Origin: Nitrospirota bacterium
Lineage (GTDB): Bacteria; Nitrospirota; Thermodesulfovibrionia; Thermodesulfovibrionales; Dissulfurispiraceae
Length of the DNA: 64,000 nucleotides
Reading direction: 5' to 3'
NCBI GenBank assembly: GCA_963790025.1
Contig: CAWBMP010000004.1
Coordinates: forward strand, 1,088,001 to 1,152,000
Position 1 is the first letter of the stretch, and each line of letters opens with the position of its first letter. The notes under the pieces were generated by a model, which was not told the origin of the DNA, made no database searches, and was given only the letters and a program-made list of their open reading frames with translations. Below, piece by piece: positions 1 through 64,000 of the stretch. The position numbers were made by a program, and so were the translations under genes.

Positions 1-388
1 CGTTGCTTTTAGACGATATTTTAACCAGAACAGGATATGTAACACCCGGGGCCGAGACGAATATCTGCGTTTCCGTCAAATCTGCTGTAAGTATTTTGAC
101 AAAAACTGTCTTTTCTCTTATCTGAACATCAATGCTCTCGGTGGCCTTTATGACTTCCTGTATCGGAAGCGGAAAATTAACCTGTACTGCCTTATTCACT
201 CCCGTATTTATCAGAATGACCTCGCCGTTCCATTCAACAAATCGCTTACCGTCCATCGCGATGGCAGAAGAAGGCAAAAGGCCAAAGGGCAAAGAAGGGC
301 TAAAGTCTAAAGGCAAAAAACAAATAACTAAAGGCAGAAAGAAAACGGAAAACAAACTTCTATATTTTATTTTTTGTTTTTTATTCAA
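1..388 (-). CDS. Conjugative transfer protein, TraK/DUF3438-like (truncated by window edge; not in ORF track)
   Basis: Manual translation from TTG at 388 gives MNKKQKIKYRSLFSVFFLPLVICFLPL...SSAIA|MDGKRFVEWNGEVILINTGVNKAVQVNFP, open to the edge. Has a signal peptide and lies directly after the TraE-like gene. Confidence 0.6.
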   Translation of the reverse strand, partial: MNKKQKIKYRSLFSVFFLPLVICFLPLDFSPSLPFGLLPSSAIAMDGKRFVEWNGEVILINTGVNKAVQVNFPLPIQEVIKATESIDVQIREKTVFVKILTADLTETQIFVSAPGVTYPVLVKISSKSN

Positions 389-463
389 TTTATGCCTTTT
401 TTGTCATATTTTAGCCATTTGCCTATTGCCTTCCTTTGTCTCTTGCGTTTTGCCTGCACTCCT

Positions 464-1066
464 TCATTCATGTTCTGACAGTTGTCCCTTTCTCATTTCT
501 GTAATATGAAACCCGAAAATATTCACATCATTAGGTGCTGTAGCCTCCAAAAAAACCTCATAATAGTACCTCTCTGTCTTCTTGACCTCTCCTGCACCCA
601 GCACACTTCTCTTGCCCTTAATAGTAACTATGTATGCCTTTTCATCGATCTTCCTGATTTCATGTGTTTCAGGAGAAAATAAAAAACTGATATCGCCGGC
701 CCTTAATGAATCGATAACTATTTTCTGCTCCTCATAGAACTTTGATCTGTATACAGGGCTCAGATATCTCGAGGACCGCTTTGTCACAAGATCGGCAGTA
801 TCGGATGTGACGGATGCAATAAGCAAAACAAAATTTTCAGCTATACTCAACACTACATCCTCTATTGCCTCGCCGGGTGTATAAATTCCCGGCTTGGCCC
901 CGGGGACTATATATGCGCGCCTTGGGGTCTGAGATGATTTTACTAGGGCAAATGCCAGGAATACAACAACGACCAGAAGAATGATCGACATCATTTTCCA
1001 CGCTGCTCCCTCGCCGGCATACTTCGCAATCAGAATCCACGATTTTTTTTCAGAACAAAAAGACAT
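464..1066 (-). CDS. Conjugative transfer protein, TraE/DUF2895-like
   Basis: Single N-terminal TM segment and C-terminal PNDVNIFGFHI motif; follows the pilin and TraL-like genes. Confidence 0.65.
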   Translation of the reverse strand: MSFCSEKKSWILIAKYAGEGAAWKMMSIILLVVVVFLAFALVKSSQTPRRAYIVPGAKPGIYTPGEAIEDVVLSIAENFVLLIASVTSDTADLVTKRSSRYLSPVYRSKFYEEQKIVIDSLRAGDISFLFSPETHEIRKIDEKAYIVTIKGKRSVLGAGEVKKTERYYYEVFLEATAPNDVNIFGFHITEMRKGQLSEHE

Positions 1067-1075
1067 ACGCTCCTT

Positions 1076-1393
1076 TTAGGGTGAATACAATCTTTTCCCC
1101 GGCGCCATAAGATGGTTAGCCCGCATTTTGTCATTCCACACTCCATACTTATGCATAATATGGCGTATATATCCTACCGGCCTTACTTCGGCAATTTTTT
1201 TAAGTATAAAAGCAATAAACAGCCCGATCATGACTGGGATAATTATGCCGAAGATCGACTGCTGGAATCCGGCGCTCTTAAAGACAACTATAAGCATCGA
1301 GACAAAAACTATAACAATGGCCAGATCATCCGCCTGCAGGCCAAAAAAAAGCAGCGGCATGTTGAGTGCTTTAGGTACACGGTAACGCATCAC
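1076..1393 (-). CDS. TraL/VirB3-like conjugative membrane protein
   Basis: N-terminal YRVPKALNMPLLFFG, two TM segments, C-terminal RPVGYIRHIMHKYG; TraL-like layout. Confidence 0.7.
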   Translation of the reverse strand: MMRYRVPKALNMPLLFFGLQADDLAIVIVFVSMLIVVFKSAGFQQSIFGIIIPVMIGLFIAFILKKIAEVRPVGYIRHIMHKYGVWNDKMRANHLMAPGKRLYSP

Positions 1394-1399
1394 TGACCT

Positions 1400-1726
1400 C
1401 TACTGGCCGGTCACTGCTTTTGCAGGAACATTTGCCACATCAGGAAATAAGAGGCCTATAAATGCAATTAGAACATGAGGAGCAACACCGACCACAATAC
1501 ATCCAAACAGAATGCCTATGTTCTTCCCGCTCATAAAGTATTCGACGATGCCGATTATTCCCGCCGCTATAGTAAACAGTGCACCATAGATGCCAGTGAT
1601 GGCGCCTTTAGCCGTGCCATACACATCATTTAAAGCCATTGCATAAGATGAATCTGCATTAGCCAGAATACCAATACCTACAATCACCCCTACCGCAACC
1701 CAATCCACAGCCGTAAACTTGCTCAC
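1400..1726 (-). CDS. Conjugative pilin (VirB2/TraA-like)
   Basis: Leader ending SYA followed by two hydrophobic helices; precedes the TraL-like gene. Confidence 0.65.
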   Translation of the reverse strand: MSKFTAVDWVAVGVIVGIGILANADSSYAMALNDVYGTAKGAITGIYGALFTIAAGIIGIVEYFMSGKNIGILFGCIVVGVAPHVLIAFIGLLFPDVANVPAKAVTGQ

Positions 1727-1735
1727 GTTGTCCTC

Positions 1736-2089
1736 CTATTTTGAGTTGATAATATCTTCGAGGAAGTAATCTCCCTCGATCTTGAAGGGGATGTAATCCC
1801 CTGTAAGCTTTTCATTTCTCGGGTAAAGATATGCTTCGAGGTCTTTTTCAATAAGCTCTATATCCGTCAGCAATTTGCCGTAATCAAAACTCGGCAGGTT
1901 ATTGGCCGATCTCGATTTTTCGGTGTAAAAAAGCGCCTGTTCCAGAGAAAAATAGGCCCTTTGAAGATAAGAAAGCGACCTTGCCTCACTATAGTTCCTT
2001 GTCTGAGGCATTTCGCTCAAAGACTCACCATAGATAGGCGTCGCTAAAAAGAGTGCGCTGCAAATAAAAGGTAATATATATTTTTTCAT
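1736..2089 (-). CDS. RAQPRD-like ICE protein
   Basis: Signal peptide plus FDYGKLLTDIELIEKDLEAYLYPR...IEGDY, which resembles the RAQPRD family C-terminus; precedes the pilin as in PFGI-1-type ICEs. Confidence 0.6.
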   Translation of the reverse strand: MKKYILPFICSALFLATPIYGESLSEMPQTRNYSEARSLSYLQRAYFSLEQALFYTEKSRSANNLPSFDYGKLLTDIELIEKDLEAYLYPRNEKLTGDYIPFKIEGDYFLEDIINSK

Positions 2090-2110
2090 CTGTATCTCCG
2101 TGATATAATA

Positions 2111-2674
2111 TTACGTGGCTGAATATTGATATGATGTTTGTTCAAATACTATCAGGTTTTCAGCTATAATCCTTCCGTTCCCGATGAGGCCCTGTACGAG
2201 CACTACATCTCCCGTCCGTATTTTAGACATTTTCAACTTCATCATTTCTTCTGATGTTTCTATGACATGAGTGACAATAAATGTTTTAGTCTTTCTGGGC
2301 TCTTTCGTTTCCATGACAAATCTCATGTATTCATCTACCGAAAATGGGGCTTTTTTGACAGTTCCTATCAAAGTAGCATCATTAATATCCTGGTTCCCAA
2401 AATTAATCAACTCGACAACTATTATTGATCTGGAGCCAGATATCGGACCATTGACATAAACAATATCGTCGATCCTTATTTTCGAGAGTATCTCCATCAG
2501 TCGCTCATCTTTTGTTTCTATTAGATGGGGGCAAGCCAAAACTTTATTCCCTTTTAAAACCCTGGTCTCCATTGTAAACGTCATTCTGTCATGCTCGCGA
2601 GCCGCCGGCGAGGTGACTCTTCCGGTCAGTCTGTTGTCATTTACATTTCTGTTGACTTCAAAATTATTCCGCAT
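2111..2674 (-). CDS. Tandem OB-fold (SSB-like) protein
   Basis: Two ~80-aa internal repeats (ND..L.G.V...M.F.MET...H.IET...SKIR..D.V.V.G.I). Confidence 0.6.
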   Translation of the reverse strand: MRNNFEVNRNVNDNRLTGRVTSPAAREHDRMTFTMETRVLKGNKVLACPHLIETKDERLMEILSKIRIDDIVYVNGPISGSRSIIVVELINFGNQDINDATLIGTVKKAPFSVDEYMRFVMETKEPRKTKTFIVTHVIETSEEMMKLKMSKIRTGDVVLVQGLIGNGRIIAENLIVFEQTSYQYSAT

Positions 2675-2871
2675 TGTTTATTCCCTTGCATTGAATTTTT
2701 GATAAGACGTTATCACTCCGATTGAACTCTTAATATCCCTCTCATAAATACTACTTTTGATAATTTTGTTTGTCGGATAGGTTGCCGAGCTTTATGGTAT
2801 TCGAAGTAGTTCGTGTTTAGAAACCAAAATCCGAAAATAAAAGGGGGAGGTTATGGTTGAGGAAAGAGAAC

Positions 2872-3504
2872 TTAGGCTATGAGGCTATTTTTAATCGCAT
2901 AATTTGTCAATTCGGCATTGTTCTTCAACTTCATTTTTTCAAGAATACGGCTTCTATATGTGCTGATTGTCTTGACACTCAGAGACAACTGCTCTGCAAT
3001 TTCGCTTGCAGTTTTGCCGGAGGCGATCATGCACAATACCTGATACTCTCTGTCTGAGAGGATTTCGTGAGGTTCCTTTTTTGTGTCCTCATCAAGATTG
3101 ATGGCCAGTTTTTCTGCCAGAGGAGGGCTGACATATTTTCTGCCGGCAGCTACAGTACGTATGGCTGTTACCAGTTCTTCCGGTGCGCTATCCTTTGTCA
3201 TGTATCCGGACGCCCCTGATCTCAAAACTCTTATTGCATATTGATCTTCCGGGTACATGCTGAGCATCAGGACGTGAAGGCTGGGGTATTCATTTTTTAT
3301 CTCCTTCAAGGCATCAAGCCCGCTTTTGCCAGGCATAGAGATATCAAGCACTATCACTGAATAATCGTTTTTCCTTATTTTATCAATCGCTTCATAAGCA
3401 CTGCCTGCTTCGTCTACTATGGTCATGTCTGGAACACCCGATAGGATTTGACGCAACCCCGCGCGAACAACGGAATGATCATCTGCAATAAGTATCTTAA
3501 TCAT
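2872..3504 (-). CDS. NarL/UvrY-family response regulator (REC + LuxR HTH)
   Basis: ILIADDH, LDISMPG, LSDREYQVL...LSLSVKTISTYRSRI motifs. Confidence 0.95.
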   Translation of the reverse strand: MIKILIADDHSVVRAGLRQILSGVPDMTIVDEAGSAYEAIDKIRKNDYSVIVLDISMPGKSGLDALKEIKNEYPSLHVLMLSMYPEDQYAIRVLRSGASGYMTKDSAPEELVTAIRTVAAGRKYVSPPLAEKLAINLDEDTKKEPHEILSDREYQVLCMIASGKTASEIAEQLSLSVKTISTYRSRILEKMKLKNNAELTNYAIKNSLIA

Positions 3505-3665
3505 GAGCGATTATAACATATGCGCTAGCAAATAGATTATATTTGCTTATAATAACAAATAGATCGCATCTAATGTATATGCTGTAAGGAACTATTTCAT
3601 TGGCAGTGTTAATCCTATACCCAAATCCGGCGCTAAGGGCCTAAGTCATAATTTATAGACCGTCG

Positions 3666-4418
3666 CTATTTGGTATCGTTCGGCATTACTAGCTGACTGC
3701 ATTTGAGCACCTTGCCGTAATCCGTAAAATAACTGTCGGCTTCTTCTCTCGTCTCGGCACATGCTATTACGGTGCTATGTATAGCGTTCATGCATTCGGC
3801 CTTAAAAAGCTTCAGTCCCATTGCATTAATTTCGGATACGAGCTGCTTAAATATTTTGTTTGAAAGTGTAGTTTTTCTCCTGCACCCGTACATTTTCTCA
3901 AGCTCATTTATTGCGGGTTTGCAATAGTGCTGACGTGTTAAAAGTCTCAGTGTATCCAATACCCTTTTCGATACAGCTTTATCATTGAAGGACTTAATGC
4001 AAACATGAAACTCGTTTTTTTCTCTGCTGACAGACTCCATCTCATATTTTTTCCACGAGACATCCCGGTCGTGCCCTCTCCCGTCGGTTTCTCCGGGCTT
4101 GAAAACAGTCCGCTCGAAATCTATGTCCCGTAATTCTTCATTACAGGCCGGCCAGTTTCTCTGACTCGAAATTTCGCCGCCATCCAGCCCACGGATACTT
4201 TCAAAGCCCTTTTTCAGATACCAGACAAAGACCGTAGTGTCCTTAGTCTTTTGGAATTGATCTCTCTTATATACTTTGGCCTGCAGTCCGGCAAGATATG
4301 CAATTGACATCGCTTCCATTTCGTTGAAATGAGGCCCGAGCCGCTTTCTTGCAATTTTGATTATAATTCCCTTATTCATTTCGAGGAATTGCTCTATTTT
4401 TTTATTTGCGTTGACCAT
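3666..4418 (-). CDS. Hypothetical protein with a degenerate sigma70 region-2-like N-terminus
   Basis: FLEMNKGIIIKIARKR...AYLAGLQA...TTVFVWYLKK loosely matches sigma region 2; overlaps the upstream ParB-like gene. Confidence 0.45.
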   Translation of the reverse strand: MVNANKKIEQFLEMNKGIIIKIARKRLGPHFNEMEAMSIAYLAGLQAKVYKRDQFQKTKDTTVFVWYLKKGFESIRGLDGGEISSQRNWPACNEELRDIDFERTVFKPGETDGRGHDRDVSWKKYEMESVSREKNEFHVCIKSFNDKAVSKRVLDTLRLLTRQHYCKPAINELEKMYGCRRKTTLSNKIFKQLVSEINAMGLKLFKAECMNAIHSTVIACAETREEADSYFTDYGKVLKCSQLVMPNDTK

Positions 4419-5893
4419 AACAGTCCCCCCCAGTTAGACGATTGCTGCATGCCGGACATTGTACCGTAAATTTTTTCCAGCGAAATTATTCTGCTGTTGA
4501 TACCATTGTTGTTGATATCCATGCCATTGATACTGTCTTTGAAATCTTCAAATTTTTCTTTAGTCCTTAGGCTCGTCAGCCCATTATCGTCTCCCCATTC
4601 AAGTACTGACAACAGGGCAAATATGCTATTTACCGTTAATTGTTTGAGAATACCCCCATCTTTTTCCGAAACATCAGGGATTGCCTGAATGTGTTCATTA
4701 ATATGAGTCACCATAAAACTCACATATTTTTCAAATTCCAAACGAAGCCTTTCTGTTGTAAATTCACATTGGTAGTTACAGGCCTCCGTTCTCTTTTTCA
4801 GCAGTTCTTCTTTTTGTTTTAGCTGGTCATTCTTCTTCAAAAGCTCTTTTCTTTGTATTTGCAATTCTTCTTTTGCGGCCTTTAATTCATAGTGTAATCC
4901 CTCCATTTCCATTGCGTAGCTTCCGTCCTTGATGATTCCGGCCACACCGGGGAACTTTTTCGCGAGAAGCGGTAAAACAGTGATTTTGATCTCGTGGTCA
5001 GTTGCGTCGTTAACTTCAAGCAGACGAATTGCATCATAAATTTCATTTATGCTTTTCTGTGCTGATGCAGAGGCCGTCTCACACTCAACTGACGGCTCAG
5101 AGCGTTCCTCCGTATTTTTTCCATCTGATTCATTTTCTTTTGCGTCAAGAGCATTTGAAGATCCCTCTACTGACTTCCATTTATATGTCGGGCCATTATT
5201 ATCAGTGATACTTGCGGCCACTGTTTCATTATCATTTGGGTGCTTTTTTGTGACTTCATTTATCAATCTCCGTGCGGTTGTTCTTGACACCCCTGTTTCG
5301 TTGATGATTTTCTTTACGGACGCTCCCTGGACCAATAAAGTTTTTACTTGTTCTTTTTTACTGACTCTCGCACACACTGCCTTCACTTTTCTTTCTTTTA
5401 CTTCATTTTGAAGCCATCTGTATATGGTGGCTTTACCTGCAATGCCCGTTGCTATAATTTCAGCGCCTGTACAACCATAAATGTTCATTTTTTGTACAGC
5501 GTCTTTTCGTTCTTCGTTGCTCAGTGCCATGCCGTGACTTGCATTCGATTCACATGCCTTCATCAATAAATGTTTTTTAACCTCGTAAGTGTTTAATTCT
5601 GATTCTGAAATTGATATATCGGTACGAATTCTTGCTTTAATCTTCTTCATCTTAATTTCTTTTTGTGCCAGCAACCTGTGGACGCCGTCTTCCAGCGCAA
5701 ATACTTCTTTTCCAGGGTCTCCCGTCTGTACCAGCGAGACTTCAACAGGTGGAATTTCAAAGATAAGGTCTTCCTTTTTTTGAGAATAAATTTCCCTGAA
5801 AAACGCAATTCTTGAGTTATCGATTTTTGTTCTGGGGCTGGTACCGTCAACAATAAGAACTGAATTAACTGAAACCTCTTTTGTGTAAAACAC
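4394..5893 (-). CDS. ParB/Srx N-terminal domain protein with HTH(s) and coiled coil
   Basis: IPPVEV...LEDGVHRLLA...ESNASHGMALS ParB-like motif; HTH-like segments GKATIYRW and TGVSRTTARR; GTG start with GGAGG SD. Confidence 0.75.
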   Translation of the reverse strand: MFYTKEVSVNSVLIVDGTSPRTKIDNSRIAFFREIYSQKKEDLIFEIPPVEVSLVQTGDPGKEVFALEDGVHRLLAQKEIKMKKIKARIRTDISISESELNTYEVKKHLLMKACESNASHGMALSNEERKDAVQKMNIYGCTGAEIIATGIAGKATIYRWLQNEVKERKVKAVCARVSKKEQVKTLLVQGASVKKIINETGVSRTTARRLINEVTKKHPNDNETVAASITDNNGPTYKWKSVEGSSNALDAKENESDGKNTEERSEPSVECETASASAQKSINEIYDAIRLLEVNDATDHEIKITVLPLLAKKFPGVAGIIKDGSYAMEMEGLHYELKAAKEELQIQRKELLKKNDQLKQKEELLKKRTEACNYQCEFTTERLRLEFEKYVSFMVTHINEHIQAIPDVSEKDGGILKQLTVNSIFALLSVLEWGDDNGLTSLRTKEKFEDFKDSINGMDINNNGINSRIISLEKIYGTMSGMQQSSNWGGLLWSTQIKK

Positions 5894-5994
5894 TTTTCCC
5901 TCCTTTGAAACACTCTTATTAAATATGAAAGCATACTAATTTTTAGACCGAATATAGTCTCGATGGCTGACCTGTCAAAGATAGGACGCCATTG

Positions 5995-6051
5995 AGATAA
6001 CTAACATGTTAGATATTTTACGTGTTTAGAATGACAGTTATGTTAACATAA
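5995..6051. promoter_or_regulatory. Palindromic operator-like sites between the divergent ParB-like and XRE genes
   Basis: AACTAAC-AT-GTTAGAT (5999-6014) and perfect palindrome TTATGTTAACATAA (6038-6051). Confidence 0.55.
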
Positions 6052-6224
6052 TAATATTATATTTTCATTATTATTTCTTAATTGAGCAGTGACATCTTAA
6101 CGTTCTTTGAAATAACACACATTTTGTTTCACATTTCCTTTTTAAAACCATATGGTTGGATGTCGAAAGGTGCCGGAAAGAGGTATTATTGTTTTTTTTC
6201 TTTTTATTGTTTATCATTGTAGGC

Positions 6225-6890
6225 ATGGCACTTTGGGATTCCATAAAAGAGATCAGACAAAAAGCGCAGCAAACTCAAAAAGAGTTCGCAGATGCAATAG
6301 GTTACACACCCGAGTACATCTCTAATATTGAGCGTTCCCCTGATATAACGCGCAGGATTGCAACGGAAAAGATGATAAAGAAAATTGCAGAAATATATAC
6401 GAAAACTGATGAGGAAAGAATCTCTCTAGAAAGAAAGCTGCTGCTTGAGCGGGCACAGGCAACTGTAAGTCCGGAAGTTGCAATGCATTTTTTAATGGAT
6501 GAGAAGAAACTGTCCACTTATCAGTCAGAGGATGGTATGCCACTCTCATTTATTAAGCGATTAAAAAAAGATTTGTTGAATGTCGAGAACGAAAACACCT
6601 TTTTCAATTCTCTTCAAACAGTTTCAAAAGATGTCGTTGAAGAAAGCCTGAACGGCATGCGCCTCCTCCCTCGAAAAGCGGTTGTAGAAATCGCACGGTT
6701 GTTGGGCCAGTCGATTGAAGAATATTTAATTCTCGCTGATTATATGCCGAGCGAGTTAAAATCGCTCATTATGCACAAAGGGATGAACAATATGTTTCGC
6801 ACTATGAGTGAACTGGACTCAGAAGAACTTGATGCCATGATCGATGTATTTTCGAGTGTTTTGAGAATGCGCAAGAAAAAGAATGAATAG
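6225..6890 (+). CDS. XRE-family HTH transcriptional regulator with a second HTH-like domain
   Basis: IKEIRQKAQQTQKEFADAIGYTPEYISNIER. ATG 6225 is preferred over TTG 6156, whose extension is a poly-T tract. Confidence 0.85.
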   Translation: MALWDSIKEIRQKAQQTQKEFADAIGYTPEYISNIERSPDITRRIATEKMIKKIAEIYTKTDEERISLERKLLLERAQATVSPEVAMHFLMDEKKLSTYQSEDGMPLSFIKRLKKDLLNVENENTFFNSLQTVSKDVVEESLNGMRLLPRKAVVEIARLLGQSIEEYLILADYMPSELKSLIMHKGMNNMFRTMSELDSEELDAMIDVFSSVLRMRKKKNE

Positions 6891-7002
6891 CAACTCGCTG
6901 GACGACTAACGTGCATATAAAGTATGGATAAAATCGGAAAAATCGTAATTCAACAGCTTGCTGAGGGATTTATTGAGCAGTGGGAGATAAACCCTGATTT
7001 TA

Positions 7003-7335
7003 TCATTTTCCTCGTCCGGTAGCCTGACCGCTTTCAAGCAGCATGCGTTGCTTTTCTATTTGTTTCACCGCCTCTAAATTAACGCCTGTCGGATTGTACT
7101 TATATATAAGCTCCCCTATGATTCCCAATGCCCGCTTCAGTTTGGCCCTGTCTTCAGGGTCTCTTATCATGTCATCCAAAAGCCCTTCGTAAGCTGCCAG
7201 GATTCTGGGCACATCGCTCGCGAGCTTTTGTTCCCTGTAGCTGCTGTAAAGATATCCCGTTCCTATCAGTGCCAGTATTAAAAGGAGGCTCCCCCATATA
7301 TGAACTGTTCCGCTTCGGTCACATAGAATTCTCAT
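7003..7335 (-). CDS. Hypothetical membrane-anchored protein
   Basis: Clean ORF with one N-terminal TM segment after DRSG. Confidence 0.55.
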   Translation of the reverse strand: MRILCDRSGTVHIWGSLLLILALIGTGYLYSSYREQKLASDVPRILAAYEGLLDDMIRDPEDRAKLKRALGIIGELIYKYNPTGVNLEAVKQIEKQRMLLESGQATGRGK

Positions 7336-7468
7336 AAACAACACTCACCCGCCAATTTTATTGTTTTTGTTTGAATCACGACAAAATACCAATTTATAGA
7401 CAGGCACTATTTATAGGATATTACCGTTCACTTTTTATTCAACAGGAATACATAATGAAAGTGTGCAA

Positions 7469-7648
7469 TTAATGGTGATGGACCATGTGATCGCGCATTT
7501 CATCGGTTTTATTTGGCACTTGGGTATCATGCCTCCCCTCCTGAATGTTCCTGGTGCCCCATGTGGCGGGAAGGTATCTCATGCTGAGCAGGACCGCCCA
7601 AAGCAGCACGATAACAATCAGAAATGCTTCTATTTTCACGCTGAGCAT
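7469..7648 (-). CDS. Possible small membrane protein with His-rich tail
   Basis: MLSVKIEAFLIVIVLLWAVLL...DHMVHHH; a competing + strand ORF exists, so this is uncertain. Confidence 0.3.
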   Translation of the reverse strand: MLSVKIEAFLIVIVLLWAVLLSMRYLPATWGTRNIQEGRHDTQVPNKTDEMRDHMVHHH

Positions 7649-7787
7649 CAACCGGAAGGCAATCAGGCGTCCATCGACTCTTTGCTTCAGAGGCGCATAA
7701 ATATTAAGCGAATATAAGGGGAACCTATGGCAGCACAACAGACTTTAAATAAGGTAAAATAAATCATGAGTTATAAGGAGGGGCCGA

Positions 7788-8084
7788 ATGCTGACTAAAA
7801 CTTGGGGATTTTACATGATTTTGCTCTGCTCATTATTTTTTGCTTCGAGCGGCTGTACATCTGAGCACATAAGCTTATGGGATAGGCACTGTGCGGCTTG
7901 CCATGACGGGAAGACCGTTCTGAACAAGCACGTTGTTATTAGTAAGGAACAGATGAAGGAGAAATACAAAACGCTAAAAGAATTCTCAAATGCATGTTCA
8001 GGCACAACAGCTTGCATGAATATACTCAAGCACGACAATAAGTTATTTATTGAGGTGGGCGAGGAAATTGGGATAAAAGAGTAA
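7788..8084 (+). CDS. Small c-type cytochrome lipoprotein
   Basis: Strong SD AAGGAGG, lipobox-like ASSGC, CAACH heme motif. Confidence 0.75.
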   Translation: MLTKTWGFYMILLCSLFFASSGCTSEHISLWDRHCAACHDGKTVLNKHVVISKEQMKEKYKTLKEFSNACSGTTACMNILKHDNKLFIEVGEEIGIKE

Positions 8085-8405
8085 CTTATCATTGCATTTT
8101 CACCCCATAGGTGTTTCTGCTGAAGTAGTTTTTTAACCGAAAATTAACACTACTGTAATGTAAAACATGCATTTATTTTTTTAAACTGTCTGCTGCAAAC
8201 TACATACTTCAATTTATAACGTTAGCGCAACGGCATAAAGTAATTACGCCGGCCTGGCGGAAAACCACGGGCCGAAGGCCACGGTGCTTTATTTAATCAG
8301 ATTGCTCATTACAAGATAATTACGGCTAAGTTACATTTTCATTAAACTCCTGCCAGGTTTTTTTTAATTTCAGATAGAGTTTATTATTGCGAGCCCAAAA
8401 ATATT

Positions 8406-8444
8406 TACTTGACAAGTATTTCAATATTTGATAATTTTTATTAA
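8406..8444 (+). promoter_or_regulatory. Putative -35 (TTGACA) with a Fur/PerR-like box
   Basis: TTGACA 8409-8414 inside a TACTTG-A-CAAGTA palindrome; TTGATAA-TTT-TTATTAA at 8428-8444; upstream of fprA-rbr. Confidence 0.45.
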
Positions 8445-8550
8445 ATAATAATTAAAATAAACTGGCAATAAACTTCAAAAGAAGTTTTAAACTCCTGGTT
8501 TAAACCTACACAGAAAAGGAGCGGTAAATATGGTGGTGCAGGAAATTAAG

Positions 8551-8586
8551 TGCTATAATAATTTTGTCATGGCTTTTTCCATGACA
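8551..8586 (+). promoter_or_regulatory. Extended -10 promoter with adjacent inverted repeat
   Basis: TGCTATAAT 8551-8559 followed by TGTCATGG-N6-CCATGACA 8565-8586. Confidence 0.55.
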
Positions 8587-8605
8587 TAACAGTCTAAAAG
8601 GAGAT

Positions 8606-9826
8606 ATGGAGATGAAAGCGGTTGAGATCAAGAACGGCATTTATTGGGTGGGCGCAATTGATTGGGCAGTGCGTGATTTTCACGGCTATGTGACCCCCCG
8701 GGGAACGACCTACAATAACTATCTGATTATGGATGATGAAATCACTCTGCTTGATACGGTCAAGTACGATTTCGCTGATGCGACGATCAGGAACATACAA
8801 AGCGTTGTCGACCCCTCCAGAATCAAGCATGTGGTCATCAACCATATAGAAAATGACCATGTCACCAGTATAGGTGACATAATGAAGCTGACTCCCAATG
8901 CGACCATTTATATAACAGAAAAAGGCAGGAAGGGTCTTGAGAGGTTTTTTGATATATCCAGGTGGACTATAAAAACAGTAAAAACCGGTGACACACTCAA
9001 GATTGGCAAACGGACACTGCTCTTCCTGGAGACCCCTATGCTCCACTGGCCCGACTCCATGATGACTTATATAAAAGAGGAAAAGATACTGATCAGCCAG
9101 GATGCTTTCGGCCAGCATATCGCCTCTGCGGTGAGATTCGACGACGAATTCGTGTCGTGTCAGTCCATGGCCGAATTGGACGACGCCGTAAGAGATTATT
9201 ACGCCAATATCCTCATGCCCTTCGGACAGTTGATTAAGGCAAAGATCGCAGAGGTACAAAAGCTAGGCCTCAACATCGAGATTATTGCTCCCGACCATGG
9301 AATAATATGGAAACAGAATCCAAAAAAAGTCATGCAGATGTATCTTGATATGGCCAACGGCAAGGCGCATCTGAGAATTTCCATCATCTACGATACCATG
9401 TGGCACAGTACCGAACAGATGGCGTCGCCCATGATGCAGGGGGTCAAAGACGAGGGCGTTGAATGCAAAGTCATTAAATTACGTGCTACCCCCATGAGTG
9501 CCGCTATAACAGAATTTTGGAACTCCCGGGGCTGCCTAATAGGCACGCCGACCCTCAACAATATAATGTATCCTACAGTAGCCGAGTTTATAACCCATTT
9601 GAGGGGACTGCGCCCAAAAAACAGGATGATCGGCGCTTTTGGCAGTTACGGTTGGGGTGGCGGCGCCGTAAAAGAAGCATACGAGGAATTCAAGAGAATG
9701 GGCCTTGAGATTTATGAACCCGGATTGCAGGTACTGTACAAGCCTTCTTTGGAGGACGAGACTGCATGCTATAATTTCGCCAGGGAATTCGCCAGGCGGG
9801 TTAAAGAATACCACGAGAAATTTTAA
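8606..9826 (+). CDS. fprA: Flavodiiron protein (FprA/ROO family O2/NO reductase)
   Basis: GTTYNNYLI, NHIENDH, HWPDSM, APDHG, and flavodoxin domain AFGSYGWGG. Confidence 0.95.
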   Translation: MEMKAVEIKNGIYWVGAIDWAVRDFHGYVTPRGTTYNNYLIMDDEITLLDTVKYDFADATIRNIQSVVDPSRIKHVVINHIENDHVTSIGDIMKLTPNATIYITEKGRKGLERFFDISRWTIKTVKTGDTLKIGKRTLLFLETPMLHWPDSMMTYIKEEKILISQDAFGQHIASAVRFDDEFVSCQSMAELDDAVRDYYANILMPFGQLIKAKIAEVQKLGLNIEIIAPDHGIIWKQNPKKVMQMYLDMANGKAHLRISIIYDTMWHSTEQMASPMMQGVKDEGVECKVIKLRATPMSAAITEFWNSRGCLIGTPTLNNIMYPTVAEFITHLRGLRPKNRMIGAFGSYGWGGGAVKEAYEEFKRMGLEIYEPGLQVLYKPSLEDETACYNFAREFARRVKEYHEKF

Positions 9827-9842
9827 GGAGGACAGCACAACC

Positions 9843-10337
9843 ATGGGCAAAACTGAAAAAGATTTGATGGATGCGTTTGCAGGAGAGAGTCAGGCTAACA
9901 GAAAATACCTTGCCTTTGCAATGAAGGCGGAAGCGGAGGGCTACAAACAGATTGCCAAGCTGTTCCGCGCTGCTGCGGCAGCCGAAACCATCCACGCACA
10001 TAACCACCTCAGGACCGTCGGCGGCATCAAGACCACAAGAGAGAACCTGGAAGCGGCACTTAACGGCGAAGTTTATGAATTCCAGACGATGTATCCACAG
10101 ATGATCAATGATGCTCAGGCCGAAGACAACAAGGGAGCACTAAAAACATTTACCTATGCCAATGAAGTTGAAAAGGTCCATGCTGCGCTCTACAAAAAAG
10201 CAATAGATGAATTCGCCAAAAATACCGAGACTGACTATTACGTATGCGGTGTCTGCGGACACACCGTGGAAGGCGAGGCGCCTGACGAGTGCCCTGTTTG
10301 CAAAGCCAAGAAACAGGCATTTAAAAAAATCGAATAG
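9843..10337 (+). CDS. rbr: Rubrerythrin
   Basis: AFAGESQANRKY, EKVH, C-terminal CGVCG...CPVC; ATG 9843 with AAGGAGG SD. Confidence 0.95.
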   Translation: MGKTEKDLMDAFAGESQANRKYLAFAMKAEAEGYKQIAKLFRAAAAAETIHAHNHLRTVGGIKTTRENLEAALNGEVYEFQTMYPQMINDAQAEDNKGALKTFTYANEVEKVHAALYKKAIDEFAKNTETDYYVCGVCGHTVEGEAPDECPVCKAKKQAFKKIE

Positions 10338-10346
10338 CATAACCAT

Positions 10347-11870
10347 ATGAGAGTTTATCTTTTTCCCGTTATATGCCTGCTATCCTTGCTGTCGGCATTC
10401 AATTCATTTGCTGCCGATATCAATGTGGAAGCGCTGTCTGCGACCAACCTGAGTCCCGAGACCCAGGCATGCATAAGTTGTCATTATGAATACACACCCG
10501 GAATTGTACTGGACTGGCTGTCGAGCCGGCATTCGAAGACACTTCCGGCAGACGCAATAAAAAAACCCGAGCTTGAGCGCAGGATTTCCGTGGAAGCGCT
10601 TCCGCCCAGTCTGGCAAACTATTTCGTCGGGTGCTATGAATGCCACACCCTCAACACCAAAAAACACAAAGACAATTTCGAACATATGGGCTTCAGAATA
10701 AACGTGATAGTGAGCCCGAACGATTGCAAGACATGCCACCCAGCCGAAGCAGATCAATTTGCCGGTTCAAAGAAAGCCAATGCCAGAAAAAATCTGATGG
10801 CAAATTCCGTCTACCATACTTTGGTGAGCACTATCACCGGGGTAAAGGAGCTTCGGAACAAAAAGCTTGTGTCAAAGGAACCCTCTGCCGCAACTCTTCA
10901 GGATTCCTGTCTCGGCTGCCACGGAACATCGGTTGAAGTTAAAGGTCTGAAGCAGGTCGCCGTGAAGATGGGAGAAATCACGGTCCCGAACCTCACTAAT
11001 TGGCCCAACCAGGGCGTTGGCAGGGAAAATCCTGATGGGAGCCTCGGCACATGCTCGGCATGCCATGCCAGGCACAGTTTCTCCATTGAGGTGGCCAGGA
11101 CCCCCTATACCTGCTCGCAATGTCATATGGAGCCTGACGTCCCTGCCTGGGATGTATACAAAGAGAGCAAGCACGGGAATATATTTTTTTCCAAATATCG
11201 CGAGTGGGATTTGAACGCAGTACCCTGGGTTGCAGGAAAGGATTTCAAAACACCAACCTGCGCCGTCTGCCATAACAGTCTTATTGCGACACCCAACGGA
11301 AACGTGATTGCCGGACGGACCCATGATTTCGGGTCGCGTTTGTGGGTCAGGATATTCGGCCTGATTTACAGCCATCCGCAGCCTATATCCGGGGATACAA
11401 CAATCATACGAAATAAAGACGGCCTGCCGCTGCCGTCGACGTTCGGAGGAGAGCTTGCGTCCGGGTATCTCATCGACAGGGAGGAGCAGGACAGGAGACA
11501 AAAGGCCATGAAAGCAGTATGCAGCGGCTGTCATAGTTCCGATTGGATAAATGGTCACTTTGCAAAATTCGACAGCACAGTCAAAGAGACTGACGCGATG
11601 GTGCATACGGCAACTGAACTGATGACGAATGCATGGACCAATAAACTTGAAGACCCGTCCAATCCGTTCGATGAGAGTATAGAGAAAATGTGGGTCAGCC
11701 AGTGGCTGTTCTACGCTAATTCCATACGCTATGCCTCTGCCATGACCGGCGCTCCCGATTATACGGCCTTCAAGTTAGGATGGTGGGATATGACAGATAA
11801 TCTCAGGAATATGCAGGATATGATCGATTTTAAAAAACAGCTAAAAAAGAAGGGACCCAAGAAAGAATGA
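10347..11870 (+). CDS. Octaheme cytochrome c, hydroxylamine oxidoreductase (HAO)-like
   Basis: Signal peptide and 8 CxxCH motifs (CISCH, CYECH, CKTCH, CLGCH, CSACH, CSQCH, CAVCH, CSGCH); WPNQGVGRENPDG, ESKHG. Confidence 0.85.
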   Translation: MRVYLFPVICLLSLLSAFNSFAADINVEALSATNLSPETQACISCHYEYTPGIVLDWLSSRHSKTLPADAIKKPELERRISVEALPPSLANYFVGCYECHTLNTKKHKDNFEHMGFRINVIVSPNDCKTCHPAEADQFAGSKKANARKNLMANSVYHTLVSTITGVKELRNKKLVSKEPSAATLQDSCLGCHGTSVEVKGLKQVAVKMGEITVPNLTNWPNQGVGRENPDGSLGTCSACHARHSFSIEVARTPYTCSQCHMEPDVPAWDVYKESKHGNIFFSKYREWDLNAVPWVAGKDFKTPTCAVCHNSLIATPNGNVIAGRTHDFGSRLWVRIFGLIYSHPQPISGDTTIIRNKDGLPLPSTFGGELASGYLIDREEQDRRQKAMKAVCSGCHSSDWINGHFAKFDSTVKETDAMVHTATELMTNAWTNKLEDPSNPFDESIEKMWVSQWLFYANSIRYASAMTGAPDYTAFKLGWWDMTDNLRNMQDMIDFKKQLKKKGPKKE

Positions 11871-12439
11871 AGATAGTGGCATTTTTAGGCAGCCCCCGCG
11901 TTGATGGCAATTCGGATATTATGTTGAGAGAGGCGCTCAAGGCAGTTGAGGGCACAACACATGATACGCGGATTTTCAAACTCAATACTATGAAGATAAA
12001 ACCTTGCCAGAACTGCGGCTGCTGTGATGAAGCGGGCATATGCGTTATAAAGGATGAGATGGAGGAAATAAAAGGGGCGATCCGTGAGGCTGACCGCATT
12101 ATTCTTGCCGCACCTATTTTTTTCTTCGGGCTTAGCGCCCAATCGAAAATCATGATTGACCGCTGCCAATCCTTCTGGTGTGAAAAATACTTGTTAAAAA
12201 AGACCATCCCCCCGGGCCCACAGGGAAGAAAAGGGCTGCTCATGCTTGTCGGGGGCATGAAAAAAGATATAGGCATTCAATGCTCGGAAACCACTGCTAA
12301 GGCTTTTTTCAGGACTATCAGCGTTCCTGAACATGAGACGCTGGCCTTCCTGGGGGTTGACGCAAAAGGTGAGATTCGCAACCACCCTACGGCCCTTACT
12401 GATGCTTTCGAGGCGGTAAAAAGATTAATAGCGTTATAG
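11867..12439 (+). CDS. Iron-sulfur flavoprotein / NADPH-dependent FMN reductase family
   Basis: GSPRVDGNS, CQNCGCC...C, APIFF. Confidence 0.9.
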   Translation: MKIVAFLGSPRVDGNSDIMLREALKAVEGTTHDTRIFKLNTMKIKPCQNCGCCDEAGICVIKDEMEEIKGAIREADRIILAAPIFFFGLSAQSKIMIDRCQSFWCEKYLLKKTIPPGPQGRKGLLMLVGGMKKDIGIQCSETTAKAFFRTISVPEHETLAFLGVDAKGEIRNHPTALTDAFEAVKRLIAL

Positions 12440-12456
12440 CGTTAAAGGAGGAGACC

Positions 12457-12777
12457 ATGTCGGAGTTACCAGGGCAGTATAAGAGCATTGTCAAGAGATT
12501 TAAGAAGTACACCAGGGCTGTTGAAAACCTCGGGAAAGCGGCTAAGGAGGCAGGCCCTATCGATGACAAGACATCTCATTTAATCCAGCTGGCAGCTGCC
12601 GCTGCCATAAGATCAGAGGGCTCCGTCCATTCTCATGCCCGGAGGGCGTTGCAGGCTGGCGCTTCCGTGGATGAATTGCATCATGCAATCATACTGCTGT
12701 CAAGCACTATAGGGTTCCCGACTGTATCCGCAGCATTGAGCTGGGTTGATGATGTGATAAAAAAGGATAGGGGCTGA
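12457..12777 (+). CDS. Carboxymuconolactone decarboxylase (AhpD-like) family protein
   Basis: GPIDDKTSHLIQL...HARRALQAGAS...IGFP. Confidence 0.9.
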   Translation: MSELPGQYKSIVKRFKKYTRAVENLGKAAKEAGPIDDKTSHLIQLAAAAAIRSEGSVHSHARRALQAGASVDELHHAIILLSSTIGFPTVSAALSWVDDVIKKDRG

Positions 12778-13731
12778 TTGCAACTTCCACATCCTGACTA
12801 TATACAATTTTTCCCTACCCTTAATTGCAACCTGCACTGCGGTTTCTGTTTTAACAGGGGGTTGAATACGGACAGCGAAATTACCTCAGACAGTTTTGAG
12901 AGGCTCGCTGGAATAATACTTGATGCCGGGATATGTGAGATAGATATCCTGGGCGGCGAGCCTTCGCTTCATCCTGATATTGTCCGGCTCATCGACATCG
13001 CTGCAACGCTCAAGCTCAGGTTGAACCTGAGCACCAACGGCACAAATGTCGCCATACTGGAGCGCCTGTCTGAAACATATGGCAAGGGCATTGTTAATAT
13101 AGGCATCTCGCTTAACGGCAACCGCGTGACCAAAGAACTCGAAAACTACATTTTCAAGCACCGGCCCCTGCTTAAAACCATCTATAAAAAAACAGGATTG
13201 CCGTCGCAGGCTATCCGTTACCTCGGTTTGACGGAAACAACCTATTATCTGCTATATATGGATGCCGTTAACAAAAGCGATCTTTTGGAGAGCTTGCATT
13301 TCTCTCATTATTATAAACAACTTTCTGATCTGCGATGCAAATACGACAATATAGCCGGAGTTTACTGCGGAGGCTTTATTCCCGATATCGGAAGTCAACC
13401 ATTGTTAAGAGACGTCAGGTGCCCTGCAGGGACCACAAAACTCTCCGTTCTTCCCGATGGTTCGGTCTACCCCTGCTATCTTTTTTTCAGACATAATGAA
13501 TTCAGACTGGGCAATATTTTGACAGATAGATTTGAGAATATCTGGTGCAATCCAACACTAGACTTTTTCAGGACATTCCACGGCAATAAATGTCCCGATA
13601 AAAACTGTGAATTGTTTTCAAAATGCCACGGCGGATGTCCCGCGGTAAGTCTCTTGATCTGCGGCGATATCGCTGCTCCTGACCCGCGGTGTGTCAGGAG
13701 CCCGCTGCCTTATCTAACCGATTACAACTGA
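12778..13731 (+). CDS. Radical SAM protein with SPASM domain
   Basis: CNLHCGFC, GGEP, CPAG...DGSVYPC...C...C.GGC. Confidence 0.9.
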   Translation: MQLPHPDYIQFFPTLNCNLHCGFCFNRGLNTDSEITSDSFERLAGIILDAGICEIDILGGEPSLHPDIVRLIDIAATLKLRLNLSTNGTNVAILERLSETYGKGIVNIGISLNGNRVTKELENYIFKHRPLLKTIYKKTGLPSQAIRYLGLTETTYYLLYMDAVNKSDLLESLHFSHYYKQLSDLRCKYDNIAGVYCGGFIPDIGSQPLLRDVRCPAGTTKLSVLPDGSVYPCYLFFRHNEFRLGNILTDRFENIWCNPTLDFFRTFHGNKCPDKNCELFSKCHGGCPAVSLLICGDIAAPDPRCVRSPLPYLTDYN

Positions 13732-15096
13732 CGGTATAATCCCGATAACAAATACCATCACGACTGTGATAACGAGGGCCAATCCCAGGGTCGGAGAAGG
13801 GCTTATTCCGGCCTCTCCTGTCGGCTCCTTCATATACATGTTCATCACTACCCTCAAGTAGTAATAAGCTGAAATGGAGCTGAATATGACGGCAATAACG
13901 ACAACCCATGTGTATCCGGCGTTTATTGCCGCCATAAATATATTGAATTTTCCAATGAATCCTGCCGTCGGCGGTATGCCCGTAAGCGAGAACATAAAGA
14001 CGAGCATTAACGCCGCGACAATCGGCCGGCTCTTTGCCAGGCCTTCGTAGTCTTTTATTTCTTCTCCCTTGTCCAGCATTATGACAACCGCAAATGCGCC
14101 CATATTCATAAAAGCGTAAATAAGCATGTAAGTCATCATTGCATGCCGTCCAGCCTCGGTTCCGGCGATAACTCCGATGAGCATATAGCCAGCATGAGCG
14201 ATCGACGAATAGGCAAGCATTCTTTTTATATTAGTCTGCGAAATGGCAAGTATGTTCCCTACTGCCATGGTCAGAATTGCAATCCCGATAAGCAAGGGGG
14301 TCCAATCAGCCTGCACGTTCTGGAAAGCCACGTAGAATACCCTCCCTATAACCGCAAAGCCAGCGGCCTTTGGGCCAACAGACATAAAGGCTGTTATGGA
14401 TGTGGGTGCACCCTCATAAACATCGGGGGCCCACATGTGAAATGGCGCAGCGGCTATCTTAAAGGAAAAAGCGACCGCAATAAGCACCATGCTCAGCAGC
14501 AGGGTGGTGGATACTTCGGTCTGCTTCAGTTGTTCTGCTATTTTGTACAGGTCCGTTGTAGTGGTAAGGCCGTAGATGAGTGATATTCCGTAGAGGAGCA
14601 AGGCTGATGAAAATGCCCCGAGAAGAAAATACTTCAGCGCCGCCTCGTTAGACTTGATATCATGACGCTTAATTCCGGCAAGAACATATGTACTCAGCGC
14701 CATAAGCTCAAGGCCAAGATAAAGTACAATAAAGTCCCTTGCCGATGCCATGATCATCATGCCGGTGGTAGCGAACAGAAGAAGGCTGTAATACTCTCCG
14801 TATTCGGCTTCCTGCCGCTGGAGATACTTCAGAGAAATCAGTATGGTCAGCACGAGGTTGATAAGGAAAATAACTTTGAAATACATGCTGTAATTGTCGC
14901 TAATAAACATACCTCCGAATGTCTCCCCGTAGCTGCAGGGCAGAACATAGAAGGTTGCAGCCGCAGCAATAATTCCGACAAGCGCGAGGACACCCTTGTT
15001 CTTGAAAACAAGCTCCATCATAAGGAGCAGCATTGCTGCAACGGACAATATGATTTCCGGCATCAGCGGCGACAGATTAGGAAACGGAATGTTCAT
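13714..15096 (-). CDS. nuoN: NADH-quinone oxidoreductase subunit N
   Basis: EAALKYF, PFHMWAPDVYEGAP, KRMLAYSSIAH. Confidence 0.95.
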   Translation of the reverse strand: MNIPFPNLSPLMPEIILSVAAMLLLMMELVFKNKGVLALVGIIAAAATFYVLPCSYGETFGGMFISDNYSMYFKVIFLINLVLTILISLKYLQRQEAEYGEYYSLLLFATTGMMIMASARDFIVLYLGLELMALSTYVLAGIKRHDIKSNEAALKYFLLGAFSSALLLYGISLIYGLTTTTDLYKIAEQLKQTEVSTTLLLSMVLIAVAFSFKIAAAPFHMWAPDVYEGAPTSITAFMSVGPKAAGFAVIGRVFYVAFQNVQADWTPLLIGIAILTMAVGNILAISQTNIKRMLAYSSIAHAGYMLIGVIAGTEAGRHAMMTYMLIYAFMNMGAFAVVIMLDKGEEIKDYEGLAKSRPIVAALMLVFMFSLTGIPPTAGFIGKFNIFMAAINAGYTWVVVIAVIFSSISAYYYLRVVMNMYMKEPTGEAGISPSPTLGLALVITVVMVFVIGIIPSVVIG

Positions 15097-16601
15097 TGTA
15101 TCACCTCAATTATATGCTGCGCCACATTCTGACACCCGGCCGTGTTTATCCGCTCGATCAGATGCTGCACTGATACATCCATAAAACTTAAAAACGTATT
15201 GGGATACACTCCTATCCAGAACACCAGGATAATGAGCGGAGCAAGCGTTAAGATTTCCCTCACATCTATGTCCTTGAAACCCTGAACCTTGGGATTGACC
15301 TCCAGGAAAAAGACCCTCTGGTAGAGCCAGAGCATGTATCCGGCGCCGATTATTATTCCGGTTGCCGAGAGAGCGCCTAATGTCTTTGATGCGGTAAAGC
15401 CCCCTAGGATTATGAGAAATTCACCGACAAAGCCGTTTGTACTCGGAAGCCCTATCGAGGCAAGGGTAAACACAATAAAGAGTGCGGAGTAAACAGGAAA
15501 TACCGTCGCCACACCGCCGTAGTCGGCAATCTGTCTCGTGTGGGTCCTGTCATAAATCATACCTATGCTCAAAAACAGTCCGCCCGTTACAATCCCATGA
15601 TTGAGCATCTGAAGTATTCCGCCTTGCAACCCCTGCATATTAAGCGCGAAGATGCCGAGTGTGACAAAGCCCATATGGCTCACGGAGCTATAAGCGATAA
15701 GCCTTTTCATATCGGTTTGACCAAGGCAGATTACTGCGCCGTAAATAATAGCTATTACCGACATGACCATCATTGCCGGCGCCATGGCCTTTGTAGCTTC
15801 GGGCAGTATAGGCATGCTGAATCTCAGGAAGCCGTATGCACCCATCTTTATGAGAATGCCAGCGAGGATAACGCTTCCTGCTGTCGGGGCCTCGGTGTGA
15901 GCATCCGGCAGCCAGGTGTGAACCGGGAACATGGGCACTTTCACGGCAAATGCCGCAAAAAAAGCCCAGAAAAGCATGACCTGGAGATTAAAGGGATAAT
16001 TGGTTGTCATCATTTGCAGTATATCGAAGCTCTTTCCAGTATTAAGATAGAGGACGATAATGCCTATAAGCATAAGCACGCTGCCCACAAGTGTAAATAG
16101 GAAAAATTTGATGGCAGCATATATCCTTTTCGGCCCTCCCCATACCCCTATCAGAAGGTACATGGGGATAAGCATTGCCTCCCAGAAAATATAGAAGAGG
16201 AACAGATCGAGGCTGCAGAATACTCCTATCATCGACCCTTCGATAAGAAGCAGCGCGGCAAAGAATTCTTTCGTTTTTTGTTTCACACTTTTCCACGATA
16301 CGGTGACGCAGAGAATAGACAACAGCGTTGAGAGGAGAACGAACAGGACGCTTATTCCGTCCACGCCCAGGGTATAGTTTATCCTCCATGCGGGGATCCA
16401 TCGATATTTCTCTACAAACTGCATGGCGGCCGTTGTTTTATTGAAGGTGCAGAAAAGAGGCAAGCTCAGCGCAAAATTGATTATACTGAAGGCCAGCGCC
16501 GTCCATTTTATCAGTCCTTCGTTAGACCTCTGCATTAGTAAGATAAGCAGCGCACCCGCTATGGGCAGGAATATGACTGTGCTTAAAATCGGGTAATCCA
16601 T
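15093..16601 (-). CDS. nuoM: NADH-quinone oxidoreductase subunit M
   Basis: FWEAMLIP, HTWLPDAHTEAPT, LIAYSSVSH. Confidence 0.95.
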   Translation of the reverse strand: MDYPILSTVIFLPIAGALLILLMQRSNEGLIKWTALAFSIINFALSLPLFCTFNKTTAAMQFVEKYRWIPAWRINYTLGVDGISVLFVLLSTLLSILCVTVSWKSVKQKTKEFFAALLLIEGSMIGVFCSLDLFLFYIFWEAMLIPMYLLIGVWGGPKRIYAAIKFFLFTLVGSVLMLIGIIVLYLNTGKSFDILQMMTTNYPFNLQVMLFWAFFAAFAVKVPMFPVHTWLPDAHTEAPTAGSVILAGILIKMGAYGFLRFSMPILPEATKAMAPAMMVMSVIAIIYGAVICLGQTDMKRLIAYSSVSHMGFVTLGIFALNMQGLQGGILQMLNHGIVTGGLFLSIGMIYDRTHTRQIADYGGVATVFPVYSALFIVFTLASIGLPSTNGFVGEFLIILGGFTASKTLGALSATGIIIGAGYMLWLYQRVFFLEVNPKVQGFKDIDVREILTLAPLIILVFWIGVYPNTFLSFMDVSVQHLIERINTAGCQNVAQHIIEVIQ

Positions 16602-16614
16602 CTATCCTCCTCAG

Positions 16615-16740
16615 TGACGGTTTCGTAAAAAGCCCATATACTGCGTTGCCCTTCACACTTCGTCACTGCAACGTACTTACAGTACGTCTCATTCCTCAGT
16701 GTTCGTACGCCTTGTCTATGGCCTTTTTACAAAACCGTCA
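16615..16740. mobile_element. MITE/REP-like palindromic element between nuoL and nuoM
   Basis: 24-bp terminal inverted repeats, 22/24 identical (TGACGGTTTYGTAAAAAGSCCATA); central ACGTACT-TAC-AGTACGT hairpin; non-coding. Confidence 0.75.
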
Positions 16741-16761
16741 TAATTCATAATTCCTGATTAA

Positions 16762-18693
16762 TTATTTTACTGTACCAATGAGAACGAGCGAAAACAGAAT
16801 AAACAGCCCTATCGCCATACTGATTGCATAGTGCTGCACATATCCGGTCTGCAGCTTTCTTAATCTTTCACTGAAATTTCCGATCATTCTGGGCACGCCA
16901 TTTACAATGCCTTCTATAATCGTGCCGTCCGTCACCGGCATAAGTATGCTGCTCGCCAACCACATCGTGGGCCTTATAATAATAAAATCATATAATTCGT
17001 CCACATAATATTTATTCCACAACACAGCATATATCCCGCTGAAGTTCTTGGCCAGGCTCTTCGGTATACCAGGCTTCAGCACATAAAATATCCATGAAAC
17101 AATTATGCCTCCGACAGCGCAGGCTATTGAAACAGCCATTACCATCTTCTCCTCTGCCTCGCCGGCATGGACGTGAGGATGACCAAGTACGGGCTGGAAG
17201 AAGTGGCCTATAAAATTGCCTCCGCCCAAGGTTTCAGGGATTCCTACCCATCCGGCAAATATCGACCCAACAGCGAGAATCATGAGCGGGATGGTCATTG
17301 ACTTTGGCGACTCATGAAGGTGATGCTCCTGCTCGTGAGTCCCCCTGAATTTTCCATGGAATGCCAGGAAAATAATCCTGAAGCTGTAGAATGCGGTAAG
17401 CGCGGCCACCAGAGTTCCCATGGCCCATACAATCCTGCCGATAGAACCGCCGTTATATGCAAGCCAGAGTATCTCATCTTTGCTGAAGAAGCCCGAGAGC
17501 CCGGGTATGCCTGCGATGCTCAATGAAGCAATCAGGAACGTCCAGTAAGTAACAGGCATATATTTCTTGAGTCCGCCCATCTTTTGTATGTCCAGTTCGC
17601 CTGACATGGCGTGCATGACGCTGCCGGCCCCGAGGAACAGAAGGGCCTTAAAGTATGCGTGAGTATACAGATGGAAGATACCAGCTCCATAAGCGCCGAC
17701 GCCGCACGCAAGGACCATATAGCCAAGCTGGCTTAGTGTGGAATACGCGATAATACGTTTTATATCATTTTGCACCAGCGCTATAGTAGCAGCAAACAGG
17801 CTCGTGACTGCGCCGGTAATCGCCACAACGCCCATGGCAACAGGCGACAAACTGAAAACGGGGTTGAACCTTGCCACCATGAATACGCCGGCGGTAACCA
17901 TAGTTGCCGCGTGTATCAGTGCGCTTACCGGTGTCGGGCCTTCCATAGCATCAGGCAGCCAGACGTGTAGCGGGATCTGGGCTGATTTGCCGACAGCGCC
18001 GCAAAACAGAAGCAGTGCGATAAGGGTTATAAGGTCTACATTGTATCCATAAACGGCTATCGTATGCCCCTGAAGCGTTGCGACCTTGCTGAATATGTCG
18101 GCGTAGTGGACGCTGCCCAGAGTCAGGAAGATCAGCATCACTCCCAATCCGAAGCCGAAATCTCCGAACCTGTTTACAATAAAGGCCTTTTTGCCCGCAT
18201 CGGATGCGCTCTTCTTCTCATACCAGAAACCGATGAGGAAATAGGAGCACAAACCCACTGCCTCCCATCCGAAATAAAGCTGGAGGAGATTGTTGGCAGT
18301 CACAAGCATAAGCATCGAAAATGTGAAAAGGCTCAGATAGGAGAAAAAGCGGTAATATCCGCCATCACCGTGCATGTAACCGACAGAATAAATATGGACA
18401 AGCAGGCTTATACTGGTCACTACGATAAGCATTATGGCGGTAAGCTGGTCTATTAAAAACCCTACGCTTGCTTTGAAAGTACCGGAGACGATCCAGGTGT
18501 AAACGTCCTGGTTGATGACCTTGCCGCCCATGACTTCAGCAAAAGTCATCACCGCAAGCGCAAAGGAGCCGAACACCGCGAGGATAGCGACCCAGTGTGC
18601 CTTGTCCTTAAAAATAGATTTCCCGAATAGAATATTTATGATAAAAGCTGCAAGCGGCAAGAGAGGAATTAAAATATACTGTTCCATTGTCAC
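16762..18693 (-). CDS. nuoL: NADH-quinone oxidoreductase subunit L
   Basis: [32 protein letters not shown]. Confidence 0.97.
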
Positions 18694-18992
18694 CCCTTCA
18701 TTTCAATGATGTCGTCTGTGTGTATTGCAGCCTTGTTTCTAAACAGCGACACCAGTATCGCCAAACCGATCGCTGCCTCGGCCGCTGCAACGGTGATTAT
18801 GAAAAAAACCAGTATCTGGCCCCTCAGGTCCTGAAGGTAGTGGCTAAAAGTTACAAGGCTGATATTGACCGAATTCAGCATCAGTTCTATGGAAATAAGC
18901 ATAATGAGTATGTTCCGTCTGATCAGGAACCCGACAGCGCCGATGGTGAATATGACTGCACTTAACCCTATATACCAATTTAACGGTACCAT
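18690..18992 (-). CDS. nuoK: NADH-quinone oxidoreductase subunit K
   Basis: [16 protein letters not shown]. Confidence 0.95.
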
Positions 18993-19000
18993 CTGTCCTC

Positions 19001-19507
19001 CTATGTCCTCCTCTTGGCCAGCACCAGGGCGCCGACGACTGCAACCAATAAGATAAGCGATGCTATTTCAAAGGGGAAAAGATATTCCGTATACAATACC
19101 CTGCCGATTGCCCTGGCATGAGTCTCGGCCTGGATAGCCTCTATTGTATACTTGCCGACCGGTCCCTGCGTTAGAGTGCTAAGAGCAAGGAAAAAGAGGA
19201 CAAGCATCGATCCCCCTACAAAAACCGCTATCGGCCACTCCCCCAGAAAGCGCTCGACCGTGACCTCTTTCTTCAGGCTAAGCATCATAATGACAAAAAG
19301 GAAGAGCACGAGTATTGCCCCGGCATATAATATCATCTGGACCGCGGCAAGAAATTCAGCGTTGAGAAATAAATAAAGTCCGGCAATATGAAAGAACAGA
19401 ACAAGCATCCACAGTATACTGTGTATCGGGTTCCGCCTCGTTATAATCAAAAGGGAAAGAACTACCATCACAATAGAAAAATATCCAAAAAACAGTTTAG
19501 GCAGCAT
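19001..19507 (-). CDS. nuoJ: NADH-quinone oxidoreductase subunit J
   Basis: [31 protein letters not shown]. Confidence 0.95.
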
Positions 19508-20066
19508 TGCTCAACTCCTTCGGGATTTGTTTGGCGCCCCTGAATACCGCCTGGTCATCATGGGCTTCAAAGTCCTCGCTCTTGGGCCTCCAGAAACGTA
19601 GGTAGTATTCCACTCCCTTTTTACCAGCCATGTAATTGTCCCAGTTTGAAAGGAGTTTGTCCTTGTCCATAAAAAGGGCTTCCCGGGAGTAATCGGAATA
19701 CTCAAAATGCTCGGTGAGAGCTACCGCCTGGTAAGGGCATGCCTCCACGCAAAACCCGCAATAGACGCACCTGAGGACTTCAATCTCGTACCTGTCGACA
19801 ATCTTTGTATGGTCGGCGCCTTCACTGGTGTATACGTGAATACAGCGGGAGGGACAAACCGCCGAGCACAGGCCGCACCCCACGCACCTCGGGGAGCCGT
19901 CCGGTTTCCTTGCGAGGGCATGCAACCCGCGGAAGCCAGGCATTGCCGGCCGCTTTTCATCAGGATATTGCCTCGTCACAGGACGGGTAAACATCATCCT
20001 TAAGGTCAATCCCATGGCCTTCACAATTTCTAGCATGAAGAATTTTGTTGCGTATTTTCTTATCAT
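19497..20066 (-). CDS. nuoI: NADH-quinone oxidoreductase subunit I
   Basis: Two CxxCxxCxxxCP motifs, TRQYP, FRG. Confidence 0.95.
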   Translation of the reverse strand: MIRKYATKFFMLEIVKAMGLTLRMMFTRPVTRQYPDEKRPAMPGFRGLHALARKPDGSPRCVGCGLCSAVCPSRCIHVYTSEGADHTKIVDRYEIEVLRCVYCGFCVEACPYQAVALTEHFEYSDYSREALFMDKDKLLSNWDNYMAGKKGVEYYLRFWRPKSEDFEAHDDQAVFRGAKQIPKELSNAA

Positions 20067-20093
20067 AATTTACTTCCTTCTCCGCTATCCTGC

Positions 20094-21110
20094 CTATACG
20101 GTCAGGAATTTCACAATGGACGTTACCACTATATTCAGCAGTGCCAGCGGCAGCAGCACCTTCCATCCCAACGCCATAAGCTGATCATACCTGTATCTGG
20201 GCACCGTTGCCCTGACCCAATAAAAAAGGAATATATGAAAATATACTTTCAACAGAAACCAGACTATGCCGGGAACAAGCAGAAGTGCAGGGACTGCGTT
20301 GGTAATAACAGGAGGCAATGTCCAGCCTCCCCAAAAACAGAGCACAGCCATGGACGACATGACAAGCATGCCCATGTATTCTGAAACGAAATACAGTGCA
20401 AAGCGAAATCCACTGTACTCGACAAAATAGCCTGCCACCAACTCGCTCTCAGCCTCGGGCAAATCAAATGGAGTTCTGTTGGTCTCGGCAAATGCGGCAA
20501 CCATGAAGACAAAGTAGCCGATAAACTGCGGGAAGAGGAACATGCCGAACCAGTACTGATGCTGTACCCTTACAATTTCTGAAATACTCAATGAGCCGGA
20601 AAGGAGCATGACGCCTATGAGACTCATGCCCATGGAGACTTCATAGCTGACAACCTGTGCAGACGCTCTTAAGCCGCCGAGGAACGAAAACTTTGAATTT
20701 GATGACCATCCTGCCATAACGACACCGTAGGCGCCCAGAGATGACATGGCGAGAATGTAAAGGACGCTTATATTTATATCGGCTACCACAAACCCATCGA
20801 AAAAAGGGAGCACAGCCAGGGAACTCATGGTGGCGAAAATAAATATGATGGGCGCCATCTTGAAGACAGCATGGTCGGATTCGGCGGGAATAATGTCCTC
20901 CTTGAAGAAGAGCTTTAGGCCGTCTGCAAGAGGCTGCAATAGCCCGTGCGGCCCGACTCTCATTGGTCCCAGCCTTACTTGCATATGACCGATGACTTTT
21001 CTTTCAAAATAGGTGCAATACATGACGTGTACCATCGCCACGCTGATGACAGCAACAATTTTTAAAAGTATCATGACAAATGGCATTATGGTCTCAAAAT
21101 TCACTGACAC
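20094..21110 (-). CDS. nuoH: NADH-quinone oxidoreductase subunit H
   Basis: ERKVIG, RTPFDLPEAESELVAG, PRYRYDQL; GTG 21110 with GGAGG SD. Confidence 0.95.
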   Translation of the reverse strand: MSVNFETIMPFVMILLKIVAVISVAMVHVMYCTYFERKVIGHMQVRLGPMRVGPHGLLQPLADGLKLFFKEDIIPAESDHAVFKMAPIIFIFATMSSLAVLPFFDGFVVADINISVLYILAMSSLGAYGVVMAGWSSNSKFSFLGGLRASAQVVSYEVSMGMSLIGVMLLSGSLSISEIVRVQHQYWFGMFLFPQFIGYFVFMVAAFAETNRTPFDLPEAESELVAGYFVEYSGFRFALYFVSEYMGMLVMSSMAVLCFWGGWTLPPVITNAVPALLLVPGIVWFLLKVYFHIFLFYWVRATVPRYRYDQLMALGWKVLLPLALLNIVVTSIVKFLTV

Positions 21111-21156
21111 GCTGATACCTCCGCAGTAATACAATTTTGCGTCACGAGCAATTCAA

Positions 21157-22353
21157 TTACCTGTCGATTTCGCCCAGCACTATATCTAAAGTGCCGACGT
21201 TTGCAACAAAGTCCGCCACCATTGCGTCCTTGCAAAGAAGAGGCAGTGTAGACACATGGACGAAAGAGGGCGATCTCAGCCTCATCCTATATGGTTTTCC
21301 GCTTCCATCGCTGATGAAATAGAAGCCAAGTTCACCCTTCGGGACTTCTGTTGCCGCGTATATTTCACCTTGAGGCGCTGCTATAGGGCCCTTGGTAATC
21401 AAAACAAATTGGTGGATAAGCGATTCCATATCGGCCAGCACCCTGTCTTTGGCCGGTAAGGTGAATTTGGGCGCATCAGGCGCCATTATGGCCCCTTTGG
21501 GCAGTTGTTCTATGCACTGTCTAATGATCATGTTTGACTGTTTCATCTCTTCCATTCTGCAAAGATACCGGTCATACACATCGCCGTTTTTTCCCAGGGG
21601 CACATCGAATTCCACTTTGTCGTACGCATCATATGGGGCAAACTTCCGCAAATCGTAATAAACGCCGGAGCCGCGGAGGTTGGGACCGGTCATCCCCCAA
21701 CTCATTGCTTCTTCTGCAGTTACCACTCCGACGCCTATTGTCCGCTGTTTCCATATCCTGTTTTGATTCAGCAGGGTCTCATATTCCCGTTCTATGGTCG
21801 CCTCGAACGTATCCGTAAATGCATATAACTTGTCGAGAAACTCCTGGCTGACATCGTTTCTTACACCACCTATTCTCGGATAGCTTACCGTGAGTCTTGC
21901 GCCGCAGAGCATCTCGAACAGGTCCAGCAGGGTTTCCCTGTCTCTGAAAGAATACAGGAAGAGAGTCATAGCGCCGATGTCAAGGGCATGCGTCGCGACG
22001 CCGATTATGTGGCTGCTGATCCTCGCCATTTCGCAGGTCATTGTCCTGATGTATTTGGCCCGCTCAGGCACCTCGATGCCGAAAAGCTTTTCCACGGCAA
22101 CGCAGTATCCCACGTTATTGCACATGCTGGCAATATAGTCGAGCCTGTCCGTCAATGGCAACGCGGAAAGGTATGTCATGTTTTCGGCAAGCTTCTCTAT
22201 GCCCCTGTGAAGGTAGCCGATATGTGGAGTGCACTTCACTATGCTTTCGCCGTCGAGTTCGAGTACCACTTTAAGCACGCCGTGTGTCGCCGGGTGCTGA
22301 GGCCCCATGCTGATGGTCAAATTCTTTGTCTTCATTTCATTCGCGGTCGGCAT
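21157..22353 (-). CDS. nuoD: NADH-quinone oxidoreductase subunit D
   Basis: [25 protein letters not shown]; no NiFe CxxC. Confidence 0.97.
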
Positions 22354-22890
22354 CTATCTAACCTCGTAAGCTTTATTCTTTTCTGCCAGTGCCACAACCT
22401 CTTTATATCCTCGCCATTCCTTTTCGCCCAGGTCGCTCCTGAGCGGATAGTCTTTTCTCAGAGGATGCCCTTCCCAGTCCTCGGGCAAGAGGACACGCCT
22501 CAGGTCGGGATGGCCGTTGAAAGTGATGCCGAACAGGTCAAAACATTCGCGTTCATGCCAATTAGCTCCGGCCCAAATGCCGACGACACTGTCAATCGAA
22601 GCATCATCTTCAGCCACTTCAGCCTTGAGCCTTATCATGTGCCGGTGCTCGAACGAGTAAAGATGATACACCACCTCGAACCTCGGCTCCTTTTTGCCAA
22701 AATAATCTACTCCGCAAAGGTCCTCAAGAAAATTGAAATTCAGTTCCGGGTCCCCGTGCAGGTACTGCATTATTTCCTTGATCCTGTCTTTCTTCAGCAC
22801 CACGGATACCTGTCCGCGAAATTCGATTATTTCCTTTACTTCTTCGGCAAATTTCTCTTTTATCTTTTCAGCAATACCTATTGGTTCCAT
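22354..22890 (-). CDS. nuoC: NADH-quinone oxidoreductase subunit C
   Basis: ERECFDLFG, GHPLRKDYP. Confidence 0.95.
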   Translation of the reverse strand: MEPIGIAEKIKEKFAEEVKEIIEFRGQVSVVLKKDRIKEIMQYLHGDPELNFNFLEDLCGVDYFGKKEPRFEVVYHLYSFEHRHMIRLKAEVAEDDASIDSVVGIWAGANWHERECFDLFGITFNGHPDLRRVLLPEDWEGHPLRKDYPLRSDLGEKEWRGYKEVVALAEKNKAYEVR

Positions 22891-22899
22891 ATCAAGTTC

Positions 22900-23427
22900 C
22901 TATCTCCACATGCTCCACTTAAAGTGTTCTTTTTTCATCTTTTCCTGAAGCTTGATAATTCCCTGCATAAAGGCTTCGGGTCTCGGGGGACAACCCGGTA
23001 TGTAAACATCCACCGGCAAAAAGGTATCAACCCCCTGAACAGTGCTGTATGTGTCGAACACGCCTCCGGTGCATGCGCAACTACCCATCGCTATTACATA
23101 CCTGGGCTCGGGCATCTGGTCATAGACTGTTCTTATAACAGGGCACATCTTTTTGGTAACGGTGCCGGCAATGACAATGCAATCCGACTGCCTTGGCGAC
23201 GCCCTGAAGATTATTCCAAACCTGTCTAAATCGTAGTGTGATGATCCCGTGGTCATCATTTCAATAGCGCAACAGGCCAGTCCAAAGGTCATGGGCCATA
23301 ACGATCCTACTCTTGCCGCGTTCACGAGCTTGTCTATCGTCGTTATCAGGGCGTTTGTTCCGGGGATTACCCGTATCCCTTTTTCAATTTCGATCAACTC
23401 AGAAGTATTTTCCACTGCCATTGCCAT
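22900..23427 (-). CDS. nuoB: NADH-quinone oxidoreductase subunit B
   Basis: [17 protein letters not shown]. Confidence 0.97.
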
Positions 23428-23441
23428 GTGCCCTTACCTCC

Positions 23442-23825
23442 TCAATCCCATTCAAATGCTTCTTTTTGCCAGGCATAGACATAGCCTACTACCAGGACCG
23501 CTATGAAAAGCAACATTTCTATCAAAGCGTAGATACCGATTTTATCATATACAAGTGCCCAAGGATACAAAAAAACAGCTTCAACATCGAAGATAACAAA
23601 AAGCATTGCAATTATATAAAACCTGACATTGAATTGCTGTCTGGGTTCCCCGATCGGCGGGTTTCCTGATTCATAAGGCGTAAGTTTTTCCCGGTAAGTC
23701 CTTTTCAGTCTGAACAAAGTGCCGATCAGCAACATCACAATGCCAAATAAAAAGGCAATTATCATAAATATCAATACTGGAAGATATTGCGTGGGAATAT
23801 AACTGCCCGGAATTATTGGATTCAT
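23442..23825 (-). CDS. nuoA: NADH-quinone oxidoreductase subunit A
   Basis: PYESG, FVIFDVEAVFLYPW. Confidence 0.95.
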   Translation of the reverse strand: MNPIIPGSYIPTQYLPVLIFMIIAFLFGIVMLLIGTLFRLKRTYREKLTPYESGNPPIGEPRQQFNVRFYIIAMLFVIFDVEAVFLYPWALVYDKIGIYALIEMLLFIAVLVVGYVYAWQKEAFEWD

Positions 23826-23890
23826 ATTTACCTTTACCCCTCTGATATAGACTTATTTGATCTGCTGTCTTTTACTACACCAAATTGTCA

Positions 23891-23920
23891 TTTATACCTT
23901 ACCTAACGATAGATTGTCAA
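23891..23920 (-). promoter_or_regulatory. Putative sigma70 promoter of the nuo operon
   Basis: Minus-strand TTGACA-18-TATAAA. Confidence 0.45.
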
Positions 23921-24022
23921 GCAAATGGCTATTAAAGATAGCAATACTCGGATTAATGATCGAAATACCGGGCCAAACAACGAGAAGGCGCGCTTTGGAA
24001 ATCTTTTATTATCATAAACTTC

Positions 24023-25762
24023 TCAATTTTTCTTTAATTTTACCATCACTTCATTCCCATTCCCGATAACCACAGGCTCCTGCTCCACTCCTAAAAGCCT
24101 GCCAGCCATGTAGGGAACTTTGTCTTTTAAATAATCTTTCATCTCACGGACGGTTATCTTCCCGTCTTTGTTAGCGTCAGCCCCGCCCTGTATCCCCTTG
24201 AGGAAATAATAAGTAAAGAGCGAGTGTCTTTTCTCAGGATACCATGCCGATACCTGGTCCACTGCCCCGCTTGTTATGATAATAGCGTTGGCAGGCCCCC
24301 GGTACTCTTTTTTTACCTTCACGATCGAAGGGCTGATGTCTGTAAGAAGCGTACCCTTTTCATAGTTGCCCGAAAAGCACGAATCCAAAACTATGGTCAT
24401 CTTCTTTGCTGGTATCTTTGAGAGGTTGTCGTAGAAGGTCTGGAGCATGTACCCGTTGTTCCTGATAAATTTGGGGTTGGCATCAACAGGCACGAAATAC
24501 GCCTCAGCGGAATCAAGGTCAGGTGCGCCGTGTCCGACGTAATAGACAAACACCTTTGACTTTCCGGGTTTAACAAACTGGAAGAGCCTGCCTTTGTAGT
24601 CCCGTTCGGAACCGAAAATCTCGCTGAATTTGGCAAAAGTGGCATCTTCCGCATATATGACATTTTTAGGGTCGAAGCCGAAGGTCTGGACTACATATTC
24701 CTTCATTATTCCCGCGTCCCTGTCAGCGTACTCGACATCGGGAGATCCTGAAGCCGAATAATGCTTGTTGCCGATTATGACCGCTACGTCGTAATTGCCT
24801 GCCTTTTCGCCTTCCGGGATATTAATGTCTACGTCCACACTCAGGCCGGTTGCAAGCCGGATGTAAGGCTTTCTTCCAGTCTCTAATCCCTTCACTATTG
24901 TCTCAGCGGTCTTTTTCTGCGGAGCATTCATTAAAAGTGAGAGAGGATAAGACACCCCGAATTGAGTCCTGCTCTCATTGATGTCTATAATGATAGGAAT
25001 ATTCTCTCCGCTTTTGATGCGGTTGTTCGTATAGAACATAAATTTAATGTCCCTGTACTTTCCCGCCTGCAAGTCACCTAGAGCAAAATGTGCATTGCTG
25101 TTTCCGGCAATAAAGACATTCTCTCCCAACTTTACGTCAGCAGTCACATTACCGGCGTCTCCGTAGCCAATGTTCTGGATCCTTACGGTGATCCCAACTA
25201 TCTCCATGGGCTGGACCCTGTAACTCTTGTTCTGGTCCTCTATTCCGATGTCTGCGACAACCAGTTTCGGGGGCTCAAATGCTTTTGTCTTAAATACTAC
25301 CTTTAGCGGAGAGGCATCAAATCCGCTAGATTCTTTGACCACTATATTGAAGCTCAGGTCCCCGGTCGGCAGTTCCTCCGTCGCCCTTAATTTGACCTCT
25401 TTTGACACGCTCCCGCCAGCTGCTATTGTGCCGAATGATATCGTTTTGTCATAAAAAAGACCTTCTGTCCGCTTGTTTGCGCTTATTTCAGCCACGACGT
25501 CGAAGGCATCTCCCTTTCCGTTGTTCTGCACATTGATGATAAGCTTGCCTGTCCCGTTAGCATAAAGTATGTTGTTGCCGGAAGGTTCATAAAACAGCAC
25601 AGATGCTGAAAGGGCCGGAGGTTGAGGGTATACATTCACCTTGATAGTACCCTGTTCTGCAAAAACCGAAGAGGCAGCAAACAAAAAGTAAAAGGTAAGA
25701 AGTAAAAAGTAAAAAGTTACGGCTGCATATCTGATCAGTAAGTTAAATTTCGTTTTAACCAT
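24023..25762 (-). CDS. Secreted caspase-family (peptidase C14) protein with two N-terminal Ig/CARDB-like domains
   Basis: Signal peptide; YYVGHG and LDSCFSG catalytic His/Cys motifs; DANKDGKIT tail. Confidence 0.85.
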   Translation of the reverse strand: MVKTKFNLLIRYAAVTFYFLLLTFYFLFAASSVFAEQGTIKVNVYPQPPALSASVLFYEPSGNNILYANGTGKLIINVQNNGKGDAFDVVAEISANKRTEGLFYDKTISFGTIAAGGSVSKEVKLRATEELPTGDLSFNIVVKESSGFDASPLKVVFKTKAFEPPKLVVADIGIEDQNKSYRVQPMEIVGITVRIQNIGYGDAGNVTADVKLGENVFIAGNSNAHFALGDLQAGKYRDIKFMFYTNNRIKSGENIPIIIDINESRTQFGVSYPLSLLMNAPQKKTAETIVKGLETGRKPYIRLATGLSVDVDINIPEGEKAGNYDVAVIIGNKHYSASGSPDVEYADRDAGIMKEYVVQTFGFDPKNVIYAEDATFAKFSEIFGSERDYKGRLFQFVKPGKSKVFVYYVGHGAPDLDSAEAYFVPVDANPKFIRNNGYMLQTFYDNLSKIPAKKMTIVLDSCFSGNYEKGTLLTDISPSIVKVKKEYRGPANAIIITSGAVDQVSAWYPEKRHSLFTYYFLKGIQGGADANKDGKITVREMKDYLKDKVPYMAGRLLGVEQEPVVIGNGNEVMVKLKKN

Positions 25763-25808
25763 AGTTTGGGCACCATGAATGCTAACGTCTGTTAATACTT
25801 ACCACTTT

Positions 25809-26633
25809 TTACTTGACATTCACCACTTCATATGTGAGTATGACATTTTCGGCACAATCTGCAATATCCGAGTATTTCCTGAAAAATTCGGTGACGCTCA
25901 TGATTTCGTATGGGCTGAAGATGTCGATGAAGTCTTTGGGGCAGCTTTCGTCGAGTGCCGCGATAAAAAACGCCTCGTCATCTCTCCTGTGCCCATCGAG
26001 GGTATGCATGATCAGTTCGGTCTTGGTGTCTCTATCAGGAAAGACCAGTCTCCTTTCTCTTGAGATACTGTTCTCTTTGTCATAGCCGTTCGGGAAAACC
26101 ATAACAACCTTGTCGTCTGCCGTCATATTGAAAATTCCGATCTTTGCACTCCCGCCGCTATCGATTTCTACTACAGCCTTGTCACCATTTTTGTAAAGAA
26201 CACTGTTAGTCTTTGCCCGGAGCCCCAAAGGCCTGATACTCGGTTCAGAGACTCTTACATCAGCAATGATTCTGACCCGGTATTCTGGGATTGGCGGCTC
26301 TGACAGGTCTTTTTGATACTGGCCCAGGGGCAGCCATTCGACTTTTTCATGAACAATAAATCCCCTGGAATATGTCTTTATAAATTCGGCGGTAAGGACC
26401 ATATTGGTAACAAGAGAACCGGAGGCTACAACCGTTCCAACGACCTGTTCAATTGCCGAGGCCCTTGCCCTCTGAAGCGCTATCAACTGACATTGTTCGG
26501 CGCTCATTCCCACAATTGCGCATGAGCCTTCGGCCACAACCTTTTCAACTGTACCGGCACAGCAGAGGTTTGACGCCTGGATCATTAAAACCAGTAAAAA
26601 TAAAATTATTGCAGCTATGCGAAACATTTTCAT
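25809..26633 (-). CDS. Exported protein (FlgT-N-like plus DUF4384-like domains)
   Basis: Signal peptide; VVAEG...ALQRARASAIEQVVG; YKNGD...IFNMTADDKVVMVFPN; start inferred from GGGGGAG SD. Confidence 0.55.
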   Translation of the reverse strand: MKMFRIAAIILFLLVLMIQASNLCCAGTVEKVVAEGSCAIVGMSAEQCQLIALQRARASAIEQVVGTVVASGSLVTNMVLTAEFIKTYSRGFIVHEKVEWLPLGQYQKDLSEPPIPEYRVRIIADVRVSEPSIRPLGLRAKTNSVLYKNGDKAVVEIDSGGSAKIGIFNMTADDKVVMVFPNGYDKENSISRERRLVFPDRDTKTELIMHTLDGHRRDDEAFFIAALDESCPKDFIDIFSPYEIMSVTEFFRKYSDIADCAENVILTYEVVNVK

Positions 26634-26737
26634 CGCCGAAAAACTCCCCCCCATCTGTATATAAAGTATATCAGTGCTTTCAAGTATCTGTATATATCCT
26701 TGTTCTTTACCGCAGAAGTGCAGTAAAATCAACGTAT

Positions 26738-27532
26738 ATGGATGTCCTAACCGCTATAATCGAAAAGAAAGCTGAACGCCTGGTACACTCAAAAAGCATT
26801 GTTTCGTTGCAGGATTTAAAATGCGCCATTGCAGATGCCGATAATAAAAGCCGGGACTTCAAGACTGCTTTAAGCGCTGAAAGGGGAGAGATAAAGCTTA
26901 TTGCCGAACTGAAAAAGGCCTCTCCGTCAAAAGGAATCATACTACCCGATTTCGATCCCGCGTCAATTGCGTCGCTGTATGAAAGAAAGCCGGTCAGTGC
27001 CCTCTCTGTCCTCACTGAAGAAGACTTTTTCCAGGGCAGCCTCTCGTACCTGGGAACAGTGAGAAATGTTGCTTCAAAACCCGTTTTGAGAAAAGATTTC
27101 ATTTTTGATGACTATCAGATATATGAATCAAAAGCGAACCATGCGGATGCTGTGCTGCTTATTGCCTCTGTTTTGGGGAGAAACCAGGCACAGGAATATC
27201 TTCATTTGTCCGGCGAACTAGGTCTGGGAGTGCTTTTTGAAGTTCACAATGAAGAAGACCTTGAAAAGGCCCTCCTGGTAAAGGCTGATATTATCGGCAT
27301 AAACAACCGCGACCTTAAGACATTAATAATTGACCTTTCGACAACGCTGCGGCTGAAAAAGGACATACCTGAAGACCGCATCATAGTTAGCGAAAGCGGT
27401 ATCAGGAACAGAGATGATGTTGTAACACTTATAGATGCCGGTATTGCAGCAATACTTGTAGGCACCTCGCTGATGGCAGCCAGGGACATAGGGGCAAAAA
27501 TCGATGAACTCATGGGGATCAGTAAGAAGTAG
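26738..27532 (+). CDS. trpC: Indole-3-glycerol phosphate synthase
   Basis: IAELKKASPSKG, LRKDFI, GINNRDL, VSESGI; real start ATG 26738. Confidence 0.97.
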   Translation: MDVLTAIIEKKAERLVHSKSIVSLQDLKCAIADADNKSRDFKTALSAERGEIKLIAELKKASPSKGIILPDFDPASIASLYERKPVSALSVLTEEDFFQGSLSYLGTVRNVASKPVLRKDFIFDDYQIYESKANHADAVLLIASVLGRNQAQEYLHLSGELGLGVLFEVHNEEDLEKALLVKADIIGINNRDLKTLIIDLSTTLRLKKDIPEDRIIVSESGIRNRDDVVTLIDAGIAAILVGTSLMAARDIGAKIDELMGISKK

Positions 27533-27651
27533 GCAGTAAGCAGCAAAAGACAAACAAAAAAGGTAAGCAGTCATCGGTAGAGTGTATCTTCCAGTTTTTG
27601 CCGTTTCTGCTTACTGCCTACTTCTTACTGCTTACTTTCTTTGCTGCCTAC
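27521..27651. repeat. Inverted array of heptamer repeats (AGTAAGC/AGTAGGC vs GCTTACT/GCCTACT) between convergent genes
   Basis: Seen directly in the sequence; forms a long hairpin. Confidence 0.8.
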
Positions 27652-27953
27652 TTTTTAATGTTTTGATGCAGATACTCTTCCCATTCCATGGGGAAAAGAT
27701 ACTTCTTTTTATTGTTGCAGGTTTTGCATGCAGTGACAATATTGCTCTTTACTGATTTGCCGCCGCGGACAAGCGGCACTATGTGGTCCATGGTCAGCAG
27801 TTTTGCGTGGACCCTGGAATTGCAGTAGTAGCAAGTGCCGGCAGCACGCTTCCTTTTCCACCAGGTGCTCTGGCGGAGTTCGCGAGCAATGCTCCGCTCT
27901 TTTTTGATTTCGACCTCTGTTACAACAGAAGTAAAAGGAGTGTTATGCGTAAT
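27648..27953 (-). CDS. HNH endonuclease-family protein, 101 aa (not in ORF track; non-canonical start)
   Basis: Manual translation ...ARELRQSTWWKRK...CYYC...LTMDHIVPLVRGGKSVKSNIVTACKTCNNKKK. Confidence 0.85.
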   Translation of the reverse strand: MTHNTPFTSVVTEVEIKKERSIARELRQSTWWKRKRAAGTCYYCNSRVHAKLLTMDHIVPLVRGGKSVKSNIVTACKTCNNKKKYLFPMEWEEYLHQNIKK

Positions 27954-28231
27954 TATCTCCGGCCTTTTTTTGCGTCTTCCTCTTCAAAAAGCTTCCTATA
28001 CATGATTTCCCACTCCGGGCTCCCCTCGATGATCTTTTTTGTATAAGACTGAAGCTTCTTTGTCACTTCGGCGTCGATGTCCTCGCCGATTTTTAATTCG
28101 TTGATGATAGTACGTTTTATTTCCCTCCTCAGCAGGCTGTCATCTTCCTTTAAGATAATCAAGCCCTTTTCCATCAATCCTTTTAACAGCAAATGAGTCG
28201 TGAGGGTTATCTTATCGTCAGAGAGCATCAT
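27953..28231 (-). CDS. DUF507-like protein
   Basis: LSDDKI...EGSPEWEIMYRKLFEEE; paired with the adjacent paralog. Confidence 0.75.
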   Translation of the reverse strand: MMLSDDKITLTTHLLLKGLMEKGLIILKEDDSLLRREIKRTIINELKIGEDIDAEVTKKLQSYTKKIIEGSPEWEIMYRKLFEEEDAKKGRR

Positions 28232-28509
28232 AGTACAATGTTCCTTTCCCTGACAAGCTTCTGTTTTGTCATATCAAAAAGTTTCCTGAAATCAAGTCTC
28301 CCTTTCTCTATTTCCGATTCGTACTTCTTCAACAGTTGCCGCACCTCTTCGTTCAGCCTGTCTTCAACCATCAGCTCATCAAGGAGAAGGAGTTCGGTTT
28401 CTTCTATAAGCCGCTCAACAGGAACAGCCGATTCAATGAGTCCCTTGTTAACAAGATTGTTGACAATCTGCTTTGCAATAAAAGGCACCCAACTCTTCGG
28501 TATGCGCAT
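28228..28509 (-). CDS. DUF507-like protein
   Basis: MRIPK...EDRLNEEVRQLL...FDMTKQKL. Confidence 0.75.
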   Translation of the reverse strand: MRIPKSWVPFIAKQIVNNLVNKGLIESAVPVERLIEETELLLLDELMVEDRLNEEVRQLLKKYESEIEKGRLDFRKLFDMTKQKLVRERNIVL

Positions 28510-28510
28510 A

Positions 28511-28735
28511 CTATTTTTCCATAAAAGGCAAGAGTGCAATATACCGTGCTCTCTTGATTGCGGTTGTCAACTCCCTCTGATGGGCCGCGCAGTTCCCTGT
28601 CATTTTCCTCGTCAGGATCTTACCGCGCTCGGTCATATAACTCCTCAGACCTTTTAAATCCTTATAGTCAATAAACGGTATCTTATCGGCGCAAAATCTG
28701 CAGAATTTCCTTTTCTGAAACCTCTTCTGTTGCAT
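28511..28735 (-). CDS. rpsR: 30S ribosomal protein S18
   Basis: CRFC, IDYKD, ERGKI, AIKRAR. Confidence 0.98.
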
Positions 28736-28753
28736 GTGATCTCCTTTCCTATT

Positions 28754-29164
28754 TTAAAACGGCTCTAAATCCGTAGTTTCATCAGGCGGTGTATCAGCAA
28801 TACCCGGTCCTTCGGCAGATCCTTCAGCACGAGACTGCCTCTGCTCGCGTTTTGGCAGAAATCTTACGTCCCTCGCTATGACTTCAAATTTGCTCTTCTG
28901 GACCCCTTCCGTCTCCCATTTCCGCTCCCGGAGCCTGCCTTCAATCAGTACAGGATTACCCTTACTCAGGTAGTGTCCGCAGCTCTCAGCCTGTTTGCCG
29001 AATACAACAGCATTGATAAAGAGCACCTCTTCTTTTGTATCATCACCTTGTTTATACTTGGAATTGACAGCGATCGAAATCGTCGCAACCGGGGTCCCGC
29101 CAGGTGTATACCGCACTTCAGGATCTCTCGTAAGATTCCCTATCAGAATGATACGGTTAAACAT
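28754..29164 (-). CDS. ssb: Single-stranded DNA-binding protein
   Basis: NRIILIGNLTRDPE, acidic tail DLEPF, rpsF-ssb-rpsR context. Confidence 0.97.
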   Translation of the reverse strand: MFNRIILIGNLTRDPEVRYTPGGTPVATISIAVNSKYKQGDDTKEEVLFINAVVFGKQAESCGHYLSKGNPVLIEGRLRERKWETEGVQKSKFEVIARDVRFLPKREQRQSRAEGSAEGPGIADTPPDETTDLEPF

Positions 29165-29540
29165 GGGCGTCTGCTTTCACCTCAGCTGAGGCTTCAGGAT
29201 CTTGTTTTGTAGCAGTGACCTCCAGCACCTCTTTTGGAAGGGCAGCTATCTGTTTACTTTCAAGTCTGATAACCATAAATTTTAAAACAGGATCGAAAAC
29301 TTTAAAATAGCCTTCGAGTTTGGCAATAGTAGCGGAAGGGGCCTTGAACAGATAAAAGATATATACTCCCATCTTCTGTTTGTTGAGTGAATAGGCGAGT
29401 TTACGCCTCCCCCAGTTATCGGCTTTGTAAACCTCACCGTCCGAATTCTTTATCAGCTCCGAAATCTTGTCAACCGCGGATTTGATTTCTTCTTCGTTGA
29501 GTGACGGATTAAGGATGACCATGCTCTCGTACCAATTCAT
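29157..29540 (-). CDS. rpsF: 30S ribosomal protein S6
   Basis: YESMVIL, WGRRKLAY. Confidence 0.97.
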   Translation of the reverse strand: MNWYESMVILNPSLNEEEIKSAVDKISELIKNSDGEVYKADNWGRRKLAYSLNKQKMGVYIFYLFKAPSATIAKLEGYFKVFDPVLKFMVIRLESKQIAALPKEVLEVTATKQDPEASAEVKADAHV

Positions 29541-29667
29541 GACACACCTCCATATGGATATAAAGCCCTCTCCTAAAAAAGGGCATGGAGGATACTCCAA
29601 TTTTTTACAGGCAAAAAATTTGGGGCACCCCAGGAACTGATTTTATATCATATTTAAGACTGAAAAA

Positions 29668-31068
29668 TCAAATAAGTTTATATGCTTTCATCTTCTTGTT
29701 AAGAGTGTTTCTATTGATACCTAGGATTTTTGCGGCCTTGACCTGGTTCCCATTTGTCTCCTGCAACACAATACTGAGGAGGGCCTTGTCGACTTCCGCA
29801 ATAATCGTCTCGTAGAGATTCGAATTGTCGACCCTTGTCATCTTCTTGAGGAAGCAGTTAATCTTACCCTCCAAAAATTCCCTTACGGAGCACGCACTAT
29901 AATTATTGGCAAAGAGGTCCTTTCTTTCGACAAGCCTTCCCAGTGAAAGAATCGATGCTCTTTTGACGCAATTTTCAAGCTCTGTCACATTGCCGGGCCA
30001 TTCATAGGAGGTAAGGGACTTTTCGGCATCACTTGAAAAATCTTTTGGGGGCAGTGCAAAGACCTTTATTGATTCCTTTAGAAAATGCCTCGCCAGAGGA
30101 AGGATATCTTCTTTTCTTTCCCTGAGCAGTGGCAGTTTTATCTCAATGACATTTAACCTTCTGTAAAGGTCATCACGAAATAAACCTTCCCTGACGCACT
30201 CCTTGAGGTCTTTGTTAGTGGCCCCGATAATCCTGACATCGCCCTTGATGACCTTATTGCTCCCGATCGGACTATACTGCTGTTCCTCCAAAAAACGCAG
30301 GAGTTTCGCCTGAACCTTAATGTCGAGTCCGGCGATCTGAGCGAGGAAAAGCGTACCTCCTTCGGCCGCACTGATCTTGCCTTCCTTTCTTTCGACTGCA
30401 CCGGGAAAGGCCCCCTTCTCCCACCCGAAAAGCTCCGCCTCCATGAGTTCTTTGGGAAAATAAGACGAATCAAGGGCAATAAAGGGCCCGAATTTTCTTC
30501 TGCTGCTTTTATGGATGGCCCTCGCGACAAGCTCCTTGCCTGTGCCAATTTCCCCGGAAATAAGCACTGTAACATCTTTGGGGGCAACTCTCGCTATTTC
30601 TCTGAATACTTTCAGAATACCGCGCGATTTTCCTATAATCTGGCCGACCCTTTGGAAAGGCATGGCATCTTCCTTGCTCTGCCTCAGCTTCAGGAGTTCC
30701 TCACGCATGGCTATATCCTTAAACGCCTTATCTACAACGATTTTCAATTCCTCAATGTCGAACGGCTTTTTCAGATAATCATAGGCGCCTTCCTTAATAG
30801 CATCTATAGCGCTTTCCATGTGTCCATTAGTAGTAACGATAATCACCAGGGTATCAGAACTGCAGACTTTTATCTCCTTGAACGCATCTATCCCCTTGCA
30901 GTCGGCAAGCATAAGGTCAACCAATATGAGCTTATATTTTCCGACATTCTTTATGCCTGCCCTGAAGCTTGTACTCGCCTCTACATCATAGCCGAGTGGT
31001 TCCAGCGCCTTTCGGATAACGCATACTGCACTCTCATCATCATCTAAAACCAGCAATCTTTTACTCAT
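29668..31068 (-). CDS. NtrC-like response regulator (REC-AAA+-Fis HTH) with degenerate AAA+ motifs
   Basis: REC domain, GEIGTGKE, GAFPGA, LFLAQI, LGINRNTL. Confidence 0.9.
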   Translation of the reverse strand: MSKRLLVLDDDESAVCVIRKALEPLGYDVEASTSFRAGIKNVGKYKLILVDLMLADCKGIDAFKEIKVCSSDTLVIIVTTNGHMESAIDAIKEGAYDYLKKPFDIEELKIVVDKAFKDIAMREELLKLRQSKEDAMPFQRVGQIIGKSRGILKVFREIARVAPKDVTVLISGEIGTGKELVARAIHKSSRRKFGPFIALDSSYFPKELMEAELFGWEKGAFPGAVERKEGKISAAEGGTLFLAQIAGLDIKVQAKLLRFLEEQQYSPIGSNKVIKGDVRIIGATNKDLKECVREGLFRDDLYRRLNVIEIKLPLLRERKEDILPLARHFLKESIKVFALPPKDFSSDAEKSLTSYEWPGNVTELENCVKRASILSLGRLVERKDLFANNYSACSVREFLEGKINCFLKKMTRVDNSNLYETIIAEVDKALLSIVLQETNGNQVKAAKILGINRNTLNKKMKAYKLI

Positions 31069-31175
31069 TTTCTCTCACTTATCATATTCAAGACGTAACC
31101 GCAGCCGACAGACGGGAAACCATGGAATTCCTCTTTATACAAAAAAAACATAAAGTCAGCCTTCCGTCATATGTG

Positions 31176-31829
31176 TTAAGTCCTCTGACTGTATAACTTA
31201 TTTTTTCTAATATACCGTTCCACCGATGCAGGTAAAAGGTATTTGACACTCATCTTCTGCCCTATGAGACACCGTATTCCGGTCGACGATATATCAAGCT
31301 GGGTAACCGGCACTAAAAATGCGCTCCTGCCGCCAACCAGAGAGTAGCACGCATTTGCACCCTCAGGGCCTTTATGGGACATTATAAACGGGGAGTCCGC
31401 AATTGCATCAAAGCCGAATCCCGGCCTCGCCACGATAATGAAGTCCGTAATACCAGCCAGCTTTTCAGGCTGACGCCATTTCGGCATATCTAAAAAAGCA
31501 TCGATGCCAAGAATAAAGAACAACTCATCTACGCGATGCTTTTTACGAAGCATTTGAAGAGTATCAACCGAATAAGACTTCCCACGCTTGCCGGCTTCCA
31601 GATCAGAGACAATGAAGTCTTTGTTGGAAGCAGTGGCAAGAACCACCATTGCATAGCGGTGCGACGCGGAAACAGTATCATGCTCCTTAAGAGGAGGGTT
31701 CCCGGATGGCACGAAAATCACTTTGTCAAGGCCCAGTTTATATCTGGCTTCCTCAGCAGTCCTCAAATGCCCGGAATGAATAGGATTGAATGTACCACCA
31801 AAGATCCCTAATCTCAAGTCAAACTCCAC
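31176..31829 (-). CDS. nadD: Nicotinate-nucleotide adenylyltransferase
   Basis: GGTFNPIHSGH, ISST. Confidence 0.95.
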   Translation of the reverse strand: MEFDLRLGIFGGTFNPIHSGHLRTAEEARYKLGLDKVIFVPSGNPPLKEHDTVSASHRYAMVVLATASNKDFIVSDLEAGKRGKSYSVDTLQMLRKKHRVDELFFILGIDAFLDMPKWRQPEKLAGITDFIIVARPGFGFDAIADSPFIMSHKGPEGANACYSLVGGRSAFLVPVTQLDISSTGIRCLIGQKMSVKYLLPASVERYIRKNKLYSQRT

Positions 31830-31844
31830 ACCACTTGCTGCAGC

Positions 31845-32129
31845 TTATTGCCCCAGGCCCATCTTTTTCAGTGCCTCATCCCCCTGCCCTTTCATAGCCG
31901 GGGCATCTTCCGGCAAATACAACATAACGCCGCCTTTTACCGGCCTTATGACAATTTTGCCTTCCTGAGCGAGCTGATTGGTTGACTTAACAGGGTCTTC
32001 ACCTTCAAAGTACTTCTTGAATGCCTCGTTAAACCCCGAATAAACCGTATGAATGCCTTTATACCCTTCCTTTCTGAGACTTACGATCGCTTTTTTAACA
32101 AACTCTTCCAGGCTCAGCTTCTCCGACAT
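31845..32129 (-). CDS. Hypothetical protein
   Basis: Clean ORF with SD, co-oriented in the proA-nadD operon. Confidence 0.75.
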   Translation of the reverse strand: MSEKLSLEEFVKKAIVSLRKEGYKGIHTVYSGFNEAFKKYFEGEDPVKSTNQLAQEGKIVIRPVKGGVMLYLPEDAPAMKGQGDEALKKMGLGQ

Positions 32130-32144
32130 TCTAAATACCCTCCT

Positions 32145-33401
32145 TTATTCTCTTACTTGTCCGTTTCCAAGAACTACAAACTTTGTACAGGTCAATTCCT
32201 CAAGGCCCATAGGCCCACGCGCATGTATTTTATCAGTAGATATGCCGATCTCGGCACCAAGACCGAACTGGTACCCGTCATTCAGACGGGTAGATGCATT
32301 CACCAGGACCGCCGAAGAATCTACTTCCCTCACGAACCTCATCGACCGCTCGTAGTTTGTGGTGACAATCCCGTCCGTGTGAGCGGACCCGTAGGCGGCA
32401 ATATGCTCCATTGCTTCATCCATGTCTCCCACTATTTTTACATTCAATATCAGGTCGAGGTATTCACAGCGATAATCTTCATCCGTTACCTCATTAATGC
32501 CCGGAAACAATGCAAGGGTCCTCGGGCACCCACGCAATTCAACTCCTGCATCTTTTAGGCGCTTCAACATTACTGGAAGGAAGCGCGGGGCAATGGATCC
32601 GTCAACCAGCATTGTTTCCATAGCATTACAGGTCCCGGGTCTTTGCACTTTGGCATTAAAGCATATTGACTCTGCCATTGCCAAATCCGCACCCCTGTCA
32701 ACAAATAGATGACAGACCCCTTTATAATGCTTGAGCACCGGAATTCTCGAATTCTCAGTTACGGTCCTTATAAGTCCTTCTCCCCCGCGTGGGATAATCA
32801 GGTCTATGATGCCTTCCAGTTTCAACATCTCCATGATAGCTTCCCTTTCAGGAATGTCTATAAACGTGATGACATCTTCATGAATCCCTTCAGCCCTGGC
32901 AACGTCCCTCAAGACAGCGGCAATTGCCCTATTTGAGTGCAGGGCCTCGGACCCCCCCCTCAAAACAACAGCATTACCTGCCTTCAAACACAAACCGGTC
33001 GCATCGGCAGTCACATTCGGGCGCGCCTCGTAAATTATACCAATTACTCCTATCGGCACTCTCATCCTTCCGACAGTCATGCCGTTTGGCCGCTGCCTCA
33101 TGTTAATTATTTCTCCTACAGGATCGGGAAGCTGAGCAACTGCCATGAGTCCCAGCATCATTTCTTCCACCCGTTTTTCAGTCAGGGTTAATCTATCAAC
33201 CAGCGCCTTTGAGAGACCCTTTTTTTCGGCATAATCGATATCTCTTTTATTTTCCTCTATAAGCTCCGCCCCCTTGGTTTTGAGGGCTTCAGCCATCTTG
33301 ATTAAAACAGCATTTTTCAGGCTGGAAGATGCCGTTGCAAGACTTCGTGCACCTTCTTTCGCACCCTTTGCCTTTCTGAGGACAAACTCCTTTATATCCA
33401 C
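32145..33401 (-). CDS. proA: Gamma-glutamyl phosphate reductase
   Basis: IYEARPNVT, CNAMETML, GAEIGISTDKIHARGPMG. Confidence 0.97.
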   Translation of the reverse strand: MDIKEFVLRKAKGAKEGARSLATASSSLKNAVLIKMAEALKTKGAELIEENKRDIDYAEKKGLSKALVDRLTLTEKRVEEMMLGLMAVAQLPDPVGEIINMRQRPNGMTVGRMRVPIGVIGIIYEARPNVTADATGLCLKAGNAVVLRGGSEALHSNRAIAAVLRDVARAEGIHEDVITFIDIPEREAIMEMLKLEGIIDLIIPRGGEGLIRTVTENSRIPVLKHYKGVCHLFVDRGADLAMAESICFNAKVQRPGTCNAMETMLVDGSIAPRFLPVMLKRLKDAGVELRGCPRTLALFPGINEVTDEDYRCEYLDLILNVKIVGDMDEAMEHIAAYGSAHTDGIVTTNYERSMRFVREVDSSAVLVNASTRLNDGYQFGLGAEIGISTDKIHARGPMGLEELTCTKFVVLGNGQVRE

Positions 33402-33417
33402 GCAAACCTCCGTATTG

Positions 33418-33506
33418 GTTCTCCGTACTGCGTTCAGCGCCTATAAATATACCCGAAACGCTTACGCTCTAATTTTTCTTTGAACGTTGAACGCAGCACG
33501 CAGAAC
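33418..33506. repeat. Inverted heptamer array (CGTACTG/CGTTCAG family)
   Basis: Same family recurs at 43939-44020 and 55253-55347. Confidence 0.7.
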
Positions 33507-33664
33507 CAATACGCCATCTTAATTATTATATATTATATAACGATACCTAACAATTATCAGGTAAATGGTACTAAAAATCAACACAAAATTATACGGCTCT
33601 TTTTCAGCCATGTTTTTTTGATATTTGCTATAATACTAAATAACTACTGTTCAGGAGGTCTTTT

Positions 33665-33844
33665 ATGGCAACACCGGTTGTTGATATGGATTTATGCATT
33701 GGCTGTGGCTCATGTTCTGAATTATGCCCCGAAGTCTTCGAACTCAGGGATGAAAAGGCATATGTAATCAGCAACAAATGCGATACCTGCGATTGCAAAG
33801 AAGCTATGGATACCTGTCCTACTGAAGCAATCAAGATGGAGTAA
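33665..33844 (+). CDS. Ferredoxin (single cluster, 59 aa; below ORF-track cutoff)
   Basis: MATPVVDMDLCIGCGSCSELCPEVF...CPTEAI; AGGAGG SD; TGCTATAAT at 33626. Confidence 0.92.
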   Translation: MATPVVDMDLCIGCGSCSELCPEVFELRDEKAYVISNKCDTCDCKEAMDTCPTEAIKME

Positions 33845-33852
33845 AAAAATCT

Positions 33853-33945
33853 GAGGTTAGAGGTTAGAGGGTAAAACGGAAGACAATGGGCGTGAAGTGC
33901 TATTTGCGGCTGCTTTGACTTTGCCTCCGACCTCTAACCTCCAAC
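33853..33945. repeat. Inverted heptamer array (GAGGTTA/TAACCTC family)
   Basis: GAGGTTA-GAGGTTA-GAGGGTA against CGACCTC-TAACCTC-CAACC; also at 47001-47023. Confidence 0.7.
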
Positions 33946-34503
33946 CACTAACGCTCTTTTTGCGAGTTCAGCAAGCCCGTAAATTTTTAAATCTATGTAA
34001 TCTCCCTTTTCCCGCCAGGCATTGAGGCGCTCATACATAGCCGACAGCGGCATAGTGATAACTTCAATATCCTCCGACTCATCGGGCTGGTAGCGTTGTC
34101 TGAGCCCGGCGGGCGCCGGCGTAGAGTTCTTCGCAAGAAAGACGGTCAGCAATTCAGTCGAGAGACCCGATGAAATAGGGCCTTCTGCCAGAAAAAGAAA
34201 CTCTTCGGCAGTGTGGCCTGTTTCTTCAATCAGTTCGCGCCTGGCCGCTTCCTGAAGACTTTCATCTCTGTCATTCAGGCCCGCAGGGAATTCGACAACA
34301 AAACTATCCAGCACAGGCCTAAACTGCCTCACCAGCAAGATATCACCGTCAGCCATAACCGGCACAATTGTCACAATACCCGTACAGTTCACCCGCTCAA
34401 CCGCTTCCCAGGTCCTTATGTTCCCCGAACGGTCCGTATAGGAAATGTGCATTGTCTTCAGGAAGTTGCCCTCCCAGGCAGTGCGCTTGTCTATTATTTG
34501 CAT
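33934..34503 (-). CDS. NUDIX hydrolase (ADP-ribose pyrophosphatase-like)
   Basis: EFPAGL...AARRELIEETG Nudix box. Confidence 0.93.
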   Translation of the reverse strand: MQIIDKRTAWEGNFLKTMHISYTDRSGNIRTWEAVERVNCTGIVTIVPVMADGDILLVRQFRPVLDSFVVEFPAGLNDRDESLQEAARRELIEETGHTAEEFLFLAEGPISSGLSTELLTVFLAKNSTPAPAGLRQRYQPDESEDIEVITMPLSAMYERLNAWREKGDYIDLKIYGLAELAKRALVVGG

Positions 34504-34510
34504 GCGCTGA

Positions 34511-34855
34511 TCATCCGAAAGGCCCGTGCAACTGGCGTCCTCCGAGCACGTGCAGGTGGAGATGAAACACTACTTGTCCGCCCTCAGGGTTGCAATTGGT
34601 GACAATTCTGAAGCCACGTTCCGCGATTCCCTGATCACGGGAGATTTTCTTGCAAACTTCCATCAGATGTCCTATCAGCGTGCTGTCCCCTTCTCCGACA
34701 TCGAGAATGGTGGAGATGTGTTTCTTAGGGATAACCAATATGTGGACAGGAGCCTGTGGGCTGACATCGGTGAACCCGATCGCGTACTCGTCCTCGTAGA
34801 CTATATCCGCCGGTATCTTCCTTTCTACGATCTTACAGAAAATGCAATCAGTCAT
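34511..34855 (-). CDS. HIT family nucleotide-binding protein
   Basis: DCIFCKI, HLHLHVLGG. Confidence 0.95.
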   Translation of the reverse strand: MTDCIFCKIVERKIPADIVYEDEYAIGFTDVSPQAPVHILVIPKKHISTILDVGEGDSTLIGHLMEVCKKISRDQGIAERGFRIVTNCNPEGGQVVFHLHLHVLGGRQLHGPFG

Positions 34856-34989
34856 AAAACCTCCCTTAAAACAGACCATGGGCAATAGGCGCAAGGCTAT
34901 GGGCAAAAACAAAAGGCAAAGGATATAAAGACAAAGAGAGACTTAAATTCATACTAATATTGTTCCTATCACCCCTAGCCTATTGCCTA

Positions 34990-35310
34990 TCACCTGATTT
35001 GTCTGTAAAAGCACGTATGCTCACCCGTATGACACGCGCCAGCGCCATGCTGTATCACTTTTATTAACAGGGTATCGGCATCGCAGTCGTAGAAGACCTC
35101 CTTGACCTCCTGCACATGGCCTGAGGTCTCACCCTTTTTCCAGTATTTTTGTCTTGACCTCGACCAGAAATGAGTGAACCCGGTCTCTATGGTTGTTTTC
35201 AAAGAGGTCTCGTTCATATATGCCATCATCAGGACATCACCGTTGTTTGCGTCCTGAATGATAGCCGGTATAAGACCGTTTGTGTCATATTTAAGTTCCG
35301 GAATTGTCAT
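34990..35310 (-). CDS. hisI: Phosphoribosyl-AMP cyclohydrolase
   Basis: [24 protein letters not shown]...CF. Confidence 0.95.
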
Positions 35311-35394
35311 TACTTATGATACCATTGCCCGTCCCGGCTTGTCAGCCTGCCGCCTATGTGGCTGTGGTATAATGAAAATAAATTTTTTGGATAT

Positions 35395-35979
35395 ATGTCA
35401 AGTAAAAAGTTTGGAATAAAAATACTCTCCCTGCTTTTGCTTATAGAGTTTATTGTCTCTGTGAGGACAGTCAGTGCTGTAGAAATTGGCGACATCAGTT
35501 ACAGGCTGTCCAATAATGATCTCTATGTATCAACCTCAATAAGACCAGACCAAAAGAGCATTGATGACCTGAACGACGGATTATCGAAAGAATTAACTTT
35601 TTATATAGATCTTTTCAGAGTATGGGATATATGGCCTGATGAGTTTGTCCTCGGGACGAAAATAACTGCGAAGTTAAAAAGCAATCCGATCAAGAGAGAA
35701 TACATCGCCACTTGCGTCAGCGGCAATATAGTCAGGGAGAAACGGTTTAATGACCCGGAAACGATGGTCACGTGGGCAACAACCCTTTCCGACATAAAAA
35801 TTACAAATACTAAAGAACTGGAGACCGGGACCTATTTCATCAAGGTCACCGCAGAATCCAGAATCAGAACGTTGCCCCCTGTCATAGGCTATCTCTTGTT
35901 CCTAGTTCCGGACAAGGAGTTTTCCATTTCCAAGAACTCTCGCACATTTCAGCTAAACGCAAAGGGACAGCAGCAATGA
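35395..35979 (+). CDS. DUF4390-like exported protein
   Basis: Signal peptide; position directly upstream of an NtrY-like kinase is typical. Confidence 0.6.
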   Translation: MSSKKFGIKILSLLLLIEFIVSVRTVSAVEIGDISYRLSNNDLYVSTSIRPDQKSIDDLNDGLSKELTFYIDLFRVWDIWPDEFVLGTKITAKLKSNPIKREYIATCVSGNIVREKRFNDPETMVTWATTLSDIKITNTKELETGTYFIKVTAESRIRTLPPVIGYLLFLVPDKEFSISKNSRTFQLNAKGQQQ

Positions 35980-38009
35980 AAATAGCCAGGCATCTAATGA
36001 CCATTTTCGGACTGATACTGCTTATTACGGTCATAGCCGTTGTCGAAATACATTTTATCAAGCTGCCATCCGTCGATATCACTACACGCATCATGCTCAT
36101 CAGTCTTTTGACTTTTAATGTCCTTGCTCTGCTGACACTTATGTTTTTTGTAGGAAAGAACATCTTTAAACTTTATATGGAGCGGCGCAATAAGGTTCTG
36201 GGCCACAAGTTCAAGACAAAACTCATGACTATTTTTGTTATTCTCACGCTCATCCCCTCCTCTTTTCTTTTCATTGCGTCAGGCGGACTCGCAACCAAGT
36301 ATATAAACCGGATATTTTCTCCTGAGATAAAACAGTCCTTTAAAAATTCGATAGAGCTTGCCAGGGCATTTTATGATTTCGAGAGGCAGAGAGTGCTGTT
36401 TGCCGCCCGGAACACCGCTGCCAGCGGAGTGAACGCCCTTTCCGGAGATATGTCCGTCTTCAGGCATGTGTCGCTGCCAGGCAATGCAACAGATACTGTC
36501 AGGGACGCCTTTAAAGGCATCGAAGGGACCGAAGTAATATCAAAGGGCAATATAGATATTATCAGGGCCGCAGTGCCTGACCGTAGCCACGGGGGAACGG
36601 TAATCGTTGTTGAAATGGCTCTACCCAAAAGCATTTCCGAAAAATCGGAAAGGCTGAAAGAGCTTTACGAGGGTTACCTTAAAACCGAGTCTTTCAAAGA
36701 GCCGCTCCGGCTTAATTATCTCCTTATTCTTGGGTTCTTCACACTCCTGATCGTCTTTGCAGGATTATGGGTCTCTCTGAAAATATCCGGGGGGATTACG
36801 ACCCCGATTCAGAGCCTTGCAATGGCAACCGAACAGGTGGCATCCGGCAATCTTGATGTACGGGTCACAGTAAAAAGTGAGGATGAAATCGGACTCCTGA
36901 TCACATCATTCAATCAAATGGTAAAACAGATCAAGGACAGTAAAGACTCTCTCGAAAAAGCATATATCGAATCAGATAAAACCAGGCTCTATCTCGAGAA
37001 CATACTTGAAAATATCAATTCTGGAGTTATCTCTATTGACACTAACGGGACCATTCTTACTGTCAACAAGGCGGCATGCTCCATACTTAACATGCAACCT
37101 GAAGCTGTAAAAGGCCGTAATTACCTTTCTTTTATCTCCTCTTTAAATTCCGCTGATATCGCGGACATGGTAAAGGAGATGGAGGGCAAGGAGATAAGGG
37201 AAATCAAACGGCAAGTCAAAGTCAATATAAACGGCAGGATCGTTATACTCAGGATCTACGTCTCGGGCATACGGGAATCGTACACTTCCAAAGCTATAGG
37301 CTTGCTCGTCGTCTTCGATGATCTTACTGACATAATAAAGGCACAGAAGGTCACAACCTGGCAGGAGGTCGCCAGGAGATTGGCCCATGAGATAAAAAAC
37401 CCCCTGACACCCATCAAGCTTTCTACTGAACGGCTGATAAAAAAATGGCGTCAAAAAGAGAAAGACTTCGGAGAAGTATTCGAGAAATCGACCAGGACGA
37501 TCATCTCTGAAGTGGAGAGCCTGAGAAAATTGGTCGATGTTTTCTCCCGTTACGGCAGGATGCCCGAAATAAACAAAGCTCCGGCGAACATCATTGAGCT
37601 CATCGATTCTGTTGTCGGACTTTATAAAGGGTTTAAGTTCATAGAAATAACGACAATGCCGCACGTGGACATTCCTCACGTTGCACTTGACTGGGAGCAG
37701 TTCAAGAGGGTCATGGTCAATATCATAGACAACGCTATCAAGGCAATGAACAACAAAGGATCTATTGTCATTTCCTTAAATGTATATGAAAATAGTAAAG
37801 TAATAATTGAGATAGCGGACACCGGTCCAGGCATAAAGGATGAGGAAAAGGAAAGGTTATTTCTGCCTTATTTCTCAAACAGAAAAGGCGGCACGGGACT
37901 CGGCCTGGCCATAGCTAACAAAATAGTTGCCGACCATGGCGGCATAATACTTGTAAAGGATAATTTCCCCCATGGGAGTATATTTGCCATAGAATTGCCG
38001 ATGGCGTAA
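35976..38009 (+). CDS. ntrY: NtrY-like sensor histidine kinase (HAMP, PAS)
   Basis: WQEVARRLAHEIKNPLTPI, DTGPG, GTGLGL. Confidence 0.88.
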   Translation: MKIARHLMTIFGLILLITVIAVVEIHFIKLPSVDITTRIMLISLLTFNVLALLTLMFFVGKNIFKLYMERRNKVLGHKFKTKLMTIFVILTLIPSSFLFIASGGLATKYINRIFSPEIKQSFKNSIELARAFYDFERQRVLFAARNTAASGVNALSGDMSVFRHVSLPGNATDTVRDAFKGIEGTEVISKGNIDIIRAAVPDRSHGGTVIVVEMALPKSISEKSERLKELYEGYLKTESFKEPLRLNYLLILGFFTLLIVFAGLWVSLKISGGITTPIQSLAMATEQVASGNLDVRVTVKSEDEIGLLITSFNQMVKQIKDSKDSLEKAYIESDKTRLYLENILENINSGVISIDTNGTILTVNKAACSILNMQPEAVKGRNYLSFISSLNSADIADMVKEMEGKEIREIKRQVKVNINGRIVILRIYVSGIRESYTSKAIGLLVVFDDLTDIIKAQKVTTWQEVARRLAHEIKNPLTPIKLSTERLIKKWRQKEKDFGEVFEKSTRTIISEVESLRKLVDVFSRYGRMPEINKAPANIIELIDSVVGLYKGFKFIEITTMPHVDIPHVALDWEQFKRVMVNIIDNAIKAMNNKGSIVISLNVYENSKVIIEIADTGPGIKDEEKERLFLPYFSNRKGGTGLGLAIANKIVADHGGIILVKDNFPHGSIFAIELPMA

Positions 38010-38070
38010 CATGAAAAAATAAGGTAAAGGCAAAGGTTCTGCCTTTACCTATTCTTTTTGAGGAGTTACG

Positions 38071-39459
38071 GTGACTAAAGAAGTTATACTGATTGTGGAT
38101 GACGAGGAAGGTATCAGAGAAAGCCTCTCTGGGATATTCGAAGACGAAGGCTACGAGGTCATAACCGCTGCTTCCGGCGAAGAGGCCCTTGAGCTGACTA
38201 AAGAGCACATGCCTGATGTCCTTCTTCTCGATGTCTGGCTTCCTGGGATGGACGGCATCGAAACCCTGTCAAAGGTAAAAGAGATTGATGCTGATATTCC
38301 GGTCATTGTTATTTCGGGACATGGCAATATAGAAGTTGCTGTCAAGGCGACGAAGTCTGGCGCCTATGACTTTCTGGAAAAACCCCTTTCCCTTGAAAAA
38401 GTGCTTATTGTTACACACAGGGCACTTGAAACAAAACAACTTCAGACGGAAAACCGCGCCCTAAGATCGGATTTAACAAAAAAAAGCAAACTGATCGGGG
38501 ATTCGCCAAAAATAACTGCATTAAAACAGCAGATCGATATGGCTGCACAGAGCAATAGCAGGGTGCTCATACTGGGAGAAAGCGGCACAGGCAAAGAACT
38601 CGTTGCACGCCTATTGCACGAAAAGAGCATCCGCGCCCACGGACCCTTCGTAGAAGTCAACTGCGCCGCAATACCTCAGGAACTGATAGAAAGCGAGTTG
38701 TTAGGGCACGAAAAAGGATCATTCACCGGCGCTACGGAGAGAAAAATCGGAAAGTTCGAGCTTGCGGACAAAGGGACCCTGTTCCTCGATGAAATTGGTG
38801 ATATGACCCTTCAGACCCAGGCAAAGGTGCTCAGGGTGATTGAGACGCAGATCTTTCAGAGGGTTGGAGGCAGCAAGAACATAAAAGTTGACGTGAGGAT
38901 CATCGCCGCCACAAATAAAGACATTGCCGAAGAGGTTAGAAAAGGGAATTTCAGGGAGGACCTTTACTTCAGGCTCAATGTTATACCCTTGACCCTCCCG
39001 TCCTTGCGGGAAAGGCTTGAAGATATACCGCAGCTTACATATCACCTTATTTCTGCATTTGGTTTTGAACACGGGCTGAGACCAAAAGAGATCGGATCTG
39101 AAGCGCTTGAATTATTTAAAAACTATGATTGGCCTGGCAATATCAGAGAACTGAAAAACGTTATCGAAAGGCTCATCATAATGGTGCCGTTGCCAATTAT
39201 CACCCGCGGGGATATTGAAGCACTGGGAATATTCCGGACTTCACAACCCAGCCAGTCAGGGCTATCAGAAAGAGGATATGACTATTTTACCTACAAAACA
39301 CTGAAAGACGCCAGGGACGCCTTCGAAAAGGCCTATATCATAAAAAAACTCGAAGAAAATCACTGGAACATATCAAAGACTTCTGAAGCCATCGCCATAG
39401 AGCGCAGCAATCTGCACAAGAAAATTAAGGCCTATGATATCGACGTATCGCATAATTAA
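38071..39459 (+). CDS. ntrX: NtrX-like sigma54-dependent response regulator
   Basis: [36 protein letters not shown]. Confidence 0.88.
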
Positions 39460-39558
39460 CAAAAAATTTAACCACAGCCAACAGCATGGGCTTTAAGCCA
39501 GACACTGATACAAGGAGAAAAACAATTATATGAAAAAAGCTTCAAAACAAACAAAAGC

Positions 39559-39684
39559 CGTCATTGCCGCAAACGGGTCCCCGAAAAGTCACGGACTTTT
39601 AGATGAGCGGAAGGCGGGAATCCATTTTTGTTTTAGCTTAATTTTTTCTCTGTGTCTCTGTGCCTCTGTGGTTTGGATTCTCGT
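39559..39684. repeat. Degenerate REP-like element with nested hairpin and octamer repeats
   Basis: CGTCATTGCCGC...GAAGGCGGGAATCCA...TGGATTCTCG; inner AAAAGTC-ACG-GACTTTT; CTCTGTGY repeats. Confidence 0.5.
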
Positions 39685-41058
39685 ATGAGCGCATTGGTAG
39701 CCATTGTCGGAAGGCCTAACGTGGGGAAGTCGGCGCTCTTCAACCGTATACTGAAAATAGGCGGCCTTCCCTTTCAATCAACGGCAATTACAGAAAGCAG
39801 ACCCGGTGTTACCCGCGACAGGAACTACGGGCAGACAGCGTGGGAAGGGAAACTGTTTACCGTTGTCGACACCGGTGGTTTTTACGCTGAGGGCATCCCG
39901 CATGAAACTGCTGAAATAGCCAGGCAGGTGAAGGAGCAGGCCCTGCTTGCTGTAAATGAGGCCGATGTTATAATTCATCTCCTCGACGGCAAAGAGGGGC
40001 TGAATCCGGCGGACCTGGAGCTTGCCGGCATACTCAGAAAATCAGGAAAAAAAATACTGTGGACAGTCAATAAGATCGACAGCATGATAAAAGAAAGCAG
40101 GGTGATGGAGTTTTACCGCATCGGCGCGGAATTAATCATCCCTGTTTCCGCCATAACGGGGCTCGGGATTGATGATCTTATGGCCCTGATCGTTGCCAGC
40201 CTTCCTTCAGGAGACGGGTCAGAAAACGCTACCCTGGAAAGGATATCGGAGAACTCAGAGACTTTGGGGGACAGTCTCCCCAGGATAGCTGTTGTAGGAA
40301 GGCCGAATACCGGGAAATCCACACTTATCAACTCTCTCCTCGGCAAGAGCAGACTCATCGTCAGCCCAACTCCAGGCACAACGAGAGATCCCGTTGATTC
40401 CGTCTGCACCTATTATGGGAGAAAGTATCTCTTTATTGATACCGCCGGAATCAGGAGAAAGCAGGAAGAATACTCCCTGGAGAGTTTTTCCATGATCAGA
40501 TCGATAAAGAGCATAGCGCGAGCGGATGTTGCCGTGATAGTCCTCGATGCGTCGGAGGGCGTAACCGACCAGGACCAAAGAGTTGCAGGCATTGTCGAGG
40601 AATACGGGAAGGGGGCACTGCTCCTCCTTAACAAATGGGACCTGGTAAAAGATCCCGAAAATGCCTTTAAAAAAATCACGGGCCAGCTCAACGGTAAAAT
40701 GTGGTTTATGCAGTATGCTCCTGTCATTACTACTTCGGGCCTTGAAAAGAAAAGGACAACCAAAATATTCCCCGTTATTGACGAAATCATCACTGAAAGA
40801 AGAAAAAGGATCACCACAGGAGAACTGAACAGGTCCATGGCAAAGCTTGTCTCAGCTATGCCACTTCCACGATACAAAGGCAAAGAAGTCAAACTTCAGT
40901 ATATTACACAGGTGGACATTGAGCCTCCGGTCTTCACTATTTTTGCGAATTACCCGTCCTCAATCAAAGCTCCACAGCGCAAATATATCGAAAGGGTCCT
41001 GAGGGATCAATACTCCTTTAAGGGGACTCCGATAAGAATATCTGTTAAGCCCCCGTAA
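39685..41058 (+). CDS. der: Ribosome biogenesis GTPase Der
   Basis: Two GTPase domains (GRPNVGKS, GRPNTGKS, DTGG/DTAG, NKID/NKWD). Confidence 0.97.
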   Translation: MSALVAIVGRPNVGKSALFNRILKIGGLPFQSTAITESRPGVTRDRNYGQTAWEGKLFTVVDTGGFYAEGIPHETAEIARQVKEQALLAVNEADVIIHLLDGKEGLNPADLELAGILRKSGKKILWTVNKIDSMIKESRVMEFYRIGAELIIPVSAITGLGIDDLMALIVASLPSGDGSENATLERISENSETLGDSLPRIAVVGRPNTGKSTLINSLLGKSRLIVSPTPGTTRDPVDSVCTYYGRKYLFIDTAGIRRKQEEYSLESFSMIRSIKSIARADVAVIVLDASEGVTDQDQRVAGIVEEYGKGALLLLNKWDLVKDPENAFKKITGQLNGKMWFMQYAPVITTSGLEKKRTTKIFPVIDEIITERRKRITTGELNRSMAKLVSAMPLPRYKGKEVKLQYITQVDIEPPVFTIFANYPSSIKAPQRKYIERVLRDQYSFKGTPIRISVKPP

Positions 41059-41153
41059 AATATGCTAAAATAACAAAGTTAGTGTCAAAGTCCTGGAGAC
41101 TCTGATACTTTGACATTCTGATACTTTGACACTGTTTTTTAAAGGGAGGAATA

Positions 41154-41573
41154 ATGCAAAAAATACTTGTTGCCCACGATGGGTCGAAGTCGTCCGATAA
41201 GGCATTAAAGAAAGCCCTGGAAATATCTATAAGCTTCAATGCTTCACTGACCGTTCTGGCTGTTGTCCCTGAGTTGTATCTTACAGAACTTCCGGATGCT
41301 GATAGAAACCGCATTTTCGAATCGTTGTCCGACGAGACACGGGATGCGATGGAAAAAATAAGAAAATCGTTGACCGGAAAACCGGTTGAAGTTAAAACTC
41401 TGATGAGACAGGGAGACCCTGCTGAAAAGATACTGGAAACCGCACAGAAAATGAAGGTTGATCTTATTGTTACCGGCTCTCACGGAAGGCACGGAGCAAA
41501 AAAATTCCTCCTGGGCAGCGTCTCATCCAAAATTGTGGATTATTCGAGATGCTCGGTCCTTGTTGTCAAATAA
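41154..41573 (+). CDS. Universal stress protein
   Basis: ILVAHDGS, GSHGR...LLGSVS. Confidence 0.95.
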   Translation: MQKILVAHDGSKSSDKALKKALEISISFNASLTVLAVVPELYLTELPDADRNRIFESLSDETRDAMEKIRKSLTGKPVEVKTLMRQGDPAEKILETAQKMKVDLIVTGSHGRHGAKKFLLGSVSSKIVDYSRCSVLVVK

Positions 41574-41577
41574 TATC

Positions 41578-41697
41578 AAGGCAAAAGATAAAAGGCTATG
41601 GGCAAAGAGCTAAATGCGAAAGGCTAATGGCTAAAGGTAAAAACAAAATACAAACTTTGCACTTGCCTTTAGCCCTTTGCCTATAGCCTTTAGCCTT
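41578..41697. repeat. Inverted heptamer array (AAAGGCT/AAAGGCA vs TTTAGCC/TTTGCCT) between convergent genes
   Basis: About 8 forward units and about 5 complementary units; same family at 264-455, 34878-34990, 42294-42331, 51536-51582, 55433-55592. Confidence 0.8.
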
Positions 41698-42292
41698 CCT
41701 TTCTTTCTACTATCTTTTTCAGGTTCTCCAGGGACCTGCTCTCTATCTCCCTGTGCAGGTTGCCTCCATGGGTATCCATAGTCACAATCACCGGAAAGTC
41801 TTCAACCTCAAACAGCCACATAGCCTCAGGCTCGCCGAACTCCTCGATTTTCCATCCTTGTACAACACGCTTTATTCTGTCAGCAAGGTAAACTGCGGCC
41901 CCGCTCATGGTATGCAGATAGACGCAGCCGTATTCCCTGAGCGCGCCCAGAGTATTTTCACCCATACCGCCCTTGCCGATAATACCTTTAAGACCGTAGC
42001 GCCCGATTACATCGGCTTCATACATCTCGACCCGCATACTTGTGGTCGGCCCGGCGGATATTAATCTATAAGAATCGTCTTCCTTAACTATAATGGGCCC
42101 GCAGTGGTACAGCACGCCACTATCAAGCTTAAACGGTATTACTCCGGCAGCAGGCCTTTCGTCGAAAAGGAATTTATGGACCTTGTCGCGGCCGGTCACA
42201 ATCTGTCCGCTCAGAAGCAGCATATCGCCGACCTTAAGGCTCCTGATATCCTCGTCCGACAAGGGCGTTACCAATTTTTTGGGTTCTGTCAT
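41690..42292 (-). CDS. Fe-S hydro-lyase (fumarate hydratase/tartrate dehydratase) beta subunit
   Basis: TGRD, YHCGP, GPTTSMR, GKGG. Confidence 0.92.
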   Translation of the reverse strand: MTEPKKLVTPLSDEDIRSLKVGDMLLLSGQIVTGRDKVHKFLFDERPAAGVIPFKLDSGVLYHCGPIIVKEDDSYRLISAGPTTSMRVEMYEADVIGRYGLKGIIGKGGMGENTLGALREYGCVYLHTMSGAAVYLADRIKRVVQGWKIEEFGEPEAMWLFEVEDFPVIVTMDTHGGNLHREIESRSLENLKKIVERKEG

Positions 42293-42334
42293 GTTTTACC
42301 TATCGCCTTTTGCCTATAGCTTTTTGCCTTCAAG

Positions 42335-43195
42335 TTACCATACCAGCTTCCCCCTCCTGTTAGCCCAGCAGGCAAAGGAAATATCTACAAAATACGATGC
42401 AGGATGGCGGTGTGCAGCTGCAATCTTTACACCAAGTGCTGTGGTCTGCCCCCCGAACCCAAGAGGCCCGATGCCGAGACTGTTCACTTCATTGTGTATC
42501 ATTGACTCGAGTTCGGCAATAGCGGGATCAGGGTGCACATCATGAAGTCTTCTCATCAACTGCCTTTTTGACAAAAACGATACCTGGTCTGTTGCGCCGC
42601 CTATAGCTACAGCTATAGTGTACGGGGGGCATCCTTTGCCCTGGGCTTTGAACACTGCATCCAGGACACACTTCCTTACACCCTTAAAGTCCCTCTCGGC
42701 AGCTACGTCAATTCCCCCTATATTGAGCAGGGCAGGAAGCTTATACATCTGCCCCAGATTTTCACTCCCCGCGCCTTTTAACATAAGCTCGACCGTCAGT
42801 GTCTGCTCGTCGGTTTCATCTATGTACACCAGGGGGAATGAGTCGCCGACATTGTCCCCGGAATTCAAATCAGTGATGCTGCTTACGGCATTGGCCCTCA
42901 GGGGCACTCTTTTTGTAGCCAGCCGTGTCGCATCAACTATGACCTCTCTTATATTACGATGGCTCAGCCCTTTCGGGACCTTGACAAAAAAGACAGGGAA
43001 CCCGGTGTCCTGGCATATCGGACGATTGCTCGTCCTTGCGAGGGAGACGTTTTTCAGGACAATATCGATAGATTTCCTGGAAAGCGGTCCGGTTTCCTTC
43101 GCACCGGTTGCCTTCAAGGCCTCCTCGATGTCGTTGGGAATAGAGGTTGCAACCTTTCTGTAGAGTTCAACTATGCCGTCACGCAGTTTTAGCAA
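42335..43195 (-). CDS. Fe-S hydro-lyase (fumarate hydratase/tartrate dehydratase) alpha subunit
   Basis: PICQDTG, KGAGSEN, GCPP, HPAS, CWANR. Confidence 0.92.
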   Translation of the reverse strand: MLKLRDGIVELYRKVATSIPNDIEEALKATGAKETGPLSRKSIDIVLKNVSLARTSNRPICQDTGFPVFFVKVPKGLSHRNIREVIVDATRLATKRVPLRANAVSSITDLNSGDNVGDSFPLVYIDETDEQTLTVELMLKGAGSENLGQMYKLPALLNIGGIDVAAERDFKGVRKCVLDAVFKAQGKGCPPYTIAVAIGGATDQVSFLSKRQLMRRLHDVHPDPAIAELESMIHNEVNSLGIGPLGFGGQTTALGVKIAAAHRHPASYFVDISFACWANRRGKLVW

Positions 43196-43399
43196 ATTAT
43201 TCTCCCGCTTTATGGCCCTTTTGTCTTACTCAAGTATATCAGAATGGTCGGGATTTAGGAAGGCGATTTACCAGGTATCGTCTTCGACCGGAAGTTGCTA
43301 TTTCGGCTCTCAATTAGTGTTATTATATCACTATGAGACATTTCCAGGCCAATTCATGATCGACAGGCTGCCGGAGAAGGAGGGACACAAGCCAGAGCG

Positions 43400-43939
43400 A
43401 TGATTAGCGCTAAAGAATTCTTGAAAATATTCAAGGAAACGGGATTCGATCAGCCGGCGTTGAAGAATTTTTACCGGTCCGTGCGCAAAATGAATATTTT
43501 TTTACGCCTCGGCAAACGTTCATTATCTGAAATCTTCCGACAAGAGGAAAAGTATCAGTGGCCGATATTACAGAAAATCGACAACCCGAATCTCGCTCTA
43601 TACCGGAACGCCGACAAAACCCTGCTTGATGCATTCATAAAAACCATTGAAATCGAGAAAAAACTGCGGGAGCAAAAAGGGCACATGGACAGGGTCAGAT
43701 ATTGGAGCGCACTTCAGGATGTCATAGAAGAGCGAACAGAACTTTTCAGGAGCATTTTCGATTTTTGTGATAGGGACGACCGGCACTGCGAAGCCGTAGC
43801 GGAGCGGTACAAAAGGGTTACTGACCGAAAGGCGAAAAGACGCACAGCGCTGGGAATAGGAATCGGAGCAGGGGCCGCAGCAGGGGCCGCAGCAGGAGCC
43901 GCCGCCCTCTGGTACATTACGAAGAAAGAAAAAAAATAG
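43400..43939 (+). CDS. Hypothetical protein with C-terminal Gly/Ala-rich membrane anchor
   Basis: Helical soluble body, then LGIGIGAGAAAGAAAGAAALWY followed by KKEKK. Confidence 0.7.
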   Translation: MISAKEFLKIFKETGFDQPALKNFYRSVRKMNIFLRLGKRSLSEIFRQEEKYQWPILQKIDNPNLALYRNADKTLLDAFIKTIEIEKKLREQKGHMDRVRYWSALQDVIEERTELFRSIFDFCDRDDRHCEAVAERYKRVTDRKAKRRTALGIGIGAGAAAGAAAGAAALWYITKKEKK

Positions 43940-44030
43940 CGTTCAGCGTACTGCGTTCAAATGAATAATAATGCTTCACTGCTTTCCGGTTTTTTAGACG
44001 CTGTACGCAGTACGCAGAACAATCTATTTT

Positions 44031-46850
44031 TCATTTCTTTATTTCTCCGAGAATCCGGCCTAACGCTTCAAGGGCCTTCCCAGCTTCCGAGTATTTACCC
44101 TGCCCCATGAGACTCCGGTATTGATCATAATACTTCACTGCAGACTTGATTGAGTCTTTGGCCGGGACTTCAGCGTTCGCTTTTGTCTCTTTGGCAGTTT
44201 CCCGTATATATCCGCCAGTAAAGAATTTATTCAGGGCATCTTCGAAGCTGGTGCCATATGAAAGCTGGTCTCCGAATACTACTACCACCCTTCTCAATTC
44301 AGGCATTTTACCCACCGATGCCTGAAGATAAATAGGCTGGACATACATCAGCCTGTAATTTGATAACGGAATGGCCAGCAGATTCCCGAACAATACGGAT
44401 GAGCCCTGCTGGTTCCACAAAGTCAGGTCCTTGCTTATGACCTCATCCTGGTTGATCCTGATGCCTATCTGGAGAGGACCGTACACAAGTTTGTCTTTCG
44501 GGAACTTGTAAAGCACGAGCTTACCGTATTTGTCGCCGTCACATCTTGCTATGAGCAGAGAAACCATATTGTTCCGCGGATTATTTTTATCTGCGGAATA
44601 AGGCGAAAACGGCAGGGCCAGCACGAATTCTTCCGCTTCGCTGTCCGGCAGGCGGGATATAAGGTAGTAAGGCGTAACATGTTGCGACTCCTCGGTCTTG
44701 GACGCAGCGCGCGACAGTTCCCATGCATCTTCACGATTATAAAAGACATGGGGACTGTTCATGTGATAGGTTGTGTATATCGAACTCTGGATGTCTAACA
44801 GGTCCTCGGGATATCTAATATGCTTTCGGATAGATGCTGGCATTGCTGCGATGTCCAGGAACATGCCGGGAAATGCCTTTGCATAGGCTTGTGCAACAGG
44901 ATCTGTCTTGTCGGCAATATAAAAAGATACAGTCCCGTTGTAAGCGTCCACTACCACTTTAATGGAGTTGCGGATATAGTTTATTCTGTAGTCTGCTACC
45001 GGCTGAGAATACGGATATGTATGTGCTGTCGTATAAGCGTCCCAGATGAAATATATCCTGCCATCGACAACGGCATAATAAATATCAGAATCATACCTGA
45101 GAAAAGGCGCGATATTCCGGATTCTGGAACTTATGTCCCTGCGGAACATTAAACGGCTTTCGGGGGTCAGTTCCTGTGTTGTGAACATCCTTATCCCTTC
45201 AAACCTCAAAGCAAAGGCAAGCTTCTTAAGGAACGTATCAAGCTTTATCCCTCCCTTGCCTGCATAGTTATACTCAGCGTTCGTATCTCCTTTGGGATAG
45301 TCGAATTCCTTTACCCTGGTGTTTACATATATCGTGTTCAGGGATTCCTCTCCGAAATAAATCCTCGGCTGATCGAGTTTAAGCTCAGGATGCATTGTTG
45401 CAGGGGGTATATCTTTCAACAGGTAATCGGGAAGTCCTTCGCTGCCAAAACTGTTGACGGGTGCGGCGACTGCCCCATAGCCGTGCGTATAGACAAGTCT
45501 CAGGTTCTGCCACGTCTTGGATTGGGGGGCAAGCCGTTCTGTATTCAGTTCGCGTAGGGACAGCATCAACTGAGTGAGTTTTCCATTCAGTATATATCTA
45601 TCTACGGCGACGTCGTTAAAATAATAATAAAGACGTAAGGCCTGGTTCTGATTGTTAGCCGCCTGAAGGATCTTGGGGTCCCATAGCCTGATACTATCAA
45701 CAATGGCCCTGTCGTTCTTTGTAATAGGCTCAACCGATGTGTTCACAGGGTAGTCTATCTCCGCAATTCTATTCAGTCCATAGGCCTCTCTCGTGAATGC
45801 AATATTTCTTTCCAGGTAAGGGGTTTCGAGCGGGAGTTCGTTCGGAGATACCCTGAGATGCTGAAGGATCTCCGGAACAATACCGACACCAAATATTTTC
45901 ACAACAAGAAAAAGCACTACACCGATACCAAAAGTAGATATCGTTTTCCTGGTTGATTTCGCAAAAGCCGAAATAAGAAATGCAATAGCACAAATTCCGA
46001 GAACTGCAATCATCACATTGTACGCGGGCAATTGGACATTCAGGTCAGTCCATCCGGCCCCATATACAACTCCGCGATGTGAATACAGCAATTCCCATCG
46101 GCCCACCAATGTATCGACCATAATAATCAGTGCGCCCACTACAGACAGTATGGACAGATGAGTTATCAACCTGTGAAGGAACGGCTCCATCAGAGACTTC
46201 AGATCGATTCTCTGCCAGTTGACGAGCTGCTCATATAATGCAGTCTCTCTGAACAACAATCCCTCAAAAAAATACAAAGCTATAGTCAGGATTACGCTGT
46301 AACCAAAGATACTTTCCGCAAAGCCGGCAAACACCTTAATAAAAGGCAACGTAAAAATATAAAATCCTATGTCCTTGTTGAAAACAGGCTCTGCCTGTCC
46401 AAACGGCACCGCATTCATGAACAGCAGCAGTTCATTCCAGTAAGCTGAAAGCGCTAATCCGAACACAATAAAAGCAAAGAACTGGACAATCATGCCGGCC
46501 TTTATCAGCAGACGCCGATTTGGATGCGCGATAAACTCAGGTTTTGCCTTCTTGAAAAAGTGGTTCCATACCAGGATCGTAACAAAACCCAATATAGCGG
46601 CAAGCAGGCCGCCTAGAGAGAACATTGCAGCTTTAATCAGAATGAGCTTCCAGAAGCGCTGGGTGTACCCCGCCTCCTGGAACCATAGAAAGTCTGTATA
46701 GATATTTTCCGCTAAGTAGATACCTTTATAAACAAGAATGCCGGCCAGACCAATTAAAACTGCCTTGCCATACTCTCTCCTGCCTGCTCTACGGAATGCC
46801 GGCAAAAAGAATATCAGGCATACCACAACCAATAAGATTAGATCCAGCAC
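44031..46850 (-). CDS. UPF0182 family membrane protein
   Basis: DIGFYIFTLP, IRLWD, YTHGYG, NYIRNSIKVVVDAYNG. Confidence 0.92.
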   Translation of the reverse strand: MLDLILLVVVCLIFFLPAFRRAGRREYGKAVLIGLAGILVYKGIYLAENIYTDFLWFQEAGYTQRFWKLILIKAAMFSLGGLLAAILGFVTILVWNHFFKKAKPEFIAHPNRRLLIKAGMIVQFFAFIVFGLALSAYWNELLLFMNAVPFGQAEPVFNKDIGFYIFTLPFIKVFAGFAESIFGYSVILTIALYFFEGLLFRETALYEQLVNWQRIDLKSLMEPFLHRLITHLSILSVVGALIIMVDTLVGRWELLYSHRGVVYGAGWTDLNVQLPAYNVMIAVLGICAIAFLISAFAKSTRKTISTFGIGVVLFLVVKIFGVGIVPEILQHLRVSPNELPLETPYLERNIAFTREAYGLNRIAEIDYPVNTSVEPITKNDRAIVDSIRLWDPKILQAANNQNQALRLYYYFNDVAVDRYILNGKLTQLMLSLRELNTERLAPQSKTWQNLRLVYTHGYGAVAAPVNSFGSEGLPDYLLKDIPPATMHPELKLDQPRIYFGEESLNTIYVNTRVKEFDYPKGDTNAEYNYAGKGGIKLDTFLKKLAFALRFEGIRMFTTQELTPESRLMFRRDISSRIRNIAPFLRYDSDIYYAVVDGRIYFIWDAYTTAHTYPYSQPVADYRINYIRNSIKVVVDAYNGTVSFYIADKTDPVAQAYAKAFPGMFLDIAAMPASIRKHIRYPEDLLDIQSSIYTTYHMNSPHVFYNREDAWELSRAASKTEESQHVTPYYLISRLPDSEAEEFVLALPFSPYSADKNNPRNNMVSLLIARCDGDKYGKLVLYKFPKDKLVYGPLQIGIRINQDEVISKDLTLWNQQGSSVLFGNLLAIPLSNYRLMYVQPIYLQASVGKMPELRRVVVVFGDQLSYGTSFEDALNKFFTGGYIRETAKETKANAEVPAKDSIKSAVKYYDQYRSLMGQGKYSEAGKALEALGRILGEIKK

Positions 46851-47048
46851 AACGTCCCCCCTTCTATATGTATATGAGTGAATGGGTTAATGAGTATATG
46901 AGTAAAAAATGATTCTGTCCAGTCACGCGTGTACCCAGTAACCCATATACTAATCTACTCAGTAATAATACAGCAAATGAATAATCCATGCAAAAAGTCG
47001 CCTCCAACCTCTAACCTCTAGCCTTTCAATTCTGATACACTAAGAATA

Positions 47049-48116
47049 ATGAGAAAGGTTGCCTTCACTGCAATAGCGGTTTTATTTATTTTATTGGCTC
47101 ATTCCTGCGACACGTATAAAACAAGAGCCTTCAGAGAAACCCGCGTTTCACTCTATACCGTTGTTACCATTACTGTATATTCCGACTCTGAACAAAAAGC
47201 GAAAACTGCTGTCGATGCTACCTATAACGAGTTGGAAAGACTAGGAGCGCTCCTGAACTTTTATTCGGAAAACAGCGAAGTATCCATGATTAACAGGTTT
47301 TCCGGGATAAAACCGGTTACGGTTTCAAAAGACACCGTTAATGTTGTCGACAGGGCGCTTTACATATCGCGCAGTACCGATGGGGCGTTTGATATAACTA
47401 TCGGCCCCATCGTCAAAATGTGGGATTTTGAAAAAAAAATCCTCCCCGACGAAAAGGCGATTAAAAAGAAATTGTATCTTGTTAATTACCGGAACGTTGT
47501 TGTCGATAAGGCAAAGTCGACGGTTTTTCTGAAGAAAAAAGGAATGCAAATAGATTTGGGTGGAATCGAAAAGGGCTATGCCGCCGATAGGGCAGTCGAA
47601 GTATTGAAACATAACGGAATAACAGCAGGCATCGTCGCTGTCGGAGGCGAGGTCAAGCCTTTTGGAACAAAACCCGATGGGGGCTTGTGGAACGTAGGAA
47701 TCAAAAACCCTCATCAAAAAAACAAGAAAGACGAGATTATTGCAATAGTAAAGCTTGCAGACCAGGCCATATCGACATCAGGCGGGTATGAAAAATATTT
47801 CATAAAAAACGGGAAGTGGTACCATCATATACTGGACCCTGCAACAGGTTATCCTGCTTATGGATGCCAGAGTGTCAGCGTAATAGCTAAAAACGCTCCT
47901 GACGGTTTCCCCACCGGGATCTTCGTTCTGGGCCCTCAAAAAGGCATGAAAGTCCTCAAGAAACTTGGGCTGGACGGGATTATAATAGACAAGTCCGGAG
48001 CAGTTTTGACTACCGATGGGATAAAGGACAGGGTGGAGCTTGTAGGGTGGCGAATAAATAACTTGTGGATTCAGGCGCTCAGATCTGGGTCAGGAGATAT
48101 TGCACAAGCGCTGTAG
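47049..48116 (+). CDS. apbE: FAD:protein FMN transferase (ApbE) lipoprotein
   Basis: Lipobox LAHSC, GAFDITIGP, DLGGIEKG, STSG, HHILDP. Confidence 0.92.
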   Translation: MRKVAFTAIAVLFILLAHSCDTYKTRAFRETRVSLYTVVTITVYSDSEQKAKTAVDATYNELERLGALLNFYSENSEVSMINRFSGIKPVTVSKDTVNVVDRALYISRSTDGAFDITIGPIVKMWDFEKKILPDEKAIKKKLYLVNYRNVVVDKAKSTVFLKKKGMQIDLGGIEKGYAADRAVEVLKHNGITAGIVAVGGEVKPFGTKPDGGLWNVGIKNPHQKNKKDEIIAIVKLADQAISTSGGYEKYFIKNGKWYHHILDPATGYPAYGCQSVSVIAKNAPDGFPTGIFVLGPQKGMKVLKKLGLDGIIIDKSGAVLTTDGIKDRVELVGWRINNLWIQALRSGSGDIAQAL

Positions 48117-48792
48117 CGGCAATTGCAGCGGTCTCTGCACGAAAAATACGTTTCCCGAGTGTCGTCCTTACGATGCCATGCTCTTCAGCCTTGCGGACCT
48201 CATCCGCGGTAAATCCGCCTTCAGGGCCGACAAAGATATGGACAGCCTTCCCGGTATCGATTTCGCTCATTGCATCTGAAAGCCCTCTTCCGCCCTTTTC
48301 CCAGAAAAGCAGGCCGTTCATTTTATTCTCAGCAAATAAGCCGTTTAATTCCTCCGGGACCCTGACCGACGGGACGACCGATCTTCCACATTGCTCGGCT
48401 GCCTCTTCGGCAATCGTATTCCACCTCTTCAACTTTCTCGTTCCTTTAACAATGCTGCGCTCTGTCACCAGAGGCAGAATTTCGGAAACCCCAAGTTCTG
48501 TTGCCTTCTGGATTATCAGGTCCATTTTCTCACCCTTGAGCAGGCCCTGGCAGAGGATGAGAGGCACAGGCAGTTCTGCGTTCAACGGGAGTTCTCCCGC
48601 GATATCGATAAAAACATCCTTCTTAACAATCGAAACAATCTGGGCCGAATACGCCTTCCCCCTGCCGTCGATAACTGTAACTGCGTCACCTTTTTTACAT
48701 CTGAGCACCGTAAAAAGATAGCGAGACTTTTCGGGCGGCACTTTAATGTGCTGTTTTTTAGCTATAATCTCAGGAGGAATGAATATGGTCAT
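48079..48792 (-). CDS. rsmE: 16S rRNA m3U1498 methyltransferase
   Basis: QKATELG, EAAEQCGR, GPEGG, RAETA. Confidence 0.95.
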   Translation of the reverse strand: MTIFIPPEIIAKKQHIKVPPEKSRYLFTVLRCKKGDAVTVIDGRGKAYSAQIVSIVKKDVFIDIAGELPLNAELPVPLILCQGLLKGEKMDLIIQKATELGVSEILPLVTERSIVKGTRKLKRWNTIAEEAAEQCGRSVVPSVRVPEELNGLFAENKMNGLLFWEKGGRGLSDAMSEIDTGKAVHIFVGPEGGFTADEVRKAEEHGIVRTTLGKRIFRAETAAIAATALVQYLLTQI

Positions 48793-48920
48793 CAGATTTT
48801 CTATTATTATACACTGTAAGATTTGACATTTACCCAACTTGCAGGTCACTCAGATATCCAATATAATGTAATCAATAAGGATTGAATGCTATCTTACCCT
48901 ATACGGAAAGGGAAAAACCT

Positions 48921-49469
48921 ATGGAAAAGTACCTTAAGCAGAGAATCACAGAAATATTGGACGCCCGTGAAAATTATTTTAAGTCGGCTTATGAGGCTGT
49001 TATCGATATTTTAATAGAGATGGCGGGGGATAGCGCTTTAGACGCTTGCGTTCATTTTAATTGCGCAAAGGACCATGAAAAGAAATTACAAACCGGTGAG
49101 GCCCTTGTGATCAACATAAGCCGCGCCCAACCGGCGAATAAAGTACAATATGTTTATCTTGACGTGGCTGAAATGAATGCGCGTGCGACTGACGATTTTT
49201 TTTATTTTGTTAAGCCTGAAGAAATTGAACCAACTCTGAAGAAACACTTTGCAAAGCATCACGGAGCTGGGACGACCCTCGAAGAAGCAAAGAACAAGGT
49301 TGTGGACAAGGTCGCTGAATGGATCGGCGAGAACACTGTTACCGACTTCGAGATATGCGGGAAGATCGATGAGGCACTCGAGGAGTTCGACCTGATTCTA
49401 CATCATAGCCCTGAGCATTTAGTGGTAAAATGCCTGGCGTGTCAACGTGAAATGGCGAAACAAAACTGA
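48921..49469 (+). CDS. Hypothetical protein
   Basis: Clean 182-aa ORF with purine-rich SD-like sequence. Confidence 0.65.
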   Translation: MEKYLKQRITEILDARENYFKSAYEAVIDILIEMAGDSALDACVHFNCAKDHEKKLQTGEALVINISRAQPANKVQYVYLDVAEMNARATDDFFYFVKPEEIEPTLKKHFAKHHGAGTTLEEAKNKVVDKVAEWIGENTVTDFEICGKIDEALEEFDLILHHSPEHLVVKCLACQREMAKQN

Positions 49470-49508
49470 CTCGTAAACATTCGCAGCTGTGGACCTTGTC
49501 CGGTCCAA

Positions 49509-50372
49509 TTATAAACCGGCACTATGAAGCAGAAAAACAACAACTGAAGCACAAAGACAATATATTCCGAATAGATGCCAACGGCCACCCTCCAGCCAAT
49601 TGGAAAGCCATCTAAGGGCTATGATTCCGGAAACAAAGCTCAATACCATACCGATCAGACTGGGATAAAAAAGAGCTGTCATGCCCGCAACATCAAATGC
49701 AGACGAATGATGTGCCTTCAGTAATCTCAACACTTCACGGACTATTACAGGCGGCGTGAGAACAACTGCAAGGGCGAAACTAAACTCCTCAACTCTTGCC
49801 TTTGAGGTCCCCAAAAGAAGACCGGTGGATATAGTCGCCCCGGAACGTGAAAATCCGCGAAAAGGTAAACAGATGCCCTGCACCACTCCTATAGGCCAGG
49901 CCTGCTTTAAACTCATAAGGGTATTCTTACCGGCTGAATGACGGCTTTTCCATCCTGAAAAAATAATTAAAGCCCCTACGGCAGCAAGGGATACCGAGAT
50001 CAGTACCAGGTTACCAAAGATAAGCTCAATCTCCGCATGCGGGACATCCCCCAATATGAATCTCTCGATCAGGGATTTCAATGATAAACCTACTAAACCA
50101 GTCAGCAATGTAGCAGCCATGATAAGTTTCAGTGAATCCAGCAAAACTTTTACCGAAGTAAAAAAACTCTTTTTCCACGAATTCCAGAAAAAGAAGATGA
50201 CTGCGAACATCGTACCGGTATGAAGCATCACAAGCAGGAGTGTCATTTCCGGACTGGTTGGGTCAAGTCCCATCAATTTCGCTGCAACTATAACATGAGC
50301 GGAACTTGAGACAGGCAGTAGTTCGGCAGCACCCTGGATTACGGCGAGGACGAGAATTTTTAGCAGTGTCAT
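49509..50372 (-). CDS. uppP: Undecaprenyl-diphosphate phosphatase
   Basis: QGAAELLPVSSSAH, GFSRSGATI. Confidence 0.92.
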   Translation of the reverse strand: MTLLKILVLAVIQGAAELLPVSSSAHVIVAAKLMGLDPTSPEMTLLLVMLHTGTMFAVIFFFWNSWKKSFFTSVKVLLDSLKLIMAATLLTGLVGLSLKSLIERFILGDVPHAEIELIFGNLVLISVSLAAVGALIIFSGWKSRHSAGKNTLMSLKQAWPIGVVQGICLPFRGFSRSGATISTGLLLGTSKARVEEFSFALAVVLTPPVIVREVLRLLKAHHSSAFDVAGMTALFYPSLIGMVLSFVSGIIALRWLSNWLEGGRWHLFGIYCLCASVVVFLLHSAGL

Positions 50373-50376
50373 TGGA

Positions 50377-51489
50377 TTAAGCCGAAAACAGATCTTTCAG
50401 CTTGTTCTTGAATCCCTTTGAATCTTCGTGCGTTTCACTTCCTATACTCGCAAACTCCTCGAGCAGTTCTTTTTGCCGCGGAGTAAGCTTTTTCGGGACA
50501 TCAATGTACACGCTGATTATCTGGTCTCCCCTCTGGTGGGTCCCAAGCCTGGGGATCCCCTTACCCTTAAGATGAAAACTCTTCCCTGACTGAGTGCCGG
50601 GAGGGACCTTGAGCTTTGCGGTGCCGTCGAGTGTGGGGACTTCTATTTCCGCCCCGAAAACGGCCTTTGGGAATGCAAGGGGCACCTGACAGTAAATATT
50701 GATGTCTTCGCGCTTGAAAAATGAATGCTCCTCAACAGTGAGGACGACATAAAGATCACCGGGAGGCCCGCCATAGCTGCCAAAATCTCCCTCGCCGGTT
50801 AATTTCAGGCGCGAGCCGTTATCAACACCCGCTGGAATCTTTATCGACATCTCTTTTTGAACTTTAATCTTCCCGTTGCCATTGCAATTCCTGCATGGAT
50901 TGGTGATAACCTTGCCTGTTCCGTTGCACTTACCGCAGGTCTTTGAAACACTGAAAAATCCCTGCTGAAAACGTATGTGCCCCGTTCCCTGGCACTGGGT
51001 GCATGTGACCGGAGGCTTGCCCGGCTCCGAACCCATACCGCCGCACACGTCGCAAGACTGCCATCGCGGGATCTTTATCGTTTTTTCTATGCCAAAGGCA
51101 GATTCTTCGAGGGTCATGGTAAGGTTATAACGAAGGTCTGAGCCTTTTGTAGCCTTAGCCTTTTTAAAGCCGCCAAAAGAGCCGAAAAAGTCATCAAAGA
51201 TGTCCTCAAAAATATCACCGAAGGGTGCCCCGGCGCCGAAACCGCCAAAGCCTGCTCCTGCACTCGGGCCGAATCCTTCAGATGTGCCGTATTGATCGTA
51301 ATGAGCGCGTTTTGCAGGATCACCAAGGCAGGTATAGGCCTCGTTTATCTCTTTAAATTTTTCCTCGGAAGCCTTATCACCCTGATTCCGATCAGGATGG
51401 TGCTTCAATGCGAGCTGCCTGAATGCCTTCTTTATGTCTTCCTGGGAAGTATCGCGGCTGACTCCCAGGACCTTATAGTAATCCTTCAT
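50377..51489 (-). CDS. dnaJ: Chaperone DnaJ
   Basis: J domain HPD, G/F region, 4x CxxCxGxG. Confidence 0.98.
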
Positions 51490-51594
51490 TTGTCCATGTA
51501 CCATTATCGTAAATGCCAAAAAAAATTATAACACAAAAGAGGCAAAAGGCTAAAGGACAATGGCCCTTTGCCTTTTGCCTTCTTATACTTTTCT

Positions 51595-53514
51595 TTACTT
51601 GTTTTTGTTTTTATCTACGTCTTCGAACTCGGCTTCGACAACCTCTTCCTCAGGAGCCTTTGCCTTGGCCCCTCCGCCGTCAGCTTCAGGGCCGCTGCCC
51701 GGCTGTCCCTGGGCCTTATATACATGTTCAGCGATCTTGTAGGACACCTTCGTCAACTCATCAATCGCAGCACGCATTTCCGAAGTGTCCGTGCCGGCAT
51801 CCTTTGCCCGCCTGCATTTCTCCAGGGCAGTCTCTATGTCCTTCTTTTCATCATCTGTAATCTTGTCGCCGTAATCCTTGAGCGATTTCTCGACGGAATA
51901 GACAAGCGTGTCAGCCTGGTTCCTTACTTCGACGAGTTCTTTTTTCTTTCTATCCTCTTCTGCATGGGACTCCGCATCACGCACCATCTTCTTTACTTCT
52001 TCCTCAGAGAGGCCGCTAGACGCGGTGATCTTTATGGATTGCTCTTTGCCGGTGCCGAGGTCCTTGGCCGATACATGGAGAATACCGTTTGCATCAATAT
52101 CGAACGTGACCTCTATCTGCGGCATGCCGCGGGGGGCCGGCGGAATGCCCACAAGTTCGAACACGCCAAGCAGCTTGTTGTCAGCAGCCATTTCACGTTC
52201 ACCCTGATGTATTTTTATAGTCACTGCCGGCTGGCTGTCCGAAGCAGTGGAAAAGATTTGCGACTTCTTGGTAGGGATGGTCGAATTCCTTTCTATGATC
52301 TTGGTAAAAACACCGCCGAGGGTCTCGATACCGAGCGAAAGAGGGGTCACGTCGAGGAGCAATACATCCTTGACCTCTCCTTTCAGAACAGCTCCCTGGA
52401 TTGCGGCGCCTACGGCCACCACTTCATCAGGATTCACCGACCTGTTAGGCTCTTTGCCGAAATAGCCCTGAACGACCTCCTGCACTTTAGGGGTCCTCGT
52501 CTGCCCGCCAACGAGTATGACTTCATCTATATCGCTTTGGGAGAATTTAGCATCTGAAAGCGCTTTTTTGCAGGGCTCAATTGTTTTCTGGACAAGGTCA
52601 TCTGTAAGCTGCTCGAGCTTGGCCCTCGACAATTTCATCAGCAGATGTTTCGGCCCTGTGGCATCGGCCGTGATAAAAGGAAGATTTATCTCCGTCTCCG
52701 ACGCTGTGGAAAGCTCGATCTTGGCCCGCTCAGCTCCTTCCTTGAGTCTCTGGAGCGCCATCTTGTCCTGCCGCAGATCAATGCCCTGCTCTTTCTTAAA
52801 CTCATCAACCAGCCAGTCGATAATCCTCAGGTCAAAATCATCACCGCCCAGGTACGTATCGCCATTGGTGGCCTTTACTTCGATAACGCCTTCTCCGATT
52901 CCGAGAATCGAGATATCGAACGTTCCTCCACCCAGGTCATAAACAGCCACCTCTTCTTCCTTCTTTTTTTCGAGTCCATAAGCAAGCGCCGCAGCTGTGG
53001 GCTCGTTGATGATCCTCAGGACATTGAGTCCCGCAATCTGTCCGGCGTCTTTTGTTGCCTGCCGCTGGCTGTCGTCAAAATATGCCGGCACGGTAATGAC
53101 CGCTTCAGTAACAGTCTCGCCGAGATAATCCTCAGCCGCCTGTTTCAGCTTTTGAAGTATCATGGCGGAAATCTCCGGCGGCGAATAATGTTTGCCCCTT
53201 ATGTCAACATGGGCATCCCCGTTTGCAGCTTCCACTATCTTATAAGGAAGCCTCTTCCTCGCATGTTCAACCTGCGGGGTATTGTACTTTCTTCCCATAA
53301 GTCTTTTTATTGAATATATAGTATTTTCTGGATTAGTGATGGATTGACGTTTTGCTATCTGCCCCACAAGCCGTTCCCCTTTTTCGCTAAACGCCACCAC
53401 AGAGGGAGTTGTCCTTGTCCCCTCCTGGTTGGGAATCACTACCGGCTCTCCACCCATCACTACCGATACCACCGAATTTGTTGTGCCGAGGTCTATACCT
53501 ATTGCCTTACCCAT
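51595..53514 (-). CDS. dnaK: Chaperone DnaK
   Basis: [17 protein letters not shown], full Hsp70 signatures. Confidence 0.99.
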
Positions 53515-53605
53515 TGCATCCTCCTCTTTATAAAATTTTTAATGTTAACTTATTAAACTTTTCATTAATTCAACATCCGGTATTTAACACTTAACATTCT
53601 TAAAT

Positions 53606-54160
53606 TTACTCTTTTTTTGAAACAGCGACAAGCGAGGGGCGTAATACCTTTTCTTTGTAAAGGTACCCTTTCCGAAACTCTTCGACAACCGTGTTACTTT
53701 CCACATCAGATCGGGTCACCTGTGACATGGCATGATGATATGCGGGATCAAAGTGTTTATTAAGGGCCTCAATCGCGGCAACTCCAAATTTCTCGAGTGT
53801 CCTGTTCATCTCCCTCAGGGTATTTTCCACGCCCTGTGCAAGACAATTCGAAGCCTCAAGGCCTCCCTCACAGGCATGCTTTAATGCCATTTCAAGGTTA
53901 TCTATAACCGGCAGCAGTTCATATAGCATTGATTCGTTGGCGTATTTTATAAGCTCCTCTTTGTCTTTCTGGATCTTTTTCTTATAATTGTCGAACTCTG
54001 CATAAAGCCTTAAATATTTATTTTTCGTATTTTCGAGTTCAGTCTGTATTAATTCAACAGTTTCCACGGATTTGTCTTCAAGTTCGGTAGAAGCTCCTGC
54101 TTCTCCAGTTTTCACTGCCTGCTCACTTACAGACTCCGGCACTTCTCTGTCTTTATCCAT
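53606..54160 (-). CDS. grpE: Nucleotide exchange factor GrpE
   Basis: AEFDNYKK, LLPVIDNL, FDPAYHHAM, KGY...LRP. Confidence 0.97.
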   Translation of the reverse strand: MDKDREVPESVSEQAVKTGEAGASTELEDKSVETVELIQTELENTKNKYLRLYAEFDNYKKKIQKDKEELIKYANESMLYELLPVIDNLEMALKHACEGGLEASNCLAQGVENTLREMNRTLEKFGVAAIEALNKHFDPAYHHAMSQVTRSDVESNTVVEEFRKGYLYKEKVLRPSLVAVSKKE

Positions 54161-54179
54161 CTAATACACCTCCCTGGCC

Positions 54180-55217
54180 CTAACTCCCCAAAGTTTTACT
54201 TATACACTGTGCTACCATATCGACCATAGAAATAGCTTTTGAATAATTCATCCTCTTCGGACCGATCAGGGCTATAACACCCATGGGCCTCTCGCCCTCT
54301 TTATATGTCGCAGTCACCAAGCTCAACCCCTTGAGATCCTCAACCGGATTTTCATTCCCAATAACCACTCTGACACCCCCAATGTCTGAAAACTCTTCGA
54401 GAAGCTTCAGCATTACATGCTTGTCCTTGATGGCCCTCGACAGTTCTTTAATATGTGCTATATCGGAAAAGTCCGGAAGGTCCATCACATCGTATAAGCC
54501 CGAAATAAAAACATCATCTTCTGCAAAGTGCAGCGCCTGCTCACAAATTTCAATAGCTTTGGAAACAAGCCTGTCCCACAATACTTTCTCGTATTTGATG
54601 CGTTTCACCAGTGTTTTCTTTATTTCATCAAGGGAGCAGCCTGCGTATTCCGTATTTATGTAATCCGCTATCCTGTTAAGGTCGTCCTGCGTCATGTCTT
54701 CCTGTACGGTCAGCATTCTGTTCCTGAAAACGCCCTCATCTGTAAGAAGTATGACAACAACAATATTACTTCTGTATTTGATTAATTCTATTCTCTTGAA
54801 AGTAGTCATCTCCGGCTTTGGCGGAAGCGCGATACCGACATAATTCGACATAGTTGAAAGCGTAGTAGTCACTTCCGAAAACATCACCGATATATCGTCC
54901 TTTATCGCTTCCAGTTTCCTGCTGAATTGCCTTACAAACTCCTTTGACTGATCATTCTGCGCCCTTGATTCTTCGACAACAGGGATGGAGTCCACAAAAA
55001 ACCGGTATCCTTTATCCGTCGGGACCCTGCCCGCCGAGGTATGAGGCTGGCTCAAAAACCCGAATTCCTCAAGATCCGCCATTATATTCCTTATAGTTGC
55101 CGGCGAGCACCCTATGGAATATTTTTTAGTAATAAACCGGGACCCCACCGGTTCAGGATTATTTATATAACTCTGGACCACTGCATGAAGGACCTGCTTG
55201 CTTCTTTTATCAAGCAT
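54180..55217 (-). CDS. hrcA: Heat-inducible transcription repressor HrcA
   Basis: EPVGS, SPATIRN, QPHTSAGRVPT, IGPKRMNY. Confidence 0.97.
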   Translation of the reverse strand: MLDKRSKQVLHAVVQSYINNPEPVGSRFITKKYSIGCSPATIRNIMADLEEFGFLSQPHTSAGRVPTDKGYRFFVDSIPVVEESRAQNDQSKEFVRQFSRKLEAIKDDISVMFSEVTTTLSTMSNYVGIALPPKPEMTTFKRIELIKYRSNIVVVILLTDEGVFRNRMLTVQEDMTQDDLNRIADYINTEYAGCSLDEIKKTLVKRIKYEKVLWDRLVSKAIEICEQALHFAEDDVFISGLYDVMDLPDFSDIAHIKELSRAIKDKHVMLKLLEEFSDIGGVRVVIGNENPVEDLKGLSLVTATYKEGERPMGVIALIGPKRMNYSKAISMVDMVAQCISKTLGS

Positions 55218-55349
55218 ATCAAATATCATACCAACATACACCTCTCAACAAAGCGTGCTGCTTTCAGGGTACTGCGTTCTGCTTCAAAAAACGACAATTT
55301 TTTTAATTTTTTAACTCTGTACGCAGTACACTGTACGCTCTAACGCTTT

Positions 55350-55376
55350 TTAGCACTCTCACTCCTTGAGTGCTAA
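55350..55376. promoter_or_regulatory. CIRCE element (HrcA operator)
   Basis: Perfect TTAGCACTC-N9-GAGTGCTAA upstream of hrcA. Confidence 0.98.
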
Positions 55377-55381
55377 TAAAT

Positions 55382-55411
55382 AATTTAACAGTTAGCTGCC
55401 GCACCTGTCAA
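55382..55411 (-). promoter_or_regulatory. sigma70 promoter of the hrcA operon
   Basis: Minus-strand TTGACA...TGTTAAATT immediately upstream of CIRCE. Confidence 0.7.
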
Positions 55412-55594
55412 GTTTAACGGATAGTTCAACAGAAAGGTTAAAGGTAAAAGGTCAAGGGTTAAAGGGCAGGACAGAAAATAAAACAGACTTTTCAAAAAGT
55501 TATAAATCCCGATCACGCCAAAAGATGACATTGACAGCATGCAATGTATGAGGCAGGCTTGATTCTTTTGCCTTTAGCCTTTCGCCTTTTCTTT

Positions 55595-56431
55595 TTACCA
55601 CTGCAGCTTTCTTTGCATCAGTTTATCATACATTTTGGGCGGCATAAACGCCTGGTGGTGTATTTCATCACTGTAATATTTCGTGTCTATAGTATAAGGC
55701 CTTCTGATGTTCCTCATGTCGTGTTTCTTTGATGCAGCCGAAAACGTCCACCAGTTGCCGGCATACGTTGCGATCGGGGCTGTGTAAAGGTCAACAGTCG
55801 GGAAAATAAGCCTCATGGCCTCCTGGACCTCTATGACAATGTCCTTATGAAAATGGAGTGATTCCGAAAGGGTCACAAACATTCCTTCCTCTGTGAGACA
55901 ATCCTTGACCGACTTGAAGAACTCCACTGTGAACAGACTTTTTGCGAACCCGATGATATCGGTCGAATCGACAATGACCACATCAATATCAGAATCCCTG
56001 CCCTTCACAAATTCTGCGCCGTCCATGCATTTTATCTCAACCCTGCTATCGTCAACTCCGCAGGCTACAGAAGGGAAAAATTTTCTGGAGACATTGATCA
56101 CTTCTTCATCAATCTCAACAAAATAAACCTTTTCCACCGAAGCATGCTTCAGTACCTCTCGCACTGCTCCTCCGTCACCGCCGCCGATCACAATAACATT
56201 CCGCGGACTGGGATGCGCATGCATTAGTATGTGCACCAGCATTTCATGGTAGAAAAACTCGTCGCGTTCGGTTATCTGTATTACATCGTCCAAAACAAGT
56301 ATCTTTCCGAAATACGGGTTCTCAATGACCATTATTTCCTGAAAGTCGCTTTTGCTCTTATGCAGCACCTTCTCCACACCGTACACATATTGTATCGGAG
56401 CATATGGGTCCTTCTCGAAAAACTTAATCAT
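55595..56431 (-). CDS. speE: Spermidine synthase (polyamine aminopropyltransferase)
   Basis: DEFFYHEM, IGGGDGG, VEID, IVDSTD. Confidence 0.95.
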   Translation of the reverse strand: MIKFFEKDPYAPIQYVYGVEKVLHKSKSDFQEIMVIENPYFGKILVLDDVIQITERDEFFYHEMLVHILMHAHPSPRNVIVIGGGDGGAVREVLKHASVEKVYFVEIDEEVINVSRKFFPSVACGVDDSRVEIKCMDGAEFVKGRDSDIDVVIVDSTDIIGFAKSLFTVEFFKSVKDCLTEEGMFVTLSESLHFHKDIVIEVQEAMRLIFPTVDLYTAPIATYAGNWWTFSAASKKHDMRNIRRPYTIDTKYYSDEIHHQAFMPPKMYDKLMQRKLQW

Positions 56432-56464
56432 AAATATAGCCTCCCTTTTAGAACTCAAACAGTA

Positions 56465-56657
56465 AAACGTGTAATGAAGGATATGTCTCTTCCGCTCAGG
56501 CGCTGCGTCTTGACAGTTCTAACGGCTCGTCACGCTACAGGCGCAAAATTCAGCCCTGCAGGCTTCAGTTTCGCGCCTGTTTAACGCTAACTTGCCGAGA
56601 ACTGTTGCCAAGCCTCCGCGATTCGCTCCAGAGAAATATCCTTCATTACACTCGTTT
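56465..56657. mobile_element. MITE/REP-like palindromic element between ODC and speE
   Basis: Terminal IR GTGTAATGAAGGATAT(G/T)TCTCT; inner stems ACAGTTCT/AGAACTGT and ACAGGCGC/GCGCCTGT. Confidence 0.75.
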
Positions 56658-57789
56658 AAATCAATATGGTTTTGGGTATCGAAAATCCATTAAATTCGGA
56701 GGCATAGGATATAGTGTAAGCACCGCTTGAGAGTATCAGTATGCGGTTGCCGATCTCAGGCTCAGGCAGCTTCACATTACGGTCTATAACGTCGAAGCTG
56801 TCGCAACTGGGACCTGCAATAGTCCATGCCTTTTCATCACTTCTGCTGCCCACAACATAGGTATATTTAATGCCGCCTATACTCTCCATCATGCCGTTAA
56901 ATACTCCCACATCAATATAAAGCCAGTTCTCATCTCCCCGCCGCACTTTTCCTATAACAGTTGACACAAAAACTCCCGCATCACCTACAACCGCCCTTCC
57001 CGGTTCTATGAATACGTCAATGTCATCGGGGAATTTCTGGTAGATGACCTTGTCCACTTTTTTTTCTATGGTTTCTATATCGACCACATTCTTTGTATAA
57101 CGGATAGGATAACCGCCGCCGATATTGAGCATGCTTAATGTAATGCCTTGCTGCCCCACGGTTTCCCACAAATCCCACGCCTTGTCCACCGCAATATTCC
57201 AGTTGTAGACATTATTGCACTGGGAGCCCACATGGAAGGTAATACCTATAGGGTTGAGTCCCTTTTCTTTTGCATAAACCAGCAGCACTTCCGCCTCATC
57301 CATTTCAACCCCGAACTTCTTGCTCAAGGGCCATTCGCTCCCCTCATTCGGAACAGACAATCTTACGTAGACATTGCAGCCGGGCGCATAACGGGCAAGC
57401 TTCTCGACTTCCATGGTAGAATCAAAAGCAAAATAATTCAACCCGTAATCAACGGCCTGTTCAAGAAACTTAAACGTCTTTACAGGATTACTGGTAATGA
57501 TCCTCTCCGGCCTCACGCCCAGAGAGGCGAGCATCTGAAGCTCGCCTTCGGAAGCAATCTCAAAACCTGTTTCCAGGCTATTCAGAAGCTTGAGCACTTC
57601 CCTGTCCGGATTTGCCTTAACCGCATAAAAGGTTTTCGAATTCCTGATGCCCTTACCGATCAGTGAGACCTTTTCGGTCACCACCTCACGGTCCATAAGC
57701 AAATAAGGCGGCATCTCGTCGCTCAGTGCAATATAATTGAGCACCTTAGTCCATGTCTTGCTGCTAATGCATTCAGGGGTTGTTTCCAC
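56656..57789 (-). CDS. Ornithine/lysine decarboxylase (fold type III PLP enzyme)
   Basis: FYAVKANP, KFG, FHVGSQ, IGGGY, EPGR, GPSCDSFD. Confidence 0.93.
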   Translation of the reverse strand: METTPECISSKTWTKVLNYIALSDEMPPYLLMDREVVTEKVSLIGKGIRNSKTFYAVKANPDREVLKLLNSLETGFEIASEGELQMLASLGVRPERIITSNPVKTFKFLEQAVDYGLNYFAFDSTMEVEKLARYAPGCNVYVRLSVPNEGSEWPLSKKFGVEMDEAEVLLVYAKEKGLNPIGITFHVGSQCNNVYNWNIAVDKAWDLWETVGQQGITLSMLNIGGGYPIRYTKNVVDIETIEKKVDKVIYQKFPDDIDVFIEPGRAVVGDAGVFVSTVIGKVRRGDENWLYIDVGVFNGMMESIGGIKYTYVVGSRSDEKAWTIAGPSCDSFDVIDRNVKLPEPEIGNRILILSSGAYTISYASEFNGFSIPKTILI

Positions 57790-57869
57790 AAGTCGCTCCG
57801 TAAAAAATCTGCACTTCCGAACAGTAGTACTGGCCGAAAATGCGAACGGCTACTATAAACCAAACGCAA

Positions 57870-58604
57870 CTACATTATACAATAGATCAAATACTCTATA
57901 TTCCCCTTCTGCCCGGTAATCGGCGACTGCATCGTCCCGATTATGTTCAGCCCCAGTGCTCCCAATTCTACTTTCACCTGCTCAACAGTGCGCTCGCGTT
58001 TCGCAGTATCTTTAATTACACCACCCTTGTCCACTTCGCCCTTTCCCACCTCGAACTGAGGCTTTATGAGGGCAATCATCTCACCCTCCGGCTGAAGGAA
58101 CTCAAGTACCTTCGGAACGACTTTGACAAGTGATATGAATGACACGTCAATAGTTACAAGGGCAATAGGATCCGGGATTTTTTCCCTTTCAAGGTGACGG
58201 ATATTGGCCCGCTCGATTATGACTATCCTCGGGTCCTGCCGCAGTTTCCACGCAAGCTGGCCGTAGCCGACGTCGATGCAATAAACTTTAGCAACGCCGT
58301 GTTGTAGCAGGCAGTCGGTGAAGCCCCCGGTAGATGCGCCTACATCCATCGCAACCTTGCCGCCCACTGATATATTAAAATTCGCGAGGGCCGCTTCCAA
58401 CTTGAGGCCGCCGCGGCTGACATAAGGGATTTCCCCGCCTCTTACCTCAACTGGCGCATCGGGCGCTACCATCGAACCCGCCTTTGTAACAGGCACACCG
58501 TTGACAAGGACTTTCCCTTCCATGATCAGCGCCCGAGCCCGCTCACGGCTAGACACTATGCCCCTGTCCACAACAATTTTATCAAGACGCTCTTTCATTG
58601 TCAT
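57870..58604 (-). CDS. tlyA: TlyA-family rRNA methyltransferase
   Basis: S4 domain, YVSRGGLKL, GASTGGFTD, KPQFE, GNIEY. Confidence 0.95.
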   Translation of the reverse strand: MTMKERLDKIVVDRGIVSSRERARALIMEGKVLVNGVPVTKAGSMVAPDAPVEVRGGEIPYVSRGGLKLEAALANFNISVGGKVAMDVGASTGGFTDCLLQHGVAKVYCIDVGYGQLAWKLRQDPRIVIIERANIRHLEREKIPDPIALVTIDVSFISLVKVVPKVLEFLQPEGEMIALIKPQFEVGKGEVDKGGVIKDTAKRERTVEQVKVELGALGLNIIGTMQSPITGQKGNIEYLIYCIM

Positions 58605-58685
58605 TTTTCAGAGAAATGTCTGAATAAAGACCTGACCCTCAGAGGTTGTTTTTTATGGATTTTGATATTAGATCAATCATAGCGT

Positions 58686-59522
58686 CTATTTCGTTGGGGT
58701 CGATTTTCCTAGTGCGTATATGCCTGTAAAACCGAGGTGTTCAATAGCTTTCTTTAAGTCAGCAGTAACATAGTTTGCCAGCAGCGCGTATTCATCAATT
58801 GACTGTTGCAGCCCCTGCGCTATTTCAATGATTTTAGAGCGAGATAAAAACAACTCGCCTCTCATTACAGCATCGAATTCATCTTCGGTGATTTGGATCG
58901 ACTCAAGGAATTCCTTCTTTTTGCTTATATCAAGTCTATTGATATCGGTTTTGAGCCGGTCCAGAAATTTTTGAGGCAATTCACCGGTAACCGACTGTGG
59001 ATATGAAGATGCCTTTTTTCTGGGTACGTATCGGAGCAAAGCAAGATACTCGTTGATTGGTTGGTCTAAGGCAGCAGCCAATTTTACAACGTCTCTTCTG
59101 CTGATAATAGCCTTTTCTGCCAGCATGCTAATAGCGTTTTCAATATAACCCTTCTCTGATATTTGCTTATTCTCCGCTATCAGCTTCTGGTAGTCCGATT
59201 TGACCTTCTGTATAAATTCATGCGTTATGCTTCCTCCAGAGGACCCCGGTATAGAGACGTATTGACGAATGCGCGGAGATGTCTCTGCAAGTTCTTTAGC
59301 CAGCAACATACGGTTTTCGAGGGCGATTAGTTCTGCATCCGTTGTGCTGAATTCCTTGGCTATTTTCTCAATCAGGTCAGTTCCAACCCGTCTCCGGGAT
59401 TTTTCAAACGGCATCTCGGCTTGCGAGATATGGTTTGGTGAGCAGCCCAGTCTATCTGCAAATTGTCTCTGGGTGAGGCCGGCTCCCTTCCTTATTTCTT
59501 TTATAATTTCATTAAGAGTCAT
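58686..59522 (-). CDS. XRE-family HTH regulator with duplicated C-terminal HTH-like domain
   Basis: IKEIRKGAGLTQRQFADRLGCSPNHISQAE; two repeats of F...K.D...SR......A..L.Q.I.EY..L..YV. Confidence 0.85.
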   Translation of the reverse strand: MTLNEIIKEIRKGAGLTQRQFADRLGCSPNHISQAEMPFEKSRRRVGTDLIEKIAKEFSTTDAELIALENRMLLAKELAETSPRIRQYVSIPGSSGGSITHEFIQKVKSDYQKLIAENKQISEKGYIENAISMLAEKAIISRRDVVKLAAALDQPINEYLALLRYVPRKKASSYPQSVTGELPQKFLDRLKTDINRLDISKKKEFLESIQITEDEFDAVMRGELFLSRSKIIEIAQGLQQSIDEYALLANYVTADLKKAIEHLGFTGIYALGKSTPTK

Positions 59523-59637
59523 AGGTTATGGCTAATGTTAAGCGACCTTGAAGTCTACATTCCCGTTATAATTTTGCTTTGCCTGCTAATAGTAATTTAT
59601 TGTATTGTTTATAAAAAAATCAACCTTGATTGCGACC

Positions 59638-59700
59638 TTAATCACTACTTTTTAGTGATTAATTTTTCTCTTGACAAACTAACTCTCGGTTAGTTAGTAT
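59638..59700 (+). promoter_or_regulatory. sigma70 promoter with two inverted-repeat operators
   Basis: TTAATCACTA-N5-TAGTGATTAA (59638-59662); TTGACA 59671, AACTAAC-N5-GTTAGTT 59677-59695, TAGTAT 59695-59700. Confidence 0.7.
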
Positions 59701-59744
59701 GTAGGCGAGTGGTTTTAAAACGGAGGTATTCAAAAGGAGGGAAC

Positions 59745-60005
59745 ATGAAAAAACATTTTTCTAATCCGCTTAAGGTTACAATAATGGTAGTTTTGCTGCT
59801 TTTCTTGTTTTCCGCCGGGGCCCCTAGCAATAAATACGCAAAAAATGGCACGGGCATTGTCTACTACTCGCAATACCCGACCGGAGGCACTGAGAAAAAC
59901 AATTCAGGACTTATCGCGTTCGACAGGGGTCATCAATGCCTGAAAGACGATACCGGCACAACTATGTGCTCAAACGTCTTGGGCAGCGGGAACAATAATA
60001 AGTAA
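59745..60005 (+). CDS. Small secreted hypothetical protein (86 aa)
   Basis: AAGGAGG SD, signal peptide ending FSAGA, G/N/T-rich mature part with two Cys. Confidence 0.65.
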   Translation: MKKHFSNPLKVTIMVVLLLFLFSAGAPSNKYAKNGTGIVYYSQYPTGGTEKNNSGLIAFDRGHQCLKDDTGTTMCSNVLGSGNNNK

Positions 60006-60051
60006 TCATAATTAAGAAATACAAAATATCAAAAAAAGAGACCATTCGACG

Positions 60052-60080
60052 AGAAATATGGGGATTGTCCCCATATTTCT
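60052..60080. terminator. 13-bp perfect hairpin between convergent genes (terminator or REP-like)
   Basis: AGAAATATGGGGA-TTG-TCCCCATATTTCT. Confidence 0.6.
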
Positions 60081-60104
60081 TAAAAAGCCAAAGAGCATCC
60101 TAAT

Positions 60105-62030
60105 TTACGATTTCCGGGCAGCTGGGCTGGATATTTTCAGAAAATTCAGTGCAGCTTTGTATATCCCTTCTTCATCGAGACCGTATTGTTTCCTCAGCAA
60201 CGCCTGCGTGCCGTGCTCCACGAATTCATCATCGATCCCGATACGGCATACCTCAACATTGTTCACTCGCCTCAGGTTCAAAAATTCAAGCACAGCAGAG
60301 CCGAAGCCCCCTGCAAGAACATTCTCCTCCACAGTGATTATCCGCTTTGTTCGCTCGCAAAGCGCCATTATCCCCTCCTCGTCCAGAGGCTTAATGAAAC
60401 GGGCATTGACTACGGAAGCATCGACATGATCGTTCTTCAACATTGCTGCTGCTTTCAGGGCCGGATACACTGAATTACCCACCGCAAGAAAGACAATGTC
60501 TTTTCCATCGGCAATGATCTCCGATTTCCCCATTTTCACTGCTGTAGGAAGCACACCCAGAAGGGTATAAGGACTCACCTTTCCCCGTGGATACCTCAGC
60601 ACGGCAGGGCCGTTATGCTTTAAAGCGAGCATGAGCATCCCTCTCATCTCATAACTGTCCTTGGGCGCCATAACTATCAGATTGGGAATATGCCTAAGGA
60701 AAGATATATCAAACAGTCCCTGATGGGTTGCTCCATCCTCTCCCACAATCCCGGCCCGATCAATGGCAAAGATAACCGGCAGGTTCTGGAGACACACGTC
60801 ATGAATAATCTCATCATAGGCCCGCTGAAGGAATGTGGAATATATGGCAACTACCGGCCTGAGTCCCTGGGTGGCGAGACCTGCCGCAAAAGTCGCAGCA
60901 TGAGGCTCTGCTATGCCTACATCGTAGAAACGGTCCGGGAACTTCTCCGCAAAGACAGCCAGTCCCGTCCCTTCCTTCATCGCAGCGCTGATCGCAACGA
61001 CGCGCTCATCCTTATCAGCGATATCAGTAAGGACCCGGCCGAAAAGATCACAAAATGGGATGCAGTCGTCATAAGACGGAACTACACCGACAGCAGCCTT
61101 ATCGGCCTGCGTCACTCCGGTGTCCACTTCAAAGGGACCGACGCCGTGAAATATGCATGGGTCTTCCTCGGAAAATTTGTACCCTTTGCCTTTTTTGGTC
61201 ACTACATGAATCAATACCGGTTCGTTTGTGCCCTTGATACTGCTAAATTTCTCTATAAGCAAAGGAATATCATGCCCGTCTATCGGCCCCAAATAGTTGA
61301 ATCCCAGGTCCTCGAACAGCCCGCCTGGAAGAAAGAACCCTTTCAGGCTCCCTTCCGCCCGCTCTGCTATCCTGGAGACGGTCTCTCCAATCCCGGGAAT
61401 CCCTTTAAGAAGGGCTCTGGTATCTTTTCTGAACTTTTGATAGAACAGACCTGACAATACCTTGCTCAGGTAATTTGAAAGCGCCCCGACGTTCTGGGAT
61501 ATGGACATTTCATTGTCATTAAGGACCACTATGAGATCTTTTTTCATATGTCCGGCCTGGTTAAGTCCCTCAAAGGCGAGTCCCGAGGTCATAGCGCCAT
61601 CCCCGATCACTGCAATCACCTTGAAGGATCCGCCATTCCTGTCCCGTCCTTCTGCAATCCCTAAGGCCGCGGATATGGAAGTGGAACTATGGCCGGTCCC
61701 AAATGCATCATGTTGGCTTTCAGCAATTTTCGGGAACCCTGATATCCCCTTGTATTTCCGAATAGTGGGGAAGTCACGGTACCTGCCGGTCAGGAGCTTG
61801 TGAGAATAAGACTGATGGCCGACATCCCATACTATCTTATCGACCGGAGAATTAAAAACGTAATGAAGCGCAATTGTGAGTTCAACTACTCCGAGGTTGG
61901 ATGCAAGGTGTCCTCCATTAATCGAGACCCTTTCTATAATCAGGGTGCGGAGTTCATCGGCGAGGGTATTAAGTTCTTCCGGTTTCAGCGATTTCATATC
62001 GCGCGGCGATTTTATATTTTCAATAAGCAT
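60105..62030 (-). CDS. dxs: 1-deoxy-D-xylulose-5-phosphate synthase
   Basis: GGHLASNLG, WDVGHQ, GDGA, DRAGIVGEDGATH. Confidence 0.98.
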   Translation of the reverse strand: MLIENIKSPRDMKSLKPEELNTLADELRTLIIERVSINGGHLASNLGVVELTIALHYVFNSPVDKIVWDVGHQSYSHKLLTGRYRDFPTIRKYKGISGFPKIAESQHDAFGTGHSSTSISAALGIAEGRDRNGGSFKVIAVIGDGAMTSGLAFEGLNQAGHMKKDLIVVLNDNEMSISQNVGALSNYLSKVLSGLFYQKFRKDTRALLKGIPGIGETVSRIAERAEGSLKGFFLPGGLFEDLGFNYLGPIDGHDIPLLIEKFSSIKGTNEPVLIHVVTKKGKGYKFSEEDPCIFHGVGPFEVDTGVTQADKAAVGVVPSYDDCIPFCDLFGRVLTDIADKDERVVAISAAMKEGTGLAVFAEKFPDRFYDVGIAEPHAATFAAGLATQGLRPVVAIYSTFLQRAYDEIIHDVCLQNLPVIFAIDRAGIVGEDGATHQGLFDISFLRHIPNLIVMAPKDSYEMRGMLMLALKHNGPAVLRYPRGKVSPYTLLGVLPTAVKMGKSEIIADGKDIVFLAVGNSVYPALKAAAMLKNDHVDASVVNARFIKPLDEEGIMALCERTKRIITVEENVLAGGFGSAVLEFLNLRRVNNVEVCRIGIDDEFVEHGTQALLRKQYGLDEEGIYKAALNFLKISSPAARKS

Positions 62031-62051
62031 TCCTTAGTCCTATGACACTTT

Positions 62052-62945
62052 TCAGCTTCTGCGTTCAAGCAGGTGCTGTGCAATGGCCCGTAATGCATCT
62101 GCGCTTTCATCAAATACATTCAGCGCGTCCAATGCCTTCTCAACCAGTTCTCTTGCCTTCCTTTTCGACTCCTCGATACCGTACAGTTTCGGATAAGTCA
62201 TCTTTTTTTTCTTTTCGTCCGAGCCAGCGGTCTTGCCCAGCAATTCCGTTTCTCCCTCAACATCAAGTATATCATCAATCACCTGAAATGCGATGCCTGT
62301 ATTCTGCCCATAGCTTTCCAGCCCGGCCAGCCGCCCCTCGCTGCAGCAGGCCAAAATACCTCCGGCTTTTACCGCAGCAGTGATGAGTGCAGCGGTTTTA
62401 CATCTATGAATAAAAGATAGAGTTTCGGCATCAGGATCTTCGTTTTCAGAAAGCAGGTCCTGCGCCTGTCCGCCCACCATGCCATATATGCCCGACCCGG
62501 CAGCAATTTCATTAATTACTTTTATAATAGCTGTTTGAGGAATAGAGGAAACCGCATGCCGTTTATGGGACAGCAGATAAAATGCCTCTGTCAGGAGGGC
62601 ATCGCCGGCGAGGACCGCCATCCCCTCACCGAAAACCTTATGGTTAGTGGGCTTGCCGCGTCTCAAGTCGTCATCGTCCATTGCCGGGAGGTCGTCGTGG
62701 ATTAATGAGTAGGTATGAATCAGTTCCAGAGCAGAAGCATAAGGGACCACCTCCTCCGTCTTTCCTCCGCAAGCCTCGTATGAGGCAAGACACAGAACAG
62801 GCCTGATCCTTTTACCGCCCGCAGAAAGCGAATAGACAATGGATTCCCGAAGCTTCTCAGGGACAGTCGATGACTCTGAAAAGTATGATTTCAAGAATGT
62901 ATCGACGAGGTCTTTTCTGGTCTTGAGGTAATTTTTTATGCCCAT
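62052..62945 (-). CDS. ispA: Farnesyl/geranylgeranyl diphosphate synthase
   Basis: GGKRIRP, HDDLPAMDDDDLRRG, FQVIDDILD. Confidence 0.93.
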   Translation of the reverse strand: MGIKNYLKTRKDLVDTFLKSYFSESSTVPEKLRESIVYSLSAGGKRIRPVLCLASYEACGGKTEEVVPYASALELIHTYSLIHDDLPAMDDDDLRRGKPTNHKVFGEGMAVLAGDALLTEAFYLLSHKRHAVSSIPQTAIIKVINEIAAGSGIYGMVGGQAQDLLSENEDPDAETLSFIHRCKTAALITAAVKAGGILACCSEGRLAGLESYGQNTGIAFQVIDDILDVEGETELLGKTAGSDEKKKKMTYPKLYGIEESKRKARELVEKALDALNVFDESADALRAIAQHLLERRS

Positions 62946-62950
62946 GCTCT

Positions 62951-64000
62951 TTACTCCCATTCAATAGTGCCGGGAGGCTTTGATGTTATGTCGTAAACAA
63001 CCCTGTTGACGCCTTTTACTTCATTGATTATTCTATTTGATATTCTCTCCAAAACCTCATGAGGAATCCTGGCCCAGTCAGCAGTCATACCGTCAAGGCT
63101 GGTTACCGCCCTTACAGCCACAACCTTTTCATACGTTCTTTCATCGCCCATGACCCCTACGCTTTTTATCGGAAGGATCACGGCAAACGCCTGCCATATG
63201 GACCGGTATAATCCAGCCAACCTTATCTCTTCAAGAACAATCGCATCCGATTCTCTCAGTATATCGAGCTTTTCTGCCGTCACTTCTCCGATGCACCGTA
63301 TGGCAAGTCCGGGACCTGGGAAGGGATGCCGCCAGCATATTTCCTCAGGAAGCCCCAACTCTTCACCCAATACGCGCACCTCATCCTTAAAAAGCTCCCT
63401 CAGAGGCTCAATAAGCTCTAATTTCATCATTTCCGGAAGCCCACCGACATTATGATGACTCTTTATAACTGCCGATGGTCCCTTGAAAGAAACGCTTTCA
63501 ATAACATCGGGATAAAGTGTCCCCTGGGCAAGATAATCAGCATCAGTTATCTTCCTGGCCTCCTCCTCAAAAACAGCGATAAATTCATTGCCGATTATCT
63601 TTCTCTTCAACTCCGGCTCGATAATGCCTGCAAGTTTATTAAGGAACCTCGCCTGGGCATCCACATAATCGAGTTTTATATGAAAATGGTCCCGGAAGGT
63701 CTTCAGCACCTTGTCCGCTTCCCCTTTCCTCAGAAGGCCGTTATCCACAAATACACAAGTAAGGCTATCGCCGATTGCCTTGTGGATAAGCACTGAGACA
63801 ACAGAAGAATCAACGCCGCCGCTCAAAGCGCAGACTACTTTCTTATTGCCGGCTTTTGCACGTATGTCAGCCACTGCCACTTCGATAAAAGAGGACATTT
63901 CCCAGGTGGGGCTGCAACCGCAAATAGTATGTACAAAATTCTGGAGTATTCTTGTCCCTTCATCGGTATGGACAACCTCGGGATGAAACTGAAGGGCGTA
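62951..64000 (-). CDS. guaA: GMP synthase (5' part outside window)
   Basis: [30 protein letters not shown]. Confidence 0.98.

Follow-up and report, generated by a model that had tools for sequence, protein, structure and literature searches.

In the genome of a Nitrospirota bacterium (GCA_963790025.1; 3.45 Mb, 98.8% complete), two overlapping genes, called here ORF-B and ORF-A, form the head of a chromosomal island of about 83 kb containing F-/MPF-G-like type IV secretion genes and type IV pilus genes. A first-pass annotation of the window, which is the whole analysed stretch of 64,000 nucleotides, had described the locus as a candidate ICE switch with a ParB-domain protein and a sigma70-like factor opposed by a multi-HTH repressor. 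Judged from the locus anatomy alone, the pair may be a switch that activates the transfer genes. Our main reading is that ORF-B and ORF-A constitute a two-protein transcription-activation module heading the secretion/pilus island, to which we assign a probability of about 0.5.

ORF-B and ORF-A are co-directional on the minus strand, their reading frames overlap by 25 nt, and both are oriented toward TraL/TraE/TraK-type genes (Table 1), which bears out the description of two overlapping genes aimed at a conjugation operon. Beyond the window, the array contains TraK, TraB, TraV, secretins and pilus ATPases, together with TraC (VirB4-type), TraU, a TraF-like protein, a TraG_N protein and a coupling protein (T4SS-DNA_transf). 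In the synteny survey, the order XRE / ORF-B, ORF-A, 187-aa gene, TraL/E/K/B/V was retained in all four loci with readable context, a count outside which about 38 remote ORF-A relatives stand, and in each of the four the pair lies directly upstream of the TraL/E/K/B/V-type genes. ORFs of 187–188 aa occupy the place of the 187-aa gene in loci L004–L006, and Pfam and NCBIfam scans gave no family for this protein. The response regulator gene is an insertion between ORF-A and the transfer genes and is outside the conserved core; L004 has no gene at this place. The island occupies the same chromosomal site in genomes G000 and G401, and a remnant of it is found in G322. Left of the island lies a ParM-like actin gene. 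It persists in G322 despite the loss of the island, and is therefore a chromosomal gene rather than an island gene.

Table 1. Features at the head of the island, in window coordinates
Feature	Position	Strand	Evidence or remark
Transfer-type gene array, first part	2-2089	minus	runs on leftward past the window edge
TraK, N-terminal part	2-388	minus	
TraE	464-1066	minus	E 5e-8 (Pfam/NCBIfam)
TraL	1076-1393	minus	E 1.2e-4 (Pfam/NCBIfam)
Pilin-like gene, 108 aa	1400-1726	minus	
RAQPRD-like gene	1736-2089	minus	RAQPRD E 8.2e-5 (Pfam/NCBIfam)
187-aa conserved protein gene	2111-2674	minus	first after ORF-A in related loci
Promoter-like block AAGTAGTATTTA-N12-TAAGAGT	2726-2756	minus	upstream of the first transfer-array gene
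NarL/LuxR-type response regulator	2872-3504	minus	Response_reg E 3.3e-29, GerE E 3.1e-19
ORF-A, 250 aa	3666-4418	minus	model, sigma-2 matches, family alignments
ORF-B, 499 aa, GTG start	4394-5893	minus	fold, HTH, alignments
Leader block TAAGAGTGTTTCAAAGGAGG	5900-5918	minus	directly upstream of the ORF-B GTG; includes the ribosome-binding site
Sigma-70-type promoter-like site, ORF-B/ORF-A	5951-5978	minus	TTGACA-16-TATATT, 11/12 consensus match only
Palindrome, putative operator or loading site	5996-6017	none	inverted repeats I5, I10
Promoter-like site, XRE gene	6031-6060	plus	ATGACA-18-TATTAT, 10/12 consensus match only
XRE-family regulator	6156-6890	plus	HTH_3 E 1.9e-9, residues 30-81 of the 244-aa ORF

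The identity of the island as an ICE was considered and is not supported. Mating-pair-formation genes and a coupling protein, which are ICE features, are carried by the island. Genome-wide searches for three relaxase families (TraI_2, TrwC and Relaxase, PF03432) at E≤0.01 gave none, and no relaxase was found among about 80 island ORFs in the Pfam scan or 27 ORFs in the NCBIfam scan. No tyrosine recombinase was found within about 100 kb of the island, the nearest Phage_integrase match (C4:907019) being more than 100 kb away. Because neither a relaxase nor a nearby integrase was found, the ICE part of the earlier description lacks support.

ORF-A consists of a sigma region-2-like four-helix N-domain (residues 1–80), a disordered linker of about 55 residues (about 77–133) and a C-domain (136–243), in which three helices (151–199 in the model) are followed by a beta-beta-alpha-beta unit with the family motif YKAECLNG..VIVCA..EA..Y..YG. 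Checked for a sigma fold, the protein proved sigma-like in its N-domain, both in fold and by sequence homology. The hhalign alignment of the ORF-A family profile (34 sequences) to RpoD (94.6%, E 7e-8) covers 70 columns in regions 2.1–2.3, and sigma factors account for 57 of the best 60 PDB profile matches (top E 0.0018). When applied to 401 Nitrospirota genomes, the ORF-A profile matched ORFs of 400–600 aa in 195 other genomes through profile positions about 6–81, and all of the 24 such ORFs inspected end with an RpoD-type region 4.2. The structure model of ORF-A is moderate (pLDDT 64). In a wide structural search with VIA, 20 of the 22 best rows were sigma or holoenzyme chains, and the N-domain matched AlgU with Z 7.9 and an rmsd of 3.5 Å over 79 residues. 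Fold matches to sigma factors reached Z 7–8 over residues 1–84, a range in which VIA warns of a common arrangement for a four-helix domain; a second listing was almost wholly sigma entries. The WW-equivalent aromatic pair of sigma region 2 is retained as W66-Y67, and the polar QEGN-type residues of region 2.2 are not retained in the RpoD and PDB profile alignments. Residues 33–76 are the most conserved stretch of the family, with a mean identity of 93.9% among 17 relatives (linker, 43%; C-domain of about 110 residues, 73%), and the dN/dS of ORF-A is 0.18. In family libraries, ORF-A matched no Pfam or NCBIfam family at E≤0.1 and stayed below the thresholds of Sigma70_r2/r4 and TIGR02937; three of the 34 family members touch Pfam Sigma70_r2 (best E 0.0023). 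These results indicate that the predicted N-domain of ORF-A is a genuine, very divergent sigma region 2, in agreement with the parallel that had been seen at its N-terminus.

The region-4-like segment also proposed for ORF-A was not recovered. The C-terminal 121 residues gave no profile match to RpoD regions 3.2–4.2, and the whole-chain structural matches of ORF-A are weak, with E of at least 0.08 in PDB and at least 0.015 in a viral library. Small phage sigma factors gave weak alignments of about 200 columns (E 0.015–0.4).

ORF-B is composed of a ParB/Srx-fold N-domain, two HTHs, a low-complexity linker (about 215–290) and a heptad-rich C-domain that is all-alpha and carries an invariant CxxxC. 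Residues 1–230 were modelled with AF2 at a pLDDT of 84. Foldseek of the model against PDB gave 37 matches at E≤0.001, including Noc (5.6e-7), ParB (1.1e-5), sulfiredoxin (4.2e-5) and KorB (3.4e-4; entries 8qa9 and 8qa8), as well as PadC and SbnI. The two tandem HTHs are seen as helices in the model, with Pfam HTH_7 at residues 180–206 (E 5.2e-5). ORF-B is thus predicted by its model to have a ParB/Noc/KorB-type N-domain followed by HTHs. The earlier ParB-N/HTH/coiled-coil description holds for the HTHs and, at the level of fold only, for ParB-N; as for the coiled-coil, the C-terminal half is rich in heptads and gave weak leucine-zipper matches and nothing else. By sequence, Pfam ParB_N did not detect ORF-B even at E≤10, its whole-genome search matching the chromosomal parB alone, and the hhalign alignment of ORF-B to ParB is in register and not significant (2.3%, E 0.02). 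The ParB-type signature GxxRxxA is present as G70-R73-A76 in register with GERRWRA of the chromosomal ParB; a 14-sequence alignment shows no variation at G70 and R73 and almost none at A76. The GERRxR arginine-rich patch of CTP-dependent ParB is represented in ORF-B by one of its three arginines (EDGVHRLLA). Because this patch is missing and the ParB profile alignment is not significant, clamp behaviour of ORF-B is a conjecture. Nineteen relatives of ORF-B share contigs with ORF-A relatives, and the dN/dS of ORF-B is 0.145.

The XRE gene is divergent from ORF-B, as first described. Its listed start is a TTG at 6156 and its probable start is an ATG at 6225 (221 aa). Orthologues of 235–250 aa are present at the same place in L004–L006, and the dN/dS is 0.08 (versus L004). 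A single HTH was detected in the XRE protein, and the C-terminal half alone gave nothing at E≤10, so that the term multi-HTH is not borne out for this putative repressor. A palindrome between the divergent genes was confirmed. It has the sequence GATAACTAAC-NN-GTTAG(A/T)TAT(T/C), and is flanked by the two divergent promoter-like sites. Across all four loci, no part of the intergenic alignment is conserved better, and the 3.45-Mb genome has a single copy of it at ≤3 mismatches. The promoter-like site of ORF-B/ORF-A ranks best among 16 found in 2600–7000. The leader block of ORF-B is invariant or nearly so in the four loci and has TAAGAGT in common with the conserved promoter-like block in front of the transfer array. 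The latter is the one long invariant stretch when the four upstream regions are aligned, and it is unique in the genome at ≤2 mismatches; a reduced pattern of it had 3 matches in the island at ≤1 mismatch versus 0.75 expected. This block may be a site on which ORF-A acts.

Coupling of the two proteins is also seen elsewhere. A natural fusion protein, P0047, aligns to both ORF-B and ORF-A. The Desulfosarcina plasmid NZ_CP087953 encodes, in order, an XRE protein, an ORF-B homologue (hhalign 97%, E 5e-11) and an overlapping protein of 186 aa that carries a sigma-70 family annotation and matches TIGR02937 within region 2 (E 1.3e-3). This module adjoins TraU, TraN and coupling-protein genes. The plasmid appears to be an independent parallel, in which an ORF-B homologue and a predicted minimal sigma stand beside tra genes. 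A beta-prime gene is absent from the plasmid, and a sigma-like partner can therefore do without one.

At the far end of the island, about 77 kb from the ORF-A region, lies a gene for a divergent beta-prime paralogue. It is present in all four ORF-A genomes (1,092–1,103 aa; one copy truncated by a contig end). In G401 it closes the array and is collinear with ORF-A, and in G322 both genes are reduced to remnants. No full-length second beta-prime was found in 150 other sampled genomes, and a literature search found no published description of such a paralogue. The catalytic NADFDGD motif, the bridge helix and the trigger loop are intact, and there is no large trigger-loop insertion. The clamp helices, which serve in sigma docking, are 92–94% conserved among the paralogues and 54% identical to the canonical ones. 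All the module genes, the beta-prime paralogue among them, are under purifying selection. The true partner of the sigma-like ORF-A may be this paralogue. With a ParB-fold and sigma-like pair at one end and an altered beta-prime at the other, the island may therefore carry its own transcription kit.

In the mechanism that we propose for the module, the XRE protein would repress both divergent promoters. Once repression is lifted, ORF-B would bind the palindrome, and its C-terminal domain would hold or deliver ORF-A. The sigma-2 domain of ORF-A would then dock on the beta-prime clamp helices of RNA polymerase, with the island's paralogue and its remodelled clamp helices as the likely docking partner, and ORF-A would direct initiation at AAGTAGT-N17-TAAGAGT before the transfer genes; its own leader may be a further site. 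A further and more tentative idea, which we regard as possible and somewhat doubtful, is a private transcription system. The paralogue would replace the host beta-prime in a fraction of RNA polymerase, ORF-A would be the cognate sigma for the altered clamp helices only, and ORF-B would tether or deliver ORF-A from the single palindrome.

The sigma-like features of ORF-A could also be explained without a sigma function. ORF-A might be a DNA-binding activator of the BisC/SetC kind, which would act as a dimer on promoters and recruit the normal holoenzyme; the sigma-2-like helices would be a dimerisation or ORF-B-binding surface, and the beta-prime paralogue would be unrelated. According to PMC12409273, BisC, from the BisD/BisC system of ICEclc in Pseudomonas, is FlhC-like, has an extra N-terminal dimerisation domain and acts only jointly with BisD. 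Consistent with such an activator, the three C-domain helices of ORF-A, to which the beta unit is added, are compatible with an HTH, its best whole-chain Foldseek rows include Lrp/AsnC regulators (E 0.08–0.5), region 4 similarity was not found and the region 2.2 polar residues are not conserved. We nevertheless consider this explanation unlikely: the sequence homology spans sigma 2.1–2.3 with the W66-Y67 pair retained, conservation in the family peaks in the sigma-2 stretch (93.9%), and NZ_CP087953 has a minimal sigma in the equivalent position. An FlhC-like match was in no list, but the ORF-A N-domain fills those lists.

It is quite improbable that ORF-A mimics a sigma, titrating or blocking RNA polymerase, and so works as a growth-arrest or takeover factor instead of setting promoter specificity. 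The conserved position of ORF-A, directly upstream of a long co-directional array with a conserved promoter-like element, speaks against a mimic, and the conserved C-domain of about 110 residues and the P0047 fusion to a DNA-binding protein better fit a DNA-directed role, even though a lone sigma-2 domain could sit on the beta-prime clamp helices, sigma region 4 was not demonstrated in ORF-A and overproduction of Tn916 Sig7-8 is lethal to cells (bioRxiv 10.64898/2026.10.01.756105). The ParB fold of ORF-B and the nearby ParM-like gene would suit yet another view, that ORF-B is a plain ParB left over from a plasmid or ICE, with ORF-A as an unrelated neighbour, their pairing having no regulatory meaning. 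However, no ParA partner adjoins ORF-B, the palindrome is single-copy, ORF-B and ORF-A are fused in P0047, an ORF-B homologue accompanies a sigma-type gene on an unrelated plasmid too, and the ParM-like gene is chromosomal, since G322 retains it after island loss; this view has very little chance of being correct.

The activation module can be compared with several known systems. The analogy to BisD/BisC made in the first-pass annotation is reasonable for ORF-B. As described in PMC12409273, BisD, like ORF-B, combines a ParB fold and an HTH with a C-terminal domain that is all-alpha and follows a long flexible linker; its gene is immediately upstream of the smaller partner gene; and ICEclc has RAQPRD/TraL/TraE-type transfer genes, a type IV pilus cluster and a palindromic site near the gene pair. 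In contrast to the FlhC-like BisC and its dimerisation domain, ORF-A has a sigma region-2 domain. ORF-B lacks the arginine-rich CTP patch, and here the palindrome is in one copy only, and neither a relaxase nor an integrase was detected in the island. In NCBIfam, ORF-A and ORF-B gave no ICE-specific family at E≤0.1, and no Pfam or NCBIfam family ties either protein to those of ICEclc; BisC and BisD were compared by description. In RK2, KorB/KorA is likewise a ParB-family DNA-binding protein with a small partner controlling transfer and maintenance promoters (also mentioned in PMC12409273), but KorAB is repressive, and its small partner KorA is an HTH repressor and not a relative of sigma. Sig7-8 of Tn916, like ORF-A, is an element-encoded sigma-type factor. 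It is a split sigma, two small subunits together making one, which positively controls Tn916 genes and auto-activates (bioRxiv 10.64898/2026.10.01.756105). Tn916 is not known to use a ParB-type partner, belongs to Firmicutes and has another type of secretion system. ORF-A, in contrast, is one chain with a C-domain and is accompanied by a beta-prime paralogue.

Among sigma factors, the best structural matches of the ORF-A N-domain are to the ECF group (group 4: AlgU, SigH, SigL, SigE and SigW), whose members also have two domains joined by a linker. ORF-A differs from them in that its linker of about 55 residues is disordered, its C-domain adds the beta-beta-alpha-beta unit and has no region-4 sequence signal, and it has no Pfam or TIGR02937 match. 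In T4 late transcription, the minimal sigma gp55 is activated by the gp45 sliding clamp. The gp55 structure (PDB 7d7d) is among the VIA rows for ORF-A (Z 5.3), and the likeness, with no homology implied, is that of a minimal sigma-2-type factor dependent on a DNA-loaded, tracking protein. However, the gp45 clamp is a PCNA-type ring and not ParB-type, and gp33 is needed as a region-4 substitute. By analogy, the proposed logic resembles both BisD/BisC and clamp-activated gp55, with a sigma-like output protein.

Until now, the cases worked out are BisD/BisC and KorB/KorA for ParB-type control of conjugative or secretion islands, and Tn916 for element-encoded sigma control. The present locus unites both ideas in a ParB-fold protein coupled to a sigma-region-2 protein, fused in one relative, and the protein family escapes Pfam and NCBIfam. 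Should ORF-A work as a sigma, the sigma-70 family would gain a form with a new C-terminal domain, and the pair would be a case in which the feeding of a sigma by a DNA-bound ParB-type protein can be tested. If the private transcription system is true, the secretion and pilus genes would be transcribed in a way orthogonal to the host sigma pool, and a chromosomal island would have the polymerase re-tooling so far linked to phages. The beta-prime paralogue, with its conserved non-canonical docking surface, provides a direct way to ask by experiment whether bacteria, or the islands they carry, can build orthogonal RNA polymerases through an exchange of beta-prime.

ORF-A, which carries a sigma region 2-like N-domain, and ORF-B, a ParB-like protein, form a gene pair at the head of an island of transfer-type genes. 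The likely start of the divergent XRE-type gene is ATG 6225, because the protein has a methionine at codon 24. The window corresponds to C4:1088001-1152000 of its genome. The G+C content is 40.5–42.6% in the first 8 kb versus 44–49% across the remaining window.

Features of the ORF-A/ORF-B locus, its regulatory DNA and the beta-prime paralogue (window positions unless a contig or locus is named)
Feature	Position	Strand	Remarks
ORF-B	4394-5893	minus	GTG start, 499 aa
ORF-A	3666-4418	minus	250 aa; 25-nt overlap with ORF-B
XRE-type gene	6156-6890 as listed		divergent from ORF-B/ORF-A; methionine at codon 24 of the protein
NarL/LuxR (NarL/UvrY-type) response regulator	2872-3504		downstream of ORF-A, before the first transfer gene
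187-aa protein	2111-2674		downstream of ORF-A; no family match
RAQPRD-like, pilin-like, TraL, TraE, TraK genes	beyond the 187-aa gene		exit the window at its left end
Sigma-70-type promoter match	5978-5951		toward ORF-B; 11/12 consensus
Promoter match	6031-6060		toward XRE; 10/12 consensus
Palindrome GATAACTAAC-AT-GTTAGATATT	5996-6017		between both promoter-like sites
AAGTAGTATTTA-N12-TAAGAGT	2726-2756	minus	upstream of the 187-aa gene; sole long invariant block there
Beta-prime paralogue	C4:1011360-1014671 (L007:3360-6671)	minus	same strand as ORF-A, about 77 kb to its left; 1,103 aa

Left of the window, the array continues with TraK and TraB and contains a signalling block (GGDEF, PAS histidine kinase, LuxR-type regulator, MCP, HDOD, CheR-PilZ). 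It also holds TraV, three secretins, several T2SSE-type ATPases, T2SSF proteins, prepilins, TraU, a TraF-like thioredoxin, a TraG_N protein, a lytic transglycosylase, TraC (VirB4 type) and a coupling protein. NCBIfam searches with 27 island proteins added nothing new except PilP-like and pilin-like calls. The first-pass annotation had proposed an ICE switch, in which a ParB-domain protein and a sigma70-like factor are opposed by a multi-HTH repressor. The label "ICE" is not justified, because no relaxase of the TraI_2, TrwC or PF03432 families was detected in the entire 98.8%-complete genome and no tyrosine recombinase lies within 100 kb of the island. The locus is a conjugation-type secretion and pilus island, the mobility of which is unproven.

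Several other genes of the region were also recorded. The 187-aa protein consists of two similar halves (..G.V....F.ME.....K......H.IE......L.KIR.GD.V.V.G..), and may be a tandem OB-type protein or bind nucleic acids in another way. Toxin-antitoxin-type genes (HigB/HigA, AbiEii, PIN with Phd/YefM) are dispersed in the island (L001:3074-3664; L003:10730-12390 and 17264-17991). A 98-aa ORF (window 7788-8084), whose start resembles a signal peptide and which contains a CxxCH haem-binding motif, separates the island border from the flavodiiron and rubrerythrin genes.

ORF-A matches no Pfam or NCBIfam family. A search of 5.8 billion protein clusters gave 21 close relatives (identity at least 56%), two of which are labelled Dissulfurispiraceae. 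With a profile built from 17 of them, 1.84 billion representatives yielded 59 proteins at E<=0.001, including 42 at E<=1e-10. No match was found by tblastn against plasmids, and none was found in two metagenome scans. Across 401 Nitrospirota genomes, a 34-sequence family profile gave a full-length match in this genome only and a partial match in G322, a genome of the same genus. In 195 further Nitrospirota genomes, ORFs of 400–600 aa were matched via profile positions ~6–81, and all 24 of those inspected end with an RpoD-type region 4.2. A remote relative of 333 aa from a Thermodesulfovibrionales assembly (P0042) apparently has two tandem sigma-2-like N-domains before its C-domain.

The N-domain was assigned from sequence profiles and predicted structures. 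When the 34-sequence ORF-A family profile was compared with all PDB sequences, sigma factors made up 57 of the 60 best rows (best E 0.0018), aligned in register with regions 2.1–2.3. The same profile aligned by hhalign with 16 RpoD proteins over 70 columns (94.6% probability, E 7e-8). The AF2 model of ORF-A is of moderate quality (pLDDT 64), and contains four helices (2–78), a disordered stretch (77–133) and a C-domain (136–243). In a VIA-align comparison of ORF-A with 48,161 chains, 20 of the 22 best rows were sigma factors or chain F of initiation complexes, and a second structure list held sigma entries almost throughout. The matches included AlgU (Z 7.9, rmsd 3.5 Å, 79 residues) and SigR (Z 6.9, rmsd 3.0 Å, 74 residues); Z below 8 may reflect a common helical arrangement, and reliance is therefore placed on agreement with the sequence evidence. 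Residues W66-Y67 and T62 of ORF-A align with W433-W434 and T429 of E. coli sigma-70, and the polar QEGN of sigma region 2.2 is replaced by S-I-A-Y. The family is most conserved at residues 33–76 (93.9% mean pairwise identity, versus 43% in the linker and 73% in the C-domain). Together, the profile alignments and the model show that the N-domain of ORF-A is homologous to sigma region 2.

The C-domain gave a different result. A segment of it had been called region-4-like in the first-pass annotation, but the C-terminal 121 residues have no profile similarity to RpoD regions 3.2–4.2, and the call is not upheld. This part also matched nothing in Pfam at E<=10. The C-domain is modelled as a short strand and three helices (151–160, 167–177, 182–199) followed by a beta-beta-alpha-beta unit. 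The whole chain formed weak alignments of ~200 columns with small phage sigma factors (E 0.015–0.4), and Foldseek searches with the whole model against the PDB and a viral library returned no match at E<=0.001. Rows for Lrp/AsnC regulators were weak (E 0.08–0.5, TM ~0.2), in lists filled by the N-domain. FlhC was absent from the structure-match lists, which the N-domain dominates, so the C-domain may still be FlhC-like or Lrp/AsnC-like. ESM Atlas matches of the C-domain scored 0.81–0.83, which is chance level, and were rejected.

For ORF-B, sequence libraries gave HTHs only (HTH_7, E 5.2e-5). Pfam ParB_N matched the chromosomal parB alone in this genome even at E<=10, an ORF-B profile found no ParB in the PDB, and repeating the homologue search from the ORF-B alignment brought in no further relatives; ParB was seen via the fold search only. 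ParB_N clusters accounted for 20 of the 30 ESM Atlas matches of the N-part, which was taken as a lead only. An hhalign comparison with 23 chromosomal ParB proteins was not significant (2.3%, E 0.02), yet it gave the expected register (SPR-QPR, IPPVEV-IQPVIV, EDGVHRLLA-AGERRWRAA, ESNASHG-ENIQRED). The model of residues 1–230 (pLDDT 84) was best matched by Noc (E 5.6e-7), with 37 matches in all at E<=0.001. These include ParB of Bacillus, Myxococcus and Caulobacter, sulfiredoxin (TM 0.64 on target), PadC, KorB, pNOB8 ParB and SbnI. The predicted structure thus shows a ParB fold in the N-part of ORF-B. In the GxxRxxA signature, G70 and R73 are invariant and A76 is nearly invariant. The ORF-B alignment lacks the arginine-rich patch known from CTP-dependent ParB, so ORF-B may or may not behave as a clamp. 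After two HTHs, the protein continues with a low-complexity linker (~215–290) and a heptad-rich helical half, in which the motifs LPLL, RxxxCxxxC and SxxEW are invariant.

The relatives of ORF-A and ORF-B share contigs, and their genes overlap or are separated by 11 nt. In P0047 (690 aa) the two are fused head to tail, with ORF-B aligned over its whole length and followed by a complete ORF-A-like part; this is the one fusion among the 59 profile matches. In three related loci, from Nitrospirota and Dissulfurispiraceae assemblies, the gene order is XRE, ORF-B, ORF-A, 187-aa, 117-aa, 112-aa and TraL, followed by TraE, TraK, TraB and TraV. The first-pass annotation had made its reading depend on homologues standing with conjugation genes, and this association is kept in all four loci with readable context.

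Two parts of the array in this genome, the response regulator and the signalling block, are insertions. The response regulator gene is absent from the corresponding place in L004, one of the related loci, and may give a host two-component system control of the island. The signalling insert (L001:7694-17679), with a 1,052-aa SBP-PAS histidine kinase and a Cache-HAMP chemoreceptor, separates TraB from TraV in this genome alone and has no counterpart in the related genome G401. In L004, a gene for an IrrE/ImmA-type M78 peptidase (7009-7548) directly adjoins the 3' end of XRE, and tblastx revealed no counterpart in the part of this genome that was compared. The arrangement is reminiscent of repressor/protease pairs such as ImmR/ImmA.

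Desulfosarcina sp. BuS5 offers an independent parallel on its 108-kb plasmid NZ_CP087953. The locus there opens with a divergent HTH regulator, followed by a 557-aa ORF-B homologue (hhalign 97%, E 5e-11, residues 44–213) and an overlapping 186-aa protein annotated in the record as a sigma-70 family sigma factor; these genes adjoin TraU, TraN, TraF-like and coupling-protein genes. The 186-aa protein matches TIGR02937 in region 2 below threshold (E 1.3e-3), and its C-terminus resembles region 4.2 as judged by eye. Relatedness of this protein to ORF-A was not detected beyond region 2.2, and the plasmid has no beta-prime gene.

The palindrome between XRE and ORF-B is the best-conserved block of the four-locus alignment, a perfect 11+11 inverted repeat in the relatives and present as a single copy in the genome at <=3 mismatches. 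It could be the XRE operator, an ORF-B loading site, or both. The ORF-B leader contains the invariant TAAGAGTGTTT..AGGAGG. The block ahead of the 187-aa gene occurs nowhere else in the genome at <=2 mismatches, and it would be an ORF-A-dependent promoter in the proposed mechanism. A reduced pattern is mildly enriched in the island (3 matches versus 0.75 expected, <=1 mismatch). AGTAGT-N-AAGAGT as an element recurring at many island promoters was rejected (13 occurrences at 2 mismatches versus 11.7 expected).

At its far end, the island encodes a second, divergent beta-prime subunit. The paralogue has all five Rpb1 domains, scores above the rpoC equivalog cut-off and retains NADFDGD, the bridge helix and the trigger-loop segments, and a ~270-residue trigger-loop insertion is missing. 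The canonical rpoC (1,381 aa; 50% identity to the paralogue) is also present, adjoining the single rpoB. All three other ORF-A genomes carry the paralogue at 75–78% identity, versus ~49–50% for the canonical genes there. No second full-length rpoC copy was found among 150 other sampled Nitrospirota genomes; in nine sampled genomes with at least two beta-prime matches, these were complementary fragments. Against plasmids, the paralogue matched only ordinary rpoC genes at identity <=47%, mostly in chromosome-like records.

G401 carries the paralogue on the same contig as the module; there it is the last gene of the collinear array, because it directly follows TraC, the coupling protein and two small genes, with chromosomal genes beyond. 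The genome of the window has a molybdopterin/polysulfide-reductase-type operon and a few further genes inserted ahead of the paralogue. The inserted operon (L007:11060-16211; molybdopterin oxidoreductase, 4Fe-4S, NrfD) lies between the coupling-protein gene and the paralogue and is absent there in G401. G322 has ~6 kb in place of the ~80 kb between ORF-A and the paralogue, with remnants of both (C-terminal ORF-A and a 68-codon C-terminal piece of the paralogue) between conserved chromosomal flanks (C2:397479-404014; L079, L080). The island was lost from G322 by deletion.

The sigma-docking surface, made up of the clamp helices, is 92–94% identical among the paralogues and only 54% identical to that of the canonical protein, and the clamp helices of canonical beta-prime are 98% conserved among themselves; several charged clamp-helix residues are neutral in the paralogue. 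The dN/dS values were 0.16 for the paralogue, 0.18 for ORF-A, 0.145 for ORF-B and 0.08 for XRE, and all of the island genes tested are under purifying selection. Their dS of 0.8–1.3 is similar to that of canonical rpoC (0.96, from another genome pair), as expected if the island has long diverged together with its host and was not acquired recently. A link between ORF-A and the paralogue is suggested by their co-occurrence, collinearity, shared decay and mirrored conservation.

Known systems resemble the module in part. BisD of ICEclc is described as a ParB-like CTP-dependent clamp in which a long linker leads to an activation domain that is all-alpha, and it enables the firing of BisC-bound promoters (PMC12409273). 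On that description, BisD has the same architecture as ORF-B but does not belong to its family, and ORF-A occupies the position of BisC but is sigma-like, whereas BisC is FlhC-like. An auto-activating split sigma factor, Sig7-8, is described for Tn916 (bioRxiv 10.64898/2026.10.01.756105), so a sigma factor encoded by a conjugative element has a precedent. KorB/KorA and T4 gp45/gp55 are analogous in mechanism. In open-access papers and preprints, the pairing of a ParB-like protein with a sigma factor in conjugative elements was undescribed among the matches listed, and nothing relevant was found on rpoC paralogues.

The finding is real and more interesting than at first reading. ORF-B and ORF-A would function as a switch, with the block upstream of the 187-aa gene as the putative promoter and the beta-prime paralogue as a candidate partner of the module. 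The module would represent a novel form of control over transfer-type genes, both ParB-assisted and sigma-mediated.

Follow-up and report, generated by a model that had tools for sequence, protein, structure and literature searches.

A horizontally acquired islet between dxs and tlyA probably holds an orphan immunity-type repressor, a paralog of the regulator of a co-resident conjugative element

The 64,000-nucleotide stretch analyzed here (the window) holds two related regulator genes, one at the right end of a conjugative element and one in a small islet between dxs and tlyA. We consider it reasonably probable that the islet is an orphan immunity-type repressor together with its target gene, a horizontally acquired cassette off a mobile element. 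The two-gene cassette would have been left by, or split off from, such an element. Its repressor would be of the immunity type and belong to an uncharacterized family with the layout XRE helix-turn-helix (HTH), XRE-fold module, short tail. In the islet version the module would have been duplicated and the tail lost to a frameshift. The repressor most likely binds AACTAAC-N5-GTTAGTT as an oligomer and, seated on this palindrome between the -35 and -10 elements, would shut the small gene's divergent promoter. Paralogy, domain folds, insertion, shared palindrome and frame change are what the analysis shows; DNA binding, repression and oligomeric state are properties that we infer for this protein.

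The islet spans 1,500 bp (58605..60104), from the start of tlyA (57870..58604, minus strand; FtsJ and S4 domains by Pfam) to the stop of dxs (60105..62030, minus strand; DXP_synthase_N, E 1e-120). Its GC content is 41.0%, compared with 47.4% for the genome, 52.1% for tlyA and 49.8% for dxs. In relatives, tlyA lies 10-244 nt downstream of dxs at 18 of 29 loci. The gap is 18-244 nt in six of eight same-genus genomes, and the other two carry another gene, divergent, in between. An AT-richer islet splitting a usually adjacent pair, as described in a first-pass annotation of the window, is thus what the comparison shows. The islet is judged to be foreign, horizontally acquired DNA because it is absent from all eight same-genus genomes, with no vertical conservation in relatives lacking the element, occurs once in the genome and has the composition of the conjugative element's regulatory end. 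No ortholog was found in 60 relatives or among 5.8 billion proteins. No convincing direct or inverted repeats flank the islet, and since the dxs-tlyA spacer differs in sequence throughout between relatives, the exact ends of the insertion cannot be set. An Rfam scan of the islet and three relatives' junctions gave no match in the islet; the only signal, plant miRNA noise below threshold, came from one junction (L021). One DNA run and no RNA run were found to contain the stretch. The DNA run (X1) is a metagenome from freshwater sediment, possibly the source sample. Its short identical contigs cover parts of the islet; one crosses the tlyA/islet boundary (58487-58637), and none was shown over the frameshift site described below.

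The islet regulator (58686..59522, minus strand) is an open frame of 278 aa, in which HTH_3, BLASTP and AF2 delineate an XRE HTH and, after it, two XRE-fold modules. HTH_3 (PF01381) matches residues 7-59 (E 1.5e-9; 38.2 bits vs a gathering cut-off of 23). The AF2 model has a pLDDT of 81, with 96-98 in the HTH part. Residues 1-65 (59328..59522, minus strand) form a canonical XRE helix-turn-helix by Pfam and VIA-align. This N-domain has the five-helix lambda-repressor-like fold, with Z of 8-10 against HigA, ImmR, SinR and DdrO; VIA-align places it on the ImmR DNA-binding domain (7t8i_A) with Z 8.3 and rmsd 1.9 over 64 residues at 30% identity. Module C1 (residues 95-173; 59004..59240, minus strand; hmmsearch E 1.9e-16) is the extra, fast-diverged copy. 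It matches the family module profile by hhalign (probability 98.6%, E 8e-16), and its branch in a module tree measures 2.96 vs a median of 0.91. Module C2 (residues 178-262; 58737..58991, minus strand; hmmsearch E 8.3e-29) is family-typical, with an XRE/lambda-repressor-like fold. Folded alone, C2 has a pLDDT of 85, and VIA-align sets it on the DdrO HTH (6rnz_A) with Z 8.1 and rmsd 2.5 over 66 residues. All but one of the Foldseek matches listed for C2 alone are lambda/XRE-type DNA-binding domains, the exception being an enzyme chain aligned over only 60 residues. The N-domain and C2 also match each other by hhalign, in helix register (E 6e-5). Because the duplicated C-terminal module itself has the XRE/lambda-repressor fold, the islet regulator is a series of three XRE-fold domains. 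In the module tree 25 of 41 forks are open, and it shows neither sisterhood of C1 and C2 nor their orthology to the two modules of P0037. A homodimer prediction for the 278-aa protein scored 0.29 against a mark of 0.42 and speaks neither way.

The paralogous regulator of the element (6225..6890, plus strand; 221 aa; ORF, BLASTP and Pfam) lies 51.8 kb away. BLASTP aligns residues 1-167 of the islet protein with 1-175 of this product (33% identity, E 1e-23), a span from the HTH through the LENRMLL/LERKLLL linker to the first module. A second, colinear alignment pairs residues 169-269 with 94-191 (37%, E 1e-16) and corresponds to the second module. Pfam detects the N-terminal HTH_3 alone, so the similarity extends past the generic XRE HTH. 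The first-pass annotation had drawn this relationship, with the module twice in the islet copy and once in the element's, and both points are borne out. By these alignments the islet regulator is a true paralog of the element's terminal regulator. Its identity to that resident protein is 33-37%, vs up to 41% to unrelated family members; being no closer to the resident regulator than to others, it is therefore not its recent duplicate. The proposed tie to the element thus stands as family paralogy and shared palindrome half-sites, not as recent duplication.

The family was defined in this analysis by the pattern HTH, 'MP..F..RLK.D ... LSR..V..LA..L.QP..EYL.LA.Y.P' module, tail. It has 125 representatives at E<=1e-3 and 34 at E<=1e-10, typically of 200-250 aa with one module, and the islet regulator is similar to this tandem XRE-fold family colinearly and over its full length. 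A Peptidase_M78 (ImmA/IrrE) gene adjoins members at five of nine assessable loci (three by Pfam, E 2e-10 to 3e-21; two by eye from the HExxH motif). Other members lie between integrases (G011) or in phage-like surroundings (L058), and within the genus homologs occur in element-holding genomes alone, at a distance of about 5 kb from a TraE ortholog. Neither tblastn against 50,697 phage and 72,556 plasmid records nor a scan of IMG/VR viral contigs turned up a member. A related-locus search with a 10-row alignment returned only four loci. A 279-aa XRE protein of an island in G008 was considered as a relative and rejected as unrelated (E 0.3).

The element takes in window positions 1 to about 7,400 and sequence upstream. 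Its type IV secretion marker is TraE (464..1066, minus strand; Pfam TraE, E 5e-8). The F-type mating-pair-formation set comprises TraE, TraK_C, TrbI/TraB, TraV, TraC_F_IV with P-loop_TraG, TraG_N, TraU and SLT, and a type IV coupling protein is encoded at L063:18429-19994 (T4SS-DNA_transf, E 9e-32). No Pfam relaxase or integrase was found among ORFs of at least 110-130 aa over about 100 kb, where several large ORFs have no family. The earlier label of integrative and conjugative element (ICE) holds for the secretion system and coupling protein, while a relaxase and an integrase were not found in this range. A ParB-like gene of 499 aa (4394..5893, minus strand) is divergent from the element's regulator and heads the leftward array. 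This pairing is kept in four genomes (G001, G003, G006 and G018), and a promoter-like site at 5978-5951 matches 11 of 12 consensus positions. Proteins 79-84% identical to the 6225-6890 product fall in 15 clusters. TraE orthologs (84-86% identity) are found only in the three same-genus genomes that also hold an element-type regulator; the two occur together in four of nine genus genomes, the present one counted, a patchy distribution. Three same-genus genomes have the element and lack the islet, so the islet is dispensable for the element. An M78 gene is found neither in the islet nor beside 6225-6890, the sole genomic match (C4:132607) being about 1 Mb off.

Each regulator gene has a candidate operator upstream. 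That of the islet is AACTAAC tctcg GTTAGTT (N5; 59677..59695), with arms that match perfectly (7/7). It sits between the -35 and -10 elements of a sigma-70-like promoter of the small gene, TTGACA-18 nt-TAGTAT (59671..59700, plus strand; 10 of 12 consensus matches). The element's counterpart, AACTAAC at GTTAGAT (N2; 5999..6014), is conserved as GATAACTAA(C/T)-aa-GTTAGTTATC in G006, G001 and G003, where the flanks diverge. AACTAAC-N(0-8)-GTTAG, at 7+5-base stringency, occurs at just two sites in the genome, upstream of the two regulators. The palindrome pattern was seen twice in 64 kb vs 0.29 expected, with two of 100 shuffles reaching two; in 3.45 Mb it has five sites, and only the two regulator-proximal ones carry the full AACTAAC arm. 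The statistic is conditional, since it was the islet palindrome that prompted the search in the element; by our own arithmetic it comes to about 5e-4 to 1.5e-3 for a 331-nt region. No CTAAC/GTTAG palindrome was found upstream of other family members, so the sites are assigned to their proteins by position and analogy. Inverted-repeat scanning located a second perfect palindrome in the islet, TTAATCACTA-N5-TAGTGATTAA (59638..59662). A scan of the 222-nt intergenic region gave no promoter for the regulator itself.

These shared half-sites bear on active cross-regulation, in which the islet repressor acts on the element operator, or the reverse, or the two proteins form mixed oligomers. The first-pass annotation had suggested such a link; from sequence, cross-talk is plausible, and we hold active cross-regulation to be unlikely, if a serious contender. 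The 7-mer half-sites AACTAAC are identical and occur genome-wide at these two places only, and both palindromes fall in the spacer of a promoter-like site with a -35 starting TTGA. In our own reading of the alignment, the recognition-helix changes look conservative (T/S, E/N, Y/H, N/Q), and the homologous C modules could support mixed oligomers. There is also a precedent in ImmR of ICEBs1, for which one article (PMC5812530) describes immunity in trans against a second copy via repression of the incomer's int. However, a spacer of 5 vs 2 nt would shift the half-sites by roughly 100 degrees and 10 Å, so cross-binding is not a given. Also against it, the proteins share only 33-37% identity, the islet copy resembles unrelated members of the family just as much, its tail lies outside the reading frame, and the element lives without the islet in three same-genus genomes. 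The same half-sites at another spacing point to a common ancestry of DNA recognition in the two systems, which may still cross-talk or may not. If cross-regulation were true, the islet would damp or sense transfer, giving immunity to related incomers or tying the small protein to the state of the element.

The putative target in our preferred reading, an orphan repressor with its target gene, is a gene of 86 aa (59745..60005, plus strand; ORF and Shine-Dalgarno). The protein has two Cys and a signal-peptide-like N-terminus, basic then hydrophobic, as first described. The Shine-Dalgarno AAGGAGG ends 4 nt before the ATG. A perfect 13-bp hairpin (60052..60080; inverted-repeat scan) lies between the convergent dxs and small gene, with a T-run on the dxs strand and an A-run on the opposite strand, and would serve as a two-way terminator. 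Among 5.8 billion proteins the small protein matched itself only; distant homologs were found in G008 (pairwise E 1e-9) and G241 (profile E 7e-11). Its Shine-Dalgarno, promoter and signal-like N-terminus, the hairpin downstream of it and the distant homologs make the gene look real. The mature protein would have about 54 aa and probably a disulfide bond. For the small protein, ESM Atlas gave a best score of 0.79, too low to be useful. None of nine other family loci with the upstream side read showed a divergent gene for a small secreted protein; therefore, the pairing is not a family trait, contrary to the idea of a regulator/secreted-peptide module. The suggested role in signaling or exclusion found no support beyond one weak lead, a distant homolog whose neighbor, in a different genome, is a TraT gene. 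A search of the present genome gave no TraT, and the small protein itself has no Pfam match, TraT (PF05818) included, and no lipobox Cys, unlike surface-exclusion proteins of the TraT type.

The 3' end of the regulator gene raises a further alternative. The amphipathic C-terminal tail that is a family feature is not in frame in the islet regulator. Translation, tblastn and a tail HMM place its remnant out of frame past the stop (58639..58719, minus strand; the tail itself at 58642-58716), with the frame change at the A-run 58704-58707. Four of 10 family queries gave colinear tblastn HSPs in the other frame (E 0.002-0.018), and over 2,314 six-frame peptides the tail HMM ranked the remnant second (E 5.1e-5; the next, 0.27). 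Either the A-run carries a real frameshift or the assembly is wrong there. Programmed -1 slippage on GGA-AAA-T might in principle yield full-length protein; we set this aside as highly improbable, as the site has no tandem slippery heptamer. The islet could be the last fragment of a former dxs-tlyA element, with a regulator becoming a pseudogene and no present function. The split between the conserved tail and the body fits such decay, as do the high divergence of C1, an islet without partner peptidase, integrase or transfer gene by ORFs and Pfam, and a spacer that receives dispersed repeats in relatives. We nevertheless rate this as improbable. The regulator keeps 272 intact codons and a confidently folded HTH, the palindrome arms are perfect, and the small gene retains its predicted promoter, Shine-Dalgarno and terminator. 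The out-of-frame tail is stop-free for 26 codons, so that either the shift happened very recently or the assembly is in error.

More speculative, and in our view quite doubtful, is a role for the islet as a listening post. The three-XRE repressor would keep the element's half-sites, with the inserted module shifting their spacing by 3 bp. It would compete or mix with the element's repressor and so couple presence or activation of the element to release of the small protein, which might serve as a cell-to-cell signal or in exclusion. Peptide signaling of the RRNPP kind, in which the secreted product is re-imported and bound by the regulator's C modules, is very improbable: an HTH regulator does adjoin a small exported protein, and the fold matches include the N-terminal HTHs of PrgX, PlcR and ElrR, but these matches extend no further than the HTH, the C modules have an XRE fold and Pfam detects no TPR, the predicted mature product is not a short linear peptide, and no such partner occurs at the nine other family loci.

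Conjugative-element repressors set the timing of gene movement between bacteria, and beyond a few model elements such repressor families are mostly unnamed. The locus defines an uncharacterized repressor architecture of tandem XRE-fold domains, widespread in Nitrospirota and further environmental phyla and often accompanied by an ImmA/IrrE peptidase. One genome with two paralogs, whose candidate operators have common half-sites and unlike spacing and one of which has an extra domain, amounts to a natural experiment. It opens the question of domain insertions retuning operator geometry and so insulating or connecting co-resident mobile elements. Practical consequences are modest: the host is an environmental anaerobe, and the islet is possibly decaying.

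Among known systems, ImmR/ImmA of ICEBs1 and DdrO/IrrE of Deinococcus resemble the islet in the HTH, which superposes on those of ImmR and DdrO. As with ImmR/ImmA, the element's regulator gene is located at one edge of its conjugative element and diverges from the transfer-side operon, and an M78 gene is often beside members of the islet regulator's family. Unlike in ImmR/ImmA, the M78 gene is absent from the islet and from this genome's element. Similarity of ImmR and DdrO to the islet regulator is undetectable in sequence outside the HTH. In the C-terminal part of the islet family, one or two further XRE-fold modules precede a tail, an arrangement that we take to be different from the C-terminal domain of ImmR and DdrO. 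The RRNPP pairs (PlcR-PapR, PrgX/cCF10, Rap-Phr) likewise place a small exported product next to an HTH regulator. In contrast to them, the islet regulator has no TPR sensor, and the small gene is divergent rather than downstream, with a much larger, Cys-containing product. Orphan or cryptic-prophage repressors of the cI type, known from superinfection immunity, differ in that the resident related element here is conjugative, not phage. They consist of a lone repressor and an operator-bearing promoter apart from any complete element, and the islet is alike in this.

The islet (58605-60104) separates dxs (60105-62030, minus strand) from tlyA (57870-58604, minus strand), leaving 1,500 bp between the dxs stop and the tlyA start. 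Two divergent genes fill this space, an XRE-family regulator (58686-59522, minus strand, 278 aa) and a small gene (59745-60005, plus strand, 86 aa). The small gene has a promoter-like site, TTGACA-18-TAGTAT (59671-59700, plus strand, 10/12 matches), and an AAGGAGG that ends 4 nt before its ATG. Downstream of it, facing the dxs end, lies a perfect 13-bp hairpin (60052-60080). Because this hairpin and the inserted genes cut tlyA off from dxs, we infer that transcription of tlyA must now start inside the islet. The first-pass annotation described the islet as AT-rich and as splitting a usually adjacent gene pair. Both points hold: the islet has a GC content of 41.0%, the whole genome 47.4% and the genes on either side 50-52%, and the pair is contiguous in most relatives. 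Of the tlyA loci of 29 relatives, 8 of them same-genus, 18 have the dxs C-terminal part upstream of tlyA at a distance of 10-244 nt. Within the genus this is so in six of the eight (gaps of 18-244 nt), and the remaining two have another gene, divergently oriented, at this position. The islet was found in none of the 29.

The genome has one copy of the islet DNA, and no repeats bounding the islet's ends were found. In 60 relatives nothing matches the 278-aa protein over its full length, the best hits (E 1e-15) being shorter family members, and among 5.8 billion clustered proteins it matches only itself. The dxs-tlyA spacer varies within the genus. Spacers of three relatives (L021, L023 and L022, from G007, G005 and G001) carry inserts of 180-240 nt that look like small non-autonomous mobile elements, the G001 insert being a long inverted repeat. 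These recur in the genome under study as dispersed or tandem repeats, matching at 80-88% identity over ~120 nt (C2:677677, C2:705335, C4:678998 and C4:712303-712508), so the site tolerates insertions. Foreign origin is the best-supported reading of the islet cassette.

The islet regulator had been called a paralog of the regulator of the resident conjugative element (6225-6890, plus strand, 221 aa), with its C-terminal module present twice. BLASTP bears this out beyond the generic HTH. Residues 1-167 align with element residues 1-175 (33% identity, E 1e-23) and residues 169-269 with 94-191 (37% identity, E 1e-16), both alignments reaching the module, and a module profile matches at 95-173 (module 1, E 2e-16) and 178-262 (module 2, E 8e-29). 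These are the only two family members in the genome. An exhaustive phmmer search returned 125 representatives at E<=1e-3, of which 34 reach E<=1e-10; they are mostly of 200-250 aa with one module, and one, P0037 (301 aa), has two as well. Members named in databases, from Dissulfurispiraceae, Alphaproteobacteria, Syntrophorhabdaceae, Nitrospiraceae and Bacteroidota, are called only helix-turn-helix regulators. Plasmid, phage and IMG/VR collections yielded no member. A module tree was poorly resolved, with islet module 1 on a branch of 2.96 against a median of 0.91. Three long proteins, P0034 (1002 aa), P0035 (703 aa) and P0062 (647 aa), each give 8-9 separate matches to the query's XRE HTH and are apparently tandem HTH-domain arrays.

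Pfam assigns no domain after the HTH of the islet regulator. Its AlphaFold model (pLDDT 81) has three helical domains. VIA-align superposed residues 1-75 on the DNA-binding domain of ImmR (7t8i_A; Z 8.3, rmsd 1.9 over 64 residues, 30% identity), with SinR, DdrO and HigA as further matches. For residues 184-250 it gave the HTH domain of DdrO (6rnz_A; Z 8.1, rmsd 2.5, 66/66 residues) as well as those of PrgX and ElrR. When module 2 was modelled alone (pLDDT 85), the Foldseek matches listed were lambda cI, ClgR, HigA, DdrO, P22 c2 and similar DNA-binding domains, with one exception, an enzyme chain (MPnS) matched over 60 residues. Their probabilities are ~0.9-1.0 and TM scores <=0.74, yet E-values are only 0.02-0.2. 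Profile-profile comparison aligned the family's N-domain with the module helix by helix (probability 65%, E 6e-5) and islet module 1 with the module profile (probability 98.6%). From the fold matches and profile comparisons, the family layout is HTH, XRE-fold module and tail, with the module twice in the islet protein. The family is uncharacterised and its module absent from Pfam. Among regulators of mobile elements that module is portable. In a relative, a 349-aa protein (L067:2777-3826, G001:C64) combines the module and tail with another XRE N-terminus and a middle domain, and its gene adjoins excisionase-like and replication-like genes.

In alignment, the islet protein stops where its relatives run on into a conserved tail. 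This tail is encoded in a different frame just beyond the regulator stop (58639-58719, minus strand, ending KIDPNEIDAMIDLISKSIKNNL*). The out-of-frame peptide is colinear with the tails of the element copy, P0005, P0032 and P0036, with HSPs from four of ten queries (E 0.002-0.018). A tail profile of 39 sequences, searched against 2,314 six-frame peptides of the window, ranked it second (E 5e-5) behind the element copy; the next had E 0.27. The two frames meet at an A-run (58704-58707), and in the sole sequencing run holding the region no contig crosses that site. Either one base was gained or lost very recently, since the remnant runs 26 codons without a stop, or the assembly is in error there.

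The small gene's product looks like the exported type proposed earlier, with a basic then hydrophobic N-terminus and two Cys. A search of 5.8 billion proteins gave no match to it. A distant relative in G008, a secreted protein of 107 aa that is rich in Cys (32% over 75 residues, pairwise E 1e-9), has a non-specific endonuclease on one side and a TraT lipoprotein (E 9e-52) on the other, and methylases, helicases and restriction genes abound in the island around it. No TraT was found in the genome under study. Another, of 143 aa in G241, lies beside a gene judged transposase-like by eye. An apparent link to mobile DNA is the only pattern for the small protein. The G008 island itself (L056/L057, G008:C2:347001-387000, ~35 kb) holds many DNA-metabolism and defence-related genes and looks like a mobile element rich in defence/anti-defence genes. 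It encodes an NAD-dependent ligase, NDK-NADAR and a second NADAR, thymidylate synthase and kinase, C5 and N6/N4 methylases, Endonuclease_NS, TraT, a type ISP restriction enzyme, GIY-YIG and several helicases.

The element had been called an ICE. Its conjugative character stands: TraE lies at 464-1066, TraK, TraB/TrbI and TraV in the next 20 kb, TraC (VirB4-type), TraG_N, TraU, an SLT lysozyme and VirB11-like ATPases 40-60 kb away, and ~61 kb to the left of where the window begins comes the coupling protein (T4SS-DNA_transf, E 9e-32). The strict term is less secure: Pfam recognised no relaxase or integrase among ORFs of at least 110-130 aa over ~100 kb. Close TraE orthologs (84-86%) occur within the genus only in G001, G003 and G006, on the same contigs as element-type regulator orthologs and ~5 kb from them. 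This co-occurrence in only three relatives marks the element as accessory and justifies the name conjugative element. A ParB-like gene (4394-5893, 499 aa), divergent from the regulator, heads a long minus-strand array, and sensory and secretin genes are scattered through the element's array. Loci L047, L048 and L049 (C4:1028001-1088000) interleave conjugative genes with three secretin genes, several T2SSE ATPases, one T2SSF gene, an MCP/CheR/HDOD set, a GGDEF protein, a PAS histidine kinase with LuxR-type response regulators, and toxin-antitoxin genes (PIN, AbiEii), a mix unusual for an F-type system.

Several other genes of this genome were noted. About 12 kb from the coupling-protein gene, amid unrelated genes, a lone 1,103-aa ORF (L063:3360-6671; C4:1011360-1014671) carries the full set of five Rpb1/beta-prime domains of RNA polymerase, and none of its annotated neighbours was recognised as rpoB. 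A molybdopterin oxidoreductase is apparently split into a 217-aa Fe4S4-domain ORF (L063:11060-11713) and an 830-aa catalytic ORF (11762-14254), which could reflect a frameshift or an in-frame TGA read as selenocysteine. A lipoprotein-like ORF of 98 aa (7788-8084, plus strand), bearing a CxxCH haem motif, lies just beyond the regulator of the element and is kept beside the element in G001 (L007). The nuo operon is followed directly downstream by a caspase-domain (Peptidase_C14) and CARDB protein (24023-25762, minus strand) and then a DUF4384 protein (25809-26732, minus strand).

Both regulators have a related palindrome nearby. The islet's candidate operator, AACTAAC-tctcg-GTTAGTT (59677-59695), fills the -35/-10 spacer of the small gene's promoter, and the islet regulator probably represses the divergent small gene through it. 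The element's candidate, AACTAAC-at-GTTAGAT (5999-6014), lies upstream of its regulator, inside a weaker plus-strand promoter-like site (TTGAGA-16-TATTTT, 9/12 matches) and has, 20 nt away, the -35 of the minus-strand site with the best score (11/12), which faces the ParB-like gene. CTAAC-N(0-8)-GTTAG occurs twice in the window, exactly at the two regulators (0.29 expected; 2 of 100 shuffles reach two), and five times in the 3.45-Mb genome, with the full 7-base left arm only at these two sites. The element palindrome is kept as GATAACTAA(C/T)-aa-GTTAGTTATC in G006, G001 and G003 while its flanks diverge. Six other members (G018, G011, G057, L058, L060 and L061) have other palindromes or none, so the half-site is not constant across the family. 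A perfect 10-bp inverted repeat, TTAATCACTA-N5-TAGTGATTAA (59638-59662), is found 9 nt before the -35 of the small gene; having no counterpart in the element's intergenic region, it may serve another factor.

The shared half-sites tie the islet cassette to the resident element's lineage, and they make cross-talk between the two testable. The recognition helices differ at four positions, by changes that look conservative. Active cross-regulation, as first suggested, is nevertheless a minority reading and rather unlikely, because the palindromes differ in spacing by 3 bp, the regulators share low identity, the islet regulator's tail is damaged and the element does without the islet in three relatives. 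Local repression of the small gene remains the reading we prefer.

Nine other family loci were assessable for neighbours. None has a divergent small secreted-protein gene, and the proposed regulator/secreted-peptide pairing therefore fails as a family trait. A Peptidase_M78 (ImmA/IrrE) gene adjoins the regulator in five, by Pfam in G006, G011 and G057 (E 2e-10 to 3e-21) and by eye from the HExxH motif only in G003 and L061. There is none at the element of the genome under study, whose single M78 match is ~1 Mb away. The G011 copy is flanked by two tyrosine recombinases, and the L058 copy adjoins a small cro-like XRE gene in phage-like surroundings. ImmR/ImmA (PMC5812530) is the familiar case of the mobile-element regulator role to which we liken this family's. 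Service to mobile elements in an ImmR/ImmA-like role is the best-supported reading of these neighbourhoods, and the islet regulator is a new architecture on an already known theme, the immunity-type XRE repressor.
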